Positions 1 to 64,000 of a DNA stretch of 64,000 bases are shown piece after piece. Source of the DNA: a virus. Each line of letters starts with the position of its first letter. Positions within the stretch are counted from its first letter, which is position 1. A model generated the notes under the pieces. That model worked only from the letters and a program-made list of their open reading frames with translations, ran no database searches and had not been told where the DNA came from. The stretch is taken from positions 82,626 through 146,625 of the IMG/VR virus record IMGVR_UViG_3300036851_000176, one strand, 5' to 3'. The position numbers and the translations under genes are program-made.

Positions 1-2
1 TA

Positions 3-932
3 CAACTCCAAGGAATTCGTTGGATCGGGAGACATGTCGAGCACGAATGTGTCGTTGACTCCATCGATTGTCCCAGCAGGCGTCTCGTTCCAAATGATGT
101 CTGACCGTGACAACGGACCAGTTGCGCCAGTGGCTCCTCCCGGTGATCCGGTAGCTCCAGCAGGGCCAGTTGATCCTGTTGCCCCAGAACCGCCAACCGC
201 TCCTGTCGCCCCATCTTCGCCTTGCGCTCCGGCTGGCCCTGATGGCCCCATGAGTCCATCGAGACCAATGTCTCCCGGAGGTCCTGCCGGTCCTGTCGGT
301 CCCGTGGCTCCTGTTGCGCCGCCAGGGCTTCCTGGGTCACCTTGAGGTCCGGTGGCTCCTGTGGCTCCTCCGGGGCTACCAGAGGCTCCTGCGGGGCCTG
401 TGGCCCCTGTGGCGCCCGATCCTGTTGCTCCCGTTGCTCCCGTTGCTCCGGCAGACCCCGTGGCGCCAGTCGATCCCTTGGCACCAGGAGTTCCGGCCGA
501 TCCTGTCGCTCCCACGTTCGAAGTCGAGAGATACCACACCGAACCATCCGGATCGATCTGGACGTGTGCCACGAATCCATCGACGGCAGGGATGACGAAC
601 TGTTCGCTCTTCTCTGGTCGGAACCCAACTGGAAGGACGAACACGACCGTATTCGGATCTCCATTCTGGAAGGCTCCTCGAATTCGAATCTCGCCATCGG
701 CAGATCGATAGAACGACACTGCCACGTAATCTCCGCCAACATTTCCCCACCCGTTCTTGAAAACGGCGGTAAATCCCCCATTTTCTGATCCAGGATCTCC
801 ATCAGGCAAATCTGCCGTGCTGTCAACAACAGGGATCCAGCCCGTGTCCGGGAGTTTGCGAGGTCGGCGAAGTTCCTTGATCGTGTCCGTCAGGTCACGA
901 TTGAAGTGCCGAAGATCGGGACTCTTGCTCAT
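3..932 (-). CDS. Collagen-like tail fibre / minor tail protein (runs off the left edge; absent from the ORF track)
   Basis: ATG at 932 overlaps the TGA of the upstream gene (ATGA). Manual translation [34 protein letters not shown]...VLPVGFRP..., then long G-X-Y repeats ([10 protein letters not shown]...). Confidence 0.85.
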
Positions 933-2194
933 GACTCTGGAACCTTACTGTGGAAGTCACTGGCGATTCGGAGAGATGCCGTCTCAACACAGTTGTCAGA
1001 GAGCGACAAGATGACCTCGTAAATGCGCTGCTTCACATTCGAGACCGAGAGCGCGCCCTTGCTGGCGTTAAGCATGACAAGATCACCGAGTCCGTAGTGA
1101 TACCCGTAATAGGGAGGCTTCAGCGCCGCCTGCTCAATTGCGTACACGACTGGTTTGTCTCCGAGGCGCTGCAATGCTTCCTTGGCCTGCTTGTCGAGGA
1201 TTCCAGTCTCGTCCACCATGTCCTCTGAATCCGAGTCCACGATGAACATGTAGTTACCGACAGAGTTGACTGAGTAGTCGCCAGTGTCCTGGTTGAATCG
1301 AACCTTGCGATGCGTTTCGGGGTCGTTGTTTCCGACCGCCCAGACGAAGTTCGAGAAGTTACCGTCCTTTCCGACAACGACCTCTTCCGTTTCTACGAAA
1401 TCGTCCAGGTTCGACGCACCTGTGCAGAAATCGAAACTGACGCTACTGCTCACATCACTGCCCCTCTGTGGCGAAGTCTTGAAGTACATAAGCGCGTAGT
1501 CTCCGCGATTGATGTACTCAGGAATCAAATCAGGAGCCGGGTTGCCGTCCTCGTAGGTGAATATCATCTCCTGAATCTCGTCCCAAACCCAATTTCCTCG
1601 ACGCACGTTTCTGCCATTAGCGATCTGGATCGTTTTCTCCCAATAGGGAGGCCCAGTCGTTGGCTTGATGATGCCGGTTAGGGCTACATCTGTCTCTGAT
1701 CCCAACTGATGATTTACGAGATCGATCAGGCGCCAGCAGAGAGCGGACACATCCCACTTCAGTCCGTCCATGTTTCCGCCGTCCCAGCCGTGACTGAGGT
1801 TCTGTCCCGCGTAGTCGATGACCAGTTTCCAGTTGTTGCGGTGGAATCGTCCCTGAAGACGCCAGAACGGTGACTGAGCAAGCACGGACAGAGTGTTGGC
1901 CTGTCCAGCCTTCTCGCATCTGGTGATGATCCCCGCAAAGCACGGAGTTCCTGGCGGGTCGGTATAGAAAACCGAGTTGATTGGATCGTTGATCGTGCGC
2001 CACACCTTCACAGTGCGTCGAAGCGCCTTCAACTCGTTCGCGTTCTCGTTGTCCAACCATACCGTGAACGAGCACGAGTCGATTCCGTTGAGAGGAAGCG
2101 AGAGCGTCTGGTCTGTCGCGCCCTCGATCGTGCAGACCTCCGTTCCGTCCAGTTCGAAGATCTTGATGAGCCAGGTGAGGGTGATCTGCGCCAC
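929..2194 (-). CDS. Minor tail protein (Tal/hub-like)
   Basis: 421 aa, lies after tape measure and Dit; C-terminal YGLGDLV...RIYEVILS motif typical of siphovirus minor tail proteins. Confidence 0.7.
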
Positions 2195-2199
2195 TCAGA

Positions 2200-2688
2200 T
2201 CACATCCAGGACTGAAACTTAGTGGTGCCTCCGACGTAATAGATGGTCGGATCGTCCGCGCGCAAGCCAACAGTCCAATCCTGTCGCCAGTTGCCGGTCG
2301 CGTCGTTCCACTCATCTGTGATCACCAGCGGCTGATTGCAGTATGCGGTGATGTATACCTGTGCGTACTTTGGAGAGAAGTAGAACGCGAGCTGATGTTC
2401 TTGAAGGTCATAGAACATTCGCATCAGTTCCAATTCTCCGTCACGAAGGTCGGTGAGGTTGCGCGCATAAATCCTTCCGGTGAGGACAACCTGCTTGCCG
2501 GAGCGCTGCACCTCTCCGTGGACCTCTCCCGGGCCGCACGGGTTCGGGTGTGTCTCGGTGCGGATCTCGTCTCCGAAAAGACCATCCGCGTTCGTAACCG
2601 GGATCCAGTAGTAGGGGCTAACCATCAGACTTGCTTTAGCGCCATCGTTGAGAGTGCCGCTGTTGAAGGTGATTGGCTTTTCGATCAT
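2200..2688 (-). CDS. Distal tail protein (Dit-like)
   Basis: Immediately downstream of tape measure; ends with LRADDPTIY, a Dit-like motif. Confidence 0.65.
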   Translation of the reverse strand: MIEKPITFNSGTLNDGAKASLMVSPYYWIPVTNADGLFGDEIRTETHPNPCGPGEVHGEVQRSGKQVVLTGRIYARNLTDLRDGELELMRMFYDLQEHQLAFYFSPKYAQVYITAYCNQPLVITDEWNDATGNWRQDWTVGLRADDPTIYYVGGTTKFQSWM

Positions 2689-2691
2689 CGC

Positions 2692-5600
2692 TTATCCGCT
2701 CTCCGCATGGATCTTGGCGACGCGCATCACATAGTCGATGTCCACCTTCGGTGATGCCGTGATGATCTCGAACGTCTGATTGGTCTGCTTCGTTGCCCCC
2801 GTGGCCTTGGGAGTCGCTCCTCGTGCCACCACTCCCCCGGCTGCAAAACTCTGGTGAGGCACGGACGCGGGCTGGAATCCAACCACGCCGCCGCTGCCGT
2901 AACTCCACAACTTGCTGCGCATGATCGCTCCGATCGCCGCCTGTCCTCCTTCTCCTTCATGGATCCCCAGGCCGCGCATGACGTGTCCTCGCTTCCAGGC
3001 ATTGATCTGCGCACGCGTCGCTCCCGCATAACCCTGTGCGCGCTTCACATACTCAGGGATCCAGAATCCCTTGCTCTTGATGATGTATTGGAGATCGTTT
3101 CGCGCAAGGTTGACGTACTGACCCAGAGGCGTGTCGATGAACAGGGGTGATCGGGCTTCTCGTGCCTTCTGCTGCGCAGCGGTCCCTTCTCCGCCGGGAA
3201 CTCCCAACTCTGTTCCGGCCCAATCGTCGATGTCAGGACTGAATCCGAACCACTGTCCCATGCGATCGTTGTCGAATCCATGAGCGAGATTTCCGACGCC
3301 AGCCAGGAGTCTTCGTGCCTGCTTTCGCTTGCGGATATGCTCAGACATCGACTCGCCCCTGCTCTTACCGAACAAGAACTCCTTGATGAGTCCCACTGGC
3401 AGGCCGAGAGCGTGAGCAATCTGCGACTGCTGTCCCTGATTGAGCACCCATTCTCCAACGTGAGCAGTGATAGGAACAGCTGCTCCCAATCCGGCGCCTC
3501 CGACTTCTCCGCCCTGGTCGTAACTTCCTCCGTATCGCTCAGCGAATCGTTTGAAGGCATCCTGTCTCTGCTTAGCCGTTGCGTGCGGGTGTGCGCGTGA
3601 CCAGGCTCGATACGCCTGCATCGCTCGTGGCGACAGAGTTGCTTCTCCGCCGCTATCTCCTTTCCCGAACAGATCGGCTGCGAGTCTTCCGGGTGCTCCC
3701 AGCGGGCTATCGGCGGCTGCCTTCGCCACTCTTTTTGTCCACTGAACTGCGTCGTAGGCGAGGCTGCCAAGGATCTTTCCCAATCCCTGCAAGGCTCCTC
3801 CGAGGATGGGAATCCTTCGAATGACCTTCGAAAGTTCGTACCCCGCGATGAGCGCAACACCTGCGAGACCAGCACGCAGACCAAGTTTCAGGATGAGGCT
3901 GTTCGTTGCTGGCAACAAGTTTCTCGTCATGATTCCACCAACGATCGGCAAACGCGCTCCCCACCTGTTGAGAGCACCACGAAGGCGTCCGAGTCGAGTT
4001 GTAGTAGTCACGGTTTCTCGGCCCAGCGCTCTTTCGGCATCGCGAGCCTTCCAGTATGCGTCTCCTTCTGCCTTGCCCATCTTGCGTCCACTGAAACCTC
4101 CGCCTGCGCCTCCGAGAGTAATCGCCTCGACAAGAGTCGCAGTCTGAGCAGCCTTGGCGGCAAGTTCGGCTGCCGCAGTTTGCTCGATTGCTGTCACTTC
4201 TGGATTCAGAAACTTGCCAATCGCTCCTGAAATTCGAGAAGCGCCTACACGAGCGGCAAGAGCGGCTGTTCCTCTAGCCAGTCCTCTGATGATCTGTCGC
4301 AGCGCGAATCCCACGCCCGGAACGATCTTGGAAGCGAGGACCAGAGCGACAAAGATCTCTGTGATTTGCTTGAGACCTGGCTGTGAAGCAGCGACTGCCA
4401 GAATGCGGAACAATCCTCCGTAAGCCTCTCCAACGTGCTTGAGCGCAGGAAGGCCAATCGTCTCCAGGTCAGTCAGGAATGTCGTGAAGGCCGAGTTCTG
4501 CGACAGATCGAACAGTACCTTGATCAACTTTCCGAAGAATTCGAGAATCTGACCCGAAATTTCGATTGACTTCAAGAAGAATTCGCGAGCCGCCTGGTGT
4601 TTCGGTCCGTTGAGTTCGTCAGCCCATCTCTGGAATGCTGCCGTCATTCTCTCCAGAGCCGTACCTCCCGGACCAGCAGCGACCCCGATCACGGCTCCGA
4701 GGAAGTGGAAGAACGCCCCCAGGAACTTCATGAACTGGTCCAGGAAGCCCTGCGATCGTTCGGCGAATGCTCCGAGACGATTCTGCTGGAACCCGGCACC
4801 TGCCCGGGCTGGCTGACCTGCGCGCTCATTCTGACGACCCAGGAAACCACTCACTCCGCCAAGGATGTGAGAGAATACTGGTGCGAACGCCAATGCGATC
4901 TTTTCGACCAGAGTGAAGATCTGCTCGAAGATGCGGACGATCGTCGGCAGATTTTTGTTCGCGAGGTTGATGAAGCTCGTGAAGAAGGCTCTCTGTTCTG
5001 GACTCGTGAAAAATCGCGCCAGTTCTCGGATAGAGTTACCAATCGTCGTCGCGAGTCCTCTCCACGCCGCCATGAAGTTCTTGTCTGCGAACAACTTCTC
5101 CAGGGTTTGAATCGCATCCCCGATCGCGTCAAGGATCGCGTCTGTCAGGGGACGAGTTGCTTTCTTCCACAGAGCCTTGAATCTGTCTACGATTGCCAGG
5201 AGCCGACGCTCGGTCGGGTCCAGCCCCTTGAGTGCCTGCTGAGCCGCGTCTTCTCCGGCTGCTCCCTGAGGTTTCGTGACGTACCCTGTTCTCTTTGCTC
5301 GCGCCGCATCCTCAACAGCGCGCTGCCTCGCAATCGTCGCCTCTTTCTGACGCTGCGCTGCCTCCTGAACAGCCAATTGTGCTCGACGCTTTTCGAGATC
5401 CTGAGTGTTGGCCGCTGCTGCGTTTTTGGCCGCGTTGAACTGCTGTTGGGCTGTGGCGAGTTGGGATAGCGCTGCGGAGATTGCCGCAGGATCTCCGGTG
5501 GCCTGTGCCAAAGCCAGAGCCTGCTGCGCCTGGGTGACGTTTCCCTTGAGGACACCCAGTTCACGCTGATCCTGAGCCTCTGCTCTAGCCATGTCGCGGA

Positions 5601-6453
5601 GCCGCTGCTTGGCTTCGAGCAACGACAGGCGTGCGCTCTTCTCTGCAAGGATCGCATCGATCTTCTGGTTCTGAATGTCAACCAAATCGCGCGCATTCTT
5701 GCGTTCCTCGCCAGCAAGATCGCGAGTGGATCTGATGTGTTCCTTCTGGAGCAAGGTCGAAGCGTTCAGAACAGCCTTGAGGCGACCGACAGCGGCGACG
5801 AGCAGACCGACCACGGGGATAGCCTGCATCACGCCTGCGACGAGGGCACCGCCGATCGCCGCCGCTGCCAGTGTTGCCGCCGAGGCCACAGAAATCAGCG
5901 CTGCGGCTAGGTTCAATACCGCCGTGACCAGCGAGAAGATCACGGGAGCCAGAAGGGCTGCTACCGTGTTCATTCGCGTCAGGCTCTTGACGGCGTTGTC
6001 AAATCCTCTCGAAGCGTTGTAGGCGAAGTTGAAGAATGCTCCCTGCGCCTGACGAGTCGCGTAGTCCATATCGCGGACGCCTCGCCTCAGATCGAAAAAC
6101 TGACGCTGGATACCGAGCGCTGCCTGGCGAACTCGTCCAAATCCCTTTTCGAGAGCATTGTTGCTTCTCAGGAGGCGCTGAGTCTCCAAGTCGAGCATGT
6201 GCATCGTATGCACCTTGTCTTTGATCACGGCCACTTCTCTGTTGGCCGCAATGACCGCTCGCTCCGCAGCCTGAGACGAATTTCTGGAGGCTCCGGCCTG
6301 TCTGGTCTGCGAAACCGTCACCCGGTCCGTGGCACTGGACAGCCCTTCGGCTTCGGCCTTGAACGCCCTCAATTCCGCGCTCGCCTTGGCAAGCGTGGCC
6401 GTGAGGTTGTCGCGCCCCTGGAGAATAATTTCAATGAAGTATTCTGCGTCCAT
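2692..6453 (-). CDS. Tape measure protein
   Basis: 1253 aa, Ala/Leu-rich helical protein with hydrophobic stretches; N-terminal IEIILQGRDN and C-terminal GGxV/GEWVLN motifs; tail-module position. Confidence 0.9.
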   Translation of the reverse strand: MDAEYFIEIILQGRDNLTATLAKASAELRAFKAEAEGLSSATDRVTVSQTRQAGASRNSSQAAERAVIAANREVAVIKDKVHTMHMLDLETQRLLRSNNALEKGFGRVRQAALGIQRQFFDLRRGVRDMDYATRQAQGAFFNFAYNASRGFDNAVKSLTRMNTVAALLAPVIFSLVTAVLNLAAALISVASAATLAAAAIGGALVAGVMQAIPVVGLLVAAVGRLKAVLNASTLLQKEHIRSTRDLAGEERKNARDLVDIQNQKIDAILAEKSARLSLLEAKQRLRDMARAEAQDQRELGVLKGNVTQAQQALALAQATGDPAAISAALSQLATAQQQFNAAKNAAAANTQDLEKRRAQLAVQEAAQRQKEATIARQRAVEDAARAKRTGYVTKPQGAAGEDAAQQALKGLDPTERRLLAIVDRFKALWKKATRPLTDAILDAIGDAIQTLEKLFADKNFMAAWRGLATTIGNSIRELARFFTSPEQRAFFTSFINLANKNLPTIVRIFEQIFTLVEKIALAFAPVFSHILGGVSGFLGRQNERAGQPARAGAGFQQNRLGAFAERSQGFLDQFMKFLGAFFHFLGAVIGVAAGPGGTALERMTAAFQRWADELNGPKHQAAREFFLKSIEISGQILEFFGKLIKVLFDLSQNSAFTTFLTDLETIGLPALKHVGEAYGGLFRILAVAASQPGLKQITEIFVALVLASKIVPGVGFALRQIIRGLARGTAALAARVGASRISGAIGKFLNPEVTAIEQTAAAELAAKAAQTATLVEAITLGGAGGGFSGRKMGKAEGDAYWKARDAERALGRETVTTTTRLGRLRGALNRWGARLPIVGGIMTRNLLPATNSLILKLGLRAGLAGVALIAGYELSKVIRRIPILGGALQGLGKILGSLAYDAVQWTKRVAKAAADSPLGAPGRLAADLFGKGDSGGEATLSPRAMQAYRAWSRAHPHATAKQRQDAFKRFAERYGGSYDQGGEVGGAGLGAAVPITAHVGEWVLNQGQQSQIAHALGLPVGLIKEFLFGKSRGESMSEHIRKRKQARRLLAGVGNLAHGFDNDRMGQWFGFSPDIDDWAGTELGVPGGEGTAAQQKAREARSPLFIDTPLGQYVNLARNDLQYIIKSKGFWIPEYVKRAQGYAGATRAQINAWKRGHVMRGLGIHEGEGGQAAIGAIMRSKLWSYGSGGVVGFQPASVPHQSFAAGGVVARGATPKATGATKQTNQTFEIITASPKVDIDYVMRVAKIHAESG

Positions 6454-6620
6454 TACTGCTTAGCCCTTAGGCGTTCCAACTCCCTTCGCTTCGCTGCGAT
6501 CTCTCCTTCGATCTGCGCTCGTCTTGGGAGGAGATCTGCCTCTGCTGCTAGCGCCTGATGCTGCGCCTCCAGCAAGCGGATCTCCTCCCGCACTCTGTCG
6601 ATGCGCTCCTTCCGGTTCAC
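6453..6620 (-). CDS. Small coiled-coil hypothetical protein (55 aa)
   Basis: GTG start overlaps the previous stop, TAA overlaps the tape measure ATG; MNRKERIDRVREEIRLLEAQHQALAAEADLLPRRAQIEGEIAAKRRELERLRAKQ. Confidence 0.6.
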   Translation of the reverse strand: MNRKERIDRVREEIRLLEAQHQALAAEADLLPRRAQIEGEIAAKRRELERLRAKQ

Positions 6621-7051
6621 TCTGAGTCGAGTTCCCCTTCCCGGCCAGCCGCTTTGTAAGCGACGACCAGAGCGGCATCGATTGTCTCCAGACCCTTACG
6701 GGCCGGGTCGAGAGCGGCGACGGTGTCCAGGAAATCCTGGGACATGCCGAGCGCCCCGATGTTCTTCTTGCGCAGTTCCAGGCGCTTGATCTCTGCGATC
6801 TGACGCTCCTTCGCTTCGCTGAGACCGACGATGGTTTTGTTCGCCTGCATCTTGGTCTTGAGTTCAAGCAAGATGTCGGCGTCCACCTGAACGGTGTCGA
6901 TGCCGTCCATCGGCGTGACAGCCTTCGTCGTCTCCAGCTCGCGCACCGCGTCCGCCGAGAGCTGCGCGTGGTTAAGCGACTTGAACTTCTTCCAGTCGCT
7001 GTACACGACGCGCTTCGTCTTCTTCAGGCCCCTTGCGGTTCCTGTGGTCAT
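6617..7051 (-). CDS. Hypothetical protein
   Basis: Strong RBS GAAGGAGGTG before ATG at 7051 (MTTGTARG...). Confidence 0.7.
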   Translation of the reverse strand: MTTGTARGLKKTKRVVYSDWKKFKSLNHAQLSADAVRELETTKAVTPMDGIDTVQVDADILLELKTKMQANKTIVGLSEAKERQIAEIKRLELRKKNIGALGMSQDFLDTVAALDPARKGLETIDAALVVAYKAAGREGELDSE

Positions 7052-7070
7052 TCGGGCACCTCCTTCGTTA

Positions 7071-7364
7071 CTAGTCGAGACCCGACATACCGAGTCCCGT
7101 GGTGAACGCCTTGCGGCGCTTGTGCTTACGGATGTATCTGCGTGCTGCTTCGATCTGTTCTGATGCTCTCCGAAGGGCTTCCTCTGCTTGCAATTCGGCG
7201 TATCCGTTCTGACCCTTCGCCAGGTCTTTGGCATGGATCAAAAGATCCTCAGCGGCATCCAACTCATCTCCGAGTCGGCTGACCTCTTTGGACAGACCAG
7301 AGACTAGAGATTCGAGTTCTCGCTCTCGTCTCCGACACTCGTCATGCACGCCTGATTTGCTCAC
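7071..7364 (-). CDS. Hypothetical coiled-coil protein
   Basis: 97 aa ORF coupled (GTGA) to the chaperone extension. Confidence 0.6.
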   Translation of the reverse strand: MSKSGVHDECRRRERELESLVSGLSKEVSRLGDELDAAEDLLIHAKDLAKGQNGYAELQAEEALRRASEQIEAARRYIRKHKRRKAFTTGLGMSGLD

Positions 7365-8385
7365 GTCTGGTCGATCTCCTTCTTGAAATCCTTCATGAGT
7401 CTCTCCGAGCGATCTTGTCGGACTGCTGCCTCTTCCATCATCCCTGCGATGATCGCGTCTTCTGTGCCGATGCGCGGCGATTTGATGGCTGCGAAAAACG
7501 GATCTGTCCAGTCGATCTCGTTATCCTCTGGCTTAACGCCGGTACGGATTTCGACGACCGCTCTATTGAATCCATCTTCAATCTGTTGCAGCATTCCTGT
7601 CCTTGATCCCTCCTTGCCTTCCTCCTGGGGGTCGTAGTTCGAGTTGCCCCAGACTCCAGCGATCATCATGTTCTTCACTTCGATGAGTTGTGCGATTGCT
7701 TTGCGCTTCGCGTGAGCCTCGAACATTTTCTCGAACAGTTTCCAGTAGGTCTCCTTCAGTTGTTCGATTGTCTCGGGGTGTTCGCTGCTGTACTCCTCCA
7801 GAGCCTCTACGACTGTGATGGCGGGGACTTCATCTTGCTTCCCGCCTTCTCCGCTAGTGGCGCGATCTGCTCCTTGAAAAAATCCCGCAGCACTTCCCAG
7901 TTCTGATCGAAGAAGGTGTCGAGGATCGCGGCGCCATCGGCGTCACTCAGCCCGCCTTTCTCTTCGTCCAGTTCGAAGATCTCCTTCACGATCTCGCGCT
8001 GTCCGCGCGGAACGTTCAGGATCGTGCAGTACAGATCTCCGACGATCTCTGGGGCATACGAGATCAGTTTGGCGACACCGCGAACGAACGTGTCGGCGTC
8101 CTTTACGTCCTCGATCAGATTTCCGGATCGCTCCGGAGTATCGAGAAGGTCTCCGACCGAGATGCCGGTCGGTCCGGTCATCGCACGGTCGAGCGCACGA
8201 CCCAGGACGGCGAAGAAATCGAGCTTGCCGAAGAAGGTCAGTGGCTTCTGCTGAAACGTGAACTCGTAGTCGTCTTTACCGACGACCTGAACACGCGTGG
8301 CGACACTCGGCACGAGAATCTCTGCGGGATCCACAGCCTCTGTCTCCTGGTCTTTGGTTTCTACTGCTGATGCTACTGCGGTCAC
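7361..8385 (-). CDS. Tail assembly chaperone: short form 7807-8385 and -1 frameshifted long form ending at 7361
   Basis: Slippery heptamer T TTT TTC at 7882-7876; the -1 frame is open from there into ORF 7361-7726 (checked codon by codon). Confidence 0.8.
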
Positions 8386-8403
8386 TTTGTGACTCCTTTC
8401 TGT

Positions 8404-8937
8404 TTACCTGGCAATCTGACGAGCCAGTCTATGAATGCGAAGCGGAATTTCTGAGCGCTTCGCGATTTCGAACGCTTCAGTCAAGAAGGGCTGTGGTCTC
8501 TGTCCCTTGTTCTCAACCCTCTTTCGGAAGTACACCTCTCCATCTCCCGCCGTCAGTTTGAGGACGTTGCCGACCGCTGGATTTCTTCGTCCTAGTCGAT
8601 CGATTCCCCAGTTCGGCGGGAAGTTCGTCTGCTGCTTCTCGATCACGAACGGCCGATGAAGCGGGCCGTAGATACCGGTTCCGCCATGAACGAACTTCGC
8701 GTGCTTTGGAAATCTCCGAACGCCAACGCCGCCTCGGTAGTGTCCTCCGCCCATCGGATGGGCCGGTGTCTCCCCGACTGCCTCTCCAAGTGCTCCCGGA
8801 GCCGCAGCGCGAGCCAGCCTCCCGATGGTTCCGCTGATGTCATCCATCGCTTCCATGAGGTAGTGCCCCGTTCGAGCGATGGTCGCATCAACGTCACGGT
8901 AGAACCTCTGTTCCCCGACGACCTTGACTTGGATCAC
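8404..8937 (-). CDS. HK97 gp10-like neck / tail-completion protein
   Basis: HAKFVHGGTG and KGQRPQPFLTEA motifs. Confidence 0.75.
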   Translation of the reverse strand: MIQVKVVGEQRFYRDVDATIARTGHYLMEAMDDISGTIGRLARAAAPGALGEAVGETPAHPMGGGHYRGGVGVRRFPKHAKFVHGGTGIYGPLHRPFVIEKQQTNFPPNWGIDRLGRRNPAVGNVLKLTAGDGEVYFRKRVENKGQRPQPFLTEAFEIAKRSEIPLRIHRLARQIAR

Positions 8938-9125
8938 GCCGCCGATGTCCCTTCGTTGGCTGTCGTACTGTCGGGACGCTTGTACGTGACCTTGCCTCGA
9001 TTGATGACAACGGGAGAAGCGGGAACGATCCGCTCGTAGAAGTCGTCTCCGTCCGAGTCGGTCATGTTCGGCTCCGCCTCATAACTGTCATCGTTGTCGG
9101 CGTTATGCGGAATCACTTTCGCCAT
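8934..9125 (-). CDS. Small hypothetical protein
   Basis: RBS GGAAGGAGG; tightly coupled within the structural operon. Confidence 0.6.
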   Translation of the reverse strand: MAKVIPHNADNDDSYEAEPNMTDSDGDDFYERIVPASPVVINRGKVTYKRPDSTTANEGTSAA

Positions 9126-9140
9126 GGCTTGCCTCCTTCC

Positions 9141-9782
9141 TTACGTTGTCGCGATCGACCCCGGATACGTGACCCACTGATCGATCCTGTAATCAAGACG
9201 CGCTCCCTGCCAGAACCAGCGGGGTCCGTGTCCTTTCTCCTGACGACGAACAAAAACGTCAGTCTTGATGATGTTCGGTTGGTTACCGATGCGCGGCACG
9301 ATCTTTCCAAGGGAGCGAGCATCGTCGCTCATGAGCACTTTGTGAGCTGCTGCGATCGTGCGGTCAAGACGGCTGCCAACAAGGATACAGGCATTGACGT
9401 TTTCGTCAACGTCCAGTCGGTCATCCGTTCCGACAGCCTTCACCATGATCTCGATCGCCAGGTTCACGAGATACCTGTCCTGGTGGTCGCTGTTAGTCGC
9501 CTGAGCATCGGCTCTCCAAGCAAACGCGGAAACGTTCGGGTAGCGCTCGATCGGAGCGTCCAGTAGCGAAGGCTGGATCCCCGGATAGAAATTCCGAGCC
9601 TCGATCTCCTCCACCTCGATTGTCGGGAGAGCACGACCAGTAAACGCCTCGAAGTCGGCGTCCTCTTCCGCCCAGTTGGCAGCGTCACTGATGACCTGGT
9701 CGTTAAGGTAGGCAAGGAGAAACCGCAGCGCTCCACGCTGGATTCGCTCGAACTCGATCTGATCAGTGATGATCCGCCCCAA
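9141..9782 (-). CDS. Putative tail terminator / head-tail connector
   Basis: 213 aa; position and YPxVS motif. Confidence 0.5.
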   Translation of the reverse strand: MGRIITDQIEFERIQRGALRFLLAYLNDQVISDAANWAEEDADFEAFTGRALPTIEVEEIEARNFYPGIQPSLLDAPIERYPNVSAFAWRADAQATNSDHQDRYLVNLAIEIMVKAVGTDDRLDVDENVNACILVGSRLDRTIAAAHKVLMSDDARSLGKIVPRIGNQPNIIKTDVFVRRQEKGHGPRWFWQGARLDYRIDQWVTYPGSIATT

Positions 9783-10334
9783 TTACACCAACTCCTCTCC
9801 GAGGAAATGGTCCAGCGAGGGGATGACACCAGGGACACGAGGTCTACTCTTGATGACCGGTCCGAACTCCTGGGGATCCGGGGTGATGAGGATGCCGCGA
9901 CCGTTGTCTCCGTATGAAACTCCTGGCGCCCAACTGGTCTTGCCAGAGATGCCGAGAACCTCGTCCCACTCGTCCGCGACTTCTGCGCTGAGGCGCTTGA
10001 AGAGTTCCTGAAGGTGGGCCAGTCGGCTCGGGAAATCTTCCGACTCCTCCGGTCCATGAGTTTCCACGGTCTCAGACTGATCCATCCAGTAGTCGATCGC
10101 AGCAGGGATGAACTTGAGGGTTGTGACCTTCCCGATGAACTCGATTTGTCGCGGGTTGAACTCGGCTTCCTCAGTTGGATTTGCCAATTCCGTGCTGAAC
10201 AGCCGGAAGATGACGTAGTTAGCCAAGGTCTGAAGGTCGTTCAGGGAGTAGTAGTCCGTCGTTTCGGACGGCCCGATCATGGCCTTGTAGGTCGCCGGGA
10301 CGTGCCGACGCACGGATTCTGTGATTGCTCCCAT
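9783..10334 (-). CDS. Putative head-to-tail adaptor
   Basis: 183 aa; RBS AGGAGGG; position in the virion module. Confidence 0.5.
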   Translation of the reverse strand: MGAITESVRRHVPATYKAMIGPSETTDYYSLNDLQTLANYVIFRLFSTELANPTEEAEFNPRQIEFIGKVTTLKFIPAAIDYWMDQSETVETHGPEESEDFPSRLAHLQELFKRLSAEVADEWDEVLGISGKTSWAPGVSYGDNGRGILITPDPQEFGPVIKSRPRVPGVIPSLDHFLGEELV

Positions 10335-10366
10335 CTACCCTCCTTTCCGCTTACGAATCCGTGCTG

Positions 10367-10837
10367 TTAGGACCTTGCTGCCGCGCCGACGAGAAAGGTG
10401 TTGGCGCCTGTCTTGCCGATCTGCTTCTCCGCTGTGTAGTACACGCGACTCGGAGTGACGAACTCCTGCTGAGTCTGAGCCTCCATGGTGACGATCTTCA
10501 CGTCACGCTCGTCCTCGGCATACACGAGTTCCTCGACCTCTCCCGCCTGGACCGCTTCGACCAGTTCAGGCTGGACTTCGGCGACCGCGACATACTGGCC
10601 GAGAGCGAGAACCTTCGATCGAACCTCATCGACGCGAGGTGCTTCCGCGTCACGAGCATCCTTTTCTCTTTCCTCGTCCTCGTCCTTGATCAGATGGATC
10701 TGAATCGATCCGTCTTTCTTCGTGCAGACGAGAAAACCCGTCGTCGATGTGACTTCGGGCTGTGTCTGCGAATCCTGTTCGGGGACTTCTGCTGCCGTCG
10801 TCTCGGCTGTCTTCTTCGTATCGGTGCTCTTGGGCAC
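10367..10837 (-). CDS. Acidic hypothetical virion-associated protein
   Basis: RBS AAGGAG; 156 aa. Confidence 0.6.
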   Translation of the reverse strand: MPKSTDTKKTAETTAAEVPEQDSQTQPEVTSTTGFLVCTKKDGSIQIHLIKDEDEEREKDARDAEAPRVDEVRSKVLALGQYVAVAEVQPELVEAVQAGEVEELVYAEDERDVKIVTMEAQTQQEFVTPSRVYYTAEKQIGKTGANTFLVGAAARS

Positions 10838-10862
10838 TGTGTCTCCTTTTCATTGGGGTGAA

Positions 10863-10882
10863 GCCACCCCCGAAGGGGTGGC
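10863..10882 (-). terminator. C(UUCG)G stem-loop after the major tail gene
   Basis: GCCACCCC-TTCG-GGGGTGGC on the minus strand; no U-tract. Confidence 0.5.
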
Positions 10883-10920
10883 CTCACTGATGACGATTTT
10901 CTTCACTTCTTCGGCCTGGC

Positions 10921-11538
10921 TTAGACCTCGTTCGTCACGTCCGTGTCGAAGATCATGAAGTACCGCTGGAGCTGGTCCGGGATGCTGGTGTCGGCCAGTG
11001 CCTTGAAGCGAACTGGCACGGTCTGCTGCTCCCCGGTCTTCGCGTACACGATTGACGACTCCTGCGGAGTGCGCTGTGTCTTCCGGAAAACGTACGCACG
11101 AATGTTTCCGTTCTCCTTCTGGAACAGCACCGCGAGGCGACGCCGCGTGTACGTGAGTGGGTTACCGACACCCATCGTGGTCTGACCCGCTGCCGCGTCT
11201 ACGACAGGAGTCGAACCTTCCCAAGCCAGCGCGAGGTGCTTCAGGCTCATCTCGGCCAGTGCGGTCGAGACTTCACACGTCCAGCCCGTAGGCCGCGAGT
11301 CGATGTCGCCGTAGACCTGGTCCACGTCGAACGTCTCCTCCGTGTTGTTCACGGTGATGGTGATTCCGGTCTTCGTCGCTCCGAGGTCATGCCAAGCAGT
11401 CTTGGCGTTGTAGACCGTCGTATCGATGATGTCCTCGATCTCACTCGGGAACGCCACCGTAGCGCCAGCCCACAAGAAGCGGGCGGCGCCACGGATGAAG
11501 TTGTCCTCGTTGAGCTCTACTCGATGGAAGTCAGTCAT
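10921..11538 (-). CDS. Major tail (tube) protein
   Basis: WHDLGATKTGITITVN...DVDQ and terminal VRFKALAD motifs typical of siphovirus tail tubes. Confidence 0.85.
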   Translation of the reverse strand: MTDFHRVELNEDNFIRGAARFLWAGATVAFPSEIEDIIDTTVYNAKTAWHDLGATKTGITITVNNTEETFDVDQVYGDIDSRPTGWTCEVSTALAEMSLKHLALAWEGSTPVVDAAAGQTTMGVGNPLTYTRRRLAVLFQKENGNIRAYVFRKTQRTPQESSIVYAKTGEQQTVPVRFKALADTSIPDQLQRYFMIFDTDVTNEV

Positions 11539-11551
11539 TCAGACCGCCCCC

Positions 11552-12643
11552 TTACGCGACTGTCGCAGCGATCACTGCGTCCGGGTAGTTCAGGCGCGGG
11601 ATGCGCGCGCTGGACGCCCGAAGGTAGTGAGTCCGCGACATTCCGTCGAGAAGCACCTCGGCCTGGAAGCCCTGGCGATTCTCTGTCTTGTTCCAGTCCG
11701 TCAGGACCATGACCTGGCCGTCCAGGGTCTGCGCGATCGGCACACCCTCGATTGCCAGCGGGCCGAGCACGAGCACCTTGTTGTCGGGCAGGTACTTCGT
11801 GAGCGACGGCCGACCGACGCCAGCCTCGCCCTCTGCTCGGTATCCGTTGTCGTAGATCGTGATGTCCTGGTTGACCGCGAACGACGTGAACATCTCCAGG
11901 ATGTCCTGCTTGCGTGGGCGCTGGATCGGTGCCGCGCCCTGCGCGAAGAAGTTGATCGTGTTGATGATCTTCGTGTTGCGGATCAGGTAGTCGAACGTCT
12001 TCGAGGTCATGTACAGATGGCGCGCGTAGAAGCCCGCGTCGTCTGCCATGAGTTCCGACCACGTCTGGATGTCGGCGACCGGATCGGCCGTCGCGACCTG
12101 ACTCCATCGAGCACCTGCCGTCAGGGTTGGCAGGTGGTCAGCGGCCACGTCGTAGTCCACCTGGAGAGTGTTACCTCCGGGGTACGTGATCGTGAGCTTG
12201 CCGTTGAGCAGCATGTCCCAACGCATCGCCTCTGTGAGGCGCTCGTTGCGGAGCCGGAGAATGCGCCCACGCTCGACCAGTTCGACACCGGCCGACCGCA
12301 GAACGTTCTCGTCGTCGCTCTCGAGCTTCATCCACTCTTCCTCCTCGATGGGGTGGATCTCTTCGAGGATGACGAGTCCGATGATCTTCTCCTGCCACGA
12401 CAGCTCGGGGCTGTACACGGCAGGCGAACCGTCGGGAGCGCGGAACTGCCCAACGCCGAACGGCTTCAGCTCGCGCACGCGCTGCTTGACCGTCCGCGTC
12501 GTGACGCTCTTGTTGGGAGCGAGGGTCTCACCGAGACGAGTCTCGGCATCCTCCGCCGCCCCGGGATCGCGGCCAGCCGCCGGACGAGTGATCTCCTCCG
12601 TCAGCGCTGCCTGATCCCATACGTCAAACACTTGCATAGGCAT
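11552..12643 (-). CDS. Major capsid protein (lambda gpE-like family)
   Basis: 363 aa; EAMRWDMLLNGK, DPVADI and terminal IPRLNYPDAV motifs. Confidence 0.85.
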   Translation of the reverse strand: MPMQVFDVWDQAALTEEITRPAAGRDPGAAEDAETRLGETLAPNKSVTTRTVKQRVRELKPFGVGQFRAPDGSPAVYSPELSWQEKIIGLVILEEIHPIEEEEWMKLESDDENVLRSAGVELVERGRILRLRNERLTEAMRWDMLLNGKLTITYPGGNTLQVDYDVAADHLPTLTAGARWSQVATADPVADIQTWSELMADDAGFYARHLYMTSKTFDYLIRNTKIINTINFFAQGAAPIQRPRKQDILEMFTSFAVNQDITIYDNGYRAEGEAGVGRPSLTKYLPDNKVLVLGPLAIEGVPIAQTLDGQVMVLTDWNKTENRQGFQAEVLLDGMSRTHYLRASSARIPRLNYPDAVIAATVA

Positions 12644-12666
12644 GGTTGTTCACACCTCCTTTCGGG

Positions 12667-13134
12667 TTACGAGAGCGGCGAACCGCTCGGGTCATGTGCG
12701 AGGAACTCGCACGTTGGGAGCGCGGTGGCAGCGCGGGTCACAGCGGGGCTGTTCTCCGACACTTCGACTCCACCTGCGATCTTGAGCTTCGACACGTCGA
12801 ACGAGACCAGACGGTAGAACGCTCCGAAAGGCTCGTCGCCCTCCGTGACGTTCCCTGCAAGGTCCACGTTCTCGATCAGCACGCCGACGATCTCGGCAGC
12901 GCTGTCTCCAGCGGAGTTGTCTCCGCCGTAGGCCGTCACCTTGCCATCCCGTGTCGAGTTGACGAGGATCGTGCCTGCCGGAGCGAAGAAGCGCGAGCCG
13001 TCAGTCGGCGACGCGAACGCACCGTCGTCCGTGGCGTCGAGCACGACGTTCTTGCGAGGCGTGCCCACCGGCGCCGCGAAACGCAGCGGCGAAACGCTGC
13101 CGTAGCTTGCCTTCTTCACGATGTTTGCTGGCAT
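12667..13134 (-). CDS. Head decoration / capsid cement protein
   Basis: PAGTIL...IVGVLIENVD; lies between scaffold and major capsid. Confidence 0.7.
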   Translation of the reverse strand: MPANIVKKASYGSVSPLRFAAPVGTPRKNVVLDATDDGAFASPTDGSRFFAPAGTILVNSTRDGKVTAYGGDNSAGDSAAEIVGVLIENVDLAGNVTEGDEPFGAFYRLVSFDVSKLKIAGGVEVSENSPAVTRAATALPTCEFLAHDPSGSPLS

Positions 13135-13154
13135 TTGGACTTACCTCCTTTCGA

Positions 13155-15764
13155 TTACTCGGACTTCTTCTCTGCCTTCGCCTCGGCCTCGGCCTTGGCG
13201 ACAGCCTCGTCGGACGACAGGCCCTCCTCCAGGAAGAGCTGGCGTGCCCGACGCTGAACGTCAGCCGAAAGTTCGACCTCTTCGGTCGTCTCCTCGGGCT
13301 TCGTTCCCTCGGTCGTGTCCTTGTCCGTGACCTGCTTGTCTTCCAGGTTCACGGCCCCACTGAGATCGACGAGAGCCTCGACCACATCGGACAGCGTGAG
13401 TCCGGTCGTCTTGGACTTCGGATCGTCGGAGAGCGTGATCTTGCCCTCGGACTTCGATCCCGGAACCTCGGCGATCACCGTTCCGTCGTCGGCGAGCATG
13501 AACGCCTCGGCCGCTGCGAGAATGGCAGGAGCCTTCTTCTCCTCTGCCCACTCGCTCAGCTTCGCCTCCACCTTCGCCTTCTTCTGGGACTCCTTGAGCG
13601 CCTCGCGCTCTTCCAGAGCCGCGCGGATCTCGTCCTCCGAGAGTCCGAACGTCTCCACGTAGTCCACCGTTGCTTCGTCTGGCATTTCGTTACCTCCCTC
13701 CGATGCAGTCGATGTCACCTCCTGACTCAGTAGAACCAGAAGGTTCTCGCGGGTCAGTCTTGCGTCGCTCATGTTCACCTTGACGCCGTACTTCTTCAGC
13801 GCGGCGCGGATGCGAGCCTTGATCTTGCTGAGTTGCCCGCTGCTGTACTGCGCAGCGTTCTGTGCCTGGTTGATGTACGACCAGGCGGCTCGACAGTGCT
13901 GCTCGGTGTCGAGCGGGTATCGCTTCTTGCCGTCCTTCTGGTAACCGGGGTCGGCGTACTTCACGTCGCCGTACGGTTTCTTCGGGTCGGCGGCGAGATC
14001 AGCCTTCTCTTCGGATTCCTCGGTCTCCTCAGCAGCGGCCTCTTCCTCTGCTTCGGTCACCTCAGTCTCCTCAGCGACAACTTCCTCGCCCTCCGGGGCC
14101 TTCTCTTCGTCAGAGAGTTCGACATCCGCCTTACCCTCAGCGGCCCCGTCGTCCGTCTTCTCGACCTCCTTCTCCTCGGGCTTCTCTTCGGCGAGCATCG
14201 CCTCCAATTCCTCGTCGGAGATTTCGGTCACTTCCTCTGAGAACGTCACGACTGTCTTCACCTCCTCATCAGTTGCGGCCATACCGAAGGGCTTCATCCC
14301 ACTCAGCCACGGCCGGTTCGTGAGCGCGACGTGTTCGAGCACGGCGTTGAAACGCTTGCCGTCTTCCTTACGCGGGTAGTCGAAGAGGACTCCTGCGCTG
14401 GTGTTGGCGATCGTTCCGTTCTGTGCCTTGCCCTTCACGTCAGGCTCCGTGAAGTCATGCGCCGCCTGAAGCGTCACACGACCCTTTCCATCCTTCTTGA
14501 GCCGCAGCCCTCGGATGAAACCTGTATTTTCGAGAACTTTGTTGTCGTGCGATGTCGGGATCGTGACATGCTCAACCGCCCCGTCCTCGTAATTCTTGAG
14601 CAACTCGCTCATCGAGATGACGAGCTTCGCGGGATCAGACTTGCCCTTCGCAATTACCGTGATCGGCTTCGAAACCGGGCGCTGTCCAGGGCCAGGAGAC
14701 AACTTCCACCTGCCCTCGCGCATGATCGTCTTCCAGATGTACCCATCCTTGTCCGCAGCGAGTTCGATTTCTCCGCGCGCGGTCTTATCATCGAAGAAGA
14801 ACTCTCCCATCCATGGCTCGTCGTCCGACAGGCTCATTCCCATCGCGCGTGCCGGGTGGGGAGCCTTGTCGAGCGCCTTGTCCGCTCGATCCTTGGCAAT
14901 GAGACCGTGGATGCGGCGGAAAATGTCCTTCATCTCGAACCGATCGCTGTCATCGGTCTCGACCTTCAAGTAGGACAAAGCCGCGTCGGCGACGTGCTGA
15001 AGGATCTGGATGTTCGTCTCGGCAGCGAGATTCACACGCTCGGCAGATTCGGAGAGCAGCGTTTCGACCTTCTCCTCGTCGAGCGACTCGACGAACTTTG
15101 CGAGGTCGGTGTACTCCTCTTCTGTCCAGTCGAAATATTCGCTCAGAACAACCGGCTTCATCTTGGACTCCGCCTCCGCGCTCTTGCGCCAAGCGGTCGA
15201 GTGGTAGATGAGATCCTTGATGATTCCGGCATACCGCTGAGCATTCTCCTCTCCGAACTCTTCCTTGTAGTCGGCGAAGCACTGAGCAAATGGGTGCGAG
15301 AACTTAGCGTAGTAACGGAGCAGCGGGAGCAATTTCTGGTAGTCCTCCGCGCTCACGTTCGCCGTTCCGGGACTGAAGCCGCCCTGGAGGTTCTCGGCGC
15401 TGTACTTCTGGAAGTCTTCATCGCTCAGATCCACTTCGAGAGACACGATCGGGTCTTCGATCTCCGAGAGGCGGGCCTTTGCCGCGCGACTTGCTGCGGC
15501 CTTCGCCTTCAGCGCCTCCCACTCAGCGACAGCCTTGAGTGCCGCCGCGCGAGTCTCGGGCTTGACGTTTCCTCCGCCGCGCGCCCATCGCTTCACGGTG
15601 TTGATCGCCGTAGCGATGGCTCGCGATTCCGTCATACCCTTCTTCTTCAGCTCGTTGGCGATGTGCTGAATGTAGGCAGGAAGTTGCCAACCTTTGTGCT
15701 TCCACAGGGGCTTGGTGCCTACTGGCTCGTGGATCGTGGCTTTGGCGAGACTGCCTACTGCCAT
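13155..15764 (-). CDS. Capsid maturation protease / scaffold fusion protein
   Basis: Mu gpI-like motif LEHVALTNRPWLSGMKP; acidic linker; YADPGYQKDGKKRYPLDTEQHCRAAWSYINQ (DUF6582-like); acidic scaffold C-terminus; RBS GGAGG before ATG 15764. Confidence 0.75.
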   Translation of the reverse strand: MAVGSLAKATIHEPVGTKPLWKHKGWQLPAYIQHIANELKKKGMTESRAIATAINTVKRWARGGGNVKPETRAAALKAVAEWEALKAKAAASRAAKARLSEIEDPIVSLEVDLSDEDFQKYSAENLQGGFSPGTANVSAEDYQKLLPLLRYYAKFSHPFAQCFADYKEEFGEENAQRYAGIIKDLIYHSTAWRKSAEAESKMKPVVLSEYFDWTEEEYTDLAKFVESLDEEKVETLLSESAERVNLAAETNIQILQHVADAALSYLKVETDDSDRFEMKDIFRRIHGLIAKDRADKALDKAPHPARAMGMSLSDDEPWMGEFFFDDKTARGEIELAADKDGYIWKTIMREGRWKLSPGPGQRPVSKPITVIAKGKSDPAKLVISMSELLKNYEDGAVEHVTIPTSHDNKVLENTGFIRGLRLKKDGKGRVTLQAAHDFTEPDVKGKAQNGTIANTSAGVLFDYPRKEDGKRFNAVLEHVALTNRPWLSGMKPFGMAATDEEVKTVVTFSEEVTEISDEELEAMLAEEKPEEKEVEKTDDGAAEGKADVELSDEEKAPEGEEVVAEETEVTEAEEEAAAEETEESEEKADLAADPKKPYGDVKYADPGYQKDGKKRYPLDTEQHCRAAWSYINQAQNAAQYSSGQLSKIKARIRAALKKYGVKVNMSDARLTRENLLVLLSQEVTSTASEGGNEMPDEATVDYVETFGLSEDEIRAALEEREALKESQKKAKVEAKLSEWAEEKKAPAILAAAEAFMLADDGTVIAEVPGSKSEGKITLSDDPKSKTTGLTLSDVVEALVDLSGAVNLEDKQVTDKDTTEGTKPEETTEEVELSADVQRRARQLFLEEGLSSDEAVAKAEAEAKAEKKSE

Positions 15765-15949
15765 CAGAGCGCCTCCCTTCCTAGGAGCCATTCCTTGATG
15801 ATCTCTTCATCGATGCAAGGCGCAAACTGCCAACGACAGTGTGGGCACTTGTAGATGGGAGTTGTCTCCCTCGCGTATTCTTCGATCATTCGCATGCGGG
15901 TGTACTGAAGAACATCGTGCTGCTGCTTGCATCGAGGGCAGCGCATCAT
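15764..15949 (-). CDS. Small zinc-ribbon protein
   Basis: CPRC...CPHC; stop overlaps the protease start. Confidence 0.6.
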   Translation of the reverse strand: MMRCPRCKQQHDVLQYTRMRMIEEYARETTPIYKCPHCRWQFAPCIDEEIIKEWLLGREAL

Positions 15950-16130
15950 TCGCCCTTCGATCAGTGGGCGGCGGGGGCGTGCTGGTGACTGGCCGTCCGT
16001 CGCCACTAGCCCAATGTAACCATTAGAGGGTATTTCTGGCTGGATTTGGCAAGGGTTCGCGCAGGTAACAGACAGTTTCCTGCTTATCTTGTCAACCCGG
16101 ACAATTTCACCTACGATTCGAAGTGGTAAA

Positions 16131-16484
16131 ATGATCGACGTGCCCCCTAAGGATCTGACGCGATGCCGCAAAGGTCATCGCAAGGCTCAAACAAGCGGTC
16201 GGTGTCGTCAGTGCAAGCGAGAAGCCGACCTTCGCTATCGCCATTCCGAGAAAGGTAGGGCGCAGAGGGCTGTCTACGAACAAAGCGAGACGGGGAAGAC
16301 TCGCAAGGCTCGTTTTCGATCTACCGAGACCAATGCCGTCATCCAGTCCCGGTACAGTCATTCCGAGAAAGGGCATGCTCGCAGGGCGCGCTACCAACAC
16401 AGCGATAAGGGACACGCGACGGCAAGCAGATTTCAACAGTCTGAGCGGGGGCGAAACATCGCCGCTCGAAATCGACACAAGTAA
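16131..16484 (+). CDS. Basic Zn-finger protein with RYxxSEKG repeats
   Basis: CRKGH...CRQC followed by about six (Y/F)xxS(E/D)KG-like repeats. Confidence 0.6.
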   Translation: MIDVPPKDLTRCRKGHRKAQTSGRCRQCKREADLRYRHSEKGRAQRAVYEQSETGKTRKARFRSTETNAVIQSRYSHSEKGHARRARYQHSDKGHATASRFQQSERGRNIAARNRHK

Positions 16485-16493
16485 GGAGGTCTA

Positions 16494-17618
16494 GTGGCTG
16501 AAACAAGACAGTGCGGTAAGTGTCGAGAAGACAAGCCCGTGACCGACTTCGACGACACGCGAGTGTCCAACGGAGTCAGTCGCAAGTGTGAGGCTTGCTA
16601 CGAAGCAGAGGGCAGAGGCCGACGACCGAACGTCGCCGAGCCAAGCGAGATCGAGAAGTCAACTCTCGAAGCCCTCAAGAAGCTGGGAGATACGGCGTCA
16701 ATCGAAGAGATCGCCGACTACGCCGACATCGCGCCGAAGCGAGTGCGCGAGGCTCTGGAATCCCTTGGGCATCAAGGATTCCGTCTGGAGCACGAGGGAG
16801 ATCACAAGGTTACCCTCCAGAAAGTCCCCCGACCGAGCACCATGGAGCACAAGGTGCTGTTCAAGGGCGAGACCTATCGGTTCGCCATCATCTCCGACGT
16901 ACACCTCAACTCGAAGCACTGCCGACTCGATGAACTCCACATCGCGTATGACATGGTGGCCTCCGAAGGAATCTCCGACGTGTACAACCCGGGAGACATC
17001 GTGGCCGGTCGCGGCATCTTCAAGGGCCAGGACCACGAGATCATCAACCACACGTTCGAGGCACAGAAATCGTTTGCGATCGAGAACTACCCGGTGCGTG
17101 ATGGGGTCACGACCTACATCATCTCCGGGAACCACGACTGCGAAGGCGACTTCGGCAAGGCCGGAGCCGATGCCTGCCTCGGAGTGGCAAACGAGCGCGA
17201 GGACCTGATCTGGGGCGGAATGTATGCCGCCGACTATGTTCTCCCGAACGGAGCCGTGATGACGATGCGGCACCCGATGGGCGGATCGTCCTACGCGAAG
17301 TCGTACAAACCTCAGAAGTTCGCTGAATCGTTCGAGGGCGGCACGAAGCCCGCGATCGTCCTCTTCGGCCACTGGCACAACTTCGAGGTCGGTTTCCACC
17401 GCAACGTGTACATGATCAACTGCGGCACCTTCGAGGGATACGGCGGGACCTTGGGTCTCCGCGTTCCTCTCGGAGCGCCCGCTGTCGGCTTCACGATCGC
17501 CGAAGCAACTCTCGGCGATGACGGATCACTCGTCCGCTTCAAGCACGAGTGGTTCCCGTTCTACGCGGGCCGACGCATGGGCAAAGGAAAGAGCCGTTCC
17601 GGCCGCAAGGCTGCGTAG
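16494..17618 (+). CDS. Zn-finger / HTH / calcineurin-like metallophosphoesterase
   Basis: SDVH, GDIVAG, GNHD, GHWH motifs; N-terminal CxxC pairs and a winged HTH. Confidence 0.85.
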   Translation: MAETRQCGKCREDKPVTDFDDTRVSNGVSRKCEACYEAEGRGRRPNVAEPSEIEKSTLEALKKLGDTASIEEIADYADIAPKRVREALESLGHQGFRLEHEGDHKVTLQKVPRPSTMEHKVLFKGETYRFAIISDVHLNSKHCRLDELHIAYDMVASEGISDVYNPGDIVAGRGIFKGQDHEIINHTFEAQKSFAIENYPVRDGVTTYIISGNHDCEGDFGKAGADACLGVANEREDLIWGGMYAADYVLPNGAVMTMRHPMGGSSYAKSYKPQKFAESFEGGTKPAIVLFGHWHNFEVGFHRNVYMINCGTFEGYGGTLGLRVPLGAPAVGFTIAEATLGDDGSLVRFKHEWFPFYAGRRMGKGKSRSGRKAA

Positions 17619-18016
17619 TGGGCGGTCTATCCATCCCCGACCGGATTCTCAGTGAGGATGCCACCGAAAGGTGGTGTCCTTGCTGTGAGACCTGGAAGTT
17701 GATGGACCGCCAGCACTTCTATGTCGCCTCGAACACGAAAGCAGGATTTCGTCGGACGTGCAAGGCGTGCCAGAAATTGAAAGATGCACGCAATCGACAT
17801 CTCGAATACAACGGGTATGTCTACATGAATAGAGTCCGGCCGTGGCTGCGCGCTCTCGTCGAGAAACTCGGCTTCACCGGTGCAGCCGAAGCCCTCGGCG
17901 TCTGGAAAGGCCAATTGGCCGGATGGATGAGCAAGCGCCGCAGACGTATCCAGCGGCGCAACGCGGCCCGCATTCTCCGCGTGTGCGGAGAGCATGGGAT
18001 TCGCATCGCTGTTTAG
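17618..18016 (+). CDS. Zn-finger plus HTH DNA-binding protein
   Basis: WCPCC...CKAC and AAEALGVWKGQLAGW; GTG overlaps the previous stop. Confidence 0.6.
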   Translation: MGGLSIPDRILSEDATERWCPCCETWKLMDRQHFYVASNTKAGFRRTCKACQKLKDARNRHLEYNGYVYMNRVRPWLRALVEKLGFTGAAEALGVWKGQLAGWMSKRRRRIQRRNAARILRVCGEHGIRIAV

Positions 18017-18088
18017 GCTGGCACGGAAGGAATCGAACCTTCATCACTCGGTTAACAGCCGAGGGTTTTACCGTTAAACTACACGCCA
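18016..18088 (-). tRNA. tRNA-Asn(GTT)
   Basis: Cloverleaf; anticodon arm CTCGG-CTGTTAA-CCGAG; TTCGATT T-loop. Confidence 0.92.
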
Positions 18089-18178
18089 TCGATTTACTGC
18101 TGTCGCAGTAGTTATTTCGTCAAACCGGCCAATTCCCTGGTCCAGGAAATTAGCCTTCGTGCAACGTTTCCGTTCAAA

Positions 18179-18254
18179 TGGGGGGTCGCCAGGGACTTGC
18201 ACCCTGCTCAACCAGAGTCACAGTCTGGGATCTCGCTGCCTAGATTTACGACCC
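18179..18254 (-). tRNA. tRNA-His(GTG)
   Basis: CCAGA-CTGTGAC-TCTGG; C73 and encoded CCA; T-loop TGCAAGT. Confidence 0.88.
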
Positions 18255-18256
18255 AG

Positions 18257-18325
18257 CTGGAGAGGCAGGGGTCGAACCTGCGCTACGAGGTTCAGAGCCT
18301 CGCTGTCTACCATTAACACCCTCCA
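18257..18325 (-). tRNA. tRNA-Gln(CTG), compact D-arm
   Basis: CGAGG-CTCTGAA-CCTCG; TTCGACC T-loop. Confidence 0.85.
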
Positions 18326-18329
18326 ATGT

Positions 18330-18416
18330 AGGGAGACCACTCGCTTCCCACCCCGGCTTGGAGACCCCGGTTTGATGGGGGTTTATCCTCACGGGCCTTA
18401 GCCTTGTCCGTCTCCC
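18330..18416 (-). ncRNA. Unidentified structured RNA within the tRNA operon
   Basis: Closed by the 7-bp stem GGGAGAC/GTCTCCC; starts 2 nt after tRNA-Phe. Confidence 0.5.
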
Positions 18417-18418
18417 AG

Positions 18419-18489
18419 TGGACCGAGAAGGAGTTGAACCTTCACCTCCCGCGCTTCAAGCGGGCGCTCTACCTCTGAGCTACCAGTCC
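18419..18489 (-). tRNA. tRNA-Phe(GAA)
   Basis: CCCGC-TTGAAGC-GCGGG; canonical D and T arms. Confidence 0.92.
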
Positions 18490-18501
18490 ATGTCTTGCTA
18501 G

Positions 18502-18570
18502 CGGGCCAGGAAGGAATCGAACCCTCTCCTAACGGGTTGGAGCCGTTTTGGACACCATGTCCTCTCGCCC
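18502..18570 (-). tRNA. tRNA-Trp(CCA), compact D-arm
   Basis: AACGG-CTCCAAC-CCGTT; G73. Confidence 0.87.
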
Positions 18571-18637
18571 AAGTTGGACGATCGTGCGCACCGGGGGAAT
18601 GCTCTTATCACCGGTGCCCAGTGCGCGCGTCGTCCGA

Positions 18638-18710
18638 TCAGGCTGAGAGGATTCGAACCTCTACCGCTCGCTCCCAAAGCGACCGTGCTGCCGTTGAACA
18701 CTACAGCCTG
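18638..18710 (-). tRNA. tRNA-Pro(TGG)
   Basis: TCGC-TTTGGGA-GCGA; C1-G72, A73. Confidence 0.92.
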
Positions 18711-18783
18711 TTGTGACTGTCTTCGCGGCTCGAACTTCGGTGCTTATGTGATGGTGCTTGAAGAGAGACGCGCAGACAGCGAA

Positions 18784-18846
18784 TTAGACCCCTGGAAACC
18801 AGGGGGTATTCGGCTGATGCTGTTGCGATGTCATCTCGATCTTCAT
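18784..18846 (-). CDS. Putative leader peptide of the Pro-Trp-Phe-Gln-His-Asn tRNA operon (MKIEMTSQQHQPNTPWFPGV)
   Basis: Starts 10 nt after the -10 box; 10 of 11 consecutive codons are Q/H/P/N/W/F; hairpin at 18789-18805. Confidence 0.8.
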   Translation of the reverse strand: MKIEMTSQQHQPNTPWFPGV

Positions 18847-18856
18847 TGCGCCACCA

Positions 18857-18885
18857 ACGTTACATGAATGGTCGTGGTCTGTCAA
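18857..18885 (-). promoter_or_regulatory. Sigma70-type promoter of tRNA operon D
   Basis: TTGACA-17 nt-TAACGT. Confidence 0.8.
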
Positions 18886-19042
18886 GCCGAGGCCGCTTGC
18901 TCAACCGCCAGTTTCCCAAGCGGCTCAGCGAAGCGGCCCAACACAAGGCCGATATTCCCAGTCGCCGCTGACACGGCTCCTGACTGCCTCGGATCCGGTG
19001 TCAGCCGGAGAGCCGAGCGGGCGCTTGCGCCTCGGACACGCT

Positions 19043-19243
19043 TCAAACGTCTGGCATCGAGAGGAAGTCCTGGTAACTCTCCTGCATGTCGGCCAAGCGT
19101 TCCTCGAAAAACTCCCGAATCTCTTCTTCGCTGGCGCGAGGGATCAGAGCAGCAAGGGCATGGTTCATCTCGTCCGCTGCGTACTCTCGTGTTCTGTCGG
19201 GGATCTTCATGATGTGGGGTGGCAGACTATTTGAACGGCTCAT
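19043..19243 (-). CDS. Hypothetical protein (66 aa)
   Basis: RBS GGAGG; lies downstream of the tmRNA. Confidence 0.6.
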   Translation of the reverse strand: MSRSNSLPPHIMKIPDRTREYAADEMNHALAALIPRASEEEIREFFEERLADMQESYQDFLSMPDV

Positions 19244-19338
19244 GTGATGCCTCCGCTTAGCGGCCTGCCAGCGACCTTACGCACTGGTTCTGTTCCCACG
19301 CCAGCGTGCGCCCCGCGCGGCCCCGAAGGGCATTTCAG

Positions 19339-19658
19339 TGGAGCCGCCGGGTATCGAACCCGGGTCCGTCTCGTCCGTACAAACAGATCTTCTAGCAGCT
19401 TCGGGGTGGTATACGCCACCTCCACCAGGGCAGACCTTTGGTCTCCGCGTCACCGTTGAATGGGGTCGGTGTCCCGTCCTACTGGTACATCATCCCGGAC
19501 TTCTGTTCCTACCGGCCGGGGCGGCGCTCGTGGCCGTTAAGCCGCGAGAGGAAGCACGTATGCTTCGTCGTTTCGTTTGCCCTCCGGGCCGGTGCGGTAG
19601 GCCGCAACCCGCTGCGATCTCCTTGCCGTTTTCGAGGCGTCGAATCCAATTCGGCCCC
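19339..19658 (-). ncRNA. ssrA: tmRNA
   Basis: 5' GGGGCCGAATTGGATTCGAC; 3' CCGGG-TTCGATA-CCCGG-CGGCTCCA with G3:U70; internal tag reading ...NDEAYVLPLAA-stop (TAA at 19537-19539). Confidence 0.92.
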
Positions 19659-19665
19659 ACACGGG

Positions 19666-19693
19666 ACTATACACATTCCGGGCGTTTTGTCAA
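19666..19693 (-). promoter_or_regulatory. Promoter of the tmRNA
   Basis: TTGACA-16 nt-TATAGT, 7 nt upstream of the tmRNA 5' end. Confidence 0.8.
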
Positions 19694-19947
19694 CCCACCT
19701 CGCGCCATATCCCTCGTTCGAGGTACCCGTGCCAGCCATCCTTGTTATCGGCCAACTTCTCCAGGATCGATGGAGAGACGGTCACGGTGCCGTCCTGGTG
19801 CTCGGTCACGTCCCATTCTTCGAGACGTGCGGGGCCAGATCCGTTCGGGAGGCAAACCCACAGGAATCTCGATGGGCCTCGGAAACAGTAGTCGCCCGCT
19901 TCGAGTTCCCACGGCAGCGTGTTATCTGGGCGTCGTCGTCCTTTCAT
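19690..19947 (-). CDS. Hypothetical protein (DUF6527-like)
   Basis: TVTVSPSI...WHGYLERGIW motif. Confidence 0.6.
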   Translation of the reverse strand: MKGRRRPDNTLPWELEAGDYCFRGPSRFLWVCLPNGSGPARLEEWDVTEHQDGTVTVSPSILEKLADNKDGWHGYLERGIWREVG

Positions 19948-20149
19948 GTGTTTACCGCAGACGACCCGCGCAAGGCGGGTCGTCGCGAGACTCAGGATCA
20001 CCTCCCCGTTAGAAGGGCCACTCTTCCTGTACGGCCACCGCTACGGGGAGGCCGTTGAGTCTTGCCACGTAGACCACCTCCTTCCTCCAACAAGGTGAGT
20101 CTACCGCAAAGTTTTTGGGCACAAAACATTGCAGTGGTACGCTAAAGGG

Positions 20150-20287
20150 ATGCCAATCGACCCCGAAACTGGACGCTACTGGACGCCGCGCTATCGATCG
20201 AAGTTTGAGGCGGTTCGAACCGTTGCCTCGTGCGTGTCTGCGGTTGGAACGATCTTCGTTCTGCTCAGAGTTTTCGGCAAGATCTAA
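20150..20287 (+). CDS. Small membrane peptide (45 aa), leaderless
   Basis: TACGCT-6 nt-ATG; MPIDPETGRYWTPRYRSKFEAVRTVASCVSAVGTIFVLLRVFGKI. Confidence 0.5.
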   Translation: MPIDPETGRYWTPRYRSKFEAVRTVASCVSAVGTIFVLLRVFGKI

Positions 20288-20288
20288 G

Positions 20289-20373
20289 CGGCGGGTGAGG
20301 GGATCGAACCCCCACAGGTGTTACCCCATCACCGGGTTCAAGCCGGATAAGCACGCCAGCCATGCGACCCGCC
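20289..20373 (-). tRNA. tRNA-Ser(TGA)
   Basis: CCGG-CTTGAAC-CCGG; long variable arm; G73. Confidence 0.85.
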
Positions 20374-20445
20374 GAGTGGACGATGTAACGCATTTTGCGT
20401 CACTCTGTCCATTCAAACCATTCCGCAATCGGAACAATTATGAAA

Positions 20446-20526
20446 TGCGCACCCCGGGATTCGAACCCGGACGCCTCGCGGCACCAGCCTCTCAGACTGG
20501 CGTGTCTACCGTTCCACCAGGCGCGC
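20446..20526 (-). tRNA. tRNA-Leu(GAG)
   Basis: CCAGT-CTGAGAG-GCTGG; long variable arm. Confidence 0.92.
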
Positions 20527-20562
20527 AAGTGTCAAGTTTTATGGCAAGAAAACTTGACAAAG

Positions 20563-20646
20563 CGGAAGGCCGAGGTCACGATCCCCACGCCTTTCGGCGC
20601 GATCCGGCTAGCAACCGGTCCCCGGGCCATCCCAGGTTGACCTTCC
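20563..20646 (-). tRNA. tRNA-Ser(GCT)
   Basis: CCGG-TTGCTAG-CCGG; long variable arm; atypical T-loop ATCGTGA. Confidence 0.83.
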
Positions 20647-20650
20647 GTAG

Positions 20651-20724
20651 TCCCCACGCCAGGATTCGAACCTGGATCCCTCCGGTTTGAGCGGAGTGCG
20701 TCTGCCGGATTGCGCCACGCGGGG
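20651..20724 (-). tRNA. tRNA-Leu(CAA), short variable loop
   Basis: CTCCG-CTCAAAC-CGGAG. Confidence 0.9.
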
Positions 20725-20734
20725 CTATGTCGAG

Positions 20735-20821
20735 TACGGGAGGCGGGAGTCGAACCCGCACGTCCTTTCGGACACCGATTTCTGAGACCGGCGCGTCTAC
20801 CGAGATTCCAGCCACTCCCGT
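20735..20821 (-). tRNA. tRNA-Leu(CAG)
   Basis: CCGGT-CTCAGAA-ATCGG; long variable arm. Confidence 0.92.
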
Positions 20822-20829
20822 ATGTCGAG

Positions 20830-20902
20830 AGCCGATGGCAGGAATCGAACCTGCGTGGACGGGGTTGCAATCCGTCGCCTGGGACCACTCGGCCACATCG
20901 GC
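20830..20902 (-). tRNA. tRNA-Cys(GCA)
   Basis: ACGG-ATTGCAACC-CCGT; U73. Confidence 0.92.
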
Positions 20903-20903
20903 T

Positions 20904-20977
20904 TGGTGGGCGCCCTAGGATTTGCACCTAGTCCTGCGGGGTTACGGCCCGGAATGCTCTAACTACACCAGACGCCC
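20904..20977 (-). tRNA. tRNA-Tyr(GTA), short variable loop
   Basis: CGGG-CCGTAAC-CCCG; ends ACCA; T-loop TGCAAAT. Confidence 0.83.
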
Positions 20978-20984
20978 AAGTAGG

Positions 20985-21041
20985 TCAGTCCGCCGAGGCG
21001 GACTGGCTAAGACTTAGGCAATACAACTGGTGCGCGAACAT
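20985..21041 (-). CDS. Putative leader peptide of the Tyr-Cys-Leu-Ser tRNA operon (MFAHQLYCLSLSQSASAD)
   Basis: Starts 10 nt after the -10 box; LYCLSLS run; hairpin at 20986-21005 overlaps the stop codon. Confidence 0.8.
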   Translation of the reverse strand: MFAHQLYCLSLSQSASAD

Positions 21042-21051
21042 AACGTGCCGG

Positions 21052-21080
21052 AGTATAGACGAAGATTGCTGATTTCGCAA
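21052..21080 (-). promoter_or_regulatory. Sigma70-type promoter of tRNA operon C
   Basis: TTGCGA-17 nt-TATACT. Confidence 0.8.
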
Positions 21081-21303
21081 GTATCTTCTCTACTTGAGCA
21101 ATCAGAGGTACTCGACGTGAAGAGTTCCGCCGAAGGGGAGGGTGCCATCGAAGAGGAACATTCCAAGTTCGTCACCTTGGTAGGCCAGAATCGAGGGTAT
21201 TTTCCTCGCGATCTTCTTGCTCCAGCGCCCACGCCGAGATGATCTTTCCAAGAGGAGGATCCGGAAAGAGGGGACGACCCAGTTCGTCTCGATCGTCGGG
21301 CAC

Positions 21304-21564
21304 TTACTTCGCCTGGAACATCGGCTTCAGCCGAGGTCGCGTCTCTGGCTTAGGGTCTCCCTCGTCCTCTGGGTAATCCACCGGCTGGCCCGAGATGCTG
21401 ATGTCTCCTGTCCCGTTTTCTACAATCCTGTTCACGTTGTATCGGACGCGAAAGTCGTTCGAGTAGACATCGTTGTCGATTTCTAGGGTCTCTCCTTCTC
21501 CCGGAAGCAGCACATACCCAACCGCGAAGACAAAGCAGTTATCCGTGTGGTTCGTGAGGATCAT
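21304..21564 (-). CDS. Hypothetical protein
   Basis: 86 aa ORF directly after the preceding gene. Confidence 0.55.
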   Translation of the reverse strand: MILTNHTDNCFVFAVGYVLLPGEGETLEIDNDVYSNDFRVRYNVNRIVENGTGDISISGQPVDYPEDEGDPKPETRPRLKPMFQAK

Positions 21565-21567
21565 GAC

Positions 21568-21954
21568 TCAGGCCGGGTAAGGAACGATGTTGTACAGGAC
21601 CACCAGAATCCCGCTGGCTACCGATCCTCCCGTCACATGAGCACTGATCTTTCCATCCTCGCTGGCAATGGATTTGATCCCGGATCCGAGTTCCGCCAAA
21701 ACCGCGTAAGACGTGGCCGGAATGGAAGAGCCGGATGTGATCGAGTTGTCGGCTCCGATCCCTACACCCAACGATCCAGATCCAGAGAACGCTTTCAGGA
21801 CGACTACGGTGCTGACGATTGCCCAGCCCTTCGGAATCAGATCTCCGAATTCGTAGGTTCCGGCAGAAAGACCGGGGCGAGCATCGAAGGTGGCGACCTT
21901 TGAGGTTTGTCCACCCTTCATCAGGGCGTAAATCTCTGAAAGGGGAGCAGTCAT
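21568..21954 (-). CDS. Hypothetical beta-rich protein
   Basis: Start moved to MTAPLSE because the track start lies inside tRNA-Thr. Confidence 0.6.
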   Translation of the reverse strand: MTAPLSEIYALMKGGQTSKVATFDARPGLSAGTYEFGDLIPKGWAIVSTVVVLKAFSGSGSLGVGIGADNSITSGSSIPATSYAVLAELGSGIKSIASEDGKISAHVTGGSVASGILVVLYNIVPYPA

Positions 21955-21981
21955 GGTGCGAGTGTACCATGCAAAATCAGG

Positions 21982-22054
21982 AGCCGGGGAGAGGAGTCGA
22001 ACCCCCACCGCAACCGTACAAAGGGTGCATGCTAGCCATTAACACCACCCCGGC
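21982..22054 (-). tRNA. tRNA-Thr(TGT)
   Basis: Anticodon loop TTTGTAC; canonical T arm. Confidence 0.88.
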
Positions 22055-22110
22055 TCGATCGTTCACTGGTGCAAGAAACTACGTTATGACTTAGTTTTCC
22101 GCACCAGTAG

Positions 22111-22183
22111 AGGCCCTAGGAGGATTCGAACCCCCGACTCACGCGGTAGAAACGCGCAGCTCTGTCCCCTGAGCTACAGGGCC
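22111..22183 (-). tRNA. tRNA-Arg(TCT)
   Basis: GCGCG-TTTCTAC-CGCGT; A20. Confidence 0.9.
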
Positions 22184-22213
22184 TTGGTAGTCATTACACG
22201 TACGATGTATCTG

Positions 22214-22304
22214 TCAGGCGCTAGTCTCCCTTGACCACTCCTGCCTCTCGTCCGCTGGTACCCGCTCGCGAGCGCACGCCGGAATCGAACCGGCCGTCTC
22301 CTGA
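22214..22304 (-). ncRNA. Circularly permuted tRNA-like RNA (YrlA/Y RNA-like)
   Basis: Order: closing stem TCAGG, T-arm GCCGG-TTCGATT-CCGGC, looped acceptor-like stem GTGCGCT/AGCGGAC, D-like GAGTGGTCAA, closing CCTGA. Confidence 0.6.
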
Positions 22305-22306
22305 AG

Positions 22307-22378
22307 TGGATCCCCGAGGACTCGAACCCCGATCTCATGGCTTAAAAGGCCAGACTCTGCCTGTTGAGTTAGAGATCC
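22307..22378 (-). tRNA. tRNA-Lys(TTT)
   Basis: TGGC-CTTTTAA-GCCA. Confidence 0.9.
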
Positions 22379-22420
22379 ATGTGCCGCAATTGGAAGGGGA
22401 TGCGGCCAACCGTCTTCGAG

Positions 22421-22493
22421 TGGACCGGCCGAGATTCGAACTCGGATCGCACGCGGTGCAAGCGCGGCAGGTTCCCATTACGCCCACCAGCCC
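22421..22493 (-). tRNA. tRNA-Ala(TGC)
   Basis: CGCG-CTTGCAC-CGCG; G3:U70. Confidence 0.9.
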
Positions 22494-22504
22494 AGGTGTT
22501 GCTA

Positions 22505-22579
22505 TCGGCCGAGGAGGATTCGAACCTCCGACTGACACGGGTTCGAAGCCCGCCGCTCTGTCCACTGAGCTACCAGCCG
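22505..22579 (-). tRNA. tRNA-Arg(TCG)
   Basis: GCGGG-CTTCGAA-CCCGT; A20. Confidence 0.88.
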
Positions 22580-22587
22580 TTATGTAG

Positions 22588-22660
22588 TGCGGCGAGCAAG
22601 AGTCGAACTTGCGTCCTCCGGGTTCGCAACCCGGCGCTCTGTCCTCTGAGCTATCGTCGC
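22588..22660 (-). tRNA. tRNA-Arg(GCG)
   Basis: CCGGG-TTGCGAA-CCCGG; A20. Confidence 0.88.
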
Positions 22661-22709
22661 GCGTGTCATGCAATACACGTTTTTCATGTACAACGTGACA
22701 GTCTTGCAG

Positions 22710-22782
22710 TGGCGCCCCGAGGACTTGCACCCCGTTCGCGCGGCTTAAGAGGCCGGACTCTGGCTCGTTGAGTTAGAGCGCC
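22710..22782 (-). tRNA. tRNA-Lys(CTT)
   Basis: CGGC-CTCTTAA-GCCG; T-loop TGCAAGT. Confidence 0.85.
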
Positions 22783-22790
22783 ATATGTAG

Positions 22791-22861
22791 TAGGCATCCA
22801 GAGACTTGAACTCCGATCTCCTGGGTGTAGGCCAGGTGTCCTCCCATTGGACGAGACGCCT
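22791..22861 (-). tRNA. tRNA-Val(TAC)
   Basis: CCTGG-CCTACAC-CCAGG. Confidence 0.88.
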
Positions 22862-22874
22862 ATGTTGTTTCGAG

Positions 22875-22947
22875 TGGACCGGGGAGCGATCGAATCTCCC
22901 GCCTCTCCTTTATCAGAGGAGCGCTCTGCCGTCTGAGCTACCAGTCC
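22875..22947 (-). tRNA. tRNA-Ile(GAT)
   Basis: CTCCT-CTGATAA-AGGAG. Confidence 0.92.
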
Positions 22948-22968
22948 ATGTTCCGTGCTGGACTGCGG

Positions 22969-23064
22969 CTATGCGACGGTAATGCGCGTCGCGGCCAGCA
23001 CGGTGCGGACGACGGTTCTCGTCGTTCGCTTGAGTTTCCTCTGTGCTGTCCGCGTGAAGTTCAT
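22969..23064 (-). CDS. Putative leader peptide of the Ile-Val-Lys-Arg-Ala-Thr tRNA operon (MNFTRTAQRKLKRTTRTVVRTVLAATRITVA)
   Basis: Leaderless ATG 7 nt after the -10 box; 25 of 30 non-start codons are T/R/A/V/K/I; hairpin at 22953-23003. Confidence 0.85.
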   Translation of the reverse strand: MNFTRTAQRKLKRTTRTVVRTVLAATRITVA

Positions 23065-23071
23065 GATCGTG

Positions 23072-23099
23072 ACCTTAGCAGGTTTCGAGAAAAAGTCAA
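23072..23099 (-). promoter_or_regulatory. Promoter of tRNA operon B
   Basis: TTGACT-16 nt-TAAGGT with TGn extended -10. Confidence 0.75.
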
Positions 23100-23100
23100 G

Positions 23101-23173
23101 AGCCACCGATCGGATTTGAACCGATCCTACAACGTTGGCAACGTTGCGTGCTACCGCTAGACACTACGGTGGC
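23101..23173 (-). tRNA. tRNA-Gly(GCC)
   Basis: CAACG-TTGCCAA-CGTTG; U73. Confidence 0.92.
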
Positions 23174-23176
23174 AAA

Positions 23177-23272
23177 TGGAGAGCCTAGGTCCTCAGTTAT
23201 TCCCCGCCGGGGAGGACTCCACGGCATCACTCCTAAGAGTGGCGGGCCAGATGTCTCCGATGTCAACTCTCC
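23177..23272 (-). ncRNA. Unidentified structured RNA between the two Gly tRNAs
   Basis: Closing stem GGAGAGTT/GGCTCTCC plus A; internal hairpins CACTC-TTAG-GAGTG and GTCCTC/GAGGAC. Confidence 0.45.
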
Positions 23273-23302
23273 TGGGAGACCCACGGTCTTTGGTTTTTCC
23301 AG

Positions 23303-23376
23303 AGCGCCTGCTCGGATTCGAACCGAGACTGCCAGCTTGGAAGGCTGGCGTGCTGACCGTTAAACACTACGGGCGC
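23303..23376 (-). tRNA. tRNA-Gly(TCC)
   Basis: CCAGC-CTTCCAA-GCTGG; U73. Confidence 0.92.
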
Positions 23377-23404
23377 GTGCTTGCCATGGTACCTGAAACG
23401 AGAG

Positions 23405-23476
23405 CGGGTCTACGGAGGATCGAACTCCGATCTGTGCCTCGACAGGGCACCGTCCTAGCCATTGAACGACAGACCC
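23405..23476 (-). tRNA. tRNA-Asp(GTC)
   Basis: GTGCC-CTGTCGA-GGCAC; G73. Confidence 0.92.
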
Positions 23477-23569
23477 AAGGATGAGGAGTGAGCGGTGCAA
23501 ATCGACCACCCTCATCAGCAACTCCTGTCCGGATGCATCCCCGGCTCAGGTCAGCAGCGTCCTACTGAG

Positions 23570-23643
23570 TGTCCCGACCGGGATTCGAACCCGGGTCGCC
23601 GCCGTGAGAGGGCGGTATCCTAGACCAACTAGACGATCAGGAC
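23570..23643 (-). tRNA. tRNA-Glu(CTC)
   Basis: CCGCC-CTCTCAC-GGCGG. Confidence 0.92.
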
Positions 23644-23695
23644 GTATCGGGGTTCTTCATCTCCGGGCCTGAACCCGAAGCGAGTGCTACCCCAG

Positions 23696-23769
23696 TGCCA
23701 CCGGCGGGATTCGAACCCGCATCGCCGAGCTTGAAAGGCTCGCATCCTAAGCCATTAGACGACGTTGGC
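23696..23769 (-). tRNA. tRNA-Glu(TTC)
   Basis: CGAGC-CTTTCAA-GCTCG. Confidence 0.92.
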
Positions 23770-24057
23770 AAGTCCCCTTGCGGGGAGCGCCCAGTCCGCT
23801 TGCCCTCTACCGGGGGCCGACCGGGCAATGATTGAGGCACCTGCGGGCCGTGCCTCCCTGCGCCCTCCGGAGAATCCATGAGGCTGCGAGCGGTGGAGAG
23901 TCGATCGCGCCTGGGATGTCAATTCGGGAGGGTCATGACTCCCTCCCGACCTGGCCGTCGCCAGGATTTCAGTGTTGCTCCGTCGAGCACCCCTCGGCCC
24001 GGACAACCGCCGGGACGGAAACGCGAGAGGCCACTGTCTCCGGGTTTCCCCTTCGAG

Positions 24058-24130
24058 TAGCGGGTACGGGAGTCGAACCCGCTGTCTTCGGCTTATGAGG
24101 CCGCTGTGGAAGCCGTTTCACTCCCCCGCT
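24058..24130 (-). tRNA. tRNA-Met(CAT), elongator type (Ile2 not excluded)
   Basis: CGGC-CTCATAA-GCCG; paired 1-72. Confidence 0.83.
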
Positions 24131-24136
24131 CGTCGG

Positions 24137-24164
24137 AGTATACATGCCGGAGATGGCATGTCAA
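24137..24164 (-). promoter_or_regulatory. Promoter of tRNA operon A (Met-Glu-Glu-Asp-Gly-Gly)
   Basis: TTGACA-16 nt-TATACT, 6 nt upstream of tRNA-Met; no leader ORF. Confidence 0.85.
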
Positions 24165-24168
24165 GGGC

Positions 24169-24537
24169 TTACTTGCAGTTCTGTGGATCGACCGCCTGGA
24201 CGTTCTCCGGCTTCACGACTCCGTTGGGGATCTGAAACAGGAAGTCTCCACAGGCCGACTGACTTCCGTCTGCGTTCGACACGACGGCCAGGCACTCGAA
24301 GCGAATGGAGTTCTTGGGATCCTGAGCACACTTCACGATGCGCGCGATCTGGATTCCTTCGGCTGCCTCGGCCTTGTTGAAGTCTCGCTTCAGCGCGATC
24401 CCGGCTTTCTGCGTCACCGTCAGGGGTTTCGGCTTGGGCTTCGAGTCACCGCCCGTCGTCAAGACGATCGCGGCAACAACGGCAGCTACTACGACCACGG
24501 CGAGTACGGCGTAACTGACGATCTGGTTGCGCTTCAT
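24169..24537 (-). CDS. Membrane-anchored / exported protein
   Basis: N-terminal TM helix; four Cys. Confidence 0.7.
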   Translation of the reverse strand: MKRNQIVSYAVLAVVVVAAVVAAIVLTTGGDSKPKPKPLTVTQKAGIALKRDFNKAEAAEGIQIARIVKCAQDPKNSIRFECLAVVSNADGSQSACGDFLFQIPNGVVKPENVQAVDPQNCK

Positions 24538-25043
24538 GGCTTTCCTTTCTCTTGAGGGATAGGTGGCGGCAATGCGTAAAAGACGAACTTACCGGGCTTG
24601 TTCGACCGTCCCGATCTATGAACCGCTACCGGAGCGGCTCCTTGTTGCCGACTCTGCGTGGTTGCTTCGACACACTGCTTATGCAAGTCACGGTCGTACG
24701 GCAATTTGTACCCTCGCGGCTCGTCCGGGATCGACGAATACCCAAACGGACTTGCGTAATGCTTCTGCGGAATGAGCCAGAGATAGATCGCTCCGGTGCT
24801 GGGATCGGATTGGTCCTGTGGTTCGACGACATGACAACCCGCGAAAATGCTCTTCCTTGGCGGCTCGTTCGGAGTCGGCCATCCCGTGCCAGTGACTCTA
24901 TAGTGGATCACAGTGAAATTGAGGCCGACGACGACCAGGATGGCGGCAAGTTTCAGCCCCCAGTACCCCCATCCCTTTGCACAAATCGCCCAGAGCAGAA
25001 TCGCGTCTAGGATCGTCAGGGAGAGAAAGAGGCTAGAGATCAC
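24534..25043 (-). CDS. Two-TM membrane protein (third gene of the MotA-like cassette)
   Basis: Two N-terminal TM segments, then GWPT, IYLW and EPRGYKLPYDRDLH. Confidence 0.7.
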   Translation of the reverse strand: MISSLFLSLTILDAILLWAICAKGWGYWGLKLAAILVVVGLNFTVIHYRVTGTGWPTPNEPPRKSIFAGCHVVEPQDQSDPSTGAIYLWLIPQKHYASPFGYSSIPDEPRGYKLPYDRDLHKQCVEATTQSRQQGAAPVAVHRSGRSNKPGKFVFYALPPPIPQEKGKP

Positions 25044-25696
25044 GGGGCGCCCCCGCCGTAGTAGTCAGGAGCGCGCGTACCGTTTCCGCCGGAGGAGTCA
25101 TAAGACACTCCTGCACTTGGATCAGCGGAGTAAACGACGTTCTTGGGAAGTTCGTTGTGTCCCGTCATTCTCCCCTTGGCATCGAGAGTGAAACGGAAAG
25201 GAGTCAGCGCCTGTCCCTCTCGGACAAGGACTACGTTGCGAGAGATCAGAGACTTGTCGTTGCCACGCAATCGCCACAGTTCGACATGTACCTTGATGCT
25301 TCCTCGATCACTCTTCATGTAGAGATGAACGTTGACCGAATACTCACCCACGACCGCTCCCCTGATGACGACTCGTTCTCCGTTCTGAACCACCCTGACG
25401 GATCCTTCGGTCTCGGACGCTGCGGTTCCGAGGTCGTCGTGCTCAAGGTGCATGAGACCGACGCTGTCGGAACCGAAGTAAACGACGTTTCCTTCGGGAT
25501 CCTCGACGTAAAGATCCACGTCATCATTCGATCCGTCCTTCCATGAGATCGTGACCGCGTACACACCCAGCGTGTCCACGGCCGTCGTCTTCTTGGGTGG
25601 CGGCTGAAGAAGAACGAGGATGATGAGAAGGAGACAGAACAGCGTATCGATCGCTGCCCATGCGACCGCCGCCCTAGCGCTGTCGCGGTGTGGCAT
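25040..25696 (-). CDS. ExbD/MotB-like TM protein with a YfaP-like extracellular domain
   Basis: AAIDTLFCLLLIIL (Asp in TM); W...DDVDLYVEDPEG...L.HDD.G...GEYSVNVHLY. Confidence 0.65.
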   Translation of the reverse strand: MPHRDSARAAVAWAAIDTLFCLLLIILVLLQPPPKKTTAVDTLGVYAVTISWKDGSNDDVDLYVEDPEGNVVYFGSDSVGLMHLEHDDLGTAASETEGSVRVVQNGERVVIRGAVVGEYSVNVHLYMKSDRGSIKVHVELWRLRGNDKSLISRNVVLVREGQALTPFRFTLDAKGRMTGHNELPKNVVYSADPSAGVSYDSSGGNGTRAPDYYGGGAP

Positions 25697-26108
25697 GATC
25701 TTTGAGGGGAAGCTGAAGCAACACGAGCACGACCGCGCAAGAGATTCCCACGAACGTCGCAAGCAATCCGCTTGAAGCGCCCGCGACCTTCTGCTGGAAA
25801 TTCGTCACGTCACTCGAATCGCTGCTGAGCGCCATGAGGAATCCAGCGACCGTCCCGAGCATCGCCACCATCGGGCAGAGACCGATCGCCTCAGAGAGAT
25901 GATGCTTCTCGTCCTTCTGCTCGTCCCATGCCAACTTCCCCGCGTATGCGCTAGCAACAGCGAACACACTGAAAACAGCGCCAATCGCCAGTTTGGCCGG
26001 AGTGGGGATGCTGCCCGAATAGGAAATGTCTGCTGTGACAAGGCTTGCTACGAAGAGCACGTTGATCAGTGCCCAACGGAGGAAGAGTTTCCTGTCACGA
26101 ACCCTCAT
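25674..26108 (-). CDS. MotA/TolQ/ExbB proton-channel family protein
   Basis: CPMVAMLGTVAGF...GASSGLLATFVGI, matching the conserved PxxGxxGTxxG / G...AL.TT..G helices. Confidence 0.75.
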   Translation of the reverse strand: MRVRDRKLFLRWALINVLFVASLVTADISYSGSIPTPAKLAIGAVFSVFAVASAYAGKLAWDEQKDEKHHLSEAIGLCPMVAMLGTVAGFLMALSSDSSDVTNFQQKVAGASSGLLATFVGISCAVVLVLLQLPLKDHATPRQR

Positions 26109-26134
26109 TTACTCACCTTACCAGAATGACCCGA

Positions 26135-26377
26135 CTAGTCAATTTTCGGAAGCATCGACTGCGGTTGGGAGATTCCTTTCTCGTCAACGGGCGTAATCAA
26201 GCCGTTCTGACAGGCCAGGAGAACGGCCTGGGCCAGATTCCGCGCTCCGAGTCGATCCTTAAGATCGCGGGTCACTCGATTGATCTCGCTGAGCGAGAGA
26301 TACTCCTCCTTGGCGATTTCCTTCAACTTCACCCCTGACGCTGTGCGCGCGAGGATGCGAGTTTGAAGGACCGTCAA
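26135..26377 (-). CDS. LuxR-type HTH DNA-binding protein
   Basis: LTVLQTRIL...GVKLKEIAKEEYLS...KDRLGARNLAQAV; start uncertain (26377 or 26425). Confidence 0.75.
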   Translation of the reverse strand: MTVLQTRILARTASGVKLKEIAKEEYLSLSEINRVTRDLKDRLGARNLAQAVLLACQNGLITPVDEKGISQPQSMLPKID

Positions 26378-27465
26378 CGTAGGCTTTCGAACAGCTCGAT
26401 CCACTGTGGTGCGATCAGGCGCCATTGTCTCCTTTCTGCGAATGATCTGCCCGCCGTCGCGAGAGCCATGTATGTGTCGCGATCTTCCAGCACGTCCGTA
26501 AGCGCTCCAAGATAGTCGTCGTCTCGGAATGGAAGTGGAACGATTACCGCCGCTTCCGAAAACTCTTCTTCAAGACAATCGCAGTTCGTTGTAACTACCG
26601 GCTTGCCCGCTGCCATGGCTTCGATGACTGTAATGCATCCAGTCTCGGTCGGAGACATAGTGTCACACGGATACGCAAGAGCGCTGCTCTGTCGATGCAA
26701 ACGTGCGATCTCTGACTGTGGGAGACGACCAACATCCTCGACTCCATCTTGTCGAAGTCGGTGCCCGATCTCGACAGCCATTGCTCCTCCCTGCGAGTGT
26801 CCCCAGATATTCGCCGCGACCCAATTGGACACTCCATACGCCACCTTCAATTCCGCTCCCGGCCAGCGCTCTCTGACCTTGGGCCAGATACGCAGGAGAT
26901 GGATCAGTCCACGATCGGGACTTGACGTATAGACGAAGCGCTTTTTGCGAGGCAACGTCAGGGTCTTGGGCCAAGGGAAGTGCTCCAGATCGACCCCGTT
27001 CGGAAGGACATAAAACGGACCGTCATTTCCCTCGTGAGCCAAGAAGTCAACATGCCACTGACTGAGTCCGATGATGCCCGTTGCGAACTCCTGCGCGGCC
27101 TCTTTCCGCATGCCGGGAAGGTGCGCGCATTGCATCTCTACGAGACGGATGGGGTTTCTCTCGACAACGCGAGGGTCGGCAAATACGTCCGGGCATTCCC
27201 ACGCGACGCAAGAGTCGTACTCGAACGTAGCCATACAGGTCATCGCCAATTTGTACGGCACGAACTCGAAGAACCCGCCGCTATCGTCGTAGACACGAGA
27301 AGGGGTCGTGGTAGGAACGAAATTTGTGACCTCGTGCCCTAGTTTCGCCCACTCCCGGGAAAGACGAATTAGGGCACCTTCGCGACCGCCGACTCCGCGT
27401 TCGAGCGTCTCGTTGTTGATCTCTCCCCAGGCGTCAGATCCAGAGAGTGCCTGCGCGATCTTCAT
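26374..27465 (-). CDS. Glycosyltransferase (GT-B, GT4-like)
   Basis: GGREG, LPNGVD, YTSSPDRGL, ETGCITVIEAMAAGKPVV. Confidence 0.9.
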   Translation of the reverse strand: MKIAQALSGSDAWGEINNETLERGVGGREGALIRLSREWAKLGHEVTNFVPTTTPSRVYDDSGGFFEFVPYKLAMTCMATFEYDSCVAWECPDVFADPRVVERNPIRLVEMQCAHLPGMRKEAAQEFATGIIGLSQWHVDFLAHEGNDGPFYVLPNGVDLEHFPWPKTLTLPRKKRFVYTSSPDRGLIHLLRIWPKVRERWPGAELKVAYGVSNWVAANIWGHSQGGAMAVEIGHRLRQDGVEDVGRLPQSEIARLHRQSSALAYPCDTMSPTETGCITVIEAMAAGKPVVTTNCDCLEEEFSEAAVIVPLPFRDDDYLGALTDVLEDRDTYMALATAGRSFAERRQWRLIAPQWIELFESLR

Positions 27466-27619
27466 CCGACGAGTCGAACCTTCCTCTTGCCGATGACGGT
27501 TTCGTGCAGGACATTCTGGCTAGTGAGCGGAGTCCGCACATTCGCGTAGTAGCAGAGCAACGTGAATGGACCTACCTGGCGCGTCCACCACGTTCTCTTG
27601 GTCGTCTTGAGTCGCTCCA

Positions 27620-28000
27620 TCACGCCGCTCTCCGGTTGTTGATCTTCTGGCGTCGGCGACGAGCCTGCGCCGCGATCTGCTGGTTTCTGCGACGAGAGGC
27701 ACGCGCTCTCTTGTTCTTTGCCCGTCTTCGTTGTCTCTCTGCTTCCGGAGTTGACGCACGACGAGCGCTGCGAAGCAAGGCCGCGAACTCTGGCGAGTAC
27801 CCGATTGCTGCGTTGAGAAGTTCGAGAGGGATCTTGTCTCCTGGCTCGACCTGGGCCAGCGGGCCTCTGGCCTCTTGCTCCTTCCGCACCTCTTTGGCGC
27901 GAGAGATGATATCGAACGCCTTGCTGCCCATCACGCGATCGAGGAACGACTTCTCGTTCTCTTTCGGATCGCGCTCCCAGAATGGTCTGCCGTCGCTCAT
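27620..28000 (-). CDS. Basic hypothetical protein
   Basis: 126 aa, coupled to RNase H. Confidence 0.6.
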   Translation of the reverse strand: MSDGRPFWERDPKENEKSFLDRVMGSKAFDIISRAKEVRKEQEARGPLAQVEPGDKIPLELLNAAIGYSPEFAALLRSARRASTPEAERQRRRAKNKRARASRRRNQQIAAQARRRRQKINNRRAA

Positions 28001-28458
28001 GCTACTTGCTCCTTCGCGAGTAGGGTTTGTTCTCCCGCTAGTTTATCAGCCTTTTCGTTGTGCTCGACGTGATGAGCCTTCGCGGGGTCGTCGTTCTTCT
28101 TGTGGCCGCGAACGTGGATGAACGCCACCGACTTGTGACGATCGGCGGCTTCAATGAGTTCTTTCCACAGGTCCTGGTTCTTGACGTGACTCGGCCACCC
28201 GTTCGGGATCCAAAGACGTTGCATCCACTGGGTGTATCCGAGGACGACGTACTGTGCGTCTGAAACTACGGTAACGATCGATCCCTCCGGAAGTGCATTA
28301 AGACCACCGATGACGGCAGTCAACTCCATGCGCCCGTTCTTCGTTTCGGTCTCGTAACCGACCGAAGTCAAGGAGTCATCTTCGATGCACACAGACGCCC
28401 AACCGCCGGGACCTCCCGGTTTCGGGCACGAGCCATCCGTGTAGATCGTGAAGCGCAA
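27997..28458 (-). CDS. rnhA: Ribonuclease HI
   Basis: IYTDGS, GPGGW, RMELTA, VSDAQYV, VKNQDLW, HVRGH, NEKADKLA. Confidence 0.93.
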   Translation of the reverse strand: MRFTIYTDGSCPKPGGPGGWASVCIEDDSLTSVGYETETKNGRMELTAVIGGLNALPEGSIVTVVSDAQYVVLGYTQWMQRLWIPNGWPSHVKNQDLWKELIEAADRHKSVAFIHVRGHKKNDDPAKAHHVEHNEKADKLAGEQTLLAKEQVA

Positions 28459-28461
28459 CGC

Positions 28462-28671
28462 TTACGCGGTTTTCTTCGGACGACCGCGAGGCTTGGCCTT
28501 CACGCCAGCTGCCTTGCATGCTGCGCGCCACGAACCAAACTCACGCTCGGCCGCGCCTCGGAGTCCGCCCCCGACCGTCTTGTAGCCGACGAAACCGTTC
28601 TCGTCAGCCTCGGCCTTGAGCGCCTCCTTGATGCGGTCCTTCGTCCACTCCTTCGGTCTTCCCCTAGCCAT
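28462..28671 (-). CDS. Small DNA-binding protein (homing-endonuclease-associated-repeat-like)
   Basis: WTKDRI...AAEREFGSWRAACKAAG flanked by RGRP AT-hook-like motifs. Confidence 0.6.
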   Translation of the reverse strand: MARGRPKEWTKDRIKEALKAEADENGFVGYKTVGGGLRGAAEREFGSWRAACKAAGVKAKPRGRPKKTA

Positions 28672-29413
28672 TCAACTCCACCTCCAGGATGTCGATTTCG
28701 CCGTCGCGGATGAATGCACCCGCAATTCGATTCGAATGGCGACCGCTCCCGAGGTCGATGCAATACGAGCCAGCAGCCGGTGAGCCATGCGTTCCGAACT
28801 GTCTAACTGTATCACCCACAGAATGACCGATCAGTTGACGTATCTTCTGGTACTTGGGTTCGCTGTAATCCGACCAGAGAATTCCACCCTGAGGATAATT
28901 CCCTCCCCTGATTGGGCCGCATGCGTCGAACAGTTCTCCAGTAGCGTCCCGGCGCCAGCGCTCCTCGATCAGGGCGCACGCCTCATCTGAGTCATTCGAA
29001 CCAAGAAGGGTTCCGAAGTAGTGGCTGAGTCCCGCATGAGAGACCAGAATTCCGTCGATTGACGCCGAGGCTGCAATGTACCCGGACTGTTCGAGATCGA
29101 ACATCATTGAGGCGATGCGATCGTCGTGAAAGAACCCTCCGAATGGGTGTCCTCCCCAGTATGGGTGCTCGTGATTTCCGACGATCAGCAGATCGATCCA
29201 GTCTCCAACGCGCTTGAGACATTCGAAATCATTCTCGGTTCCATCACGGTAGGGATCCTCCGCGCAGTTGGCAAGGTCTCCAAGACTGATGACATCGATG
29301 TCCCAATCCTTGCGTTGGCCGGTTTTGGGGTCAACGATTCCCGCGTCTTCCAGCAAGGCACGCAGGTTCAGGTGCATGCCATGAATGTCAGGTACGACGA
29401 AGACATTACTCAC
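28664..29413 (-). CDS. Calcineurin-like metallophosphoesterase
   Basis: DIHG, LGDL, GNHE, HAG, GILWSD, GHS. Confidence 0.88.
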   Translation of the reverse strand: MSNVFVVPDIHGMHLNLRALLEDAGIVDPKTGQRKDWDIDVISLGDLANCAEDPYRDGTENDFECLKRVGDWIDLLIVGNHEHPYWGGHPFGGFFHDDRIASMMFDLEQSGYIAASASIDGILVSHAGLSHYFGTLLGSNDSDEACALIEERWRRDATGELFDACGPIRGGNYPQGGILWSDYSEPKYQKIRQLIGHSVGDTVRQFGTHGSPAAGSYCIDLGSGRHSNRIAGAFIRDGEIDILEVELNG

Positions 29414-29491
29414 CGGAGAACCACCACTTGAGGTCTCGCCAGGCTGCGCCCATCACAACGAGCGAAGCGATCAAAAGTGTGCTGAGTTTCT

Positions 29492-29719
29492 TCATGTAAT
29501 TGGTTCTCCGCGTTTCTTACGCCAGCGCCGAATGGCTGCGGTTGCACGATTGTCACGGAAGACCTGAAAGAATACCCGGTACTTTCCATCGACGCGTTTC
29601 ACGGAGAAGTTGAAGGTGTGGACCAGTCCACAATCACAGCAGGACATCTTGTATCCCTCCATAACGGGACGAACCCACTCTCCCGCCTCCGGCTCGTAGT
29701 AGCGCTCTTTGACGGCCAT
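29492..29719 (-). CDS. Conserved-looking small phage protein (CCDCGLVH)
   Basis: Cys/His motif; in gene run. Confidence 0.6.
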   Translation of the reverse strand: MAVKERYYEPEAGEWVRPVMEGYKMSCCDCGLVHTFNFSVKRVDGKYRVFFQVFRDNRATAAIRRWRKKRGEPIT

Positions 29720-29723
29720 CACA

Positions 29724-30895
29724 TCAGAAGGCCGTTCCGCAGTTCGTACAGAGGAATCTCTCGTCATCATTGCCGATTCCCTGGTATGGAATGATCACCA
29801 GGCTTCCGCACGAAGGGCACGGTCCTGAAACACGACCGCAGCGGCAGCCACAGTAGTTGCCGCCGCAGTCGTAACGAACGACATGCCCTCGCCTAGAGCA
29901 GATCCAGTCCGAAAGCCACGCCGTCATTCGCGCTCTTCCAGCGCGCGAGCGGCGCGATCTTTCAGGAACACCGCGCCGTCGCGAAGTTGCTTCAGTTCGT
30001 CCTTCGTGAACTGCCGAAGATGATCCTCCAGGGCGAGAGTGTCGGACTCGCACGCCATCAGAAAGGCGTCGCTCTCGATATATTTGCTGTCGTAGATCGA
30101 CGACATCAGTCGGGTAGTTTGGTCTCGTTCTCTGACCGAAACGTCTCGAACGCTTCGATCTCTGCATCGACGCTCGCGACGATGGAATCCAGGCCGAGTG
30201 CGAGCGCACGAGAGCGATAGTCCTTGATCGCCAGGAGTGCGGTTTCGTCGCGCGCTCTCAGAACGAACACCGGCTCGTCATCTGCGATCTTGCCGATGTC
30301 TAGCTTTCCGTACTTGGTTGAAACAGCCATCAGTATTTCCTCCTTGTATCTTCCCATTTTTCGAGGTAATCGAGGGCCGCTCTGAACTCCTTGAGACTCA
30401 GTTCCGGCACTTCGATTTCCTTCTTCCTGCTCTTGGACAGATCGTCCACACTTCCGTCGAAAACGCTGATGTAGAGCGAGTCACCAACGATCGACACTTC
30501 TATCTCTCGATCGGGCGGCTCGTAGCGTTCGTCAACTCCTTCGAGGATTACCTTCCTGACGCTCACTCTTCGTCCTCCAGGAGCCGCAGCCCTCCGTCCC
30601 ACTCCATGCTGTAGGGATCGTAGTTGCTGAATGCTTCAATCTGGAACTCTCCGGCCGCTAGTGTTGTCCAATCCGGATAGAGACCATCGAGTCCAACGTG
30701 GTAAACCTCGTGCGCGACCATGCAGTCGTACGCTTCTGTCTTCGTTCCGGGAATCAACGGATCCTCTTCCTCGAACTTCGGGCAGTCGTCCGGATGAACA
30801 ACCTCCCACTCGCGGTACGGAATGTGAGTCTCCGGATCTCTTGCTTCCAGTTCGGTGATGATCAGAAGATGGGGTTTGCTTACAGATTCGGCCAC
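29724..30895 (-). other. Run of five small coupled hypothetical genes (29724-29927, 29924-30106, 30106-30330, 30330-30566, 30563-30895)
   Basis: Overlapping start and stop codons on the same strand. Confidence 0.6.
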
Positions 30896-33018
30896 TGATG
30901 CGTCCCTTCTGGCTTCTTCAGTCCGGCGCCTTTGAGCAGATCCATCACATCATCTCCAAACACTTCCTTCTCCTCGACCATGCGTGAAGCAATCTCCCCC
31001 ACGGCGTTCTTGTTCTGAAGGATCGTGTTGTACGCGATCAGGAAAGCGTGACCGAGCAGAAGAGCCTCATCTCTGCGCTTGTCAGGAGGTAGTGGGATGT
31101 CGCCGGGATTTCCGATCGTAAGGAGTTGCTTGCCGAGTTTCTCCATGCTGCGCAGATCGTCTCGCGACAAGTTGGGCGGGAGGATCGGAGCCATGCCCCA
31201 CCGACCTACCATTGTTCCGGCAAGCGCCGAGGCGCTGCCCAGGTCTCCTCCAACTCCCTGCGTGTTGTGACCGTAGAAGACGATCTCAGCTGCGTAGGCG
31301 CCCAGGCCCCAGATCAGATTCGAGAAAAGTTCGTCTCGCGTACGGAACGTGCGCTCCTCGGTTCCGATCGCCTGGTGGTGACCGCCAGTCTCGCCTCGTC
31401 TCCTGATACTCAGCCGTGTACTCTCGTGATCCTCCATGAAGAGGTAAGAACAAACTGCGTGACCGGCTTCGTGGATCGCCGTCGAACGCTCCTCCATTTC
31501 AGACTCGTATCCCCATCCGAGAGCGGTTCCGGCCTCGTTCGTGACCATCGCTTCTGTCAGATCTTCCCGCGAGAAGGCGTGGCGACCGTCGTGGTGCGCA
31601 TACGTTAGAGCCAACGAGCACGCCTGCTCGATCTGAGCAGGGGAATACCCTTCCATCATGCGTGCGAGTTCGTCGCGGGCCTCTGATGAGTCCAGAGAGT
31701 CCTCGTGTGCGACCTTGCCGAGGTACAGATCCAGGATGTCGATGCGGTCTTTCTTGGTCGGAGTTCGGAAATGAATGTGGCGTCCCATGCGTCCGGGACG
31801 AACGAGCGCCGGGTCGAGTGCGCTCAGTGGAACGTTCGTCGCGCCGACAAAGTAGATCTGATTCCCAGTGGGCTTGGCGTGCGGAAGACGTAGGGGTACG
31901 TCGCCCAGACGACGCGGGACGATGTAACTGGCATCGAGCCAAGTGTTGACCTTGTTCGTCATGACCCGCTTCATGAACGGGGGCGAATCGATACCGTCCA
32001 TGACGACGAGGAGCTGGTTGATCGCCATGCCGCCTCCGTACATGCCGCCCATGGCACCACCGGGGATCTGAGGCTTCGTAAACCCTCCCAATCCGCCGCC
32101 GCCCAGGCTACCTCTTCGCATTCCCACGGCGTCGATTTCGTCGATGAAAACGATGCACTGTCCACCCCACTTCGCGGCCAACTTGCGCGCCTTGCGCGCC
32201 ATGTAGCGGACGATGATGACATCCATGCCGATGAAGGTCTGCGCGAAGCCAGAGCCGGGGATCGTCACGAGCGGGCAGTTGAACCCGGTCGCGATGGCCT
32301 TGGCGAGCATCGTCTTACCGACGCCAGGGGCGCCGAGGAAGAGGATGCCGCGCTCGCGCTTGCCGCCAGCGCTCACGAACTTCTCGCCGGACTGCCAGAG
32401 CGTGATGACCTTGTGGATCTCTTCCTTCGCTTCCTTCTGGCCGCGCACGTCCTCAAGACGCACGCCCCAGTCTGCGTCACCCGGCTCAAAGCCTCGGATC
32501 TGCGACACACCCATCATCATCATGGGGCCGAAGAACAGGAGAAAGTTCGCGAGGAAGAAGATCGGCAGGATGATCAGCTGCATCAGGACCTGCGGATTGG
32601 AGAGCAGAGAAAGGCCGCTCCATAGCCACTCGGCGTTGCTTCCCCACGTCCCGCCACGCTTGAGCCAGGTCAGCGTGATCAAGGACAGCACGATGACGAT
32701 CCAGCGCAACTTCTTGGACCAGAAGTGAATGCGTCTGCGGTTGAGCGCATCCTCGGCTCTCAATTCGTCCGAGTTCGTTCCATACAGGCTCGCAAAGGGG
32801 ACCAACTTGCGGTACACCAGATCGAGAAATCCACGCAGAACGAGCACGCAAGAGGCCAGCGCCAAAGACCCGGTGGCGGAACGTCCCTGATGGAGGTAGA
32901 ACAAGAACACCATCGGGAATGTAAAGGCCGTGATCAGGTTCGCGACGAGATTGAAAGAGCGTCGCTGGCGGCGCAGATACTCCTGCTGGTCTACCGAATC
33001 AATCGCAACGTCAGACAC
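30880..33018 (-). CDS. ftsH: FtsH-like membrane AAA+ zinc metalloprotease
   Basis: N-terminal TM helices; GAPGVGKT; FIDEIDAVG; LDPALVRPGR; HEAGH (M41). Confidence 0.9.
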   Translation of the reverse strand: MSDVAIDSVDQQEYLRRQRRSFNLVANLITAFTFPMVFLFYLHQGRSATGSLALASCVLVLRGFLDLVYRKLVPFASLYGTNSDELRAEDALNRRRIHFWSKKLRWIVIVLSLITLTWLKRGGTWGSNAEWLWSGLSLLSNPQVLMQLIILPIFFLANFLLFFGPMMMMGVSQIRGFEPGDADWGVRLEDVRGQKEAKEEIHKVITLWQSGEKFVSAGGKRERGILFLGAPGVGKTMLAKAIATGFNCPLVTIPGSGFAQTFIGMDVIIVRYMARKARKLAAKWGGQCIVFIDEIDAVGMRRGSLGGGGLGGFTKPQIPGGAMGGMYGGGMAINQLLVVMDGIDSPPFMKRVMTNKVNTWLDASYIVPRRLGDVPLRLPHAKPTGNQIYFVGATNVPLSALDPALVRPGRMGRHIHFRTPTKKDRIDILDLYLGKVAHEDSLDSSEARDELARMMEGYSPAQIEQACSLALTYAHHDGRHAFSREDLTEAMVTNEAGTALGWGYESEMEERSTAIHEAGHAVCSYLFMEDHESTRLSIRRRGETGGHHQAIGTEERTFRTRDELFSNLIWGLGAYAAEIVFYGHNTQGVGGDLGSASALAGTMVGRWGMAPILPPNLSRDDLRSMEKLGKQLLTIGNPGDIPLPPDKRRDEALLLGHAFLIAYNTILQNKNAVGEIASRMVEEKEVFGDDVMDLLKGAGLKKPEGTHQWPNL

Positions 33019-33184
33019 GTTTGATTTCCTCGGCCTCTTCTTTCGTTACAGTCGGGCCAGGAGCCTCGTCCTGAATCGATTTCGCCCAAATGACATAAGC
33101 GGCGGCGATCTGTCCCAGTGACACTCGGATGCCGATCAACTCGAATAGAGCGACGACAATCACGATGGTGTAGATGATGTTCAT
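33011..33184 (-). CDS. Small membrane protein
   Basis: MNIIYTIVIVVALFELIG...; ATGA coupling. Confidence 0.55.
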   Translation of the reverse strand: MNIIYTIVIVVALFELIGIRVSLGQIAAAYVIWAKSIQDEAPGPTVTKEEAEEIKRV

Positions 33185-33579
33185 TTGTCCTCCGGAGGGA
33201 TTGGATGGGGCATCTCGTATTCGGATTCCGGCTCTGTTGCGCCTCGTGGCACTGGAGCCAACCCGGCGTCTTCGAGTTCGAGTTGAAGCAACGCCAGCGC
33301 TCGCCACGCCAACTCAGCCGAATGCCGTAGTCCGGTGTCGGGGTCAATACCACCACGATCGATCAGATGGCGACCGATGGCGTCTGCCTGATCGGTGGAC
33401 TTTCCGCGCGCCCAATGAATCGGCTCGCCGGGATTGTGCTTGTCGTTTCCCGCCTTCGAGACACGCGCAACTTCCGCAAGAGCCGCCGGGAAGTAGTCGA
33501 TCACTCCCGAAACGATCGGAGTGTCCTTTCGGGCTTGCGAGTCACTCGGCAGCGTGTCAGTTCGGGATGTTTGGCTCAT
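33181..33579 (-). CDS. DUF5664-like dATP/dGTP diphosphohydrolase
   Basis: FPAALAEVARVSKAGNDKHNPGEP.HW.RGKS...RH...DPDTGLRHSA...WRA. Confidence 0.75.
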   Translation of the reverse strand: MSQTSRTDTLPSDSQARKDTPIVSGVIDYFPAALAEVARVSKAGNDKHNPGEPIHWARGKSTDQADAIGRHLIDRGGIDPDTGLRHSAELAWRALALLQLELEDAGLAPVPRGATEPESEYEMPHPIPPEDK

Positions 33580-34410
33580 ACTCGTCCTCCTCGAATCGAG
33601 ACGGCGGAGGTTCCGGAAGGTCTCGGCGCGCTAGTTCGAGTTGCCTGGCCGTGACCAGAGAAGTCGGCGCTGCGTTCTTCGGCACCCCGCCAATCGCGCG
33701 CTGGTTTTCCAGCACTTCAAGATGGCCGTTCAACTTGTCGTAGATCGCCAACTCTTCTTGACGCAATTCAAGGTCGTGTTCCAGGGCCAACTCGAAGAGA
33801 AAGTTGTACGAACTGACGATCGTTCGCGTCTCTTCCTCTGTCAAGGCGTACAACGAATCGGGAGAGCGGTCCGTGCTCGTATGCCTCATAAGCCGAGAGC
33901 CTTGGTCACAAGACTGAACACCGGAGCCTTCTCCCAGATGACGTGCTCGACAGGGAAGCCAAGGGTGAACAGGACGCAGCGAAAGCAGATCTTGCCGTGC
34001 TTCGTGCAGTAGAACCTATGCGCCAATCTCTTCATCTGACCTCCAGAACGGACAGTGGGGCTGCATGACGTGGACGACTCCGTAGTTGTCGCAGTCGCAA
34101 GGAACGTGGATCGACTGCGGAAACGGCTTCTTGAACTTCGGAGGTTCGAGCGCAGCCACTCGTTCCTCCAGAGCCTCTATTCTCTCTTCGAGGGTCATGT
34201 TTCGGTCAGAACACGCTTCTTACGGATGCCTGCTTTGACCTCGATAGGAAGTTCGTTGCGGCCGTTGAACTCCTGGGCCAGAGCCTTGCGACGGGCCTTG
34301 ACGGGCTTCCACTCGTCAAGGTTCTCGACGTTGCGCGGGAGCGAGTCGTACTCACGCTCGAGCTCGTCGAGCGTCATCTCGCTAACCGGCCGGGTGCTGA
34401 TCTCTGTCAT
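33557..34410 (-). other. Small hypothetical genes (33557-33889, 34016-34198, 34195-34410)
   Basis: Same-strand ORFs, partly coupled. Confidence 0.55.
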
Positions 34411-35186
34411 TACAGATCCTCTCGCTTGAGTTTGAAGAATACGCGGCTGCGGTTGTGATCGAATAGATAGGGATCGGTGCGCGCGATCACTCCTTCTGCG
34501 TACGGAAGATCGTTTGCGTTCTCGAATTCGACACCCGAATCCTCAGCCGCTACAGCGGAGCGCAATTCGGGTACTCGTTCGACGATCTCTTCGAGGGGAG
34601 CCGTCGATGACAGAACGGGAACGGTCTTGATTCCGATGACTTCGGCTGCGTCGGCGACATCATCCCACCGACGCCACATCGGCGAACCCCAGTGTCCGTG
34701 CTCGGCCTGGCCGCGATAGGTCGTCGCGTCGAATGCGCGAAACTGCTTGGTCGGTGAGTAGTAGCCACCCTTCTGGATGCCAGCGCCGTATCCCTCTCCG
34801 TAGATAACCAGCATCGTCGGATCGCGCGTGATCTTGTCGGTGAGTTCCTCGTCGGACTCACCGCCGTGGATGATCACCTTGAGAGCGCGAAATACGCGAT
34901 CGGTCAGTTCATATGCCTCTTCGACACCGAACGCCTCCTGCAAGAATCCCTTAGGGACCGTCGCCTTGTCGCTCCGCCCGCGAACATCCACGATTGGACG
35001 CCAACGATCCTCTTCCTCGTCGTAGGCCCAGTCGAGGATGATCCGCATGTTCGTCCCATCGATCTTCTCGGTGACAAGCCAGTCCTTGATCTGGCGCACG
35101 TAGGGGTTGCGGAAGTCGCCGATGTTCAACTTGTGCGTCTCTTCGTTGCGAGTGAAGAGGTTCTCGGTCTTGCCGTACTCCGTCAC
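34410..35186 (-). CDS. ATP-dependent RNA ligase (Rnl2-like)
   Basis: Nucleotidyltransferase motifs TEKIDGTN, IYGEGYG, FRAFD, EGVIAR, FKLK. Confidence 0.82.
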   Translation of the reverse strand: MTEYGKTENLFTRNEETHKLNIGDFRNPYVRQIKDWLVTEKIDGTNMRIILDWAYDEEEDRWRPIVDVRGRSDKATVPKGFLQEAFGVEEAYELTDRVFRALKVIIHGGESDEELTDKITRDPTMLVIYGEGYGAGIQKGGYYSPTKQFRAFDATTYRGQAEHGHWGSPMWRRWDDVADAAEVIGIKTVPVLSSTAPLEEIVERVPELRSAVAAEDSGVEFENANDLPYAEGVIARTDPYLFDHNRSRVFFKLKREDL

Positions 35187-35371
35187 ACCAGCACCTCGAC
35201 AGCCTTGACGACACCGACGATGCCCCAGAACACGACGTTGATCCAGATGAGCATCATCGCGAGCAGAGTCATCCAGATCGAAAGGCTGTACGTGCCGGTC
35301 TCGCCGCTCGCGTTCTTGCGTGTGACGTAGACGGGCGCGGCGAATGAGAGGTTCCCGTTGAACATGCTCAT
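35183..35371 (-). CDS. Small membrane protein
   Basis: Hydrophobic C-terminus; directly after a promoter. Confidence 0.6.
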   Translation of the reverse strand: MSMFNGNLSFAAPVYVTRKNASGETGTYSLSIWMTLLAMMLIWINVVFWGIVGVVKAVEVLV

Positions 35372-35380
35372 GATTCTCCT

Positions 35381-35409
35381 ACCTTATCGATTTTGTGGGC
35401 GTTTGTCAA
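35381..35409 (-). promoter_or_regulatory. Sigma70-type promoter following a terminator hairpin
   Basis: TTGACA-17 nt-TAAGGT; upstream hairpin GGAGAGGGGCC...GGCCCTTCTCC followed by ACTTT. Confidence 0.7.
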
Positions 35410-35466
35410 AGTGGAGAAGGGCCAGGGTGGCGGTCCCGGCCCCTCTCCTCGCGCGCGGCGCGATCC

Positions 35467-35889
35467 TTACGGACGATCGAAGTTCGGAATGAGCGCCTCG
35501 GGCTTGAAAATCACGCGATAGCGCGATGTTGAGACCTGGACGGGTTCGAGCTGCTCCACGACGAAAGACACGTTGTCGGAGAGGCCGAGGAAGGTCTTTT
35601 TGTAGCCGACCTTGCCGGTCTTGGCGTCCACCACTCGGCAGGTCACTTCGAGAGCACCGGCGAGTCCTGAGTCCGTCGTCTCGACGGAGCAGTATCCGAC
35701 AACCTCGAACAGGTACTTGTCCGTGATGCCGTTGATGCCGACGATGTGACGCGGAATTTCGAACTGCTCAGCCGCGACCGAGAGGTTGTGTGCCGCCACG
35801 TCTGCGTCGGACGGACCGCAACCGGAAATCACGAGTGATGTCGCCAGTGCTGCGAGGGCGACAAGGATGACGGTGATGCGCTTTCTCAT
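35467..35889 (-). CDS. Phage lipoprotein
   Basis: Signal peptide with lipobox ISGC; SDADVAAHNLS...INGITDKYL...FKPE. Confidence 0.75.
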   Translation of the reverse strand: MRKRITVILVALAALATSLVISGCGPSDADVAAHNLSVAAEQFEIPRHIVGINGITDKYLFEVVGYCSVETTDSGLAGALEVTCRVVDAKTGKVGYKKTFLGLSDNVSFVVEQLEPVQVSTSRYRVIFKPEALIPNFDRP

Positions 35890-35912
35890 TTGATTCCTTT
35901 CGTCGAGGGGTT

Positions 35913-38900
35913 TCAGAAGGGAATTGTTCCTTCGATGCGCTCGTAGCGAGCTGTAACGGGGAGACAGGATCTGATCCACGAGCCGCGACCGAGAGCCTTG
36001 ACCTGCGCCACGTTGTGTTCCTCGTACTGCGTAGGCACGTCTACGAGATCACCGATTTTGAGATCGAGACCGGGATCCTCGTAGCAGTAGAGAGACGAGG
36101 AATAACTGCCCCCGATGAACTCGACGCGGACATACGTGCCGAGGTCCTCTTCTTCGAGATCGAATTCACCCTCGATTACGAGGCCGACGATCTCCTTGCC
36201 TTCGAGCAGTTCGTAAAACTCGAACCCCTCTCCGGCGTCTTCGATGATGAACTTGCGCTTCATTCGTCGTCCCTTCTGAGCAGGAGTGTTGTCGATGAGT
36301 CCTGATCGATCTGTCCGAACAACTCGCGATCGGCGAAGATCGATCCTTCGGTGGCCTCGAACAGTTCGATGATGATGTCATCGAGGTCCATCCATTCCTT
36401 GATGTCGATCACGTCAGGATTGTCGTTGACGAACACCAACACCTTGTCCCGGTCGTATTCGTACTCCTCGGTGATCGTGCGCTTAAGGATGTACTGCATC
36501 ACGGACCCATCTTCGGGAAGAGGGGAGGGCCGATCCAGACTCCGTGAATCCATCTCCCCAACATAGGCTTCGGCTTCTTCTTCATCTCAGCCGTCACAGT
36601 GAAGGTCGGCTCGATGAGAGTCGAGTCTGCTTCCGATGCTCAGGGTGCGCCAGTAGGACGGCGCCACGCAGACTAGGGAGTACGTCTCGTACCACCCGTC
36701 GTACGTGTAACGATTACCTGGCAGCGGCTCGATGTAGAGGGCATAGTCGTAGTTGCCCGCCTCCGAGCACTGCTCTACGTATGGAACGGCAGAGAGCATC
36801 GTGCATTCCTCATGCGAGCCCTCAGGAGCGATCCGCGCGGTGACGATGCCGACGTAGTGCGGAGTGTAGTTCGGACTCCGAATGTCCCTCTCGGGTCTGC
36901 CGTTATCGTTGCTACCGCCGCACCCGGCGAACAGGAAGGTGATCGGAACGAGAAGCAGCAGCCGCTTCATGACTGCTTGAGATCTTCGAGGTCGATTCGA
37001 ATGTCCGAGAGCGTCTGCTGAACGCTCGCCAGGTCTGCCTCTCGGATCGAATCGTTCATCTTGGTCCAGACGCCACCGTCCGGGTTGCCCTCTTCGAGGG
37101 TGAAGTGGCGGTGGCGATAGACCATGTCATGAAGGTTGCCGACGAGGCTTGAGAGCACTACCACCGCGTCGATGATCTGGTCCAGAGCCGGGTCGCTGAT
37201 GGTGACCTTGCGCTCCATCAGCCCACCATCTCCTCTGCTTCTAGTTCCTCGCGGATCTCGTCGAGGTCGAGGCCGTATGCGTCGGCGATCTCTTGTGCCG
37301 ATCGATCCAGGAGTTCTTCGATCCCGACAGCGATGTCCATGCCATCGATCGGCTCCTTGATCTCTGCACCGCTGATGATGTCCTCGCCGTTGACCGCTAC
37401 GACGAAGTACGACGTGCCGGGGTGGGCGAGGAAGTTGATGAGGCTCAGGCGAGTCTTGGTCTGATTCAGACCCTCGTCGAGAAAGCTCGCGGCGTCGTAC
37501 GCCTCTTCGCGTTGCTTGATCAGCGAGATCGCTCGCTCCTGTTCGTAATCGACCATCTCGTAGAGGTGGTCCCGATCTGCCGCCACGACGTTGAGTTGAT
37601 CCTCCAAGTCGATGAGGAGACTCTTGCGTACGAATCCGAACATCAGATTGCCTTTCTGTAGTGGAGCGTTCCGTGAACGTTGAGTCTGCCGAGAAGGTAA
37701 GGTCTGTACTTCAGGTTGCGCCCGATGTTGAGTTCATCCTCTCGCTTCAAGTTGTCGAACTGGATCTGAGACATCTCTCGATAGACCGCTCCGAGGATGC
37801 GGCCGATCTCTTCGTAACTGCCGTCCAGTTCCAGCGTGAAGCCAGAGATCGGCGTGTCTTTCAGAGGCTCTGATTCCACTCCTCTTCCCTCTTCTCTAGT
37901 CGCTTGATCTCGGCCCAGATGATGCCGCGCTGCCTAGGCGTCTTGGCTTTGTCGTACTTCTTCATCAACTCAGTTCGACGATCGATCAGCTTCTTCTGCT
38001 CGTCGTGCATCAGGCCGACAGGGAACTTGCCACGGCACTTCGAGCAGACGATGTACATCTCCCACAACACTCCCGTAGGCTTCCGCCGCTCGACCTGAAT
38101 GAGCGCCCCGGCTGCATTGCAGTTCGGGCAGTCATCCGTGCCGAGTTTCTCTACGGTTGGGTTCGCCACAGGTCTTGAGGAGACCATCGAACGGAGGTTA
38201 GCAGAAAGGCCCGGAAAGTCAAGAGGCGGGCGGCAAGATCGTCGTCCCGGGTTCGTACTCGTTGAGTCGAGGACGAAGGCAAGTTGCACACTGGCTTCGA
38301 TAGCCAGGCTGGGGGCCATGTTCCGGGCAGCACCAGGGCTGAGGGGCTGGCTTCATCTTCTTCTTCTGGATCATGTTGCCTCCAAAGCCGCGCTTGCTCT
38401 CGCTGTACTCAGTCATCCCGCTCTCGAAGCATCCCTTGCAACTTGTCGGCCAGGTCTGCTGCACTCATGTTCGGCTGATTGAAAGGGAGGTAGTGCTGCT
38501 GAAGTTTCGATCGCAGTTGCTCGAACCAATCTCCATTCATCAGCGGGTAAAGTCTGGCTTCTCGAATCGCGTCGAGTGCCGCCTTCAGGTTCGCGATCTC
38601 GTACCCGTCGAGCCAAACGTGCGCTCCGTTCCCGTCAGCGAACGAGCACGGTCCAAGATGACCCTCCTCGCGACCGCATACCTGCGCGTGAACAGTCTCG
38701 GTGTAGCGCGTGCTCTGGCAGAGTCTTCTCATTACCCGCAGGCACAATCGCCGCAACCGCCAACACACGAGCCGGGAAGCGACTTCGTTCCGACGATCAG
38801 AGAGAAAACCTGATCAGCGATATTTTGCGCGGGCGTCAAGATAACATAGCCCTCTTCGTCCTCTTCGAGATCCTCGATCTTCGGATCAAAATCAGCGTGG

Positions 38901-39390
38901 AACTCTACGCCCGCATCGGAATCTTCGAAGGTGAAGGTGACTTTTGCCATGCGATCAGTATAGACGATTAGGAGGGGAGCGAGAAGGTCAGGGCGTATGG
39001 CTCGGGACCAACTTCGATCTTCCAGCCCGCACTCGCGTACGAATCCTTGATCTTTCCGATGTCGTCGTCTTCGAGCATGAACCGAAGAAGATCAACGATC
39101 ACGCTCGCCTCTCCGTCGTCGATGATTGCTCGACCGATCAGAGCTTCGATGTGATCGTAAGCAGGCTTAATCCTTTGCTGCTCGCGCTTCATTTGTTGCA
39201 TCGCACGCGCCATGCTGGCGGAGGTCACTTTTCCCTTCGACTGAGGAGGATCGATCTCGATGACATCAGGAGGCCCGCCCACATCTGCCGATCCCCGACC
39301 GGTGATGGGGGTGCTGAGCAAGCGCTCCTCTTCATCAAACAGTGCCTCGTTCGCTCCGATAACCGGGATCACATCATCGTCTTCGTCCAT
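35913..39390 (-). other. Run of hypothetical genes (35913-36263, 36260-36553, 36587-36970 lipoprotein, 36967-37218, 37218-37643, 37643-37879, 37861-38187 Zn-finger, 38409-38732, 38732-38950, 38968-39390)
   Basis: Mostly coupled minus-strand ORFs; lipobox FAGC in 36587-36970. Confidence 0.6.
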
Positions 39391-39519
39391 GCGCTTACCT
39401 TAGCAGAAAAGGGGCGAAAAGTAATCGCCCCGGGGGCGTCAACAGCTCGAAAGCCGGACTGCAACCCCGGGGCGCTGTCCCCTCGTCCGGAATACTACAC
39501 GAAGGTTTACTTGTCTGCA

Positions 39520-39696
39520 CTATCCGCGACAGATGTGGGTGTACCGGCTCTTGCTGCTGTTGATTGTGATGATCCGGTAGCACTGTGCGCAACGGCCGGT
39601 TGTGCGCTCGATTCCGAGCCTCTTCATGTAGGCGGCGCGCGCCTTGTCCTTCGCGCTTCGACGCGCGGCGGCGCCGCCCTGACTGGACTGAGCCAT
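39520..39696 (-). CDS. Small basic Cys/His protein (58 aa)
   Basis: RBS GGAAGGAGGTGA; MAQSSQGGAAARRSAKDKARAAYMKRLGIERTTGRCAQCYRIITINSSKSRYTHICRG. Confidence 0.7.
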   Translation of the reverse strand: MAQSSQGGAAARRSAKDKARAAYMKRLGIERTTGRCAQCYRIITINSSKSRYTHICRG

Positions 39697-39787
39697 GCGT
39701 GTTCACCTCCTTCCTAGCGACTTCTGGTCGTCGCTAGGCGCTCAACAACACGCATATGTGGCTCACCTCCTTAGAACTCGCGGGCGT

Positions 39788-39820
39788 AAAGAGGGGCCAC
39801 CCCGCTAAGAGCGGCCCCTC
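39788..39820 (-). terminator. Intrinsic terminator-like hairpin
   Basis: GAGGGGCCGC...GTGGCCCCTC-TTT. Confidence 0.6.
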
Positions 39821-40000
39821 GACACTGGCTGACGAACCTTCTCTGGTGCGCCTACGAGATTCCTCTGCCTCGGCTGCCCTCAGAAAGCGCGGCTCTGCAT
39901 GACCCGGTGACCAAACCGGCCGTAGGACGAGTGTTCGTGGCCCTGTGCTGTTGTCAGAGTATCATCTTGCGTTTCCCTTGTGCAAGACTATGATCAGAAC

Positions 40001-40237
40001 ATGCAACCAGACCTGAGCGATCCATATTTCCAGGCTGGCCTCATTTCAAGCGGCTATGCGCAACTCGCCGAACAGCTCAAGTGTCTGACGAAGCGCATGA
40101 AGGAAGATCTAGAGTGGACGGAGACCGAGGCGCGCTCTGTCCTCTACCTCGTCGGCGTCCCCAAGGATCTTGCCGACGCTTCGCTCGTCATCACGTATCA
40201 CCGCGAGGAACTCCTCGCAGAATGCAGCGGGCGCTAG
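40001..40237 (+). CDS. Hypothetical protein, leaderless and divergent
   Basis: TATGAT-6 nt-ATG. Confidence 0.55.
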   Translation: MQPDLSDPYFQAGLISSGYAQLAEQLKCLTKRMKEDLEWTETEARSVLYLVGVPKDLADASLVITYHREELLAECSGR

Positions 40238-41369
40238 GGACCTAAGATCACGTAAGGCGTCTCTGGCGGTTCAGGGCCGTCGTATTTGTCCACCCAGTCA
40301 ATGATCGCGAAACGGCGCCGCTGCCCCCAGCATCCCGGAAAAAGCGCCACAGAGTAGTCAAGCAGCGCTCCGTTCGCGATAATCGTTGCGTCGAGTTCGT
40401 CCTGAGCCTCGACAATCACCGAAGCCCGCTCTTGTGTGCGCCGCTGGTCGTTGTACGCGATCCAGAGACTCATGCCCAGGCGGGGATGCAGTTACAGTCC
40501 GCGCTGTTTTGAGTCTTGACCGCTCGACACTTCGGATTGTGAAGAGGCACAGCCGGTCCGCGCATAGGCTCTTCCAAGACTCGTTTCGCCATATCCCTGA
40601 TGTCCTGAATCGGATCAGCGTCTGGCCGCGACCAGGAAAGAGTCTCGAACTTCAAGTCCTTGAAATCGATCGTCATCGGGATCAGTTCGATCTCACCGCG
40701 CTCGATTTTCTCGCGAACCGCACGCTGCGCGTCTGTCTCAGGAGGTACGAGTGGCACCTGACCTCATATCCACAGCTTCGGGGAACCACCGCCAGGGAAC
40801 GTCCGTGCGGTAGACCTGGAAGTCTTCTTCGTCTCGATCGATCTCCAAAAGGTCCCCGTTGGGCTCTTGCTCGTAGTAGATCTTTTCCGGCCAAAACACG
40901 ACGATGTAGTCAATCCCGCCGAAGTTGAAGTCTCCGACGATGCGTGGCCGAACGTCTCGCTCAGGATCCAACATCGACATCCTCTGCTGTGTACTGCGAG
41001 TCGTCCATAACTTCGAGCGTTACCGCGACCCTACAGCGCAGGCCATCGAGCAAGAATTCTACGCACCATGTCGGCCCGTACCATCCCTGATTCAAGAGGG
41101 TTGCTCCTTTAGGAATCAAGCAGTCGCGGGTCACCTTCGGCAACCTAATCTCTCGATACTGAACGAGGTTAGTCATTCTTCCCTCGACAGAGATGCATTG
41201 CCGCGCCGATCAAGTATATGACCGCGATGGCCTGATGTCTTCGATGCATGCGAGTGACGCTCGTGATCTTCGGCAGCATCCCTCGATAAGCCAGCGCTTC
41301 CCACGCACCAAGAGCGATCACTGTCGCTCCGTAGAACTCACGACGTGCGCGGTCCAGGCTCATTCTCAA
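40234..41369 (-). other. Five small hypothetical genes (40234-40473, 40470-40757, 40738-40980, 40961-41176, 41169-41369)
   Basis: Coupled or overlapping ORFs. Confidence 0.55.
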
Positions 41370-41372
41370 ATT

Positions 41373-41981
41373 CTACACTTGGTCAAAGACGCCGTAGTAA
41401 GCCTTGCCGACGCAGCCGCCCTCGTTCATGTACTCGACGAATCCGCGAGACCCGAACCACTCGTTCAGTTCGTCGGCCGTGAGGGTGTGCGGGTGGCCGG
41501 TATGGGGCGGTGTCTCGATCCAGTCGAAGATGCGCACTCGCTTCGCCATGCGGCGGGCGTTGGCGATCACCTTCGCTGGGTTCTCGACGTGCTGCAAGAC
41601 GTTGTAGATCCACGCCTCGTCCCAGAAATGCTTGGTCCGCTTGACCTTCGAGTTGAACTCCTCGGCGGGCAAGTGATTGACCGCGATTCCGCAAGTCTCG
41701 TAGCGATGGTCAACCCATCCCGGGAAGCGGCAAGGATCGATGATCAGACCCTCTCGCAGGTTCTTGCACTTGAGGAGCAGCGAGGCCGGTCCACCGCCGA
41801 TGTCCACGATGCGACGATCCATGGCGTCGAACACCGGCCAGTGGCCCTCTGGGTCCTGGTACGGATCGCCCAGGCCCATCTTGCGCGCGTAGACGAGTTG
41901 CTTGAGTTCCTCGTTGAGCGTCCACTGGCACTTACCCCACCAGTTGCGCTCCCAGTCCTGAACGCTCTCAGGCATCGCCAT
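41373..41981 (-). CDS. Class I SAM-dependent methyltransferase
   Basis: IVDIGGGP; YNVLQHVENP. Confidence 0.8.
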   Translation of the reverse strand: MAMPESVQDWERNWWGKCQWTLNEELKQLVYARKMGLGDPYQDPEGHWPVFDAMDRRIVDIGGGPASLLLKCKNLREGLIIDPCRFPGWVDHRYETCGIAVNHLPAEEFNSKVKRTKHFWDEAWIYNVLQHVENPAKVIANARRMAKRVRIFDWIETPPHTGHPHTLTADELNEWFGSRGFVEYMNEGGCVGKAYYGVFDQV

Positions 41982-42291
41982 CGAAGACGTGCCACACTGT
42001 GCCGTTGTCGTGGACTGCTGTTCCGATGAACCGTCCGTGCCCGTAGCGCGGCGCGTCGAACTTCTCGCCAGTGTTGACGACGATCAGGCGTCGGCGTTCG
42101 TCGTGGATGCTTGAGATTCGGTCAGCTACGAGCATGACCCACAGAACCATCTCGTCTCCCTGAAAACCGACGCTGAGAATCTCGGAGCGCGGCGGGATCT
42201 CCACATAGGAACGCCCGCGCGAGTCGGGGCGCTCGATCGGGAACTTCCAGACGACGGCCGGTACCTCTTCGCTGTAGTGAATGTCGCTCAT
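41968..42291 (-). CDS. Conserved-looking phage hypothetical protein
   Basis: VWKFPI...ILSVGFQ...NTG...FIGTA...VWHVF. Confidence 0.6.
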   Translation of the reverse strand: MSDIHYSEEVPAVVWKFPIERPDSRGRSYVEIPPRSEILSVGFQGDEMVLWVMLVADRISSIHDERRRLIVVNTGEKFDAPRYGHGRFIGTAVHDNGTVWHVFDGDA

Positions 42292-43151
42292 CGTGTCAGG
42301 AGGTAGATGGTTCCGCCGAGCAGCGCTCCGCCCCAGAGGATCACGGCCCACCGGACGATTCGCTCGAAGAGTGCGATCAGTTCGCCGGGAATCATCTGTG
42401 CGCTCGGTTGTCGGGGACAAGCCAAGCGTGGTAGTCGTTCTCTTCCTCGTGGTACGACGCGAGATCGTTGGTGAGTAGGCGACAGAGCCAGCGAGCGAGT
42501 CGTAGTCTCACCACCAGCCTCCATCTTCGTCGGTCTCCCGATCTTCGTCCGCCGTCACTTCGACGTGATGATCCCAGGCCCGATCGGCAGCATCTTCGTC
42601 CTCATGCCCGCCGCTGAACCACTTGCAGTAGTGACAACCGATCTCGATCGTGTCATCGTCCATGTAGTTCTCGTAGCGAGAGTGGTCGGTCACGGCTCGA
42701 TGCTCTGATCTGCGCACAGAATCTCGTAGATCTGGCGCGTCCAGTCCTTCGAGACCTTCTTCGCCTGGCCCGCCAACCTCCAGCGGAGACGCCAGAGCGC
42801 GAAGCGAGACATCTCTCTCATGAGTTTCTCTTCCGCAGTTCGTCACGGATGTCCTTGAGCATGTCCTTGACTCCGTACAAAGACGGGCTGGCCGCGCTGG
42901 CTACGAACAGCAGGACGAAAATGATGAGCATCCCATGATGCAGATAGACCTCTCCGTCGTGGTACGAGAGGATGTGGACGGCGATCACTCGGGCACCTGA
43001 ATGTACACGCGGTGCCAGTTGGTGTGATAACCGCCGTCTAGGACAGCCTCGACCGACACGATCGTCTCGCCCTCGTTCAGTTCCACGTCGTAGTCCTTCG
43101 TGGTGTCGTCGGCCCCGTTCAGGGCCTCGAAGTATGCGATGCGGATCTTCA

Positions 43152-44546
43152 TCAGTCTTTGTACGGATCGAAGGTGTCGGGCGACGCCATCACGACGCCG
43201 AGAGGTCGCAGCACTTCGAGCACTTCGATGTTCGAGTGCGCCTCGATCACGTCAGCCAGCGGCTTGTACACGCCCGGGCTTTCGTCCGCCCCCGCTCCGA
43301 GCACGCAGATTCCGCGACCCTTGAGGTCGTCGCGCGCGAAATCCCAGTCGATCGCGGCCGTGCTCTTGTCGCGCGTGCGCACCTTGCGCATTTTGTGCTC
43401 GTGCTCGGGCGGCGGCTTGTTTCCCTCCGAGCGAACCTGGAAGTCACAGTCGCGCTCACTACATACCCACATCTTGCGCAACTTGCCCGCCGCAGCAGTG
43501 CGGGACATGACGCGACCGGCCCCATGAGGGGCGCTGCCGATCGCGCCAATGTCCACGACAGTTTTTCCGTTTCGAGACCAGTCCTCATAGGCATCGAGTT
43601 CGATCTCTGACGGAGGCCAAGAAACCTTTCCCTTCACGATCACGCTGATGTCTCCCATGCTTCCGCCGATGAAGGCGGGTTCTGTTGTCAGCGGAGTCGC
43701 CCCCTTGCGCACAACCCATAGCCCGTTCTCGAACCACGCGTAATTGTGATGGTTGTGGACGGTCGCTGTCACTTCGGGATTTCCGAGGATGCCAAGCACC
43801 TGCTCGATTACGAACTCGCGACCTGCATATGCGTACTCGCCCGCGAGTTGCATCGCAGCAACATAGAATGTTCCGAGTTCTTCTTTCGTGCTGAACACGA
43901 CCCCGTTCTCGCTCTCTTTCGTTCGATCGGTGAAATCGAGACCTTCAGCTGCGGCCATGAACCCGGAAGCGATCGAGTGTCCAAGTCCGCGCGAGCCGAA
44001 GTGGTTCGCGATCCAGACGTTGCCTTCGTCGTCGTAGAGCAAGTCCACGTAGTGATTGCCGGAACCGACCGTGCCGAGTTGGGCGCGAGCCTTCTCCTTC
44101 AGGTCCGTTCCAAACTGTCGGTTGATTTCGCTCCAAATTGCGGAGTCGAAAAGTTCATGTTCAACAGGCGTTTTGCTCTTTCCGCCAACACCGAACTCGA
44201 CCTTCTTCTGGATCTCGCGCATGATTGGCTTGAGCCGTTCGACGAACAGGTCAGGCTTCGCGTAGTCCTCGACATCGGTCACGTCCACGAGTTCGTTGAC
44301 GGTGAGGTCCGTGCGCACGGCCATGTTCCCGCACGCGATGTCGTATCCGACGCCAGTCGGGCTGATGTGGTCCTCGTAGGCCACGACGCCGCCGATGGGC
44401 ATCGCGTAGCCGAGATGGTGGTCGGCCATCAAGGCGCCCTTGACCGCCCCCGGGTGGCTCAGACAGTTCGCCATCTGATCGATGGCGTTCTCGTAAGGCT
44501 CGATGCCCTCGGGGTGGAAGACTGTGAAGTTTGGGGTATCAATCAC
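43152..44546 (-). CDS. rtcB: RtcB RNA ligase
   Basis: DHHLGY.MPIGG, GVGYDIACG, QLGTVGSGNHY, HFGSRG, HNHHN, RKGAT, GSMG, HGAGR, DESPGVYK. Confidence 0.95.
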   Translation of the reverse strand: MIDTPNFTVFHPEGIEPYENAIDQMANCLSHPGAVKGALMADHHLGYAMPIGGVVAYEDHISPTGVGYDIACGNMAVRTDLTVNELVDVTDVEDYAKPDLFVERLKPIMREIQKKVEFGVGGKSKTPVEHELFDSAIWSEINRQFGTDLKEKARAQLGTVGSGNHYVDLLYDDEGNVWIANHFGSRGLGHSIASGFMAAAEGLDFTDRTKESENGVVFSTKEELGTFYVAAMQLAGEYAYAGREFVIEQVLGILGNPEVTATVHNHHNYAWFENGLWVVRKGATPLTTEPAFIGGSMGDISVIVKGKVSWPPSEIELDAYEDWSRNGKTVVDIGAIGSAPHGAGRVMSRTAAAGKLRKMWVCSERDCDFQVRSEGNKPPPEHEHKMRKVRTRDKSTAAIDWDFARDDLKGRGICVLGAGADESPGVYKPLADVIEAHSNIEVLEVLRPLGVVMASPDTFDPYKD

Positions 44547-44638
44547 GAAGGGGGAGTGGGGCGGATGCTGACACCCGCCCCAGAGAGAGGAGGTCTCTCG
44601 CTTGCAGGTTCTGAGACTAGATCAAATCGAACGATTTG

Positions 44639-47600
44639 TCAAGCCTTTTCGGCGCCAGCGAGGAACTTCTCGTAGGCTCCGTGCCCGTCTCCCATGATTT
44701 CGACCGTCTCGGCGACCGTCGTGCGCTTCGTGTTCTCGAAGTTCACGATCCGTAGCCGCCAGAGCGTCTTGGCGAGAAGGTGCGGAATGCGAATGGCGAA
44801 CCCTGTGCCCAGTTTCCAAGGCAGACAGGCTGGCTTGCCATCAATGGTGATGAAGAGTGTCTTCGTCCCCGTCTTGAGTCCCTTGCCAGCCGGGATCCGC
44901 TCTGTGTTGAGAATTAGGTACCTCGTCATGCTTGCCTCCTTTGGATGGCGCGTCGGCCTCTGCTCGACGCTGCAATCCAGAAAGGCTAGCAGGCCGATTC
45001 GAAATCCAGTTCGCTAGGTTCAGCAGCGCAATCAGTGGTCCGAGGAGAATCAGGCTGACGATCAACAAAGCGAAGCCGAGAATGATCACTCCCGCTGCAA
45101 TTCCGAATGCGTAGAAGATCACGCTCGGGAACAGGAAGAACACGATGATCGCCTCGATCCCCAGAACCAAAGCGGCAGATTGGGTGATACGAAGTATCAT
45201 CGCTTGAACGGACTCTCGCGCTCCAAGTCGGCGGCTTCTTGCTCGAGCTGGGTGAGCCGAACCTCAACAACGGGAGCCGTAACTGATTGTTTCGCATCGG
45301 CAGGCTTAGGAGGGGGCTTCGTTGGTTCTTTGAGCAACGAGATCGCCGCGTTGTCGAGCACGTATCGCGCCCAATCCGTGACATCCATCTCGTAGAAGTC
45401 GGCCATGCGCTGATACGCCGCCAGGTTCTCGGCAGGAACTCGAATCGTGAGGCGCGGGTTGCCCTTACCGGCCAATGGGACTCTCCACGAGCGGCAGCAA
45501 CTTCCCCGCCACCATCGGCTGATAGTGGTACTGGCGGTAGCGAAGGTTTCCGGCGCTATCGTGCTCGCGCCGAAGGAGTCCGGATCGAACGAAGCCCTCG
45601 CAGACAGAGCACAGGCACTCGAACTCCTGCCAACTTCCCCACTCCATCGTGAGGTTCGCGCGCTGGGAGTCGATGCCGCAGGCCATGCAGCGAGCGTCGG
45701 CCATGTTCACGGGAACTGGTTCTCCAGTTGCGAGATCACGATCGCGCTGTTCTCCAGCGCCTCCGCCAACTCTTCTTGATTGAGATCCTCCGGGTAGCGC
45801 GCCGTGTCCACCTTGCGCGCCAGGCCGATCAGGTGCTTGCGAAAGTCGCTCGCCTTGCAGTACATGTACTCGCCCTTGTGGCGAACGATGACGATGTGGA
45901 TCTGCTCGACCGGCTCTCCGATGTCACACATCGTGAGTGACCTCCTCGATGTCCTCGTCCGCATCCCATCCGTCTACAATCCTCTTGAGGAACTTCGCCC
46001 CTTCAGCCGAAACTGTCGGAAGATCCTGACCGAACATTCCCACGGATTGAATCCCGACCACATCAAGAGCCTCCTCGACCTTCACCAGGCGCTCAACTCG
46101 ATCGACAAGTTCTTCGAGAAGTTCCACGTCCGCGCCATCCAGTTCGAGGCGCATGACGTTTCGCTTGTTATCCTCCGGTGTGGTCGCGAAGATCTTCACG
46201 CTATTCCTTCCATGCCACGCCACCGCGCTCGCGCTCTCTGCGCTCCCTGTGCAGTTCGAACGCCTCTGCTGCTTCTCCGCGCAGCACGGCCAATTGGGCC
46301 TCTAGTTCTCGCTTGTGGGTCTGCACTCGCGCATGATCGGCTTCAGCTTCATCGAGTGCCAACTCGCGCGCGGCGACGATACTCTCCAAACGGATCAGGC
46401 TTCGCTCGTCGTCGGAAATCAGATCGAGGATCTGCCGCTGGTCGGGCGAGACGGAACCCAAGCGGATCTCTTCGTCTCTACGATCACGTTCCTCCCGGAG
46501 AGCAGTCAGGTATCCGACCGAGCGCTCGCGAGGGGGCCGGTTCTGGAGTTCGTCCGTCAACTCCCTGTACGTCATCTTCGTGACGGTGCTAGTCATCGCG
46601 TCCACTCCTGGCCCCTGCCCTCCAACTCGGCGAAAGTCGCGGGCATCCGACACCCGAACTCGTTGCAGTCGATCTCCCCGATGTGCCGGTACTTGATGCC
46701 GAGCAGATCGAGCATCTTGCTCTCGTCGATCGAGTGGCCCTCGTACAGCAACTTCCCGTCCTCGTACAGGCCGATCCAGTCGCCCTCATCGTTACTGACA
46801 AGAGCGTACTTCGTATGCTGCCGCTCCAGCCGCAGAATCGCGGCCTCGATCTCGATTTCGTTCGGCTCGTTCATCTGTCTCCCTCGTTGTTTAACGCGAT
46901 TTTCAAGCCCTTTTCTTCGGCTCTCCAGACGAGCCACTTCTCCATGTTGAAGGAGAGAACGTCCGCAGGCTCCGCGCGCAGTTCCGGATGGGCCTTCGAG
47001 AACTCGATCGCCTCCACAAGCAGGTCGAGAACCCGATCCAACTCCTTGTCCTTGTCCCGCTCGGAGTGGAAGGCGTCGAATGGATACACCCACTTCTCGT
47101 AGTGGTGCGCGGCCTTGTCGAGGCGGTCGAGCATCCGCTCCATCTTCTGCTCGGGTGAGTGTCTGAACAGGCCCATCATTCCTCTCCTAGAACGTCCGCT
47201 AGAAAGTCGTCTACATTCTTGATCGGAGGACGGGCCAGGATCTCTTCGGATGCCAGGGATCTTGGGTCGCGGTCAGCTGGTATGCACTGACCTTCGTGGC
47301 CCTCGTTGAGGATGCAGCGCTGGTTCATCTGCCCGTCGTAGATCTCGTGAGGACAACGAATGTCCGAGAAGGTGCTCACGATGGATGACCCTCTTGTCCG
47401 CGAGCGAGGACTCGGGACTCGGCGTAGCGAGCGTGCAAGACGGCAAAATTCCCTTCGAGGAGAGCGCCTTCGCATATGTCGCACAGCGAAACCGACTCTC
47501 GGTACGGATCTCTCTGAGAACCTTTGTCCGAACCGACAGGTACGCCCCTGGCGCCCAGGCTCAGACAATTTAGGCACAGCCGGACTCCGGGAATGTCGCT

Positions 47601-48265
47601 CACGCCAGTCGCCTCTTGGCTTCTCTGAGCATCGACTCGGACTCCTCCAAAAGGACATCTCGGCTGATGGCGTGCGGAACCTTGTACGAGTCGATCAAAT
47701 AGACCAGCGCGAGTCGAAGGAGGTTCGCTGTCAACTTCAGTTGCTCGATCACCAGCCATGCCTCTTGATGTATGCGAGACGCCAGCGGAATCGTGTCCGA
47801 AAAGGGATGTCTTTCCACCCATTCCAACAGTTCCGGCACGAACAGAAGTCGTGGCAAGGACCCTCGATGCTCACAAGTATTTCCCGATCTCAGGCATGTC
47901 CTTCATGACTGATGCAAGGCCGAGTACCTTGGCCTCTTCCTTAAGCCTGCGACGACGGAAGATCCTCCAAGCCGGAGTCTGGTCCAGTTCTTGTCGAGTG
48001 AGATCGTGGGCTTTGGACAGAGGCTCGGCCTCCAGTTCTCCTGTCCTTGGGTTCACTCGCATTTTGCTCATGCGAGGCTGAACTTCCAGTGAGCCTCTGA
48101 CACATGCCCCGCGTGTCGGGCTGGCTCTCTCGAACCTTCGCAGTTCTCGTCCGAAAAGAGACCGCCGATCCTGTAGGCCCGATGAGTCCCTACTGTCCCG
48201 TCCTTGAGCAGCGGCGCTTTGTAGCCGCAGCGATGACACTGAACCTGGATTCGTGGGCCTCTCAC
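44639..48265 (-). other. Run of small hypothetical genes, including a membrane protein (44841-45200) and a ribbon-helix-helix-like protein (45197-45475)
   Basis: Coupled minus-strand ORFs; RLTIRVPAE...Y...A RHH pattern; TTGACA-17-TAGGCT promoter at 48272-48300. Confidence 0.5.
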
Positions 48266-48274
48266 GTTCTCAGC

Positions 48275-48517
48275 CTAGGAGGGTGGTGACACCCTGTCAA
48301 TCCCTCGAACGAGGTACTGTCTCCGGAGGCGATAGGCGCGTCGGGTTCGACGGCCCTTCACGCTGCGCTCCCATCGGGCGTCGTACTCCTTCTTGCAGAG
48401 AGGGCATCGGTTCAGTCCGTAATAGTGATGACGCCCGGACTTGCAGATCTTGACCTTAGGAGGCGCCACGAAGAACGGATCTGGCGCTCCCTGCTGCATA
48501 GCCTCCCACCCGCTCAT
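48275..48517 (-). CDS. Zn-finger protein with SxKG repeat
   Basis: CKSGRH...CPLC...RWERSVKGR. Confidence 0.55.
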   Translation of the reverse strand: MSGWEAMQQGAPDPFFVAPPKVKICKSGRHHYYGLNRCPLCKKEYDARWERSVKGRRTRRAYRLRRQYLVRGIDRVSPPS

Positions 48518-48930
48518 CTGATCGGATCCCTTGGTCGCTCTCTTTTCATGACCGGCTTTCGAATCATCCTCTGCTTTGCGAGAGCACGGTCTTGGGCAGT
48601 TCGTCCTTTCAATGAAGCCGAGTATCTGGCGTCCGATGCATGCCCCTTCTCGCTCTGGTTGTACCTGGCCCTGGCCGCTTTCCCTGCCTCGGTCTGGAAG
48701 TAGCGAGCTAGGTACTCCTTCATCCGATCCTGGTTGCGGTAGTAATACGCGATGCTCCGGCTGCGCTTTCTCTCCCGGCCGCGAGGGGTCCTGCACCTGA
48801 TGGCATCCCTGGTGCGCTCGCACTCAGGGCAGCGCAGGTCTCGCTTACCATCCTTCCATCCCCGGGACCGCCCTTCGGAGAGTCGCCAAGTGTGTCCTTT
48901 CGTGCATTGGCGGATCGGATCTTCGATCAC
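48514..48930 (-). CDS. Zn-finger protein with RYxxSEKG repeats
   Basis: CTKGH...CPEC...RYFQTEAGK, RYNQSEKGH, RYSASLKGR. Confidence 0.6.
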   Translation of the reverse strand: MIEDPIRQCTKGHTWRLSEGRSRGWKDGKRDLRCPECERTRDAIRCRTPRGRERKRSRSIAYYYRNQDRMKEYLARYFQTEAGKAARARYNQSEKGHASDARYSASLKGRTAQDRALAKQRMIRKPVMKRERPRDPIR

Positions 48931-49451
48931 GAGATCTGCTCGATGGCCTCGGCGGCAGAGAAGCACATCTTCATGAGGGCCTTCTCGGAGTCAGAGGCGG
49001 CAGGGTCGTTGAGACGCCAGGTGGTTGACTTGAGGTCGCGAACGAACTCTGTCAGACGGATGTTGCGCGGAGAACCGTCATGGTTTCTGATGCGCACAAT
49101 GCGATCATGGGGAGGCGTGATCCGCTGTTCCTCTGGAGGAGTGAAGGGTTCCACAGATCGCACCATAGCAGAAAAGACTGGAAAGTGTCACCACCCGGGT
49201 GTCACCACCCAAAATCCCGACCACAGATACTCCCGGCTGCCTCGCGCGCTATAGAGGGTATGGCTGGCCCTGGCGCTCTACCCGCATTCCTCCAGGACAG
49301 CTACTGCATTTCTGGCTAGTTCCAGCGTTCCGCGCATCCCGCATCCCCCATCGGAGTTAGGCCCCCCGGCCTACCCCTTATGAGTGACACTGGGGCGAGG
49401 GATCTTTGTGGTCGCCTCGCGCCTATCCATGCGGGTTTCGCCGAGCACAAT

Positions 49452-49849
49452 CCCTCATGTGGGTGATTTCTCTCCCTCGATCCAGGGATCTTCGGCCAGG
49501 AAGATCACTCGTTCGAGGGGTTAAGGTCGGCTCGGCCAAGTATACCCGAACGAGGGATTTAGGGCGCGCGCCTGCCGGACACTAGGTAAGGGTATGACAT
49601 GCTAAGGGGCATCCCTCGTCCGAGGGAGCGCTGCACTAGGGGCATGAACCCTCGATCTAGGGATTAAGTCGGTCGGCGGTGCAGTCCCTCTAAAGGGGTA
49701 GGTGTAGGGATCGCTAGTGCCTCGGGTATAGCCCGTTCGAGGGATGGGCCGTGATCGTTCGCCATCACCCGGAAGGGGGATCTTTCGTGTCGGCGGGGCC
49801 TGTACCCCTTCTGGGGGATCTTTCGGGCTTGACCCCTCGATCGAGGGAT
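49452..49849 (+). repeat. Array of about 11 degenerate 16-bp boxes (consensus CCCTCGWTCGAGGGAT) in the divergent intergenic region
   Basis: Copies at 49452, 49474, 49506, 49543, 49613, 49649, 49686, 49730, 49766, 49804, 49834. Confidence 0.7.
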
Positions 49850-49925
49850 GTGGGGTGGCAGGAAAGCGCCGAGTATACGCGCATGCGGGTATCCTCCCGC
49901 GAATCGGACGGAAAGGTAGGACGGT

Positions 49926-51585
49926 ATGACTGCATGCGAAAGAATCCGGGAAGCGCGGGAAGCGCGCGCATGGGCCGTAAGGGTTGACAGTGAAACCCTC
50001 GCAGCTGCGCTTAGCATCCCTCGCGACTGCGCGCTATGGCGCGCGGCATCGGCAGAATGGACTAGACGAGAATCGCGGGAGGCTATCTTCCGCGCGGCCG
50101 TGCGCCTAGGGTCTAGCGGCATCCCTGCGCGCGATGCGTTTACGGTTCCTGAGGGGAGGCGGTCCTAGTGTCGCGGAAAGACTACGTAGCGATAGCAGCG
50201 GCCGTTAGCGCGCAGTACGATCGGCCGAACCCTCGCCATGCGGACTACCGTAACGCGCTGGACCGCGTAACCCTCGCGCTAGCGGATACCTTCGCGAGGG
50301 ATAATCCACGGTTCGATAAATCGCGCTTCCTGCGCGCTTGCTGGTCCGCTAAGGGGGTTGCGCATAATGCCTAGGGTGACTCGCGCCAACGTCGATAGCC
50401 TCGCGTCTTTCGTATCCTCCGCGCTGAACGGCCTAGAGGTCCGCGCGCAGGGACGTAACGGTTACATCGGACTGGACCTCTACGATTCGGCCGGATGCGT
50501 CCGGACCCTAACTTGCGGCACTAAGCGCGAGGTCCTGACCTACCTAGAGGGTATGCGCGCTTCCCTCGCGATCGTAGGGAGGGACGTATAGCGTCGATTC
50601 CGGGAGCGGCCTAGGCGCGATCCTAGGCCGCTGACGGAAGCGCTGGAATCGGTCCAGCGCCGGACGAAAGGATAGGACAATGCAAGGGATTTTCGTTAAT
50701 GGGTACGCGCGGCCTAAGAGTAAGAAAGCGGTCCGCGAGGCGATCGAGTCGGACCCGTCAAGCGTAACCGCTGAGGCTACTAGCCTTTTCGGGAATGAGT
50801 ACGGCGGACCGATTAGCGGCATGGCGGACGGGTCCTCGATTCACTTTGTCGGACCGGACCCGTACACAAAGCGAAGTTTCTACGGGACCGTTACGCGGTC
50901 GGGCGATACGTTCAAGGTCCGCTAAATCCGGGAGCGGTCCTCGCATGCGCGCGAGGACCGCTGACGGATCGGTCCGCAACGGGCGGACCGCTTAGCGAAA
51001 GGTAGGACGCATGTATACCGTTTTCACCCCTGAGGGAGCGCCTAAGGTCTCGCGCCTAGGTCTCGTTCACTTTGTGCGCACACTGGCGCAGGCGCGCGCC
51101 GTGGCGGACCCTGGCGACACTGTTACCGGGTGGTCCCGGTCCGGTAGTCCGCGCGGCCGATGGGTGGTCCGCGCTAACGGCCGTATGACGAAGCTTCCGA
51201 ATCGGGAGCGGCGCGCGGTACGCTACGCGCGGAATCGGGAGCGGTCCTAATGGCGATCGATACTCAGGACCGGGAGGCATGCCGCGCGTATCTCACGGAT
51301 ACGGCCGCGCGCATGCGCGCTAACGCGGAGGACCCTTCACACTTCGCCACGGTGGACCCGCGCATAATCGCGGACCATTGCGAAAGGGTCTTGCGGACCC
51401 TTGACTGTGCGCCAGACGGGGCACGGTTTCAACTCGCGCCGATGCAAGACAAGGCAGGGGTACCGTGCGGGACCGCGTGGAATGAAAACGTCGGACCCGG
51501 GCAAGCGCTACGCGCGGCGCGCGCAAAGCGCGGTTTGCTTCCCTACGCGGAAGGTCCGATCTACGCTGACGGGAGGACCGCCTAG
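49926..51585 (+). other. Six small putative early genes (49926-50168, 50168-50374, 50367-50591, 50680-50925, 51011-51250, 51250-51585)
   Basis: Shared GAAAGGNAGGAC RBS; coupled starts; 50168-50374 has the ADTFARDNPRFDKSRFLRAC motif common in actinophages. Confidence 0.7.
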
Positions 51586-51675
51586 AGTCTCATTCCGGGA
51601 GCGGCGCGGGGTGACTCGCGCCGCTGACGGAAGGTCCCGCGATCGGCGCGGGACCTCGGACGAAAGGGTAACGGT

Positions 51676-52581
51676 ATGGATAGGTCTCGCATGGAAAGAC
51701 TGATAGCGCGGAAAGGGGTTACGCTGACGGAAGCGGAATGGTCCGACGTTTACGAAACTCCGCTGGACCGGTATCCGCTTTTCACTCCGGGGGACACTAA
51801 CCCTAAGACGGCTAAGGGTCTCAAGCTCAAGCGGCCGGTTTCCACCGCGATACTTCACTTGTCCCCCGCTGACGGGAGCGGCTTGCAAGTCTGCCCCAAA
51901 GCTACGGCCGGATGCAAAGCGGCTTGTCTGAATACGGCCGGACGCGGAGGCATGGCGCTAGACGCTGACGGCCTAAACGCAATTCAGCGCGCTAGACGCC
52001 GAAAGACCTTGCAATACTTCGCGCGGCGCGAAGAGTTTATGTCGCAACTCGCGCGGGAGATTGAGTCTCACGTTAAGCGCGCTAAGGCTAAGGGATACCT
52101 TCCGGCCGTGCGGCTTAACGGGACCTCGGATATCCCCTGGGAGCGGGTCCCGGTTACGTATAAGGGAAAGCGCTACGATTCCCTTATGCGCGCGTTTCCG
52201 CGCGTCCGGTTCTATGACTACACAAAGCGGACGGACCGAGGGGATTCGGACGGGAAACTCCCGCGTAACTATCACCTAACCTTTAGCCTTGCGGATGGTA
52301 ACGATTCGGACGCGCGCAAGATGATAAAGGCAGGGGTAAATGTTGCGGTTGTTATCCGGACCCCGAAAATCGCACACTTTAACGGAGTCTCACGTTATGC
52401 GTCTAAGGTTCCGATGCCTGCTACGTTTCGCAATCTTCCGATGATTGACGGAGATAAATCGGACGTTAGATTTACGGACCCGAAAGGCGGAGTTTATGTC
52501 GGACTCCGCGCTAAGGGTCGCGCGGTAAAGGATGCGTCCGGATTCGTCCGGGACCTTCGCGATGCATGCGAGACCGGCTAA
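51676..52581 (+). CDS. Gp88-like (radical-SAM-like CxxxCxxC) phage protein
   Basis: CPKATAGCKAACLNTAGRG, VRLNGTSDIPWE, FYDYTK, GDKSDVRF. Confidence 0.8.
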   Translation: MDRSRMERLIARKGVTLTEAEWSDVYETPLDRYPLFTPGDTNPKTAKGLKLKRPVSTAILHLSPADGSGLQVCPKATAGCKAACLNTAGRGGMALDADGLNAIQRARRRKTLQYFARREEFMSQLAREIESHVKRAKAKGYLPAVRLNGTSDIPWERVPVTYKGKRYDSLMRAFPRVRFYDYTKRTDRGDSDGKLPRNYHLTFSLADGNDSDARKMIKAGVNVAVVIRTPKIAHFNGVSRYASKVPMPATFRNLPMIDGDKSDVRFTDPKGGVYVGLRAKGRAVKDASGFVRDLRDACETG

Positions 52582-52726
52582 TGTCGCGCGCTGCTAAATC
52601 CGCGCGGGAATCCAAGGATCGTAACCCGTCCTACTATTGCCCGGTCCCCCGTTGTCTATGGCGCACCTATGACGCGCGGACCGGGACCTACAAGCCGTGC
52701 GCAAAGCATGGCGGAAACGAGGGAAA

Positions 52727-52993
52727 ATGAGCGCCGAAAGTTTCCAGCGCGCGGCCGATTCGTACTGGACCCCGGACCCGGAAGCGCTGACGGTCCCGGA
52801 CCCGGACCCGGACGCGCGGCCGTATGACGCGGCCGGATGGTATCCGGACTGGACCGGCCCGGACCCCTGCGCAAGCGGACGGCCGGACCGCTGCTACTCG
52901 TGCGGCCGTGCGGACGGCCGGACCAGGTGCGGCGGTTTACTGTGCCACGACTGCCTAGACGGTACCCCGGACGGTATTGTCCTACCGTTCTAG
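52727..52993 (+). CDS. Hypothetical Pro/Asp-rich Zn-finger protein
   Basis: CYSC...CHDC. Confidence 0.5.
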   Translation: MSAESFQRAADSYWTPDPEALTVPDPDPDARPYDAAGWYPDWTGPDPCASGRPDRCYSCGRADGRTRCGGLLCHDCLDGTPDGIVLPF

Positions 52994-53658
52994 TCCTACC
53001 GGGAGCGGCGCGCGTCCGGACCTTGCGCGCGCCGCTGACGGTATGCCTAGCGCAACCCTTCACCCGGACCCGCGCGGCCGTCTAACGGCCGCTGACGGAC
53101 GCGCGCCTATCGGACGGCCGGACGGCCGGACGCTACCGGCGCGCGGCCTAGGACGGCCTAGGATCGCGCCGGACGGACGGCCTACAGCGCGCGCCGCTGT
53201 ACGGCCGTCTAACGGCCGCTCCCGGTCCAGCGTCCTAGGGTACGGCCTAGCGCTTACGGCCGCTTACGGCCGCTTAGACGGCCGTTTAGCGGCATCCCTG
53301 CTATGCGGCCGGATACGGCCTAGGACGGACGGCCGGAAGGGTTGCCGATGGTAGGCCGCGCGGCCGGTAGGCCGATGCCAACAACCCCGAAAGGGGTACC
53401 TCGGACGGGTGACACCCGTCTGGGTCACGAACGACCGTTCGCCCCTCGATCGAGTGACACCCGATCACGCGATGCCCGCATCCCCCAGGCGGGGGAGGGC
53501 CGTGTACCCCTTCCCGAGCGCCTGAATTATTATCGCCTACGGTCCCGCGTGACCGGCCGACCGGACGGAATTAGTTGCCGACTGCTTGAAATTAAATCCA
53601 GCTGCGAATCCCTCGGACGGGGGAGACAAACATCCGACGAAAGGACGATACTGTGACC

Positions 53659-55122
53659 ATGAGCAAGTTCACTCCGACCGACGAACAGCGCGCCGTGATC
53701 GACCTCGCGGGCGAGGGCACGAACATCGCGATCCAGGCGGGCGCGGGCACGGGCAAGACCTCGACCTTGATCCTCGTCGCGGAGGCTATGCCGACCAAGA
53801 GAATTCAGTACGTCGCTTTCAACAAGGCGATTGTGACCGAGGCGGGCGGCAAGTTTCCCGACAACGTGAATTGTTCCACGGCTCACGCGCTCGCGTACCG
53901 CGCGATCGTGGCGGGCAACCGAACGCTACAGCGCCGCTTGCAGTCAAGCGAGCGCATGCCGTCTTGGGACCAGGCGAAGATCATGGGACTGCCGAAGGGC
54001 GGGACTCAGGTGGGCGACAAGCATCTGCGCGATTCGCAACTCGCGGGCATCGTGAATCGCGCCGTGACGAAGTTCTGTCAGTCGGGCGATCCCGAAATCA
54101 CTGAGCGCCACTTCCCCTACATCGATGGGATCGATGAGCCGGACGAGTTTGGGCAGCGCACCTACCGCAATAACAACGCGGCGCGCGCCTACCTGCTCCC
54201 CTTCGCGCGGCGGACGTGGGCTGACCTGACCAGCGAGAGCGGACGGCTCCCCTTCAAGCATGAGCACTACTTGAAAATGTGGCAGTTGAGCGGCCCGACG
54301 ATCCCCGCTGACGTGATCCTCTTCGATGAGGCGCAAGATGCGAACCCCGTCATGGTCGCGATCGTGGCCGCTCAGACGCACGCTCAGATCATTTGGGTAG
54401 GCGACTCGCAGCAGCAGATTTACTCCTTCACTGGCGCGATCAATGCGCTGGACAATGTGCCCCGCGATCGGCAGGCTTTCCTCACTCAGTCATTCCGTTT
54501 CGGCCCTGCTATCGCTGAGCATGCGAACACGATCCTGGACGAGTTGAACGCTGACCTGAGGTTGAAAGGCACGCCTACGATCGAGAGTACGGTCGGCATG
54601 ATCGACTCGCCTAATGCCTTCCTCACGCGCACGAACGCGGCGGCGATCATGCAAGTCCTGAGCGCGCAACAGGCAGGCACGAAGGTCCACCTTGTGGGCG
54701 ACGGCAAAGAGTTTCTAGCCTTCGCACGCGCGGCCGAAAAGCTCATGGCTGGCAAGCGCGTTGAGCATCCGGACCTCGCATGCTTCGACTCATGGGCGGC
54801 GGTCCTGGAGTATGTCCAGACGGACGAGCAGGGCGAAGAGTTGCGGCTGAACGTCAAACTCGTGACGGAGTTCGGCACGGCCGTCATCATCGCGGCGCTC
54901 AGCGGCACCGTGCGCGAGAGCGATGCTGACCTGATCGTGAGCACGGCTCACAAGTCCAAGGGTCGCGAATGGAGCAAGGTCACACTCGGCCCTGACTTCC
55001 CTCCACGCGAGAAGGCGCACGACGAAGAGAGGCGACTGCTTTACGTCGCATGCACGCGGGCGATGCACGCGCTGGACGTGACGCGCGTACCGTACTTCAA
55101 TCCGGCCGAAGGTGTCGCGTGA
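53659..55122 (+). CDS. UvrD/Rep-like superfamily 1 helicase
   Basis: AGAGTGKT, FDEAQD, VGDSQQQIYSF, SFRFG, TAHKSKGREW, LLYVACTRA. Confidence 0.9.
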   Translation: MSKFTPTDEQRAVIDLAGEGTNIAIQAGAGTGKTSTLILVAEAMPTKRIQYVAFNKAIVTEAGGKFPDNVNCSTAHALAYRAIVAGNRTLQRRLQSSERMPSWDQAKIMGLPKGGTQVGDKHLRDSQLAGIVNRAVTKFCQSGDPEITERHFPYIDGIDEPDEFGQRTYRNNNAARAYLLPFARRTWADLTSESGRLPFKHEHYLKMWQLSGPTIPADVILFDEAQDANPVMVAIVAAQTHAQIIWVGDSQQQIYSFTGAINALDNVPRDRQAFLTQSFRFGPAIAEHANTILDELNADLRLKGTPTIESTVGMIDSPNAFLTRTNAAAIMQVLSAQQAGTKVHLVGDGKEFLAFARAAEKLMAGKRVEHPDLACFDSWAAVLEYVQTDEQGEELRLNVKLVTEFGTAVIIAALSGTVRESDADLIVSTAHKSKGREWSKVTLGPDFPPREKAHDEERRLLYVACTRAMHALDVTRVPYFNPAEGVA

Positions 55123-56464
55123 CTGACGTACTCCTGAGCGCCGCTCTAAGCGCCGCTGAGGCGTTGGGACTGGACCCCCGGAGCACGAACCTAGAGCGCG
55201 TGCGCGACGGCTATGCGTTCGCCTGGGAGGGTCTGAGCGTGACCGTGACCGATCCGGGCGCGGACGTGCGCCGCATGCGCGAGCGGGGCGAGGCGCGGCG
55301 CGCGCATAACGAGAGGCTTCACAGTGGCGCGGCCTGAGATTGGGTCCGAGGCGTGGGCGCGCGCCGAGGTCGCGGCCGGGCGGATTCCGCAGGAGCGAGA
55401 CCGTTACGGAAGTTCACCCGATCGGGGGATGGTGCGCGGGCTGACTCTCGCCGATACTAAGGGCATGGAAATGATCGACACACACTCAGAGGCGGCGCGG
55501 GAGAAACTGCTGGACGCGCGGATCCATGCAACGGCTCGCCACCGACGCGGCCTACCGAAACGCGGAGAACGCCGAGGACCAGGCAGCGCGCGAGGATGAA
55601 ATCGAGCGGGAAGAGGCAGCGCGACTCGGCTGGTAAGGATCACTCGATCGGGGGATTGTCCGCGAGGGCAATCCCGCCGATGAAAGAGAAGAACGGACAG
55701 CCGGTACCGAGACACCGGAGGACGGGAGTGGCCACTAGGCGACCCGTCGTTTCGCTCGATCGAGTTACCCCGTTTGAGCGATGTAAGGGGTCGGGTAGTG
55801 GCATCTCCCACTCTCGGCGCTCTCGGTGGCCGCTTTCCGCCTTACGCTCAGATCATCGGCCGAAACGATCGCGCGCATAATCACCCGTTCGAGGGTTTCG
55901 TTGTCGTGCCCTTACGTCGATACTAAGGGCATGGACTTCCGACTCTCATGCGGACACACTCGAACGGTCATGCCTTGGACCAACTGGTTCACGGTTATCC
56001 GCGAGGATTGCATGCGTTGCCACCTAGAGGGCAAGGCTGCGGCCAGGGTCGCCGCGACCTACAACCGTGGCGCTCATGAGGCGTTCGAGTTTCATGCGCC
56101 TAGGATCATCGCCGCGCGCAACGATAGCGCTGACTCGCGCGAACGTGCGCGCGGCATGGTCGCCGCTCTGCGCCGACACCGCGCGGCGTTCGAGGCGTGG
56201 AAGATCACCCGTTCGGGTGATGCAGAAGCACGGCCAAACGCCGATACTTAGAGCATGGACGGAACACTCACACAGGAGGGCACCATGGTCTACACCTTCC
56301 GCATCGACTACGCGGACGGGACATTCTCGGTCGAGGATGTGACTCCCGAGGATGAAATGCTTGCGACCGCTTACTGGCAGGTTCGGCGCGGTCTCGTTGA
56401 GGGCGATTGGGTCTCGCTGATCGGCATGCGCGACCTTCGCCCGCAGGAAGCGCTGGCGTTCTGA
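55119..56464 (+). other. Small hypothetical genes (55119-55337, 55465-55599, 55931-56251, 56255-56464)
   Basis: Three have leaderless starts right after the repeated promoter. Confidence 0.6.
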
Positions 56465-56781
56465 TGCGGCGCGTCATGCTTCTCACACAGGAGAACAGGC
56501 GCGCGCTGCCTGCGCTGTACTCGCAGGACGGCAAGGGCATGGACGCAATTGCCCACGTCAAGATTTTTGATCCCTGCGGCCGGTTCACGTTCTACGTGAC
56601 CGAGTTTGACGGCGAGGATACGCTGTTCGGCTGGACGGTCTCGCCTCTCGGCGCTGACTGCGACGAACTAGGCTATGCCTCCCTCTCCGAGTTGGAGGCC
56701 GTCAAGGGTCGCCTGGGCATCGGTCTCGAACGGGATCGCTACTTCACTCCCGGACCTCTGAGCGCAGTCGTCGGCCAGTGA
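56464..56781 (+). CDS. DUF2958 family protein
   Basis: KIFDPCG..TFYVTE.D...LFG...ELGYASLSELE...LERDRYF. Confidence 0.8.
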   Translation: MRRVMLLTQENRRALPALYSQDGKGMDAIAHVKIFDPCGRFTFYVTEFDGEDTLFGWTVSPLGADCDELGYASLSELEAVKGRLGIGLERDRYFTPGPLSAVVGQ

Positions 56782-57823
56782 TGCACGCGGCCGGAATCTG
56801 TCCCTGTTGCGAACCGCGCGACGGATGCCCCGAGTGCGGAGGGCAGGATCTTAGCTTCAACGGTCCGGGCTACCTGGCCGACCTGAGCGATGGGCAGCCG
56901 GATACGCCGCTTGTCTGCGAAGAGTGCGGCTGGACGGGCACCGAGGATGAAACCCTCAATCGGGTGATTGTGTAGTCGGCGGTTTCCGTCGATACTCAGG
57001 GTATGAGGTCAACTACAACATACTTCGCAAAGAACGGAAACGTCTACGCGCGGACGCCTAACGGCATCGTCAAAGTAACTACGGCGATGCGCGCGAACGG
57101 ACGTGACCTGGCTCGTTTCGAGAAGGTTCTGAACATCGCACAGACTCAGACCCCTAGACGATTCCTGTCCTGGTAAGTGAAGGTCGAGACCCCCTTCGGA
57201 ACGCTTGCGGACGATACGCTCCCCTTCGAGGGCGAGCGGGTCCTAGTCGAGACTGCGCCGTGCGGCTGCAAGGCGTTCTCGGACGATACGGGCGTGCCGT
57301 GCGTGCTGCACGATCCTAACGGGCTGATGTTCCATATCGCTTTCGACCTTGGCGGCTGTCGCTTCTCCACGAAGCGCGCGACCCTCGCGCAGGCGCGCGA
57401 GTGCATCGCGAGCATGGACGCGCCGCAGGGCTATAGCAGCCACTCAGCCACGATCTACGAATGGCGCGCTCGCGCGGTTGACGGCAAGCCGTACCTGCAT
57501 ACGATCGAGCGGTACTGGTTCGGGGAGTTGGTTGACCCCTCTACGGCCGCACGCGCGCCGCTGTCGCCTCTGCTGGACTCAGACGACCCGGACTATGACC
57601 CTGACCTGTACGTGGCGCAGGTGGACGCATGAGGCAGAATCGCGCACCGTGGCAGACGATCCAAGGGCAGTCGCCCAGGGTCACGCGGCGACGGCCGGAC
57701 CGCCCAGGCAACGTCCAGGCGCGCGAGGGCTGCGACCGCTGCGAGTGCGGCTGCAAGTATTGGGAAAATGACCGCTGCATCGACTGCGGCGCACACGTCA
57801 GCATGGTCGAACTAGCGCGGTAA
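56778..57823 (+). other. Small hypothetical genes (56778-56975, 57003-57176, 57177-57632, 57629-57823)
   Basis: Coupled ORFs; two are Cys-rich. Confidence 0.55.
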
Positions 57824-57874
57824 ATCCCCCTTCTAGGGGATAGCATCGTCCGATGGGATGACGATAATGAGACT

Positions 57875-58495
57875 GTAAGCGAGATACGGAGTCAAGCGAA
57901 ACTCCCTCTGTCTCACCGGCCACCACCGAGGCCGGGGTTCAAGACTCAGTGAGAGGTCGGGTGGAAGAGAATGCCTCGATTTTGAGCGTCCGGGCATGCG
58001 CGGCTGTTGCCCCTAAGGTCACACCGCTTCAACCTACCCGGACCGCTCTCCAAGGATCGGACCACCCCGCATCGGGCAGCCGAGACTCCGCGACATACCC
58101 GCGTCGAGTCGGTTGCGGACGATCCTTAGAGAGCGGCGACACCGCTCCGACCGAACCTAATTAGTCGAGGCATGAGAGACACGCGAGCACCGTGAAGTAC
58201 CGTCGCAAGTAACCCTACGAAGCACCGCTGACGGCTAACGACCACGACTTTTCCGAGATAACGAATCCTGCCCAGGGCAAGCCATAGGTAACGCTCTGTT
58301 GCGCTATGCCTGCGCTACCCAAAGCGATTCTCCCCGAGTCAAGCGATCCCTGAATGAACGAGTGTGGAGGGCGAACGGTAAGGCGAGTGAAGCGGTAACA
58401 CGCGCGAGTCTGAGCCGAGAGGATTCCGGGAGTGCGCACGAACGGAGGATGGTAGGCGACGGCGGACGCGCGCTCGCGTGCCTCTCATGCCTCGG
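57875..58495 (+). ncRNA. Candidate large structured ncRNA (about 620 nt)
   Basis: Own promoter (57826-57868) with no ATG; long helices 58167-58190/58470-58493 and 58043-58059/58120-58136. Confidence 0.55.
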
Positions 58496-58512
58496 CCGAC
58501 GAAAGGAAATTC

Positions 58513-58689
58513 ATGCTCGAGCTTCTGGACGCACTTCGGCAGTTGAGCGACAATCGCTCAGCAGTCGATTCGGCGCTGACTTCTGCGATCTTCGCGATTG
58601 CGAAGGATCACGGCATCGGTGCAACCGAGTTGGACGGCAAGGCGAACGAACTTGCGCAGTACGGCGGCGCAGTCATCTACTACCCCTAG
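58513..58689 (+). CDS. Small hypothetical protein (58 aa)
   Basis: RBS GAAAGGA; MLELLDALRQLSDNRSAVDSALTSAIFAIAKDHGIGATELDGKANELAQYGGAVIYYP. Confidence 0.6.
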   Translation: MLELLDALRQLSDNRSAVDSALTSAIFAIAKDHGIGATELDGKANELAQYGGAVIYYP

Positions 58690-59284
58690 CAGGCTCTCGC
58701 GCGACTGGCTCTCGTCGGGTTCGATTCCCGAACGCGCGAAATTTCCGGCCTACCAACGGCCTAATGAGCGTTGGCGCGTGGGCAACAGTACACCAGGACA
58801 CGCGGCGCATCGGAGTTGCATCGATCCGTTGCCACGGTAGGCCAACAAGTCTGCGCTACGGAGGGCACTCTACTCACTCCGGGTACCACGCGCGTCATGC
58901 CTCGTAAGCCTCTGACGGCGGCTCGCCCCGCGATACTAGATCCCCCTCGCCATGCGCGCAGCGCGGCGGCTGTTCTCGGTCTCTATGGGTCGCTCCCATG
59001 GGCATCGGGACGCCGCGTCACTCTCTTCGAGGGCCGTAGACGTGCGATCGCATGCCCCTGCGCGTCCCTCGTAGCTTTCAAGGAAGCCCTGTCCCGGAAC
59101 GATCTTGCCCGGGATCTGAGCGCGCCCGTCCGCGCGCTCCTGGGACAGGGCGGTCGCTTTGCGGAGGCTGAGACCGTGGATACGCCAGTGGCGGACCGTA
59201 CACGGCCCACACAGATCCTCCGCAAACTTTCACTCGATCAAGGGATTGCGCGCGAGAGCGCCGCAGCCGATCGATAAGTCACGG

Positions 59285-59730
59285 CGATAGGAGTGGGGCA
59301 AGCGCCCGGAACACTCACAGCGGACGCGGCTGGATCGCCGTACAACCTTCCCCGAGGCTGATGGGAGCGCTTGCGGACGCTGAGCACCTAGGACAGCGGC
59401 CGGTTACTAGTGAAACCGTGCCCCGGACCTGCGGGTACCGGGGATCGCAAGCGACTCCCATGAGCTTCGGGCTCAGCCGAGACAAGAGGCATCCGAGGAT
59501 CGTGCGCGCGACGTTGGCGCGTTGCGAATCACCGTATCGCTTGGAGACTGACCAGCCATCGCTGGGTCCTCCGGGAGCATCCACGGCAGGTTACGACTGC
59601 CCACGATTTCCCGCCAGGATGCCTCTTGCCTCGGCGCAGGTCACAGGGTGGCATGTGGCAATCCTCGGCCACCGCGCTATCGACGCGCGGACTGAGCGCG
59701 AGTTAGGTCTCGTTCACCGCCTGCGTCGAG
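59285..59730 (+). ncRNA. Candidate structured ncRNA (about 450 nt)
   Basis: Helices 59351-59375/59446-59471 and 59476-59494/59617-59635; lies between two repeated promoter boxes. Confidence 0.55.
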
Positions 59731-60193
59731 AATCACTCAAACGGGTGATTGAAAAGCCCACGGAATTGCCGATAATGAGAGTACAGAGTTGATCCAGACC
59801 ACAACCGAAGCGGCTCTCGCCAGAGAAGCAAGGCCAACCGTGAGGGGAAGATCAGCCAGAAAATCGAAAGCACCCAGGGCAGCGGCACCAACGCCGAGGA
59901 TGAGAGAGGCCACTAGGTGACCCCTTGAAGCGCTCGATCTAGTTACCCCCGTTGAGACCCCTCGAAAGGGGGATGGTGCTGGTCGCCAGGAATCCGATAC
60001 TGAGGGCATGCAGAAGAGAACGAAACCCGGCAAGTTCTACGTGATGGGCCGCAGGCTCCCGCTCACGGTCGCAGGCGAAGGCCGAGGACAAGGCGAAGCG
60101 GTCTCAGAAGCGACAGGGCGAGCGAGCATGGAAGCGTGACCTTGGCTAGACGGTCGCGCAAGCATCGCGTCGTGCGCGTGACAGGCGGAAGGG

Positions 60194-60661
60194 TTGCCTT
60201 CACGAAACACAAGCCGCATCCCTGACAATACCGTGGTGGCCGCTCTGCGGCTCCTAGCGCGCCATACGGACCTGGATAGGGTGATCGTCCACGTCAAGCG
60301 CGACGGCAACAGGCGGACGCTAGGACGGGCGTACAACGGCATCCCTAGCATCGCGAGTACCGAGGGTCTACAGCGCTGGCGCTGGCAGTACCTCATCGTG
60401 GTGACGGATGCCTCGTTCATTCGGACGCTGGCGCACGAAGCGCGGCACGTACAGCGCTACCGCGACGGCACGGACGAGAGGCAGCGCCGCGAGACCGGAC
60501 GCCGGACAGGGATGGAGGCAGACTGCGATTCGTTCGGCGCATGGTTCGATCGGATCTGGCAGGAGCACAAGACTACCCTTTCGGGGGATGCAGTCGTCCG
60601 ATCCATAGCCGATAATGAGTGTATGGAATCATCCACAAACACAGGAGGCACCACCGTATGA
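60194..60661 (+). CDS. Putative HExxH metallopeptidase-like protein
   Basis: TLAHEARHVQ...EADCD; start uncertain. Confidence 0.5.
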   Translation: MPSRNTSRIPDNTVVAALRLLARHTDLDRVIVHVKRDGNRRTLGRAYNGIPSIASTEGLQRWRWQYLIVVTDASFIRTLAHEARHVQRYRDGTDERQRRETGRRTGMEADCDSFGAWFDRIWQEHKTTLSGDAVVRSIADNECMESSTNTGGTTV

Positions 60662-62694
60662 AGCCACAGACCCGCGTGAGGGACTACGCGAGCAACGTAC
60701 AGGGCGAGGACGTGAAAATGTCCATCGACGAGTCCGCGCTGTCCCACATCATGAGCGTCCTGACGGACCTCTACTCCGACACGGAAATGGCCGTGATCCG
60801 CGAGTATGCGACCAACGCGCTGGATGCCCACGTCGAGGCAGGCGTGAGCCGACCGATCGAAATTAGTCTCCCCACGGCACTCTCTCCGTTCTTCAAGATC
60901 CGCGACTTCGGCACAGGTCTCAACGCCGAGGACATTCGCGAGATTTACTCGCGCTACGGCACGAGCACGAAGCGCGCGAGCAACGATGTTATCGGCATGC
61001 TTGGTCTCGGCTGCAAGTCTGCCCTGACCTACTCGGACCAGTTCACGGTCACGTCCACGAAGGCAGGCCGGACGATTCAGGTCTTGGTCTCGCGCGACGA
61101 GGATGGAGCAGGCAGCATGACCATCGTGTCCGACACAGCCGACGATCGGGAGCAGGGCACCGAAATCATCGTGCCGGTCAAGCGGCACAACGGATTCGAG
61201 ACCAAGAGCGCATCGTTCTTCCGGTTCTGGAAGGACGGCACGGTTCTCGTCAACGGCGAGGCTCCGTCGCGCATCGATGGTCTCTGGCTCAATGACGACA
61301 AGACCCTGCTCCTGACGCGCGACTCGGACAAGAATGTCGTCGTCATGGGCAACGTGGCCTACCCGTTCCTGGACGACGTGGAAGTGCCGACCTACGGCGG
61401 CTCCTACTCGAACCGCTATCACATCGTTGCCTTTGTCGGCATCGGTGAGGTTGCCTTCACGCCGAGCCGCGAGGCTTTGCAGGCGACGAAGCAGACCCGC
61501 GAGGCTCTGCGGACGATCATCGACGGCGTTGCCAAGGCGAGGGACGCGGCCGTGGTGAAGCAGGTTGCAGCGGCGAAGGATGCCGCCGAGGCCGTGAATC
61601 TATTGCAGATGGGCCGCGACCTTGGCTTCAAGGGCGATGCTCACTTCAAGGGCAAGGTCGTCCCGCTTCGCTTCGACCGGACGCCCAAGGTCAAGGGACC
61701 GGACGGCCAGATGGTCATTGACCGCCATGGCATGAACGATCCGAAAGAGAGCAAGCGCAGCTTCCTGTACTCAGGTGGGCGTTATGCCAAGGTCAACGGC
61801 GATCGTTCCTGGTCCATCGATTTCACCGACTCGAAGATGTGGTTTGAGGGCTTCACGGCGAAGCAACTCTCGCCGGTCAAGCGCGAGAAGATCGCGCTCT
61901 GGCTCCACTCGAAGGGTCTCGACCACGGCTCAATGGTGTTCGTGGACACGCTCTCAACCGATGAGCGCTTCTGGCTCAACGGTTCGATCCACCAGTGGGA
62001 CGATGTTGAGGCGATGGAGATTCCGAAGGATCATCGCCCCGAGGTCCCTGGACTCGGCCGACCGCGCGGAAGTTACACGGCGATCGTGGACGGCACACAG
62101 ATGGAGGTCCAGGCTGCGGACATTGACACGTCCAAGCCGGTCATTTGGATGCACGGCAATCAGTATCACCTGAGCGGCAACAAGGCGCTACAGACCGGCG
62201 TAGTCAATCGCAACGTGGGCACGATCGTCGCCCTGAGCGAGAACCGTATCCCCAAGTTCCAGCGTGACTTCCCCATGGCCGTCGAAGTTGACGCGCAGGC
62301 CAAGGCAAACGCTCAAGCGTGGGAAGCGGCGCAGTCCGAAGAGGACAAGGAAGCGTTTGCGTTCCAGCATGCACACCGCGACTCGGCAGCGAAGTTGAAG
62401 GGTCTCGATCCCCTCAGGGTCAAGGACCCCGCTGTCAAACGTGGCATCGAGTTGTCTCAGCGCAACGTGACTGCCTACAGCACGGCGCGCAACAAATTCG
62501 GAGTGTACCTTGACGGCTGGTACAACGATGTCAAGTCCAAGACCCCCGACCCGCTGGTGGCCTACCCCCTGATCCTTTTCAGCGGCTACGGCTACTCCCC
62601 CTCGAAACACGATGAACACAGCTACCTATACCTTAACACCGTCTACGCGGCGGCTCAGGCCGTCGCGCAGGCCCGAAAGGACGTGGCAGCGTGA
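60658..62694 (+). CDS. rIIA: rIIA-like protein (N-terminal GHKL ATPase)
   Basis: LYSD...IREYATNALDAH, IRDFGTGL, YGTSTK, GMLGLGCKS; adjacent to rIIB; RBS AGGAGG. Confidence 0.88.
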   Translation: MKPQTRVRDYASNVQGEDVKMSIDESALSHIMSVLTDLYSDTEMAVIREYATNALDAHVEAGVSRPIEISLPTALSPFFKIRDFGTGLNAEDIREIYSRYGTSTKRASNDVIGMLGLGCKSALTYSDQFTVTSTKAGRTIQVLVSRDEDGAGSMTIVSDTADDREQGTEIIVPVKRHNGFETKSASFFRFWKDGTVLVNGEAPSRIDGLWLNDDKTLLLTRDSDKNVVVMGNVAYPFLDDVEVPTYGGSYSNRYHIVAFVGIGEVAFTPSREALQATKQTREALRTIIDGVAKARDAAVVKQVAAAKDAAEAVNLLQMGRDLGFKGDAHFKGKVVPLRFDRTPKVKGPDGQMVIDRHGMNDPKESKRSFLYSGGRYAKVNGDRSWSIDFTDSKMWFEGFTAKQLSPVKREKIALWLHSKGLDHGSMVFVDTLSTDERFWLNGSIHQWDDVEAMEIPKDHRPEVPGLGRPRGSYTAIVDGTQMEVQAADIDTSKPVIWMHGNQYHLSGNKALQTGVVNRNVGTIVALSENRIPKFQRDFPMAVEVDAQAKANAQAWEAAQSEEDKEAFAFQHAHRDSAAKLKGLDPLRVKDPAVKRGIELSQRNVTAYSTARNKFGVYLDGWYNDVKSKTPDPLVAYPLILFSGYGYSPSKHDEHSYLYLNTVYAAAQAVAQARKDVAA

Positions 62695-62816
62695 GACCGC
62701 GCTGGATGAAGAAACTCGGCTTCGGCCGATTCCTCGACACGCTCGATGCGGTCGCGGAAGCAGAATCCCCCGATAGGGTGATTGATGAATCGGCGTCCCT
62801 CACCGATAATGAGGGT

Positions 62817-63764
62817 ATGGAAACGAACTACAGCAGAGAGTCAGATCGCTTCTCGGACTTCGAGAGCGACACCGACGACGAAAGGACAAGCATGACCCCA
62901 GGCATCACCTTCACGCTCGTGGGCGATGAGGACGAGTCGAACATCGTCGTTTTCGTTCCGGGCACAAGCACGGTGAGAGTCGCCCACTCTTCGCATCCCA
63001 ACTTCGACAAGATCGTTGCGGGAGCGATCGAGGGCGACGAGAGCATTCTCGACCTGTTTGACCTGGCCGAGGCTGCTGTCAAGAAGTTCGAGCGGCTGTC
63101 CGAGCGTGTCACCATGGCGAACGGACGGCTCTACTTCGACGGCGAGGAAATCGCATCGCCTCTGACGGAGCAGATTCTCCGCTTCATGGAGAGCGACATC
63201 GAGGACTATCGCCCGCTGGTCGCGTTCTTCGAGAACGTCCAGACCAATCCCTCCGAGCACTCCCGCGAGCAGTTGTTCGCGTGGTTGCAGCGCCAGAACG
63301 AGCGCGGCGAGGGCTTCACCATCACGCCGGACGGCATGATCGTCGGCTACAAGGGCGTGCGCAAGACGGACGAAGGACTGCTCTCGATCATGAGCGGCAA
63401 GGCGATCGTGAACGGCGAAGTCCACAACGGCAACGTCCCGAACCCCCTCGGCGCGACGGTCGAAATGCCCCGCTCCGAAGTGACGTTCGATCCGGCTGTC
63501 GGCTGCTCGCGTGGTCTCCACGTCGGCACCTACGCCTACGCCAACGGCTTCGCGCAGGGCGCGCTGCTGGAGGTCCACGTCAACCCCCGCGACGTGGTGT
63601 CGGTCCCGACCGAGTGCGATGCGCAGAAGATGCGCACCTGTCGCTACACGGTCATCAAGATGATCGACGCTCCGTACACCGTCCCGGTCGTCTACGACGA
63701 CTACGAGTACGACGAGTACGACGGATGGGGCGACGGCGAGTACGACGAAGAGGATGAGTGGTAG
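62817..63764 (+). CDS. rIIB: rIIB-like protein
   Basis: NPS...LF.WL...ITPDG.IVGYKGV, VEMPRSEV, CSRGLHVG, VNPRDVVSVP, KMRTCRY; start 62691, 62817 or 62892. Confidence 0.9.
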   Translation: METNYSRESDRFSDFESDTDDERTSMTPGITFTLVGDEDESNIVVFVPGTSTVRVAHSSHPNFDKIVAGAIEGDESILDLFDLAEAAVKKFERLSERVTMANGRLYFDGEEIASPLTEQILRFMESDIEDYRPLVAFFENVQTNPSEHSREQLFAWLQRQNERGEGFTITPDGMIVGYKGVRKTDEGLLSIMSGKAIVNGEVHNGNVPNPLGATVEMPRSEVTFDPAVGCSRGLHVGTYAYANGFAQGALLEVHVNPRDVVSVPTECDAQKMRTCRYTVIKMIDAPYTVPVVYDDYEYDEYDGWGDGEYDEEDEW

Positions 63765-63769
63765 CCGCG

Positions 63770-64000
63770 ATGGCTACCACTCCCTCACTCACGGCCGTAC
63801 TCACCGCAATCCTGAACGGTGAGTTTGACGGCGATGAGCGCGCGATCTACGACGCTTTCAAGACGCGCCGAGGCGTGGCCGCTCAGATCGCGGCTGCGAG
63901 TTACAAGCCCGGAGACCGCGTGCGCTTCACTGACGCGGTTCGGCCGAAGTACCTCATCGGAGTCGAGGCAAATGTCGTCAAAGTCAACGCCAAGACGGTC
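63770..64000 (+). CDS. Hypothetical protein, truncated by the window edge
   Basis: MATTPSLTAVLTAILNGEFD...YKPGDRVRF, SH3-like. Confidence 0.6.
   Translation, partial: MATTPSLTAVLTAILNGEFDGDERAIYDAFKTRRGVAAQIAAASYKPGDRVRFTDAVRPKYLIGVEANVVKVNAKTV

Follow-up and report, generated by a model that had tools for sequence, protein, structure and literature searches.

Control of gene expression through the translation of a leader peptide (attenuation) is classical for amino acid operons and for pheST. In enterobacteria the thr leader carries Thr and Ile codons, the ilvGMEDA leader carries Ile, Leu, and Val codons, and pheM, the leader of pheST, demonstrates that parts of the translation machinery can themselves be placed under such control. 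T-boxes work without translation, through direct binding of one uncharged tRNA, and control synthetase or amino acid genes. The tRNA genes themselves are usually treated as constitutive or as controlled by growth rate.

Variants of leader-based control have been described in mycobacteria and serve as precedents for actinobacterial hosts. Leaderless polycysteine short open reading frames (ORFs) are Cys-responsive attenuators, in which the RNA of the short ORF is locked in a very stable duplex with the downstream leader and ribosome arrest is proposed to open it (bioRxiv 10.1101/834739). In M. tuberculosis, Rho and translated upstream ORFs (uORFs) shape conditional termination (bioRxiv 10.1101/2022.06.01.494293). 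A layout with tRNA genes as the cargo is found in the cultured Cellulophaga phage phi38:1, where the mini-ORF YNNFSWYSNCSFSSYN precedes a Tyr-Ser-Ser-Asn-Phe tRNA block and LLHQEPLEQLRLP precedes a Pro-Glu-Gln-His-Leu-Arg block. No paper describing a ribosome-read leader frame that controls tRNA genes was found in the literature.

The DNA analyzed here, referred to as the window, is the final 64 kb of a 146,625-bp IMG/VR virus record from a soil metagenome. It contains a six-gene tRNA operon (operon D) that is headed by a short ORF (leader D). Our reading of this locus, which we consider probable, is that the leader is translated in cis and senses the six charged tRNAs and that a two-state RNA fold sets the output of the tRNA genes. 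The sensor part of this reading is strongly supported by the evolution of the leaders.

Like the thr, ilvGMEDA, and pheM attenuators, leader D places a short ORF between a promoter and the genes to be regulated, a layout that is the same in two related phages (L071 and L068), and it combines a run of cognate codons with predicted, mutually exclusive folds that overlap the ORF. Unlike enterobacterial attenuators, its cargo is tRNA genes, it samples six amino acids within 11 codons, it has neither a hairpin-plus-U-tract terminator nor a Shine-Dalgarno sequence, being predicted to be leaderless or nearly so, and the second arm of its fold abuts a tRNA. As in the mycobacterial Cys attenuators, a leaderless-type short ORF heads a polycistronic transcript and the codons to be sensed lie near its 3' end. 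However, the Cys attenuators respond to one amino acid and free a Shine-Dalgarno sequence for translation of a protein gene, whereas leader D would respond to six and has no Shine-Dalgarno sequence or protein gene downstream. The gene that follows leader D encodes a tRNA, which leaves no Shine-Dalgarno sequence for the short-ORF RNA to hide.

The ORF of leader D is followed directly by a C-rich, G-poor stretch that may correspond to those of the tna operon (TnaC) and the M. tuberculosis Rho/uORF terminators, and, as in those systems, a ribosome near the stop codon would set the accessibility of that stretch. Unlike tna, the involvement of Rho at leader D is suggested by base composition and fold, and the stretch is missing from leaders B and C of the same genome and from the D leader of L068. 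The likeness to T-boxes, which act in Gram-positive bacteria, is that tRNA status would be sensed in cis. An Rfam search at the gathering threshold returned tRNA and tmRNA only, and at an E value of ≤1 it returned weak, unrelated families and no T-box.

The phi38:1 leaders are similar in that a promoter-proximal mini-ORF is matched to each tRNA block and the amino acids are grouped in a similar way, although there is no sequence homology with the leaders of the present phage, to which phi38:1 is unrelated. The phi38:1 leaders have canonical terminators composed of a hairpin and a U-run; the soil phage has none of these, and its hairpins overlap or adjoin the stop codon. What is seen here is a high-GC, apparently leaderless type of leader that lacks a classical terminator.

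The tRNA array and its relatives

The virus genome has a G+C content of 59% and is 95% complete. It has no close relative among cultured phages: the capsid protein gave tblastn identities of ≤33%, with Arthrobacter phages the best matches, and megablast and blastn comparisons of the tRNA array and tmRNA with cultured phages recovered single-tRNA matches only. A search of sequencing runs located the stretch only in the probable source soil metagenome, and the number of RNA runs listed with the stretch was zero.

The array (positions 24164 to 18016 of the window) lies entirely on the minus strand and comprises 27 or 28 tRNA genes plus a tmRNA, with all 20 amino acids represented among the tRNAs. 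It is split into transcription units, each headed by a TTGACA/TANNNT promoter: tRNA-Met, then Glu-Glu-Asp-Gly-Gly; operon B (Ile Val Lys Arg Arg Ala Lys Arg Thr); operon C (Tyr Cys Leu Leu Leu Ser); the tmRNA; and operon D. Operon D (18016 to 18710, minus strand) encodes tRNA-Pro(tgg) (18710 to 18638), Trp(cca), Phe(gaa), Gln(ctg), His(gtg), and Asn(gtt) (18088 to 18016). Every inter-tRNA spacer contains a hairpin that ends about 5 nt before the next tRNA. A homologue search with a protein encoded within the array (21954 to 21568) was empty.

Two relatives carrying the array were recovered through neighboring or structural proteins. L071, a JGI contig, was found by searching a large protein collection with the neighboring phosphoesterase, which is 80% identical. 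It has the whole tRNA array in nearly the same order, and the same six tRNAs follow a homologous D leader. L063/L068 (here L068), an NCBI metagenome contig of 146,274 bp, was found with the capsid protein (69% identical), and its operon reads Pro-Trp-Gln-Phe-His-Asn behind TTGACA/TAGGGT.

Wider searches were less productive. DNA and protein searches of phage collections found no relative with this array. Scans of IMG/VR with an 878-amino-acid scaffold protein gave distant relatives only, whose arrays had no convincing leaders; leaders were not detected in L027, L054, and L051, which do have tRNA arrays. In L066 the operon is invaded by HNH-like ORFs and the leader is absent, and in the other homologue contigs whose DNA could be read the array is missing or truncated. 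The gene map of a 21-kb Logan contig (P0008) has an identical gap of 750 nt. A search with the exact hairpin pattern gave six chance matches with no tRNAs, and a codon-degenerate leader pattern gave zero matches in IMG/VR and JGI metagenomes.

Promoter and reading frame of leader D

The original prediction, made by inspection of the window, placed a TTGACA-17-TAACGT promoter ahead of an ORF at 18846 to 18784, and both could be read directly in the sequence at those positions. On the minus strand, the −35 hexamer TTGACA (18880 to 18885) is identical (6/6) in L071 and L068. The −10 hexamer TAACGT (18857 to 18862) lies 17 nt after the −35 element and 10 nt before the ATG, and five of its six positions are the same in L071. 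The leader ORF, MKIEMTSQQHQPNTPWFPGV, has 20 codons plus TAA (18784 to 18846, minus strand), with the ATG at 18846 and the TAA at 18786 to 18784.

In the tRNA-Met and tmRNA units, the mature 5' end is 7 to 8 nt downstream of the −10 hexamer. Because of this spacing, the operon D transcript is predicted to start about 3 nt before the ATG. The distance from the −10 hexamer to the ATG is 10 nt in the window and in L071 and 9 nt in L068, and in both relatives an in-frame GTG is located at the transcript start, a position that is predicted rather than mapped. Leader D has no Shine-Dalgarno sequence, and the ORF would be leaderless or nearly so. A second ATG at 18834, proposed as an alternative start, is ACA in L071, so that 18846 is the conserved start.

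Leaders matched to the amino acids of their own operons

The cognate-codon tract of leader D, QQHQPNtPWFP (18793 to 18825, minus strand), consists of the codons CAA CAG CAT CAG CCG AAT acc CCC TGG TTT CCA (18825 to 18793), 10 of which specify one of the six amino acids of the operon D tRNAs, as initially claimed. Comparable reading frames head two other operons. Leader C (20985 to 21041, minus strand), MFAHQLYCLSLSQSASAD, has the core LYCLSLS and precedes the Tyr, Cys, three Leu, and Ser tRNAs. Leader B (22969 to 23064, minus strand), MNFTRTAQRKLKRTTRTVVRTVLAATRITVA, is a 31-codon leaderless ORF in which 25 of 30 codons specify Thr, Arg, Ala, Val, Lys, or Ile.

The match between leaders and tRNAs exceeds chance. 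In all six frames of the 146,625-bp genome there are 11 stop-free windows of 11 codons with at least 10 codons for Pro, Trp, Phe, Gln, His, or Asn; 10 of these are polyproline tracts, and the other is the leader D core, QQHQPNTPWFP. Each leader was scored for its own tRNA set and compared with random genome segments of the same length in a local-score test; the P values were about 0.008 (D), 0.0005 (B), and 0.007 (C), and none of the three leaders was significant when scored for the set of another operon. In an unsupervised scan, the best-fitting tRNA set for each leader was the full operon (k = 6 tRNAs for D), and no match was found upstream of internal tRNAs or of the Glu/Asp/Gly unit.

These results bear on the possibility that leader D is an untranslated open frame that happens to lie in a structured 5' leader. 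Frames this short occur frequently where DNA is GC-rich, and the match was first spotted by eye. However, a core that is unique genome-wide outside polyproline, significance in three operons for the own set only, and the synonymous-only core changes, in-frame indels, and conservation in two relatives described below make a chance origin extremely improbable.

The correspondence is with amino acids and not with isoacceptors. A match at the anticodon level was considered and rejected: in leader D, eight codons are readable by phage anticodons compared with 8.1 expected from synonymous usage, and the leaders are not enriched for codons read by phage anticodons under standard wobble rules. For example, leader D contains CAA, for which the phage has no tRNA. 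If the leader is a sensor, it would report on amino acid families, host tRNAs included.

Evolution of the leaders

The D leader of L071 is MKIETTQQHQPNTPWFPGI. Within the 11-codon core it differs from the window at four positions (CAT>CAC, CCG>CCC, ACC>ACT, and TTT>TTC), and all four substitutions are synonymous, an outcome with a probability of about 0.0006 to 0.002 under random substitution. The single indel between the two leaders is 3 nt long and in frame, and both amino acid changes are at noncognate positions. The ORF is identical at 53 of 60 nt, compared with 6 of 17 in the spacer between the −35 and −10 elements and 18 of 35 in the loop of hairpin 2 (described below), and the six operon D tRNA genes are only 64 to 85% identical between the two genomes.

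The D leader of L068, MTQQPQTRQPFSWHQPNQPQG, is rearranged in order, and the sole block that it has in common with the window is CATCAGCCGAAT. Fifteen of its 20 codons are nevertheless cognate, with all six amino acids present (P = 0.0017). The proposal that the order of amino acids in the leader mirrors the order of the tRNA genes did not survive this comparison: the L068 genes read Pro-Trp-Gln-Phe-His-Asn and the leader reads ..QPFSWHQPN.., so the mirroring seen in the window is probably a coincidence. The more general claim of a leader matched to operon D was borne out, because the frame is genuine, is kept in two related phages, and in L071 has changed in its core only synonymously.

Leaders B and C also persist in both relatives. 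In leader C, cognate positions are conserved, changed synonymously (TTG>CTG), or swapped within the set (CTA Leu > TCG Ser) relative to a related genome, compared with changes at four of eight noncognate positions, and a hairpin across the stop codon covaries. Leader B and its L071 counterpart are separated by several in-frame indels, yet both ORFs are exactly 31 codons long, and seven of eight replaced cognate residues remain within the set Ile, Val, Lys, Arg, Ala, and Thr, as counted by eye in the alignment. Each of operons B and C is thus headed by a leader of the D type, matched to its own tRNAs.

Because leader D is rearranged in L068 yet keeps its composition, and leader B diverges within its set, selection acts on the reading frame and on amino acid composition and not on the peptide sequence, as expected of a sensor that works by decoding. 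The same patterns suggest that the leader D ORF is translated. Purifying selection on the leader D core would also fit a functional micropeptide. A role other than tRNA control, with some other cause for the composition match, can be imagined as well, and RNase P would release the leader as a small RNA with a 3' hairpin. We regard such explanations as very unlikely, given that the three peptides encoded in this genome differ and that each corresponds solely to the tRNAs of its own operon, that L068 leader D is rearranged with its composition kept and leader B diverges freely within its set, and that the same match recurs in the unrelated phage phi38:1.

Predicted RNA folds of leader D

The Pro-Trp-Phe-Pro codons were claimed to form a hairpin of their own, and a perfect 7-bp stem is present at 18805 to 18789. 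In the RNA this element (hairpin 1; CCCCUGG-UUU-CCAGGGG, 18789 to 18805, minus strand) includes the Pro-Trp-Phe-Pro-Gly codons and has a predicted folding energy of −13 kcal/mol. It is conserved in L071, with an outermost pair that is C-G in the window and U-A in L071, through ACC>ACT together with GTC>ATC, and this compensatory change accounts for the replacement of Val by Ile in L071. The D leader of L068 contains an analogous but distinct hairpin, GCCAGC-CCUUUA-GCUGGC, whose loop again includes the Phe codon and whose stem includes the Trp codon. Because hairpin 1 sits inside the reading frame, a ribosome on the cognate codons would open it, and the geometry implies that a ribosome on about 6 to 7 of the 10 cognate codons must hold it open.

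Two larger folds that share one segment are predicted around hairpin 1. In state X, the 5' part of the ORF (region 1, 18819 to 18845, minus strand) pairs with a segment after the stop codon (region 3, 18759 to 18780, minus strand) through the helices UGAAGA:UCUUCA, GAGAUG:CGUCUC, CGCA:UGCG, and ACAGC:GCUGU. The RNAalifold consensus of the window and L071 is this state, with region 1 paired to 18780 to 18759 and enclosing hairpin 1. All 14 pairs of state X are kept in L071, one of them through a one-sided change from U-G to C-G. The pairing of regions 1 and 3 fits the complete identity (12/12 nt) of the noncognate codons ATG AAG ATC GAG in L071 and the invariance of the post-stop sequence CTGCGCGTCTCTCTTC between the two genomes. 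Support for state X comes mainly from this sequence conservation, with one compatible change.

In state Y, region 3 forms the 5' arm of hairpin 2 (18716 to 18780, minus strand), a long stem-loop that ends 5 nt before tRNA-Pro and has no U-tract. Region 3 can pair either with the 5' part of the ORF or with 18728 to 18716, and in this comparison of two sequences the covarying pairs are few. The outer helix of hairpin 2 is CUGUCU:AGACAG in the window and GCGCU:AGCGC in L071 when the alignment is read by eye, which suggests covariation, and none of the L071 folds returned this helix. When tRNA-Pro is included, the predicted energies of the two states in the window hardly differ (−70.1 kcal/mol for X and −69.9 kcal/mol for Y).

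Hairpin 2 may be partly a processing element, like the hairpins of the inter-tRNA spacers, rather than an arm of a switch. All nine leaders in the three genomes have a stable hairpin that either covers or directly adjoins the stop codon, with its end 3 to 12 nt before the first tRNA, except that in leader D of the window and L071 hairpin 2 lies between. The D leader of L068 has neither hairpin 2 nor the spacer. The idea that hairpin 2 is a degenerate tRNA was discarded because ARAGORN at low threshold found none on that strand.

Output of the leader

No sense-strand terminator consisting of a hairpin and a U-tract was found between any leader and its tRNAs in a consensus scan of positions 17500 to 24700. 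The sole terminator-like site on the sense strand in this interval (17604 to 17592) is downstream of the array. The scan is able to detect terminators here because several with a hairpin and a U-tract were found on the antisense strand. In leader D, hairpin 1 is followed by UCUAAUUCG and hairpin 2 by ACAA. Hairpins without a U-tract do not end transcription here, because every inter-tRNA spacer has one.

A different output is suggested by a tract of 40 nt with 15 C and 6 G (18736 to 18775, minus strand), which is mostly the loop of hairpin 2. The homologous 40 nt of L071 contain 19 C and 5 G, which places them in the top 0.3% of genome windows. We regard this C-rich, G-poor tract as a candidate site for Rho loading. 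The broader idea of a strong Rho signature common to all leaders was considered and dropped, because the bias is modest in leader D of the window and absent from leaders B and C. Since those two leaders have no tract with an excess of C over G, Rho cannot be the general output.

In the mechanism that we propose, the leader ORF would be translated in cis, starting at or about 3 nt after the 5' end of the transcript, and the transit time of the ribosome would reflect how much charged Pro, Trp, Phe, Gln, His, and Asn tRNA is available. With no ribosome on the leader, state X would form, in which 18845 to 18819 pair with 18780 to 18759 and about 50 nt of C-rich RNA before tRNA-Pro are single-stranded; a loading site for Rho (or an RNase) would then be exposed and output lowered. 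A ribosome detained at the cognate codons would cover both region 1 and hairpin 1; hairpin 2 would then close around the C-rich tract (state Y), and RNA polymerase would proceed into the six tRNA genes. The tRNA block would then be made in greater amounts whenever ribosomes are slow on its codons, for instance upon depletion of host tRNAs. Rho-dependent control of read-through is our best guess for the output step.

The sign of the response could be the opposite, with stalling causing the hairpin at the end of the ORF to close and thereby cutting read-through or maturation, a form of operon-specific stringent control that would spare the phage from producing tRNAs that could not be charged. 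All nine leaders have a stable hairpin at the stop codon, which a ribosome that reaches the stop codon must open, and an early stall, such as at the first two Gln codons of leader D, would leave it closed. Moreover, negative stringent control is classical for host tRNA genes. We consider this sign unlikely, however, because the hairpins have no U-tracts and similar ones inside the operons do not terminate, because the geometry places most leader D cognate codons within or just before hairpin 1, so that stalling opens the hairpin, and because in the phi38:1 leaders, which have the classical layout, stalling would lead to read-through.

It is also possible that the effect is posttranscriptional, with a ribosome held at the 5' end shielding the precursor from RNase J or E or altering the access of RNase P to the first tRNA, so that the amount of mature tRNA would change with no termination involved. 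The ORF begins at or near the 5' end of the transcript, the leader hairpins end 3 to 12 nt before the first tRNA much as the spacer hairpins do elsewhere, and a canonical terminator is absent. A precedent is that ribosome stalling in ermC-type leaders stabilizes the mRNA in Gram-positive bacteria. However, the processing of tRNAs is usually rapid, and the internal tRNAs, which have the same hairpins, have to be matured as normal; most of any effect would be felt by the first tRNA, whereas the leader samples all six amino acids. A specific pairing between leader and tRNA was likewise unsupported: the pairing of the leaders with the 5' end of their own first tRNA had an ordinary rank and was not stronger than that with other tRNAs, and leader D pairs with the 5' end of tRNA-Pro more weakly than with most other tRNAs. 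An exclusively posttranscriptional action therefore seems improbable to us, and the two-state fold that governs entry into the tRNA genes is the reading that we prefer.

Implications for phage tRNA supply

This locus adds evolutionary evidence for translation of such leaders, in the form of synonymous-only change, in-frame indels, and replacement within the amino acid set, and it provides three homologous genomes against which predictions can be checked. More broadly, varied phage lineages may gate their tRNA blocks through leaders that sample several amino acids, producing just the tRNAs that a ribosome reports to be scarce, and here by means of a two-state fold coupled to Rho or to RNA processing; we put this generalization forward tentatively, with somewhat less confidence than the sensor reading of leader D itself.

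If the reading is correct, phages carry a tRNA supply that is driven by demand. It would then bear on how leader-peptide sensing can monitor six amino acids together, and on why phages encode tRNAs and how they withstand the anticodon nucleases and shut-off of their hosts. Such gating could counter host defenses that deplete tRNAs or the shut-off of the host.

Promoters of the tRNA-Met and tmRNA genes

The tRNA array lies on the minus strand of the window, and its tRNA-Met gene has a promoter (TTGACA-16-TATACT, positions 24130 to 24164, minus strand) that fires 7 nt upstream of the first base of the tRNA. The tRNA-Met transcript would lack a 5' leader, and cleavage by RNase P would be unnecessary. 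A phage-encoded tmRNA gene (19336 to 19693, minus strand), flanked by tRNA operons C and D, also has its own promoter, TTGACA-16-TATAGT. Judged from promoter placement, transcription should start at the 5' end of the mature tmRNA. The tag predicted for this tmRNA, ETTKHTCFLSRLNGHERRPGR*, differs from the usual ANDENYALAA-type tags, and the prediction may be wrong.

Spacer hairpins and antisense terminators

Every spacer between tRNA genes of the array, including those at 18571 to 18637, 18326 to 18417, and 18089 to 18178 (minus strand), contains a strong hairpin, and about 5 nt separate its end from the following tRNA. The linker from hairpin to tRNA takes the form xACxU (AACUU, UACAU, AACAU). 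The combination of hairpin and linker looks like a processing or insulation signal used throughout the array. Canonical terminators, each a hairpin followed by a T-run, are found on the plus strand, antisense to the array, at 18094 to 18112, 18365 to 18380, 20520 to 20533, 22661 to 22680, 23005 to 23029, and 23275 to 23291. One is the antisense counterpart of the hairpin within leader B, the short open reading frame at the head of operon B. These terminators would halt convergent transcription arriving from the genes on the plus strand, which end at 18016.

tRNA arrays and leaders in other phages

The window array (18016 to 24130) was compared with positions 35250 to 38800 (plus strand) of Cellulophaga phage phi38:1. 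The two phages are unrelated; their tRNA blocks group amino acids similarly (Ile/Val/Lys/Arg/Thr; Tyr/Cys/Ser; Pro/Gln/His). The phi38:1 leaders start with MKT.M and leader D of the window with MKIEM.

In the related phage L068, a B-type leader (7577 to 7660, plus strand) precedes Gly-Gly-Ile-Lys-Arg-Ala-Arg-Thr-Arg. It has an SD-like GGGGG rather than a leaderless start. This leader lies upstream of the Gly-Gly pair and has two Gly codons, whereas leader B of the window is downstream of the Gly tRNAs and has none. The Gly codon difference may reflect covariation of leader and cargo between the two phages, in what is a very small sample.

The homologous Pro-Trp-Gln-Phe-Asn block of another relative, L066, lacks both a leader and tRNA-His. 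HNH-endonuclease-like open reading frames with CxxCH motifs lie inside it (300 to 1560, plus strand), and the end of one directly abuts tRNA-Pro. The array of the distant relative L027 is interrupted by a 476-nt gap (16370 to 16840, plus strand) in which a long segment, structured and rich in G+C, may represent a further RNA gene.

Within operon C, a degenerate tRNA-like element with a GCT (Ser) anticodon arm (20562 to 20632, minus strand) is flanked by Leu(caa) and Leu(gag). It received no Rfam call, and its position is that of a normal tRNA-Ser(gct) in the more closely related phage L071. The element, if functional, would provide leader C with a cognate tRNA for its AGT and AGC codons.

Follow-up and report, generated by a model that had tools for sequence, protein, structure and literature searches.

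Leader-peptide attenuators of enterobacteria place a short ORF in the 5' leader of operons that encode biosynthetic enzymes. Several of these leaders are multivalent, such as that of ilvGMEDA, which contains Leu, Val and Ile codons, and that of thr, which contains Thr and Ile codons; trpL, hisL, leuL and pheL are further examples. The attenuators respond to the level of the tRNA in addition to that of the amino acid. In the pyrBI leader of Escherichia coli the leader ORF passes through a hairpin that belongs to a real U-tract terminator, and UTP is sensed via polymerase pausing. In mycobacteria, polycysteine leaderless short ORFs (the 'ribulon' of Canestrari et al.) act through a stalled ribosome, which blocks an inhibitory RNA duplex that occludes the ribosome-binding site of a protein-coding gene (bioRxiv 10.1101/834739). 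Conditional, Rho-linked termination at translated upstream ORFs (uORFs) has been described in Mycobacterium tuberculosis (bioRxiv 10.1101/2022.06.01.494293).

Here we describe a 5' leader in a phage genome (leader C; 21080-20978, minus strand) that precedes an operon of seven tRNA or tRNA-like genes (operon C). The interpretation that we prefer, to which we assign a probability of roughly 0.6, sees in leader C a translated mini-gene close to its promoter that would report the speed at which Tyr, Cys, Leu and Ser codons are decoded, a report that would be coupled to the output of the operon. Leader C is one of three such predicted sensor leaders (B, C and D) in the tRNA array of the phage.

The enterobacterial attenuators resemble leader C in having a short 5'-leader ORF with a run of codons for several operon-linked amino acids and, as far as prediction goes for leader C, an RNA structure that depends on the position of the ribosome. 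Whereas these attenuators control biosynthetic enzymes, leader C precedes phage tRNA genes; it has neither a Shine-Dalgarno sequence, nor a terminator composed of a hairpin and a U-tract, nor a separate antiterminator, and its hairpin lies within the ORF. Leader C thus lacks the terminator of the classical attenuator family, yet most likely works in a similar manner. Like leader C, the polycysteine short ORFs abut a promoter, lack a Shine-Dalgarno sequence, contain consecutive sensing codons and occur in an actinobacterial-type setting. A ribosome on the sensing codons blocks a duplex in both systems, for leader C in silico only. The duplex of leader C, however, would trap the 5' strand of tRNA-Tyr and not the ribosome-binding site of a protein gene, and leader C covers several amino acids with about one codon per tRNA gene. 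As the genes that follow leader C are tRNAs, its output must lie in transcription or in processing, unlike that of the polycysteine ORFs. In the pyrBI leader, as in leader C, the ORF spans a hairpin, so that hairpin formation depends on how far the ribosome trails the polymerase; the sign of the pyrBI system, in which tight coupling leads to read-through, is opposite to that of a supply sensor, and leader C has no U-tract terminator. With the M. tuberculosis uORFs leader C shares the presence of a short ORF in a 5' leader, translated in the bacterium and predicted in the phage, and a background in which canonical terminators are scarce or, in the phage, at chance level.

Results

A tRNA array with its own promoters

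The window, that is the whole stretch of DNA analysed, comprises the final 64 kb of a 146.6-kb virus record and has a G+C content of 59%. Its genes include those for a major head protein, a tape measure protein, RIIA/RIIB and an RtcB tRNA ligase. The closest relatives in culture infect Arthrobacter, Microbacterium and Streptomyces and are all very distant; the host is thus likely to be an actinobacterium. The tRNA array lies on the minus strand between 24130 and 18016, as do all the features described below, and contains one tmRNA and 27 tRNAs or tRNA-like genes. ARAGORN identified 24 of the tRNAs at default settings, Rfam contributed two more, tRNA(CAT) (24130-24058) and Leu(CAG) (20821-20735), and Lys(CTT), within 22789-22661, was gained by ARAGORN at a relaxed threshold.

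A promoter scan found five sigma-70-type matches in the array against 1.9 expected, with no enrichment of such matches in the remainder of the window. Besides the promoters of leaders B, C and D, the remaining two adjoin the mature 5' ends of tRNA(CAT) and the tmRNA, where there is no leader. Leaders are thus not required for expression as such.

Operon C begins with tRNA-Tyr(GTA) (20977-20904; ARAGORN, and Rfam at 43.6 bits), followed by tRNA-Cys(GCA) (20902-20829; ARAGORN and Rfam), the tRNA-Leu(CAG) contributed by Rfam (41 bits; also found, with anticodon CAG, by ARAGORN at a relaxed threshold) and tRNA-Leu(CAA) (20724-20650; ARAGORN and Rfam). After a putative tRNA-like Ser(GCU) element at about 20647-20561 come tRNA-Leu(GAG) (20527-20445; ARAGORN and Rfam) and the final gene, tRNA-Ser(TGA) (20373-20288; ARAGORN). 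The Ser(GCU)-like element adopts a cloverleaf-like predicted fold (MFE -46.9 kcal/mol) with a long variable arm, a UUGCUAG loop and an atypical T-loop. No hit to the Rfam tRNA model was obtained for it, even at E<=5, ARAGORN misreads it at the relaxed threshold, and its identity as a Ser(GCT) tRNA gene is doubtful.

A short ORF in leader C mirrors the genes that follow

The promoter of operon C consists of the -35 hexamer TTGCGA (21080-21075; nine of 12 matches in the promoter scan) and, 17 nt further on, the -10 hexamer TATACT (21057-21052), which lies 10 nt ahead of an ATG at 21041. This ATG opens leader ORF C (21041-20985), MFAHQLYCLSLSQSASAD, with 18 codons and a TGA at 20987-20985, the sole ORF of at least eight codons within the 74-nt leader. 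The sequence-only reading had proposed this arrangement of promoter and ORF, and all of its elements were confirmed. The predicted transcription start, at about 21046-21043, is 2-5 nt ahead of the ATG, and no Shine-Dalgarno sequence precedes the ORF, which implies, if the predicted start is correct, a short leader of 2-5 nt and not a truly leaderless transcript. Between the ORF and tRNA-Tyr there is an untranslated stretch of 7 nt.

Within the ORF, seven consecutive codons at 21026-21006, TTG, TAT, TGC, CTA, AGT, CTT and AGC (L Y C L S L S), were found as that reading had described them. Its statement that TCC and TCG come next needs qualification; both codons are present, but CAG and GCC are interspersed. 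The make-up of the run, L3 S2 Y1 C1, equals that of the seven genes of operon C, the Ser(GCU)-like element included, and its order departs from the gene order (Tyr, Cys, Leu(CAG), Leu(CAA), Ser(GCU)-like, Leu(GAG), Ser(UGA)) by the displacement of a single Leu. The claim that the codons follow the gene order therefore stands as a near match, but one that needs both the Leu(CAG) gene, which is solid, and the putative Ser(GCT) gene, each of which was missed by ARAGORN at default settings.

Five of the seven codons are minor in the phage genes, where TTG, TAT, CTA, AGT and CTT account for 12%, 24%, 6%, 9% and 17%, respectively, of the codons for their amino acid; the codons that flank the run in the ORF are major ones. 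It had also been suggested that the codons sample the tRNAs of the operon. The amino acids do match, and the operon C tRNAs can read six of the seven run codons and seven of the 17 codons of the ORF. No phage tRNA, however, reads either CTA or TCC, and the Ser(GCT) gene is in doubt. The exception of CTA had been foreseen: the only Leu anticodons of the phage are CAG, CAA and GAG.

Leaders B and D have the same layout

Two further promoters of the array are followed by leaders of this type, each of which, like leader C, contains one ORF of at least eight codons. In leader B (23099-22969) the promoter TTGACT-16-TAAGGT lies 7 nt ahead of the ATG (23064) of a 31-codon ORF (23064-22969), in which T, R, A, V, K and I make up 25 of the 30 non-start residues; the tRNAs that come next are Ile, Val, Lys, Arg, Arg, Ala, Lys, Arg and Thr. 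Leader D (18885-18784) has the promoter TTGACA-17-TAACGT and, 10 nt beyond it, the ATG (18846) of a 20-codon ORF (18846-18784) with the core QQHQPNTPWFP, and is followed by tRNAs for Pro, Trp, Phe, Gln, His and Asn.

Analogues in cultured phages

Close relatives of the phage were found neither in IMG/VR nor in JGI metagenomes nor in a set of 5.8 billion proteins, with the two ORFs adjoining the leader, a glycosyltransferase, the major capsid protein and an 878-aa protein as queries; the 878-aa protein had distant relatives only (45-80% identity in the best segment). The one exact match in IMG/VR to the 20 nt of the leader C hairpin (see below) was dismissed as chance, since it lies inside an unrelated coding region without tRNAs.

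The same automated scan returned no clear matched leader in five control tRNA arrays (L033, L057, L060, L103 and that of Streptomyces phage Karimac), the first four of which belong to the distant relatives found with the 878-aa protein. In Karimac the tRNAs are scattered among other genes and no leader matches, and L103 yielded only a borderline case, a Thr-rich ORF that precedes four tRNAs for Thr (p=1.1e-3 among 174 tests).

Two cultured phages, by contrast with these controls, contain analogues. In Cellulophaga phage phi38:1, tRNA block 1 (Lys-Ile-Gly-Asp-Thr-Val-Arg) is preceded by an ORF that contains MKTIMNIATDIRTKGVK and block 2 (Ser-Asn-Phe) by one that contains NNFSWYSNCSFSSYN; these rank 6 and 1, respectively, of 842 short ORFs, and a canonical terminator lies between each leader ORF and the first tRNA. 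The candidate ORF of block 3 is not significant (rank 252 of 842). A different ORF at that block scores 6.5e-7 in the automatic scan.

The second analogue is in Mycobacterium phage Blackbrain (Bixzunavirus, Bxz1-like), in which 7 nt separate the promoter TTGCGC-17-TACCGT from the ATG of MFEIRPPEPRWRYQPSLGR, an ORF situated 45 nt ahead of the tRNAs Pro-Trp-Tyr (p=7.9e-5 among 57 tests). Darko, Alice and ArcherS7 represent a diverged Bixzunavirus variant in which the promoter and the 5' half of the leader differ. The variant has a GTG start 7 nt past its own -10 hexamer, TACGCT, a 12-nt indel preserves the frame, and the core PRWRYQPSLGR is kept. Conservation of a start codon, frame and core thus points to selection for translation in the Bixzunavirus lineage. 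The Bixzunavirus leader, at 90835-90957 of MK878897, also contains an 11-nt perfect complement, GCGATATCAGC / GCTGATATCGC, between the W-R-Y-Q codons and the spacer ahead of the tRNAs. A structural role for this complement was considered and dropped, as it is outside the MFE structure and the leader is no more stable than its shuffles (z=-0.8).

The leaders of phi38:1 and Bixzunavirus, like those of the phage studied here, consist of a short ORF between promoter and first tRNA that is rich in the amino acids of the tRNA block. In contrast to phi38:1, the phage studied here has no canonical terminators after its leader ORFs. It differs from both analogues in the near one-to-one, near-colinear correspondence of codons and genes, and in a predicted helix that involves the 5' strand of the first tRNA.

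Predicted structure of leader C and its relation to the ribosome

A GC-rich hairpin of 8 bp, CAGUCCGC-CUCG-GCGGACUG (DNA CAGTCCGC-CTCG-GCGGACTG), is predicted at 21005-20986. It occupies the final codons of leader ORF C, extends two bases into the stop codon and ends 8 nt ahead of tRNA-Tyr (20977). The presence of such a hairpin across the stop codon agrees with the sequence-only reading, which had also taken it for a terminator. This second part was not borne out as written: the hairpin has no U-tract, its tail being ACCUACUU, a terminator scan called no minus-strand terminator-like site in leader C, and the structure lies inside the ORF. It should be emphasized that sites with a canonical hairpin and U-tract are at chance level in the window (13 against 13.8 expected, and 21 against 14.5), and the absence of a U-tract is thus weak evidence in either direction. 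Because the hairpin is within the ORF, it would be melted by any ribosome that arrives at the stop codon, the reverse of the classical trp layout. Neither inspection nor constrained folding revealed a classical antiterminator or any alternative partner for the hairpin arms, and Rfam identified no cis-regulatory family (T-box, riboswitches or other leaders) in 21080-20978, even at E<=5.

What folding does predict is a two-state leader, with a composite long-range helix in the absence of a ribosome and none when a ribosome is on the run. The composite helix (21032-20966) encloses the hairpin. In its outer part CACCAG (21032-21027) pairs with CUGGUG (20971-20966), while in its inner part GCCUAAGU (21019-21012), within the Cys-Leu-Ser codons, pairs with ACUUGGGC (20981-20974), so that the first 12 nt of tRNA-Tyr are predicted to be taken up. 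The ribosome-free fold, with the composite helix, has an MFE of -36.2 kcal/mol. When, in constrained folding, a ribosome was masked onto any of the seven run codons, the composite helix was lost. In a fold of leader C together with the whole of tRNA-Tyr, the 5' strand of the tRNA is predicted to remain with the leader.

Leaders B, C and D, each folded with the first 14 nt of its first tRNA, are more stable than their shuffles (z=-3.2, -4.2 and -2.6, respectively). For the pairing of the first 13 nt of a tRNA with the 60 nt upstream, the gain of tRNA-Tyr is the greatest among the 27 tRNAs (-18.5 kcal/mol, the next being -10.3; shuffle p=0.01), while by the same measure leaders B and D are not significant. 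In a plain duplex test of the whole leader against the first 14 nt of the first tRNA, no leader was significant (p=0.28-0.53). Pairing between leader and first tRNA was therefore dropped as a trait common to B, C and D, since only C is significant in the refined test.

These predictions suggest a mechanism in which transcription would start a few nucleotides ahead of the ATG and a ribosome would load without a Shine-Dalgarno sequence. Were the cognate tRNAs scarce, either because they serve codons that are rare in a high-GC host or because host tRNAs had been cut by a defence nuclease, the ribosome would dwell on the seven mostly minor codons. The dwelling ribosome would keep the leader from engaging the first 12 nt of tRNA-Tyr, and the segment between these and the stop codon, in the long helix, as it does in silico; with the helix blocked, transcription and folding would continue and the tRNAs would be made. 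With fast decoding, the ribosome would reach the stop codon and depart, and the free leader would assume its structure of -36 kcal/mol and lower the output. The net effect would be a negative-feedback sensor of supply.

Candidate routes to the 'off' state are non-canonical or factor-assisted termination, Rho, a block to RNase P and the attraction of a nuclease. Two points speak against the mechanism: it is not obvious that trapping of tRNA-Tyr by itself would control the six downstream tRNAs, and in constrained folding the inner hairpin persists when the ribosome stalls at UUG, UAU or UGC. In comparison with the Rho-linked uORFs of M. tuberculosis, the 7-nt untranslated stretch of leader C is too short for a Rho loading site; a link to Rho is more plausible for leader D and the Bixzunavirus leader because their spacers are C-rich.

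It could be argued that the leader is the same sensor with the opposite sign, in the manner of pyrBI, such that the hairpin within the ORF is a weak terminator, fast decoding leads to read-through and slow decoding to termination. The location of the hairpin, in the last seven codons and overlapping the stop codon, is indeed that of the pyrBI leader. Constrained folding also accords with this proposal: a ribosome at the stop codon or on AGU, CUU or AGC melts the inner hairpin, which stays intact only with stalls at UUG, UAU, UGC or CUA. The hairpin, however, has no U-tract, replacement tRNAs would be shut off just when they are needed, and the minor codons of the run mean that the operon would begin in the off state. 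We consider the opposite sign unlikely. That slow decoding turns the operon on is favoured because the test codons are minor and because supply would then be self-limiting.

A structured 5' leader that serves only processing or stability, whether as a determinant for RNase III or RNase P or as a protective 5' hairpin, would dispense with translation altogether, and the amino-acid match of the ORF would be incidental. Such a role would accommodate the strength of the structure (the z of -4.2), the engagement of the tRNA-Tyr 5' end by the helix, and a start that lacks a Shine-Dalgarno sequence and is not exactly leaderless. It leaves unexplained, however, why an operon-specific amino-acid match recurs in three leaders and in two unrelated phages, and why two promoters of the array have no leader at all. 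This explanation, too, seems improbable to us.

Taken with B and D, the amino-acid match is not due to chance

The match between leader and operon might simply be an accident, if a spacer rich in pyrimidines contained a fortuitous ORF with codons for L, Y, C and S. Enrichment was scored as the best binomial window for the amino-acid set Y/C/L/S in the leader ORF. Only one of 20000 Markov sequences of genome composition matched the score of leader ORF C (p about 5e-5), which is in the top four of the 1650 short ORFs of the genome. An upstream, out-of-frame ORF that overlaps it (21232-21014) is likewise rich in Ser, Cys and Leu because the region is pyrimidine-rich, and enrichment was therefore retested with dinucleotide shuffles of leader C itself, in which every frame and any stop-free stretch were accepted. 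With local composition thus controlled, 80 of 20000 shuffles reached the observed enrichment (p=0.004), a value that, for leader C by itself, leaves some room for accident. For seven codons drawn from the set, P=0.024 that the make-up is exactly L3 S2 Y1 C1, and, with this make-up fixed, P=0.06 for an order as near to the gene order; both of these statistics are post hoc.

The sibling leaders weigh heavily against an accident. In local shuffles, again in any frame, the enrichment of leader B was reached by four of 20000 (2e-4) and that of leader D by 11 of 20000 (5.5e-4), both stronger results than that for C, and none of 20000 genome-composition Markov sequences reached either. Among the 1650 short ORFs B ranks first and D up to second. 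The joint probability for B, C and D under local shuffling is about 4e-10. Each peptide matches its own operon only, comparison with the amino-acid sets of the other operons giving no match (off-diagonal window p >=0.09), and in all three leaders the ATG follows the -10 hexamer at a short, fixed distance (7-10 nt). The match of leader C in amino acids is genuine and, taken together with B and D, is not a product of chance; as an account of the leader, accident is very unlikely. That the 18-residue peptide is a functional small protein with no relation to tRNA control is scarcely credible, for although small proteins are common in phages, this one has a low-complexity sequence and no homologue, and three different peptides mirror their own tRNA neighbours.

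Discussion

The idea that leader C senses tRNA supply, with which the analysis began, is supported by the statistics, the sibling leaders, the two analogues in cultured phages and the minor codons of the run, while the terminator role of the hairpin and a strict codon match are not supported as first proposed. Somewhat more tentatively, we propose as a general principle a phage gauge of tRNA supply, in which the leader of each operon would offer about one test codon per tRNA gene and the dwell of the ribosome would decide whether a shut-off fold forms onto the first tRNA. Phages of Actinobacteria and of Bacteroidota seem to have evolved such a gauge independently of each other. The presence in the phage of an RtcB tRNA ligase and of its own tmRNA is compatible with selection by tRNA damage.

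The purpose of phage-borne tRNAs has been debated for more than 50 years, and to our knowledge the regulation of their genes has hardly been studied. Two answers are current, codon compensation and the evasion of defences that cut tRNAs (eLife 2023, PMC10264068). If the proposal made here is correct, these genes would be subject to autogenous feedback control that is read out by translation, of which we found no published account, a full-text search of the literature having returned no description of tRNA genes controlled by a leader peptide. The reach of leader-peptide attenuation would then widen beyond amino-acid metabolism to include the tRNA pool, and the leader would provide a compact natural sensor for codon-specific decoding speed. 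As the Bxz1-like phage that contains one of the analogues infects Mycobacterium smegmatis, the idea is testable in a standard laboratory system. A VapC toxin with specificity for tRNA-Cys has been described (PMC13096801). For the biology of the phage, it would mean that a shortage of tRNAs is measured and responded to: replacement tRNAs would be made on demand, when those of the host are rare or have been cut by anticodon nucleases, and the operon would shut itself off once they had been supplied.

Short ORFs upstream of tRNA blocks in other phages

In Mycobacterium phage Blackbrain (MK878897), the region 4816-4958 of the extracted locus (90815-90957 of the record) contains a leaderless 19-codon ORF, MFEIRPPEPRWRYQPSLGR, which lies behind the promoter-like sequence TTGCGC-17-TACCGT and is retained in Darko, Alice and ArcherS7, with an in-frame indel. 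The tRNA genes Pro-Trp-Tyr begin 45 nt downstream of the ORF, after a spacer that is C-rich and G-poor, and an 11-nt perfect complement joins the W-R-Y-Q codons to this spacer. In Cellulophaga phage phi38:1 (NC_021796) short ORFs at 35253-35411 and 36729-36912 of the locus are enriched for the amino acids of the tRNA blocks downstream, and a canonical terminator, a hairpin plus T-tract, comes after each of them. The genome also codes for a tRNA splicing ligase. In a distant relative of the phage studied here, IMGVR_UViG_3300047313_000015, the ORF MTATDFTATGLQVCLNI (6120-6173 of the reversed locus) lies 55 nt ahead of a block that opens with four Thr tRNAs in a row and continues with Gln, Gly and Leu. 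The correspondence between this ORF and its tRNA block is borderline, with p about 1e-3 among 174 tests.

Sequences in and around operon C

A GTG-initiated, Ser/Cys/Thr-rich ORF of 72 codons (21014-21232, minus strand) runs through the pyrimidine-rich spacer as well as the promoter of operon C, in a frame different from that of the leader ORF. Although this ORF probably arises as a by-product of composition, it also scores for the set Tyr, Cys, Leu and Ser (p=1.4e-5). Within the operon, a perfect 10-bp inverted repeat, GTCAAGTTTT-CTTGCCAT-AAAACTTGAC (20531-20558, minus strand), separates tRNA-Leu(GAG) from the Ser(GCU)-like element, and could serve for internal processing, for termination or as part of a promoter.

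The wider tRNA array, tmRNA and tRNA ligase

Elsewhere in the array, also on the minus strand, near-consensus promoters (each with 11/12 matches) precede tRNA(CAT) (TTGACA-16-TATACT, 24137-24164) and tmRNA (TTGACA-16-TATAGT, 19666-19693). The mature 5' ends begin 6-7 nt past the promoter end, and the two RNAs may be synthesized without any 5' leader that needs removal. The spacer at 22661-22789 (minus strand) holds a good 74-base tRNA-Lys(CTT), which was detected only by ARAGORN -ps95 and had no match with default ARAGORN or Rfam. Between Lys(TTT) and Arg(TCT), the spacer at 22184-22305 (minus strand) includes a T-arm-like remnant, GGTTCGATTCCGG, and looks like a decayed tRNA gene.

Tag peptides of tmRNAs usually end in ...LAA. 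For the phage tmRNA identified by ARAGORN (19338-19658, minus strand) the program gives the tag ETTKHTCFLSRLNGHERRPGR, which looks out of frame. The neighbouring frame reads GKRNDEAYVLPLAA, with the ...LAA ending, and then a stop. The phage also carries an RtcB-type tRNA ligase gene (43152-44546, minus strand; phrog_1075, E=9e-69). Taken with the tmRNA and an almost complete set of tRNAs, this ligase suggests adaptation of the phage to tRNA-damaging hosts.

Follow-up and report, generated by a model that had tools for sequence, protein, structure and literature searches.

Phage tRNA genes are usually regarded as constitutive add-ons, which tune codon usage or replace host tRNAs that have been destroyed by defence nucleases. 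The locus described here raises the question of whether a block of such genes could be supplied on demand, with the demand being read by the ribosome itself. It is located in a 146.6 kb contig from an uncultivated virus, which is approximately 95% complete and has a G+C content of about 58%. The window, that is, the whole 64,000-nucleotide stretch that was analysed, corresponds to bases 82626–146625 of this contig and includes an array of 27–28 tRNA genes and one tmRNA gene on the minus strand (18016–24130). Within this array, a 152-nt spacer separates tRNA-Gly(GCC) from tRNA-Ile(GAT), the latter being the first gene of an operon called operon B. The spacer is the site of a short open reading frame, leader B, which probably lets ribosomes report a shortage of the tRNAs of this operon and adjust their supply. 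The features of the locus are collected in Table 1.

Table 1. Features of leader B, operon B and the two sister leaders, in window coordinates
Feature	Position	Strand	Remarks
-35-like hexamer TTGACT of P_B	23094..23099	-	directly 3′ of tRNA-Gly(GCC)
-10-like hexamer TAAGGT of P_B	23072..23077	-	7 nt before ATG
Leader ORF B	22969..23064	-	31 sense codons + TAG; 25/30 non-start codons T/R/A/V/K/I
Region alpha, GCGGACAGCAC	23043..23053	-	codons 4–8; predicted alpha:beta duplex, -16.4 kcal/mol
Hairpin H1	23005..23029	-	within the ORF, codons 12–20
Region beta (5′ arm of hairpin H2)	22991..23003	-	candidate partner of alpha or gamma; predicted beta:gamma, -16.8 kcal/mol
Small hairpin H3	22973..22992	-	in the loop of H2; ends just upstream of the stop codon
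Region gamma	22953..22965	-	3′ arm of H2 (22953–22961) overlapping CAGTCCA (22959–22965)
Region delta, TGGACTG	22942..22948	-	position -1 to +6 of tRNA-Ile, across the RNase P cleavage site
tRNA-Ile(GAT)	22874..22947	-	first gene of operon B
Remainder of operon B	21980..22861	-	Val, Lys(CTT), Arg(GCG), Arg(TCG), Ala, Lys(TTT), Arg(TCT), Thr
Sister leader C	20985..21041	-	18 codons, 9/17 in Y/C/L/S; after promoter 21080–21052; before tRNAs Tyr, Cys, Leu x3, Ser
Sister leader D	18784..18846	-	20 codons, 10/19 in P/W/F/Q/H/N; after TTGACA-17-TAACGT; before tRNAs Pro, Trp, Phe, Gln, His, Asn

The original prediction, made from the DNA letters alone, described leader B as an ORF in which 25 of the 30 non-start codons specify Thr, Arg, Ala, Val, Lys or Ile. 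This ORF is present, and the individual counts are Thr 8, Arg 6, Ala 4, Val 4, Lys 2 and Ile 1. Arginine is encoded by CGG, AGG, CGA, AGA and two copies of CGC, and lysine by AAA and AAG. All of the Arg and Lys codons that had been listed were therefore found, with the Arg codons split 2/2/2 over the three isoacceptors, an even spread that is not significant (P = 0.07, genome codon usage). Nine tRNAs make up the operon, which extends to a 1-kb gap that carries a promoter of its own, so that the target set of amino acids is fixed by the downstream genes and was not picked post hoc. One of its members, tRNA-Lys(CTT) at 22710–22782, has an odd T-loop and was missed by ARAGORN; the Rfam tRNA model nevertheless recognises it, at 35.2 bits with a cut-off of 29 bits.

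The match between leader and operon was evaluated in several ways. Among all 1049 small ORFs in the six frames of the whole genome (25–60 codons), leader B has the highest fraction of T/R/A/V/K/I codons, which is 0.83 counted from the ATG, and the runner-up reaches 0.71. The binomial P for this composition is approximately 1.4e-6. A harsher null is provided by dinucleotide shuffles, which preserve the dinucleotides of the T-poor ORF body. Here, a mean of 15.7 +/- 2.4 matching codons was obtained and 25 or more of 30 were reached in 2 of 10,000 shuffles (P = 2e-4). In addition, leader B is depleted in codons for the other tRNA sets of the array (0, 2 and 3 of 30). As in an attenuator, a short ORF, here one predicted to be translated, lies at the 5′ end ahead of the genes to be regulated, being 21 nt from tRNA-Ile, and its codons are enriched for the linked amino acids with P values of 2e-4 to 1e-6.

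The promoter motif in front of leader B, P_B, has the form TTGACT-16-TAAGGT (23099–23072). It was missed by a consensus scan because TAAGGT agrees with TATAAT at three positions only. One other copy of TTGACT-16-TAAGGT exists in the genome, at 26142, and an ATG follows 6 nt downstream. The gene at this site (26108) encodes a 144-aa MotA/ExbB-like membrane protein and is leaderless. Thus, this promoter twin indicates that the phage uses the P_B type of promoter and leaderless starts for real genes; as a -10 hexamer, TAAGGT occurs both at 26142 and at 35409. From the position of the motif, with the ATG 7 nt after the -10 hexamer, we infer that the leader B transcript is leaderless and begins with AUG. 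Read-through from operon A would give copies of the leader that have no 5′ AUG, in which TAAGGT might instead provide a weak ribosome-binding site (AAGG).

Family searches returned no known leader or riboswitch. The leader B peptide matches no Pfam family, leader families included, and region 22948–23099 matches no Rfam family, T-box included. In the wider region 22690–23110, nothing besides tRNA comes near the Rfam gathering score, and at E values up to 10 the leader itself gives two plus-strand matches only, of 14.9 and 14.5 bits, which are far below gathering. An antisense frame of 54 aa (22955–23119) was also considered and dropped, as it overlaps two tRNAs on the opposite strand and has no plus-strand promoter-like site near its start.

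Leader B has two sisters in the array, leaders C and D, and each of the three is rich in codons for its own tRNA set and poor in those for the others. Leader C contains the core LYCLSLS and additional Ser codons (shuffle P 0.019) and leader D the core QQHQPNTPWFP (shuffle P 0.0037). All three ORFs end in or beside a G+C-rich hairpin that covers the stop codon. When the codon-match scan was run as a control against the upstream instead of the downstream tRNAs, nothing was found. A candidate leader for operon A was unconvincing and was set aside.

Further support for the codon-matching rule came from unrelated phages. A generic scan, in which ORFs in the spacers of tRNA arrays were scored against the next 3–10 tRNAs, picked Caulobacter phage CcrRogue. 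There, a TTGAC-type promoter is followed after 7 nt by a 31-codon ORF, a strong intrinsic terminator and tRNAs for Phe, Val, Ile, Ile, Val, Gln, Gln and Arg. At least nine phages of Caulobacter and Brevundimonas, belonging to several genera, retain this first unit, with a leaderless ORF of 31–32 codons. The peptides vary, and a block of approximately 14 codons (e.g., YRQFVRQIQVVRN) stays within Y/R/Q/N/F/V/I; the tRNAs behind the unit in the nine phiCbK-type phages are Tyr, Phe, Val, Ile, Gln, Asn and Arg. Part of the ORF repeats the sequence of the terminator’s 3′ arm. The terminator is paired in 99% of cells and has four pairs with double changes, and the antiterminator core also has compensatory changes. 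Footprint-masked folding of the CcrSC leader predicts the antiterminator while ribosomes occupy codons 3–13 and the terminator once they have reached codon 15.

These phages also contain a second unit, annotated as a 45-aa “hypothetical protein”. The CcrRogue copy has 33 of 44 residues in P/T/K/L/H/A, which are the ARAGORN calls for the Pro-to-Ala block behind the terminator (P = 4e-7). The count rises to 42 of 44 when Ser is added; Ser tRNAs are called at this position in phiCbK, not in CcrRogue. Between CcrRogue and phiCbK, this second leader has seven non-synonymous and no synonymous codon differences, and five of the seven stay within the tRNA set. The phiCbK-type units resemble leader B in having a promoter, a putatively leaderless ORF of 31–45 codons made up of the amino acids of the downstream tRNAs, a hairpin at the stop codon and a block of tRNAs. 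They differ from it in their strong canonical terminator and covarying antiterminator, neither of which is found at leader B, where there is no terminator 3′ arm to copy. The leaders share no sequence similarity and the phages are unrelated.

From these statistics, together with leaders C and D, the promoter twin and the phiCbK-type analogue, we consider it reasonably likely that leader B serves as a sensor, read by the ribosome, of the tRNAs that its operon encodes, whichever output step is used. What that step might be was approached by RNA folding. The original prediction held that a hairpin spans the stop codon and that its 3′ side can instead pair with the start of tRNA-Ile. Both pairings are there: the 9-bp arms of the hairpin (22995–23003 and 22953–22961) enclose the stop codon at 22969–22971, and CAGTCCA (22959–22965) is the exact complement of TGGACTG (22942–22948) at the 5′ end of tRNA-Ile. 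Among the 26 tRNAs, only tRNA-Ile has a complement of 7 nt or more to its 5′ end, for which the chance is approximately 1.3% per tRNA, and leaders C and D contain no exact complement to a tRNA 5′ end.

When the RNA from the AUG through the last nucleotide of tRNA-Ile is folded with ViennaRNA, alpha emerges as an additional upstream partner, giving an arrangement of four regions. The alpha:beta, beta:gamma and gamma′:delta helices are predicted to compete and to be near-isoenergetic (shuffle control p ~0.05). The predicted gamma′:delta helix has an energy of -9.6 kcal/mol, compared with -10.6 kcal/mol for the acceptor stem of tRNA-Ile itself, and the spacer folds better than its own shuffles (z = -2.7). 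When no ribosome is present, the minimum free energy fold combines alpha:beta with the CAGTCCA:tRNA helix, leaving tRNA-Ile misfolded, at -78.6 versus -72.1 kcal/mol for the alternative. If codons 2–14 are masked by a ribosome footprint, the model predicts both the stop-codon hairpin and the cloverleaf, with an acceptor probability of 0.8–0.9. With the footprint at codons 15–25 the sequestered form is back, and at codons 30–32 tRNA-Ile is free again.

The proposal of two mutually exclusive folds thus stands in part. ViennaRNA predicts both conformers, but 5% of the leader shuffles tie up the tRNA acceptor just as completely, and the duplex energy of leader B with tRNA-Ile is unspecific, being no better than with several other tRNAs. 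In more than 50% of shuffles, ViennaRNA misfolds tRNA-Ile in this context. An extended “anti-tRNA” complementarity of the 3′ part of the leader was rejected as unspecific, since the values are -30.9 kcal/mol for Ile and -30.4 kcal/mol for Arg(TCG). Taken at these levels (p ~0.01–0.05), the folding models lend marginal support to a four-part switch, the last helix of which would use the acceptor strand of tRNA-Ile. The modelled sign of control depends on the position of the stall and is not clean, since the sensed codons span the whole ORF.

The proposed mechanism is as follows. Transcripts from P_B would begin with AUG and a 70S ribosome would translate the 31 codons, sampling Thr, Arg (in three isoacceptor classes), Ala, Val, Lys and Ile. 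Should decoding be slow, owing to loss of host tRNAs or to heavy demand during infection, the ribosome would linger on the first third of the ORF and thereby set the RNA fold behind RNA polymerase. With alpha uncovered, alpha:beta would form and leave CAGTCCA free to capture the emerging 5′ acceptor strand of tRNA-Ile, so that folding of the tRNA and cleavage by RNase P would be blocked. A ribosome stalled over alpha, with codons 2–14 in the A site, would allow the beta:gamma hairpin to form at the stop codon and tRNA-Ile to fold. Such a two-conformer output, which is a terminator-free switch into tRNA-Ile, is the one we tentatively favour, based on the marginal statistics and the thermodynamic models. 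It is possible, if doubtful, that the ribosome position on leader B decides the folding and RNase P cut of tRNA-Ile in this way, which would mean that leader translation controls maturation and not transcription termination. Acting on tRNA-Ile only, such a switch would have no obvious hold over the remaining eight tRNAs of the operon.

Control by termination had also been envisaged; its intrinsic form is unsupported. No hairpin with a U-run is present between the leader B ORF and tRNA-Ile (minus strand, 23064 to 22874), and the tail that follows the stop-codon hairpin reads AACAUGG. Rho-dependent or otherwise non-canonical termination is a serious alternative to the fold switch, albeit one we hold to be rather unlikely. 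Here, the sensor would be the same and the ribosome position would govern premature termination before the tRNAs, either by Rho or at a non-canonical hairpin: a stalled ribosome would block Rho loading or the hairpin, and a vacated leader would permit termination. This arrangement would control all nine tRNAs at once, and the phiCbK-type leaders work via terminator/antiterminator pairs. The bodies of the leaders contain more C than G (34% C and 28% G in leader B) on a strand that is overall slightly G-rich, which is also in its favour. Canonical terminators are scarce on the coding strand, with shuffle-level counts in 1–17500 and one clear case (39431–39411), so that termination in this phage may rely largely on other means. 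Weighing against this alternative are the lack of a U-run hairpin after the ORF and the strong structure of the leader (z = -2.7), which makes it poor for Rho loading.

Two further explanations dispense with a sensor. Leader B could be a chance ORF in a structured, T-poor processing spacer; its hairpins would then assist RNases in processing the precursor, and its codon bias would simply follow from composition. Indeed, the spacer contains 11% T and is rich in hairpin arms of the ACG/CGT type, open frames of 31 codons are common at 58–60% G+C, the antisense frame of the same stretch scores 21/31 for T/R/A/V/K/I, and no relative that would attest conservation of leader B was found in the collections searched. 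We nevertheless think this explanation improbable, because shuffles that keep the local dinucleotides match the observed count in only 2 of 10,000 cases, the frame starts exactly 7 nt past a promoter motif whose second copy drives a leaderless gene, and the coincidence is repeated both in unrelated phages and at leaders C and D, whose composition is quite different. It is more improbable still that leader B encodes a small, very basic peptide with a role of its own, e.g., RNA binding or chaperoning near the tRNA transcripts, and that the match to the tRNA set is secondary. The size and charge of the peptide (eight Arg/Lys, no acidic residue) would fit, and small basic peptides beside tRNA genes exist, an example being the protamine-like tpr frame at the E. 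coli tyrT locus. However, leaders C and D are not basic and have only the codon-matching rule in common with leader B, no Pfam family is matched and, in the second leaders of CcrRogue and phiCbK, the changes that stay within the tRNA set suggest that codon content is kept and not peptide sequence.

As a ribosome-read sensor, leader B would share its logic with the enterobacterial attenuators. These have leader ORFs rich in codons for several amino acids, such as those of thr for Thr/Ile, of ilvGMEDA and ilvBN for Ile/Val/Leu, and pheM of pheST, and in them the speed of the ribosome selects between alternative helices so that charged tRNA is sensed; the same is proposed for leader B. In terms of these systems, the modelled arrangement would correspond to a 1:2 / 2:3 / 3:4 attenuator in which helix 3:4 is formed with a tRNA in place of a terminator. 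Leader B differs from them in that the controlled genes would be tRNAs and not biosynthetic or synthetase genes, that six amino acids are sampled across the whole ORF, that the start is predicted to be leaderless and that there is no intrinsic terminator. T-box riboswitches similarly report the status of tRNA to genes of the translation apparatus, but they bind uncharged tRNA directly and have no need for translation.

The nearest mechanistic precedent for the favoured output is the class of leaderless poly-Cys sORFs in mycobacteria. These are terminator-free: the RNA of a vacant sORF pairs with a downstream site, and a stalled ribosome releases that site (bioRxiv 10.1101/834739). The mycobacterial sORFs respond to a single amino acid and sequester the Shine-Dalgarno sequence of a protein-coding gene (bioRxiv 10.1101/834739). 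Leader B is followed by tRNA genes; six amino acids would be sensed, and the putative site of capture comprises the acceptor strand of a tRNA together with its RNase P cleavage site. Literature searches turned up no account of tRNA genes being controlled by a leader peptide. Compared with published systems, leader B would be a new form of ribosome-mediated attenuation and, among such phage leaders, a distinct one by virtue of combining a predicted leaderless start with the lack of a terminator.

If the sensor reading is true, the supply of tRNAs is driven by demand, with each block being made when ribosomes slow on exactly its codons. Transfer RNA genes would join the targets of ribosome-mediated attenuation and phages would own a built-in sensor of tRNA depletion. 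The general idea is directly testable in the cultured Caulobacter phages. Leader B would be its variant, without an intrinsic terminator, from an unrelated phage that probably infects actinobacteria. Having no terminator, it raises a mechanistic question, a fold/processing switch or Rho, that the terminator-bearing versions of the Caulobacter phages do not.

The codon-matching rule is not universal among phage tRNA arrays. A codon match is absent from mycobacteriophage Colt, Streptomyces phage Karimac and the metagenomic contigs L052, L055 and L028. The twelve small annotated ORFs of the T5 tRNA region, each scored against up to eight tRNA sets, have weak matches at most (best P 0.002). L028 and L055 carry the best full-length relatives of the 878-aa protein (69% and 54%, respectively, in the best segment), and the tRNA arrays of both have no such leaders. 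For the 240-aa MotB-like protein, homologues do not exceed 60% identity, and no tRNAs are present at their loci.

Searches for closer relatives covered DNA, proteins and leader patterns. In the phage collection, no relative of the window phage was found by DNA or by the tape-measure protein, and DNA similarity to phage records is confined to tRNA genes. Exact and degenerate leader patterns had no match in viral and metagenome contigs, the array is not shared by larger virus records, and no relative carrying leader B, C or D exists in the collections searched. The 169-aa neighbour matched nothing in viral contigs, and a set of 5.8 billion proteins left the 128-aa array protein as a singleton. 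The host is likely an actinobacterium, judging from sequence matches: tRNA similarity is mainly to phages of Mycobacterium, Streptomyces and Gordonia, and one homologue of a neighbouring protein carries the label Gaiella.

The first leader unit of Caulobacter phage CcrRogue (L065, NC_019408) has equivalents in other phages of the phiCbK-type group (L066-L073). Here, a conserved leader of 31-32 codons is accompanied by a covarying antiterminator and terminator, behind which stands a tRNA block for Tyr, Phe, Val, Ile, Gln, Asn and Arg. In most of these records, the annotation of the unit consists of the terminator alone.

A second tRNA-operon leader is probably present in the form of an annotated 45-aa "hypothetical protein" (phiCbK gp335). 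In CcrRogue, 33 of its 44 residues fall within the six-amino-acid set of the Pro-to-Ala tRNA block behind its terminator, a set defined by the ARAGORN tRNA calls in that phage. The match becomes 42/44 when Ser is added, and Ser tRNAs are called at that place in phiCbK. A short way upstream of this leader (L065 5068-5155), a promoter-like TTGACA-17-GAGCTT leads straight into a nested hairpin with a T-run; this element is a candidate small RNA or additional attenuator.

Features of the window and of other phage records
Feature	Record	Position	Strand	Details
tRNA-Met(CAT)	window	24058-24130	-	Rfam; begins 6-7 nt past promoter 24164-24137
tRNA-Lys(CTT)	window	22710-22782	-	Rfam 35.2 bits; not called by ARAGORN
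Long-arm tRNA	window	20735-20821	-	Rfam
Phage-encoded tmRNA	window	19336-19658	-	Rfam 54.6 bits (cut-off 47)
tmRNA's own promoter	window	19693-19666	-	TTGACA-16-TATAGT
Twin of promoter P_B	window	26108-26142	-	TTGACT-16-TAAGGT; ATG 6 nt downstream
128-aa ORF	window	21568-21954	-	start at 21954; extended -10 TGGTACACT 6 nt before ATG
Canonical intrinsic terminator	window	39411-39431	-	6-bp all-G/C stem, then TTTTCTG
31-32-codon leader ORF, leaderless	L065; L066-L073	7094-7262 (L065); equivalent sites		conserved
45-aa "hypothetical protein"	L065; L076 (phiCbK)	5190-5430; 234-463		annotated

In the window, the promoter ahead of leader ORF B and tRNA operon B (P_B) has a twin, directly behind which lies a 144-aa MotA/ExbB-like ORF (25674-26108, - strand), a protein gene with a leaderless start. 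At 35409, too, the -10 hexamer is TAAGGT. The start of the 128-aa ORF looks leaderless too; its product is a singleton in a set of 5.8 billion proteins.

The tRNA-Lys(CTT) gene is a paralogue of tRNA-Lys(TTT) (22306-22378) and has an unusual T-loop, with G where U55, near-universal in tRNAs, is expected. Two more tRNA genes, those for tRNA-Met(CAT) and the long-arm tRNA, are also Rfam matches absent from the ARAGORN calls, and the latter is read as Leu(CAG). The mature 5' end of the tmRNA lies approximately 7 nt downstream of the -10 hexamer of its promoter. On the coding strand of window 1-44.5 kb, the tabulated terminator is the only clearly canonical intrinsic one seen.

In the distant relative L028 (IMG/VR contig 3300032035_000006, 70% G+C), the tRNA array includes a 476-nt spacer within which stretches, at approximately 16450-16800, look, by eye, like bacterial RNase P RNA.
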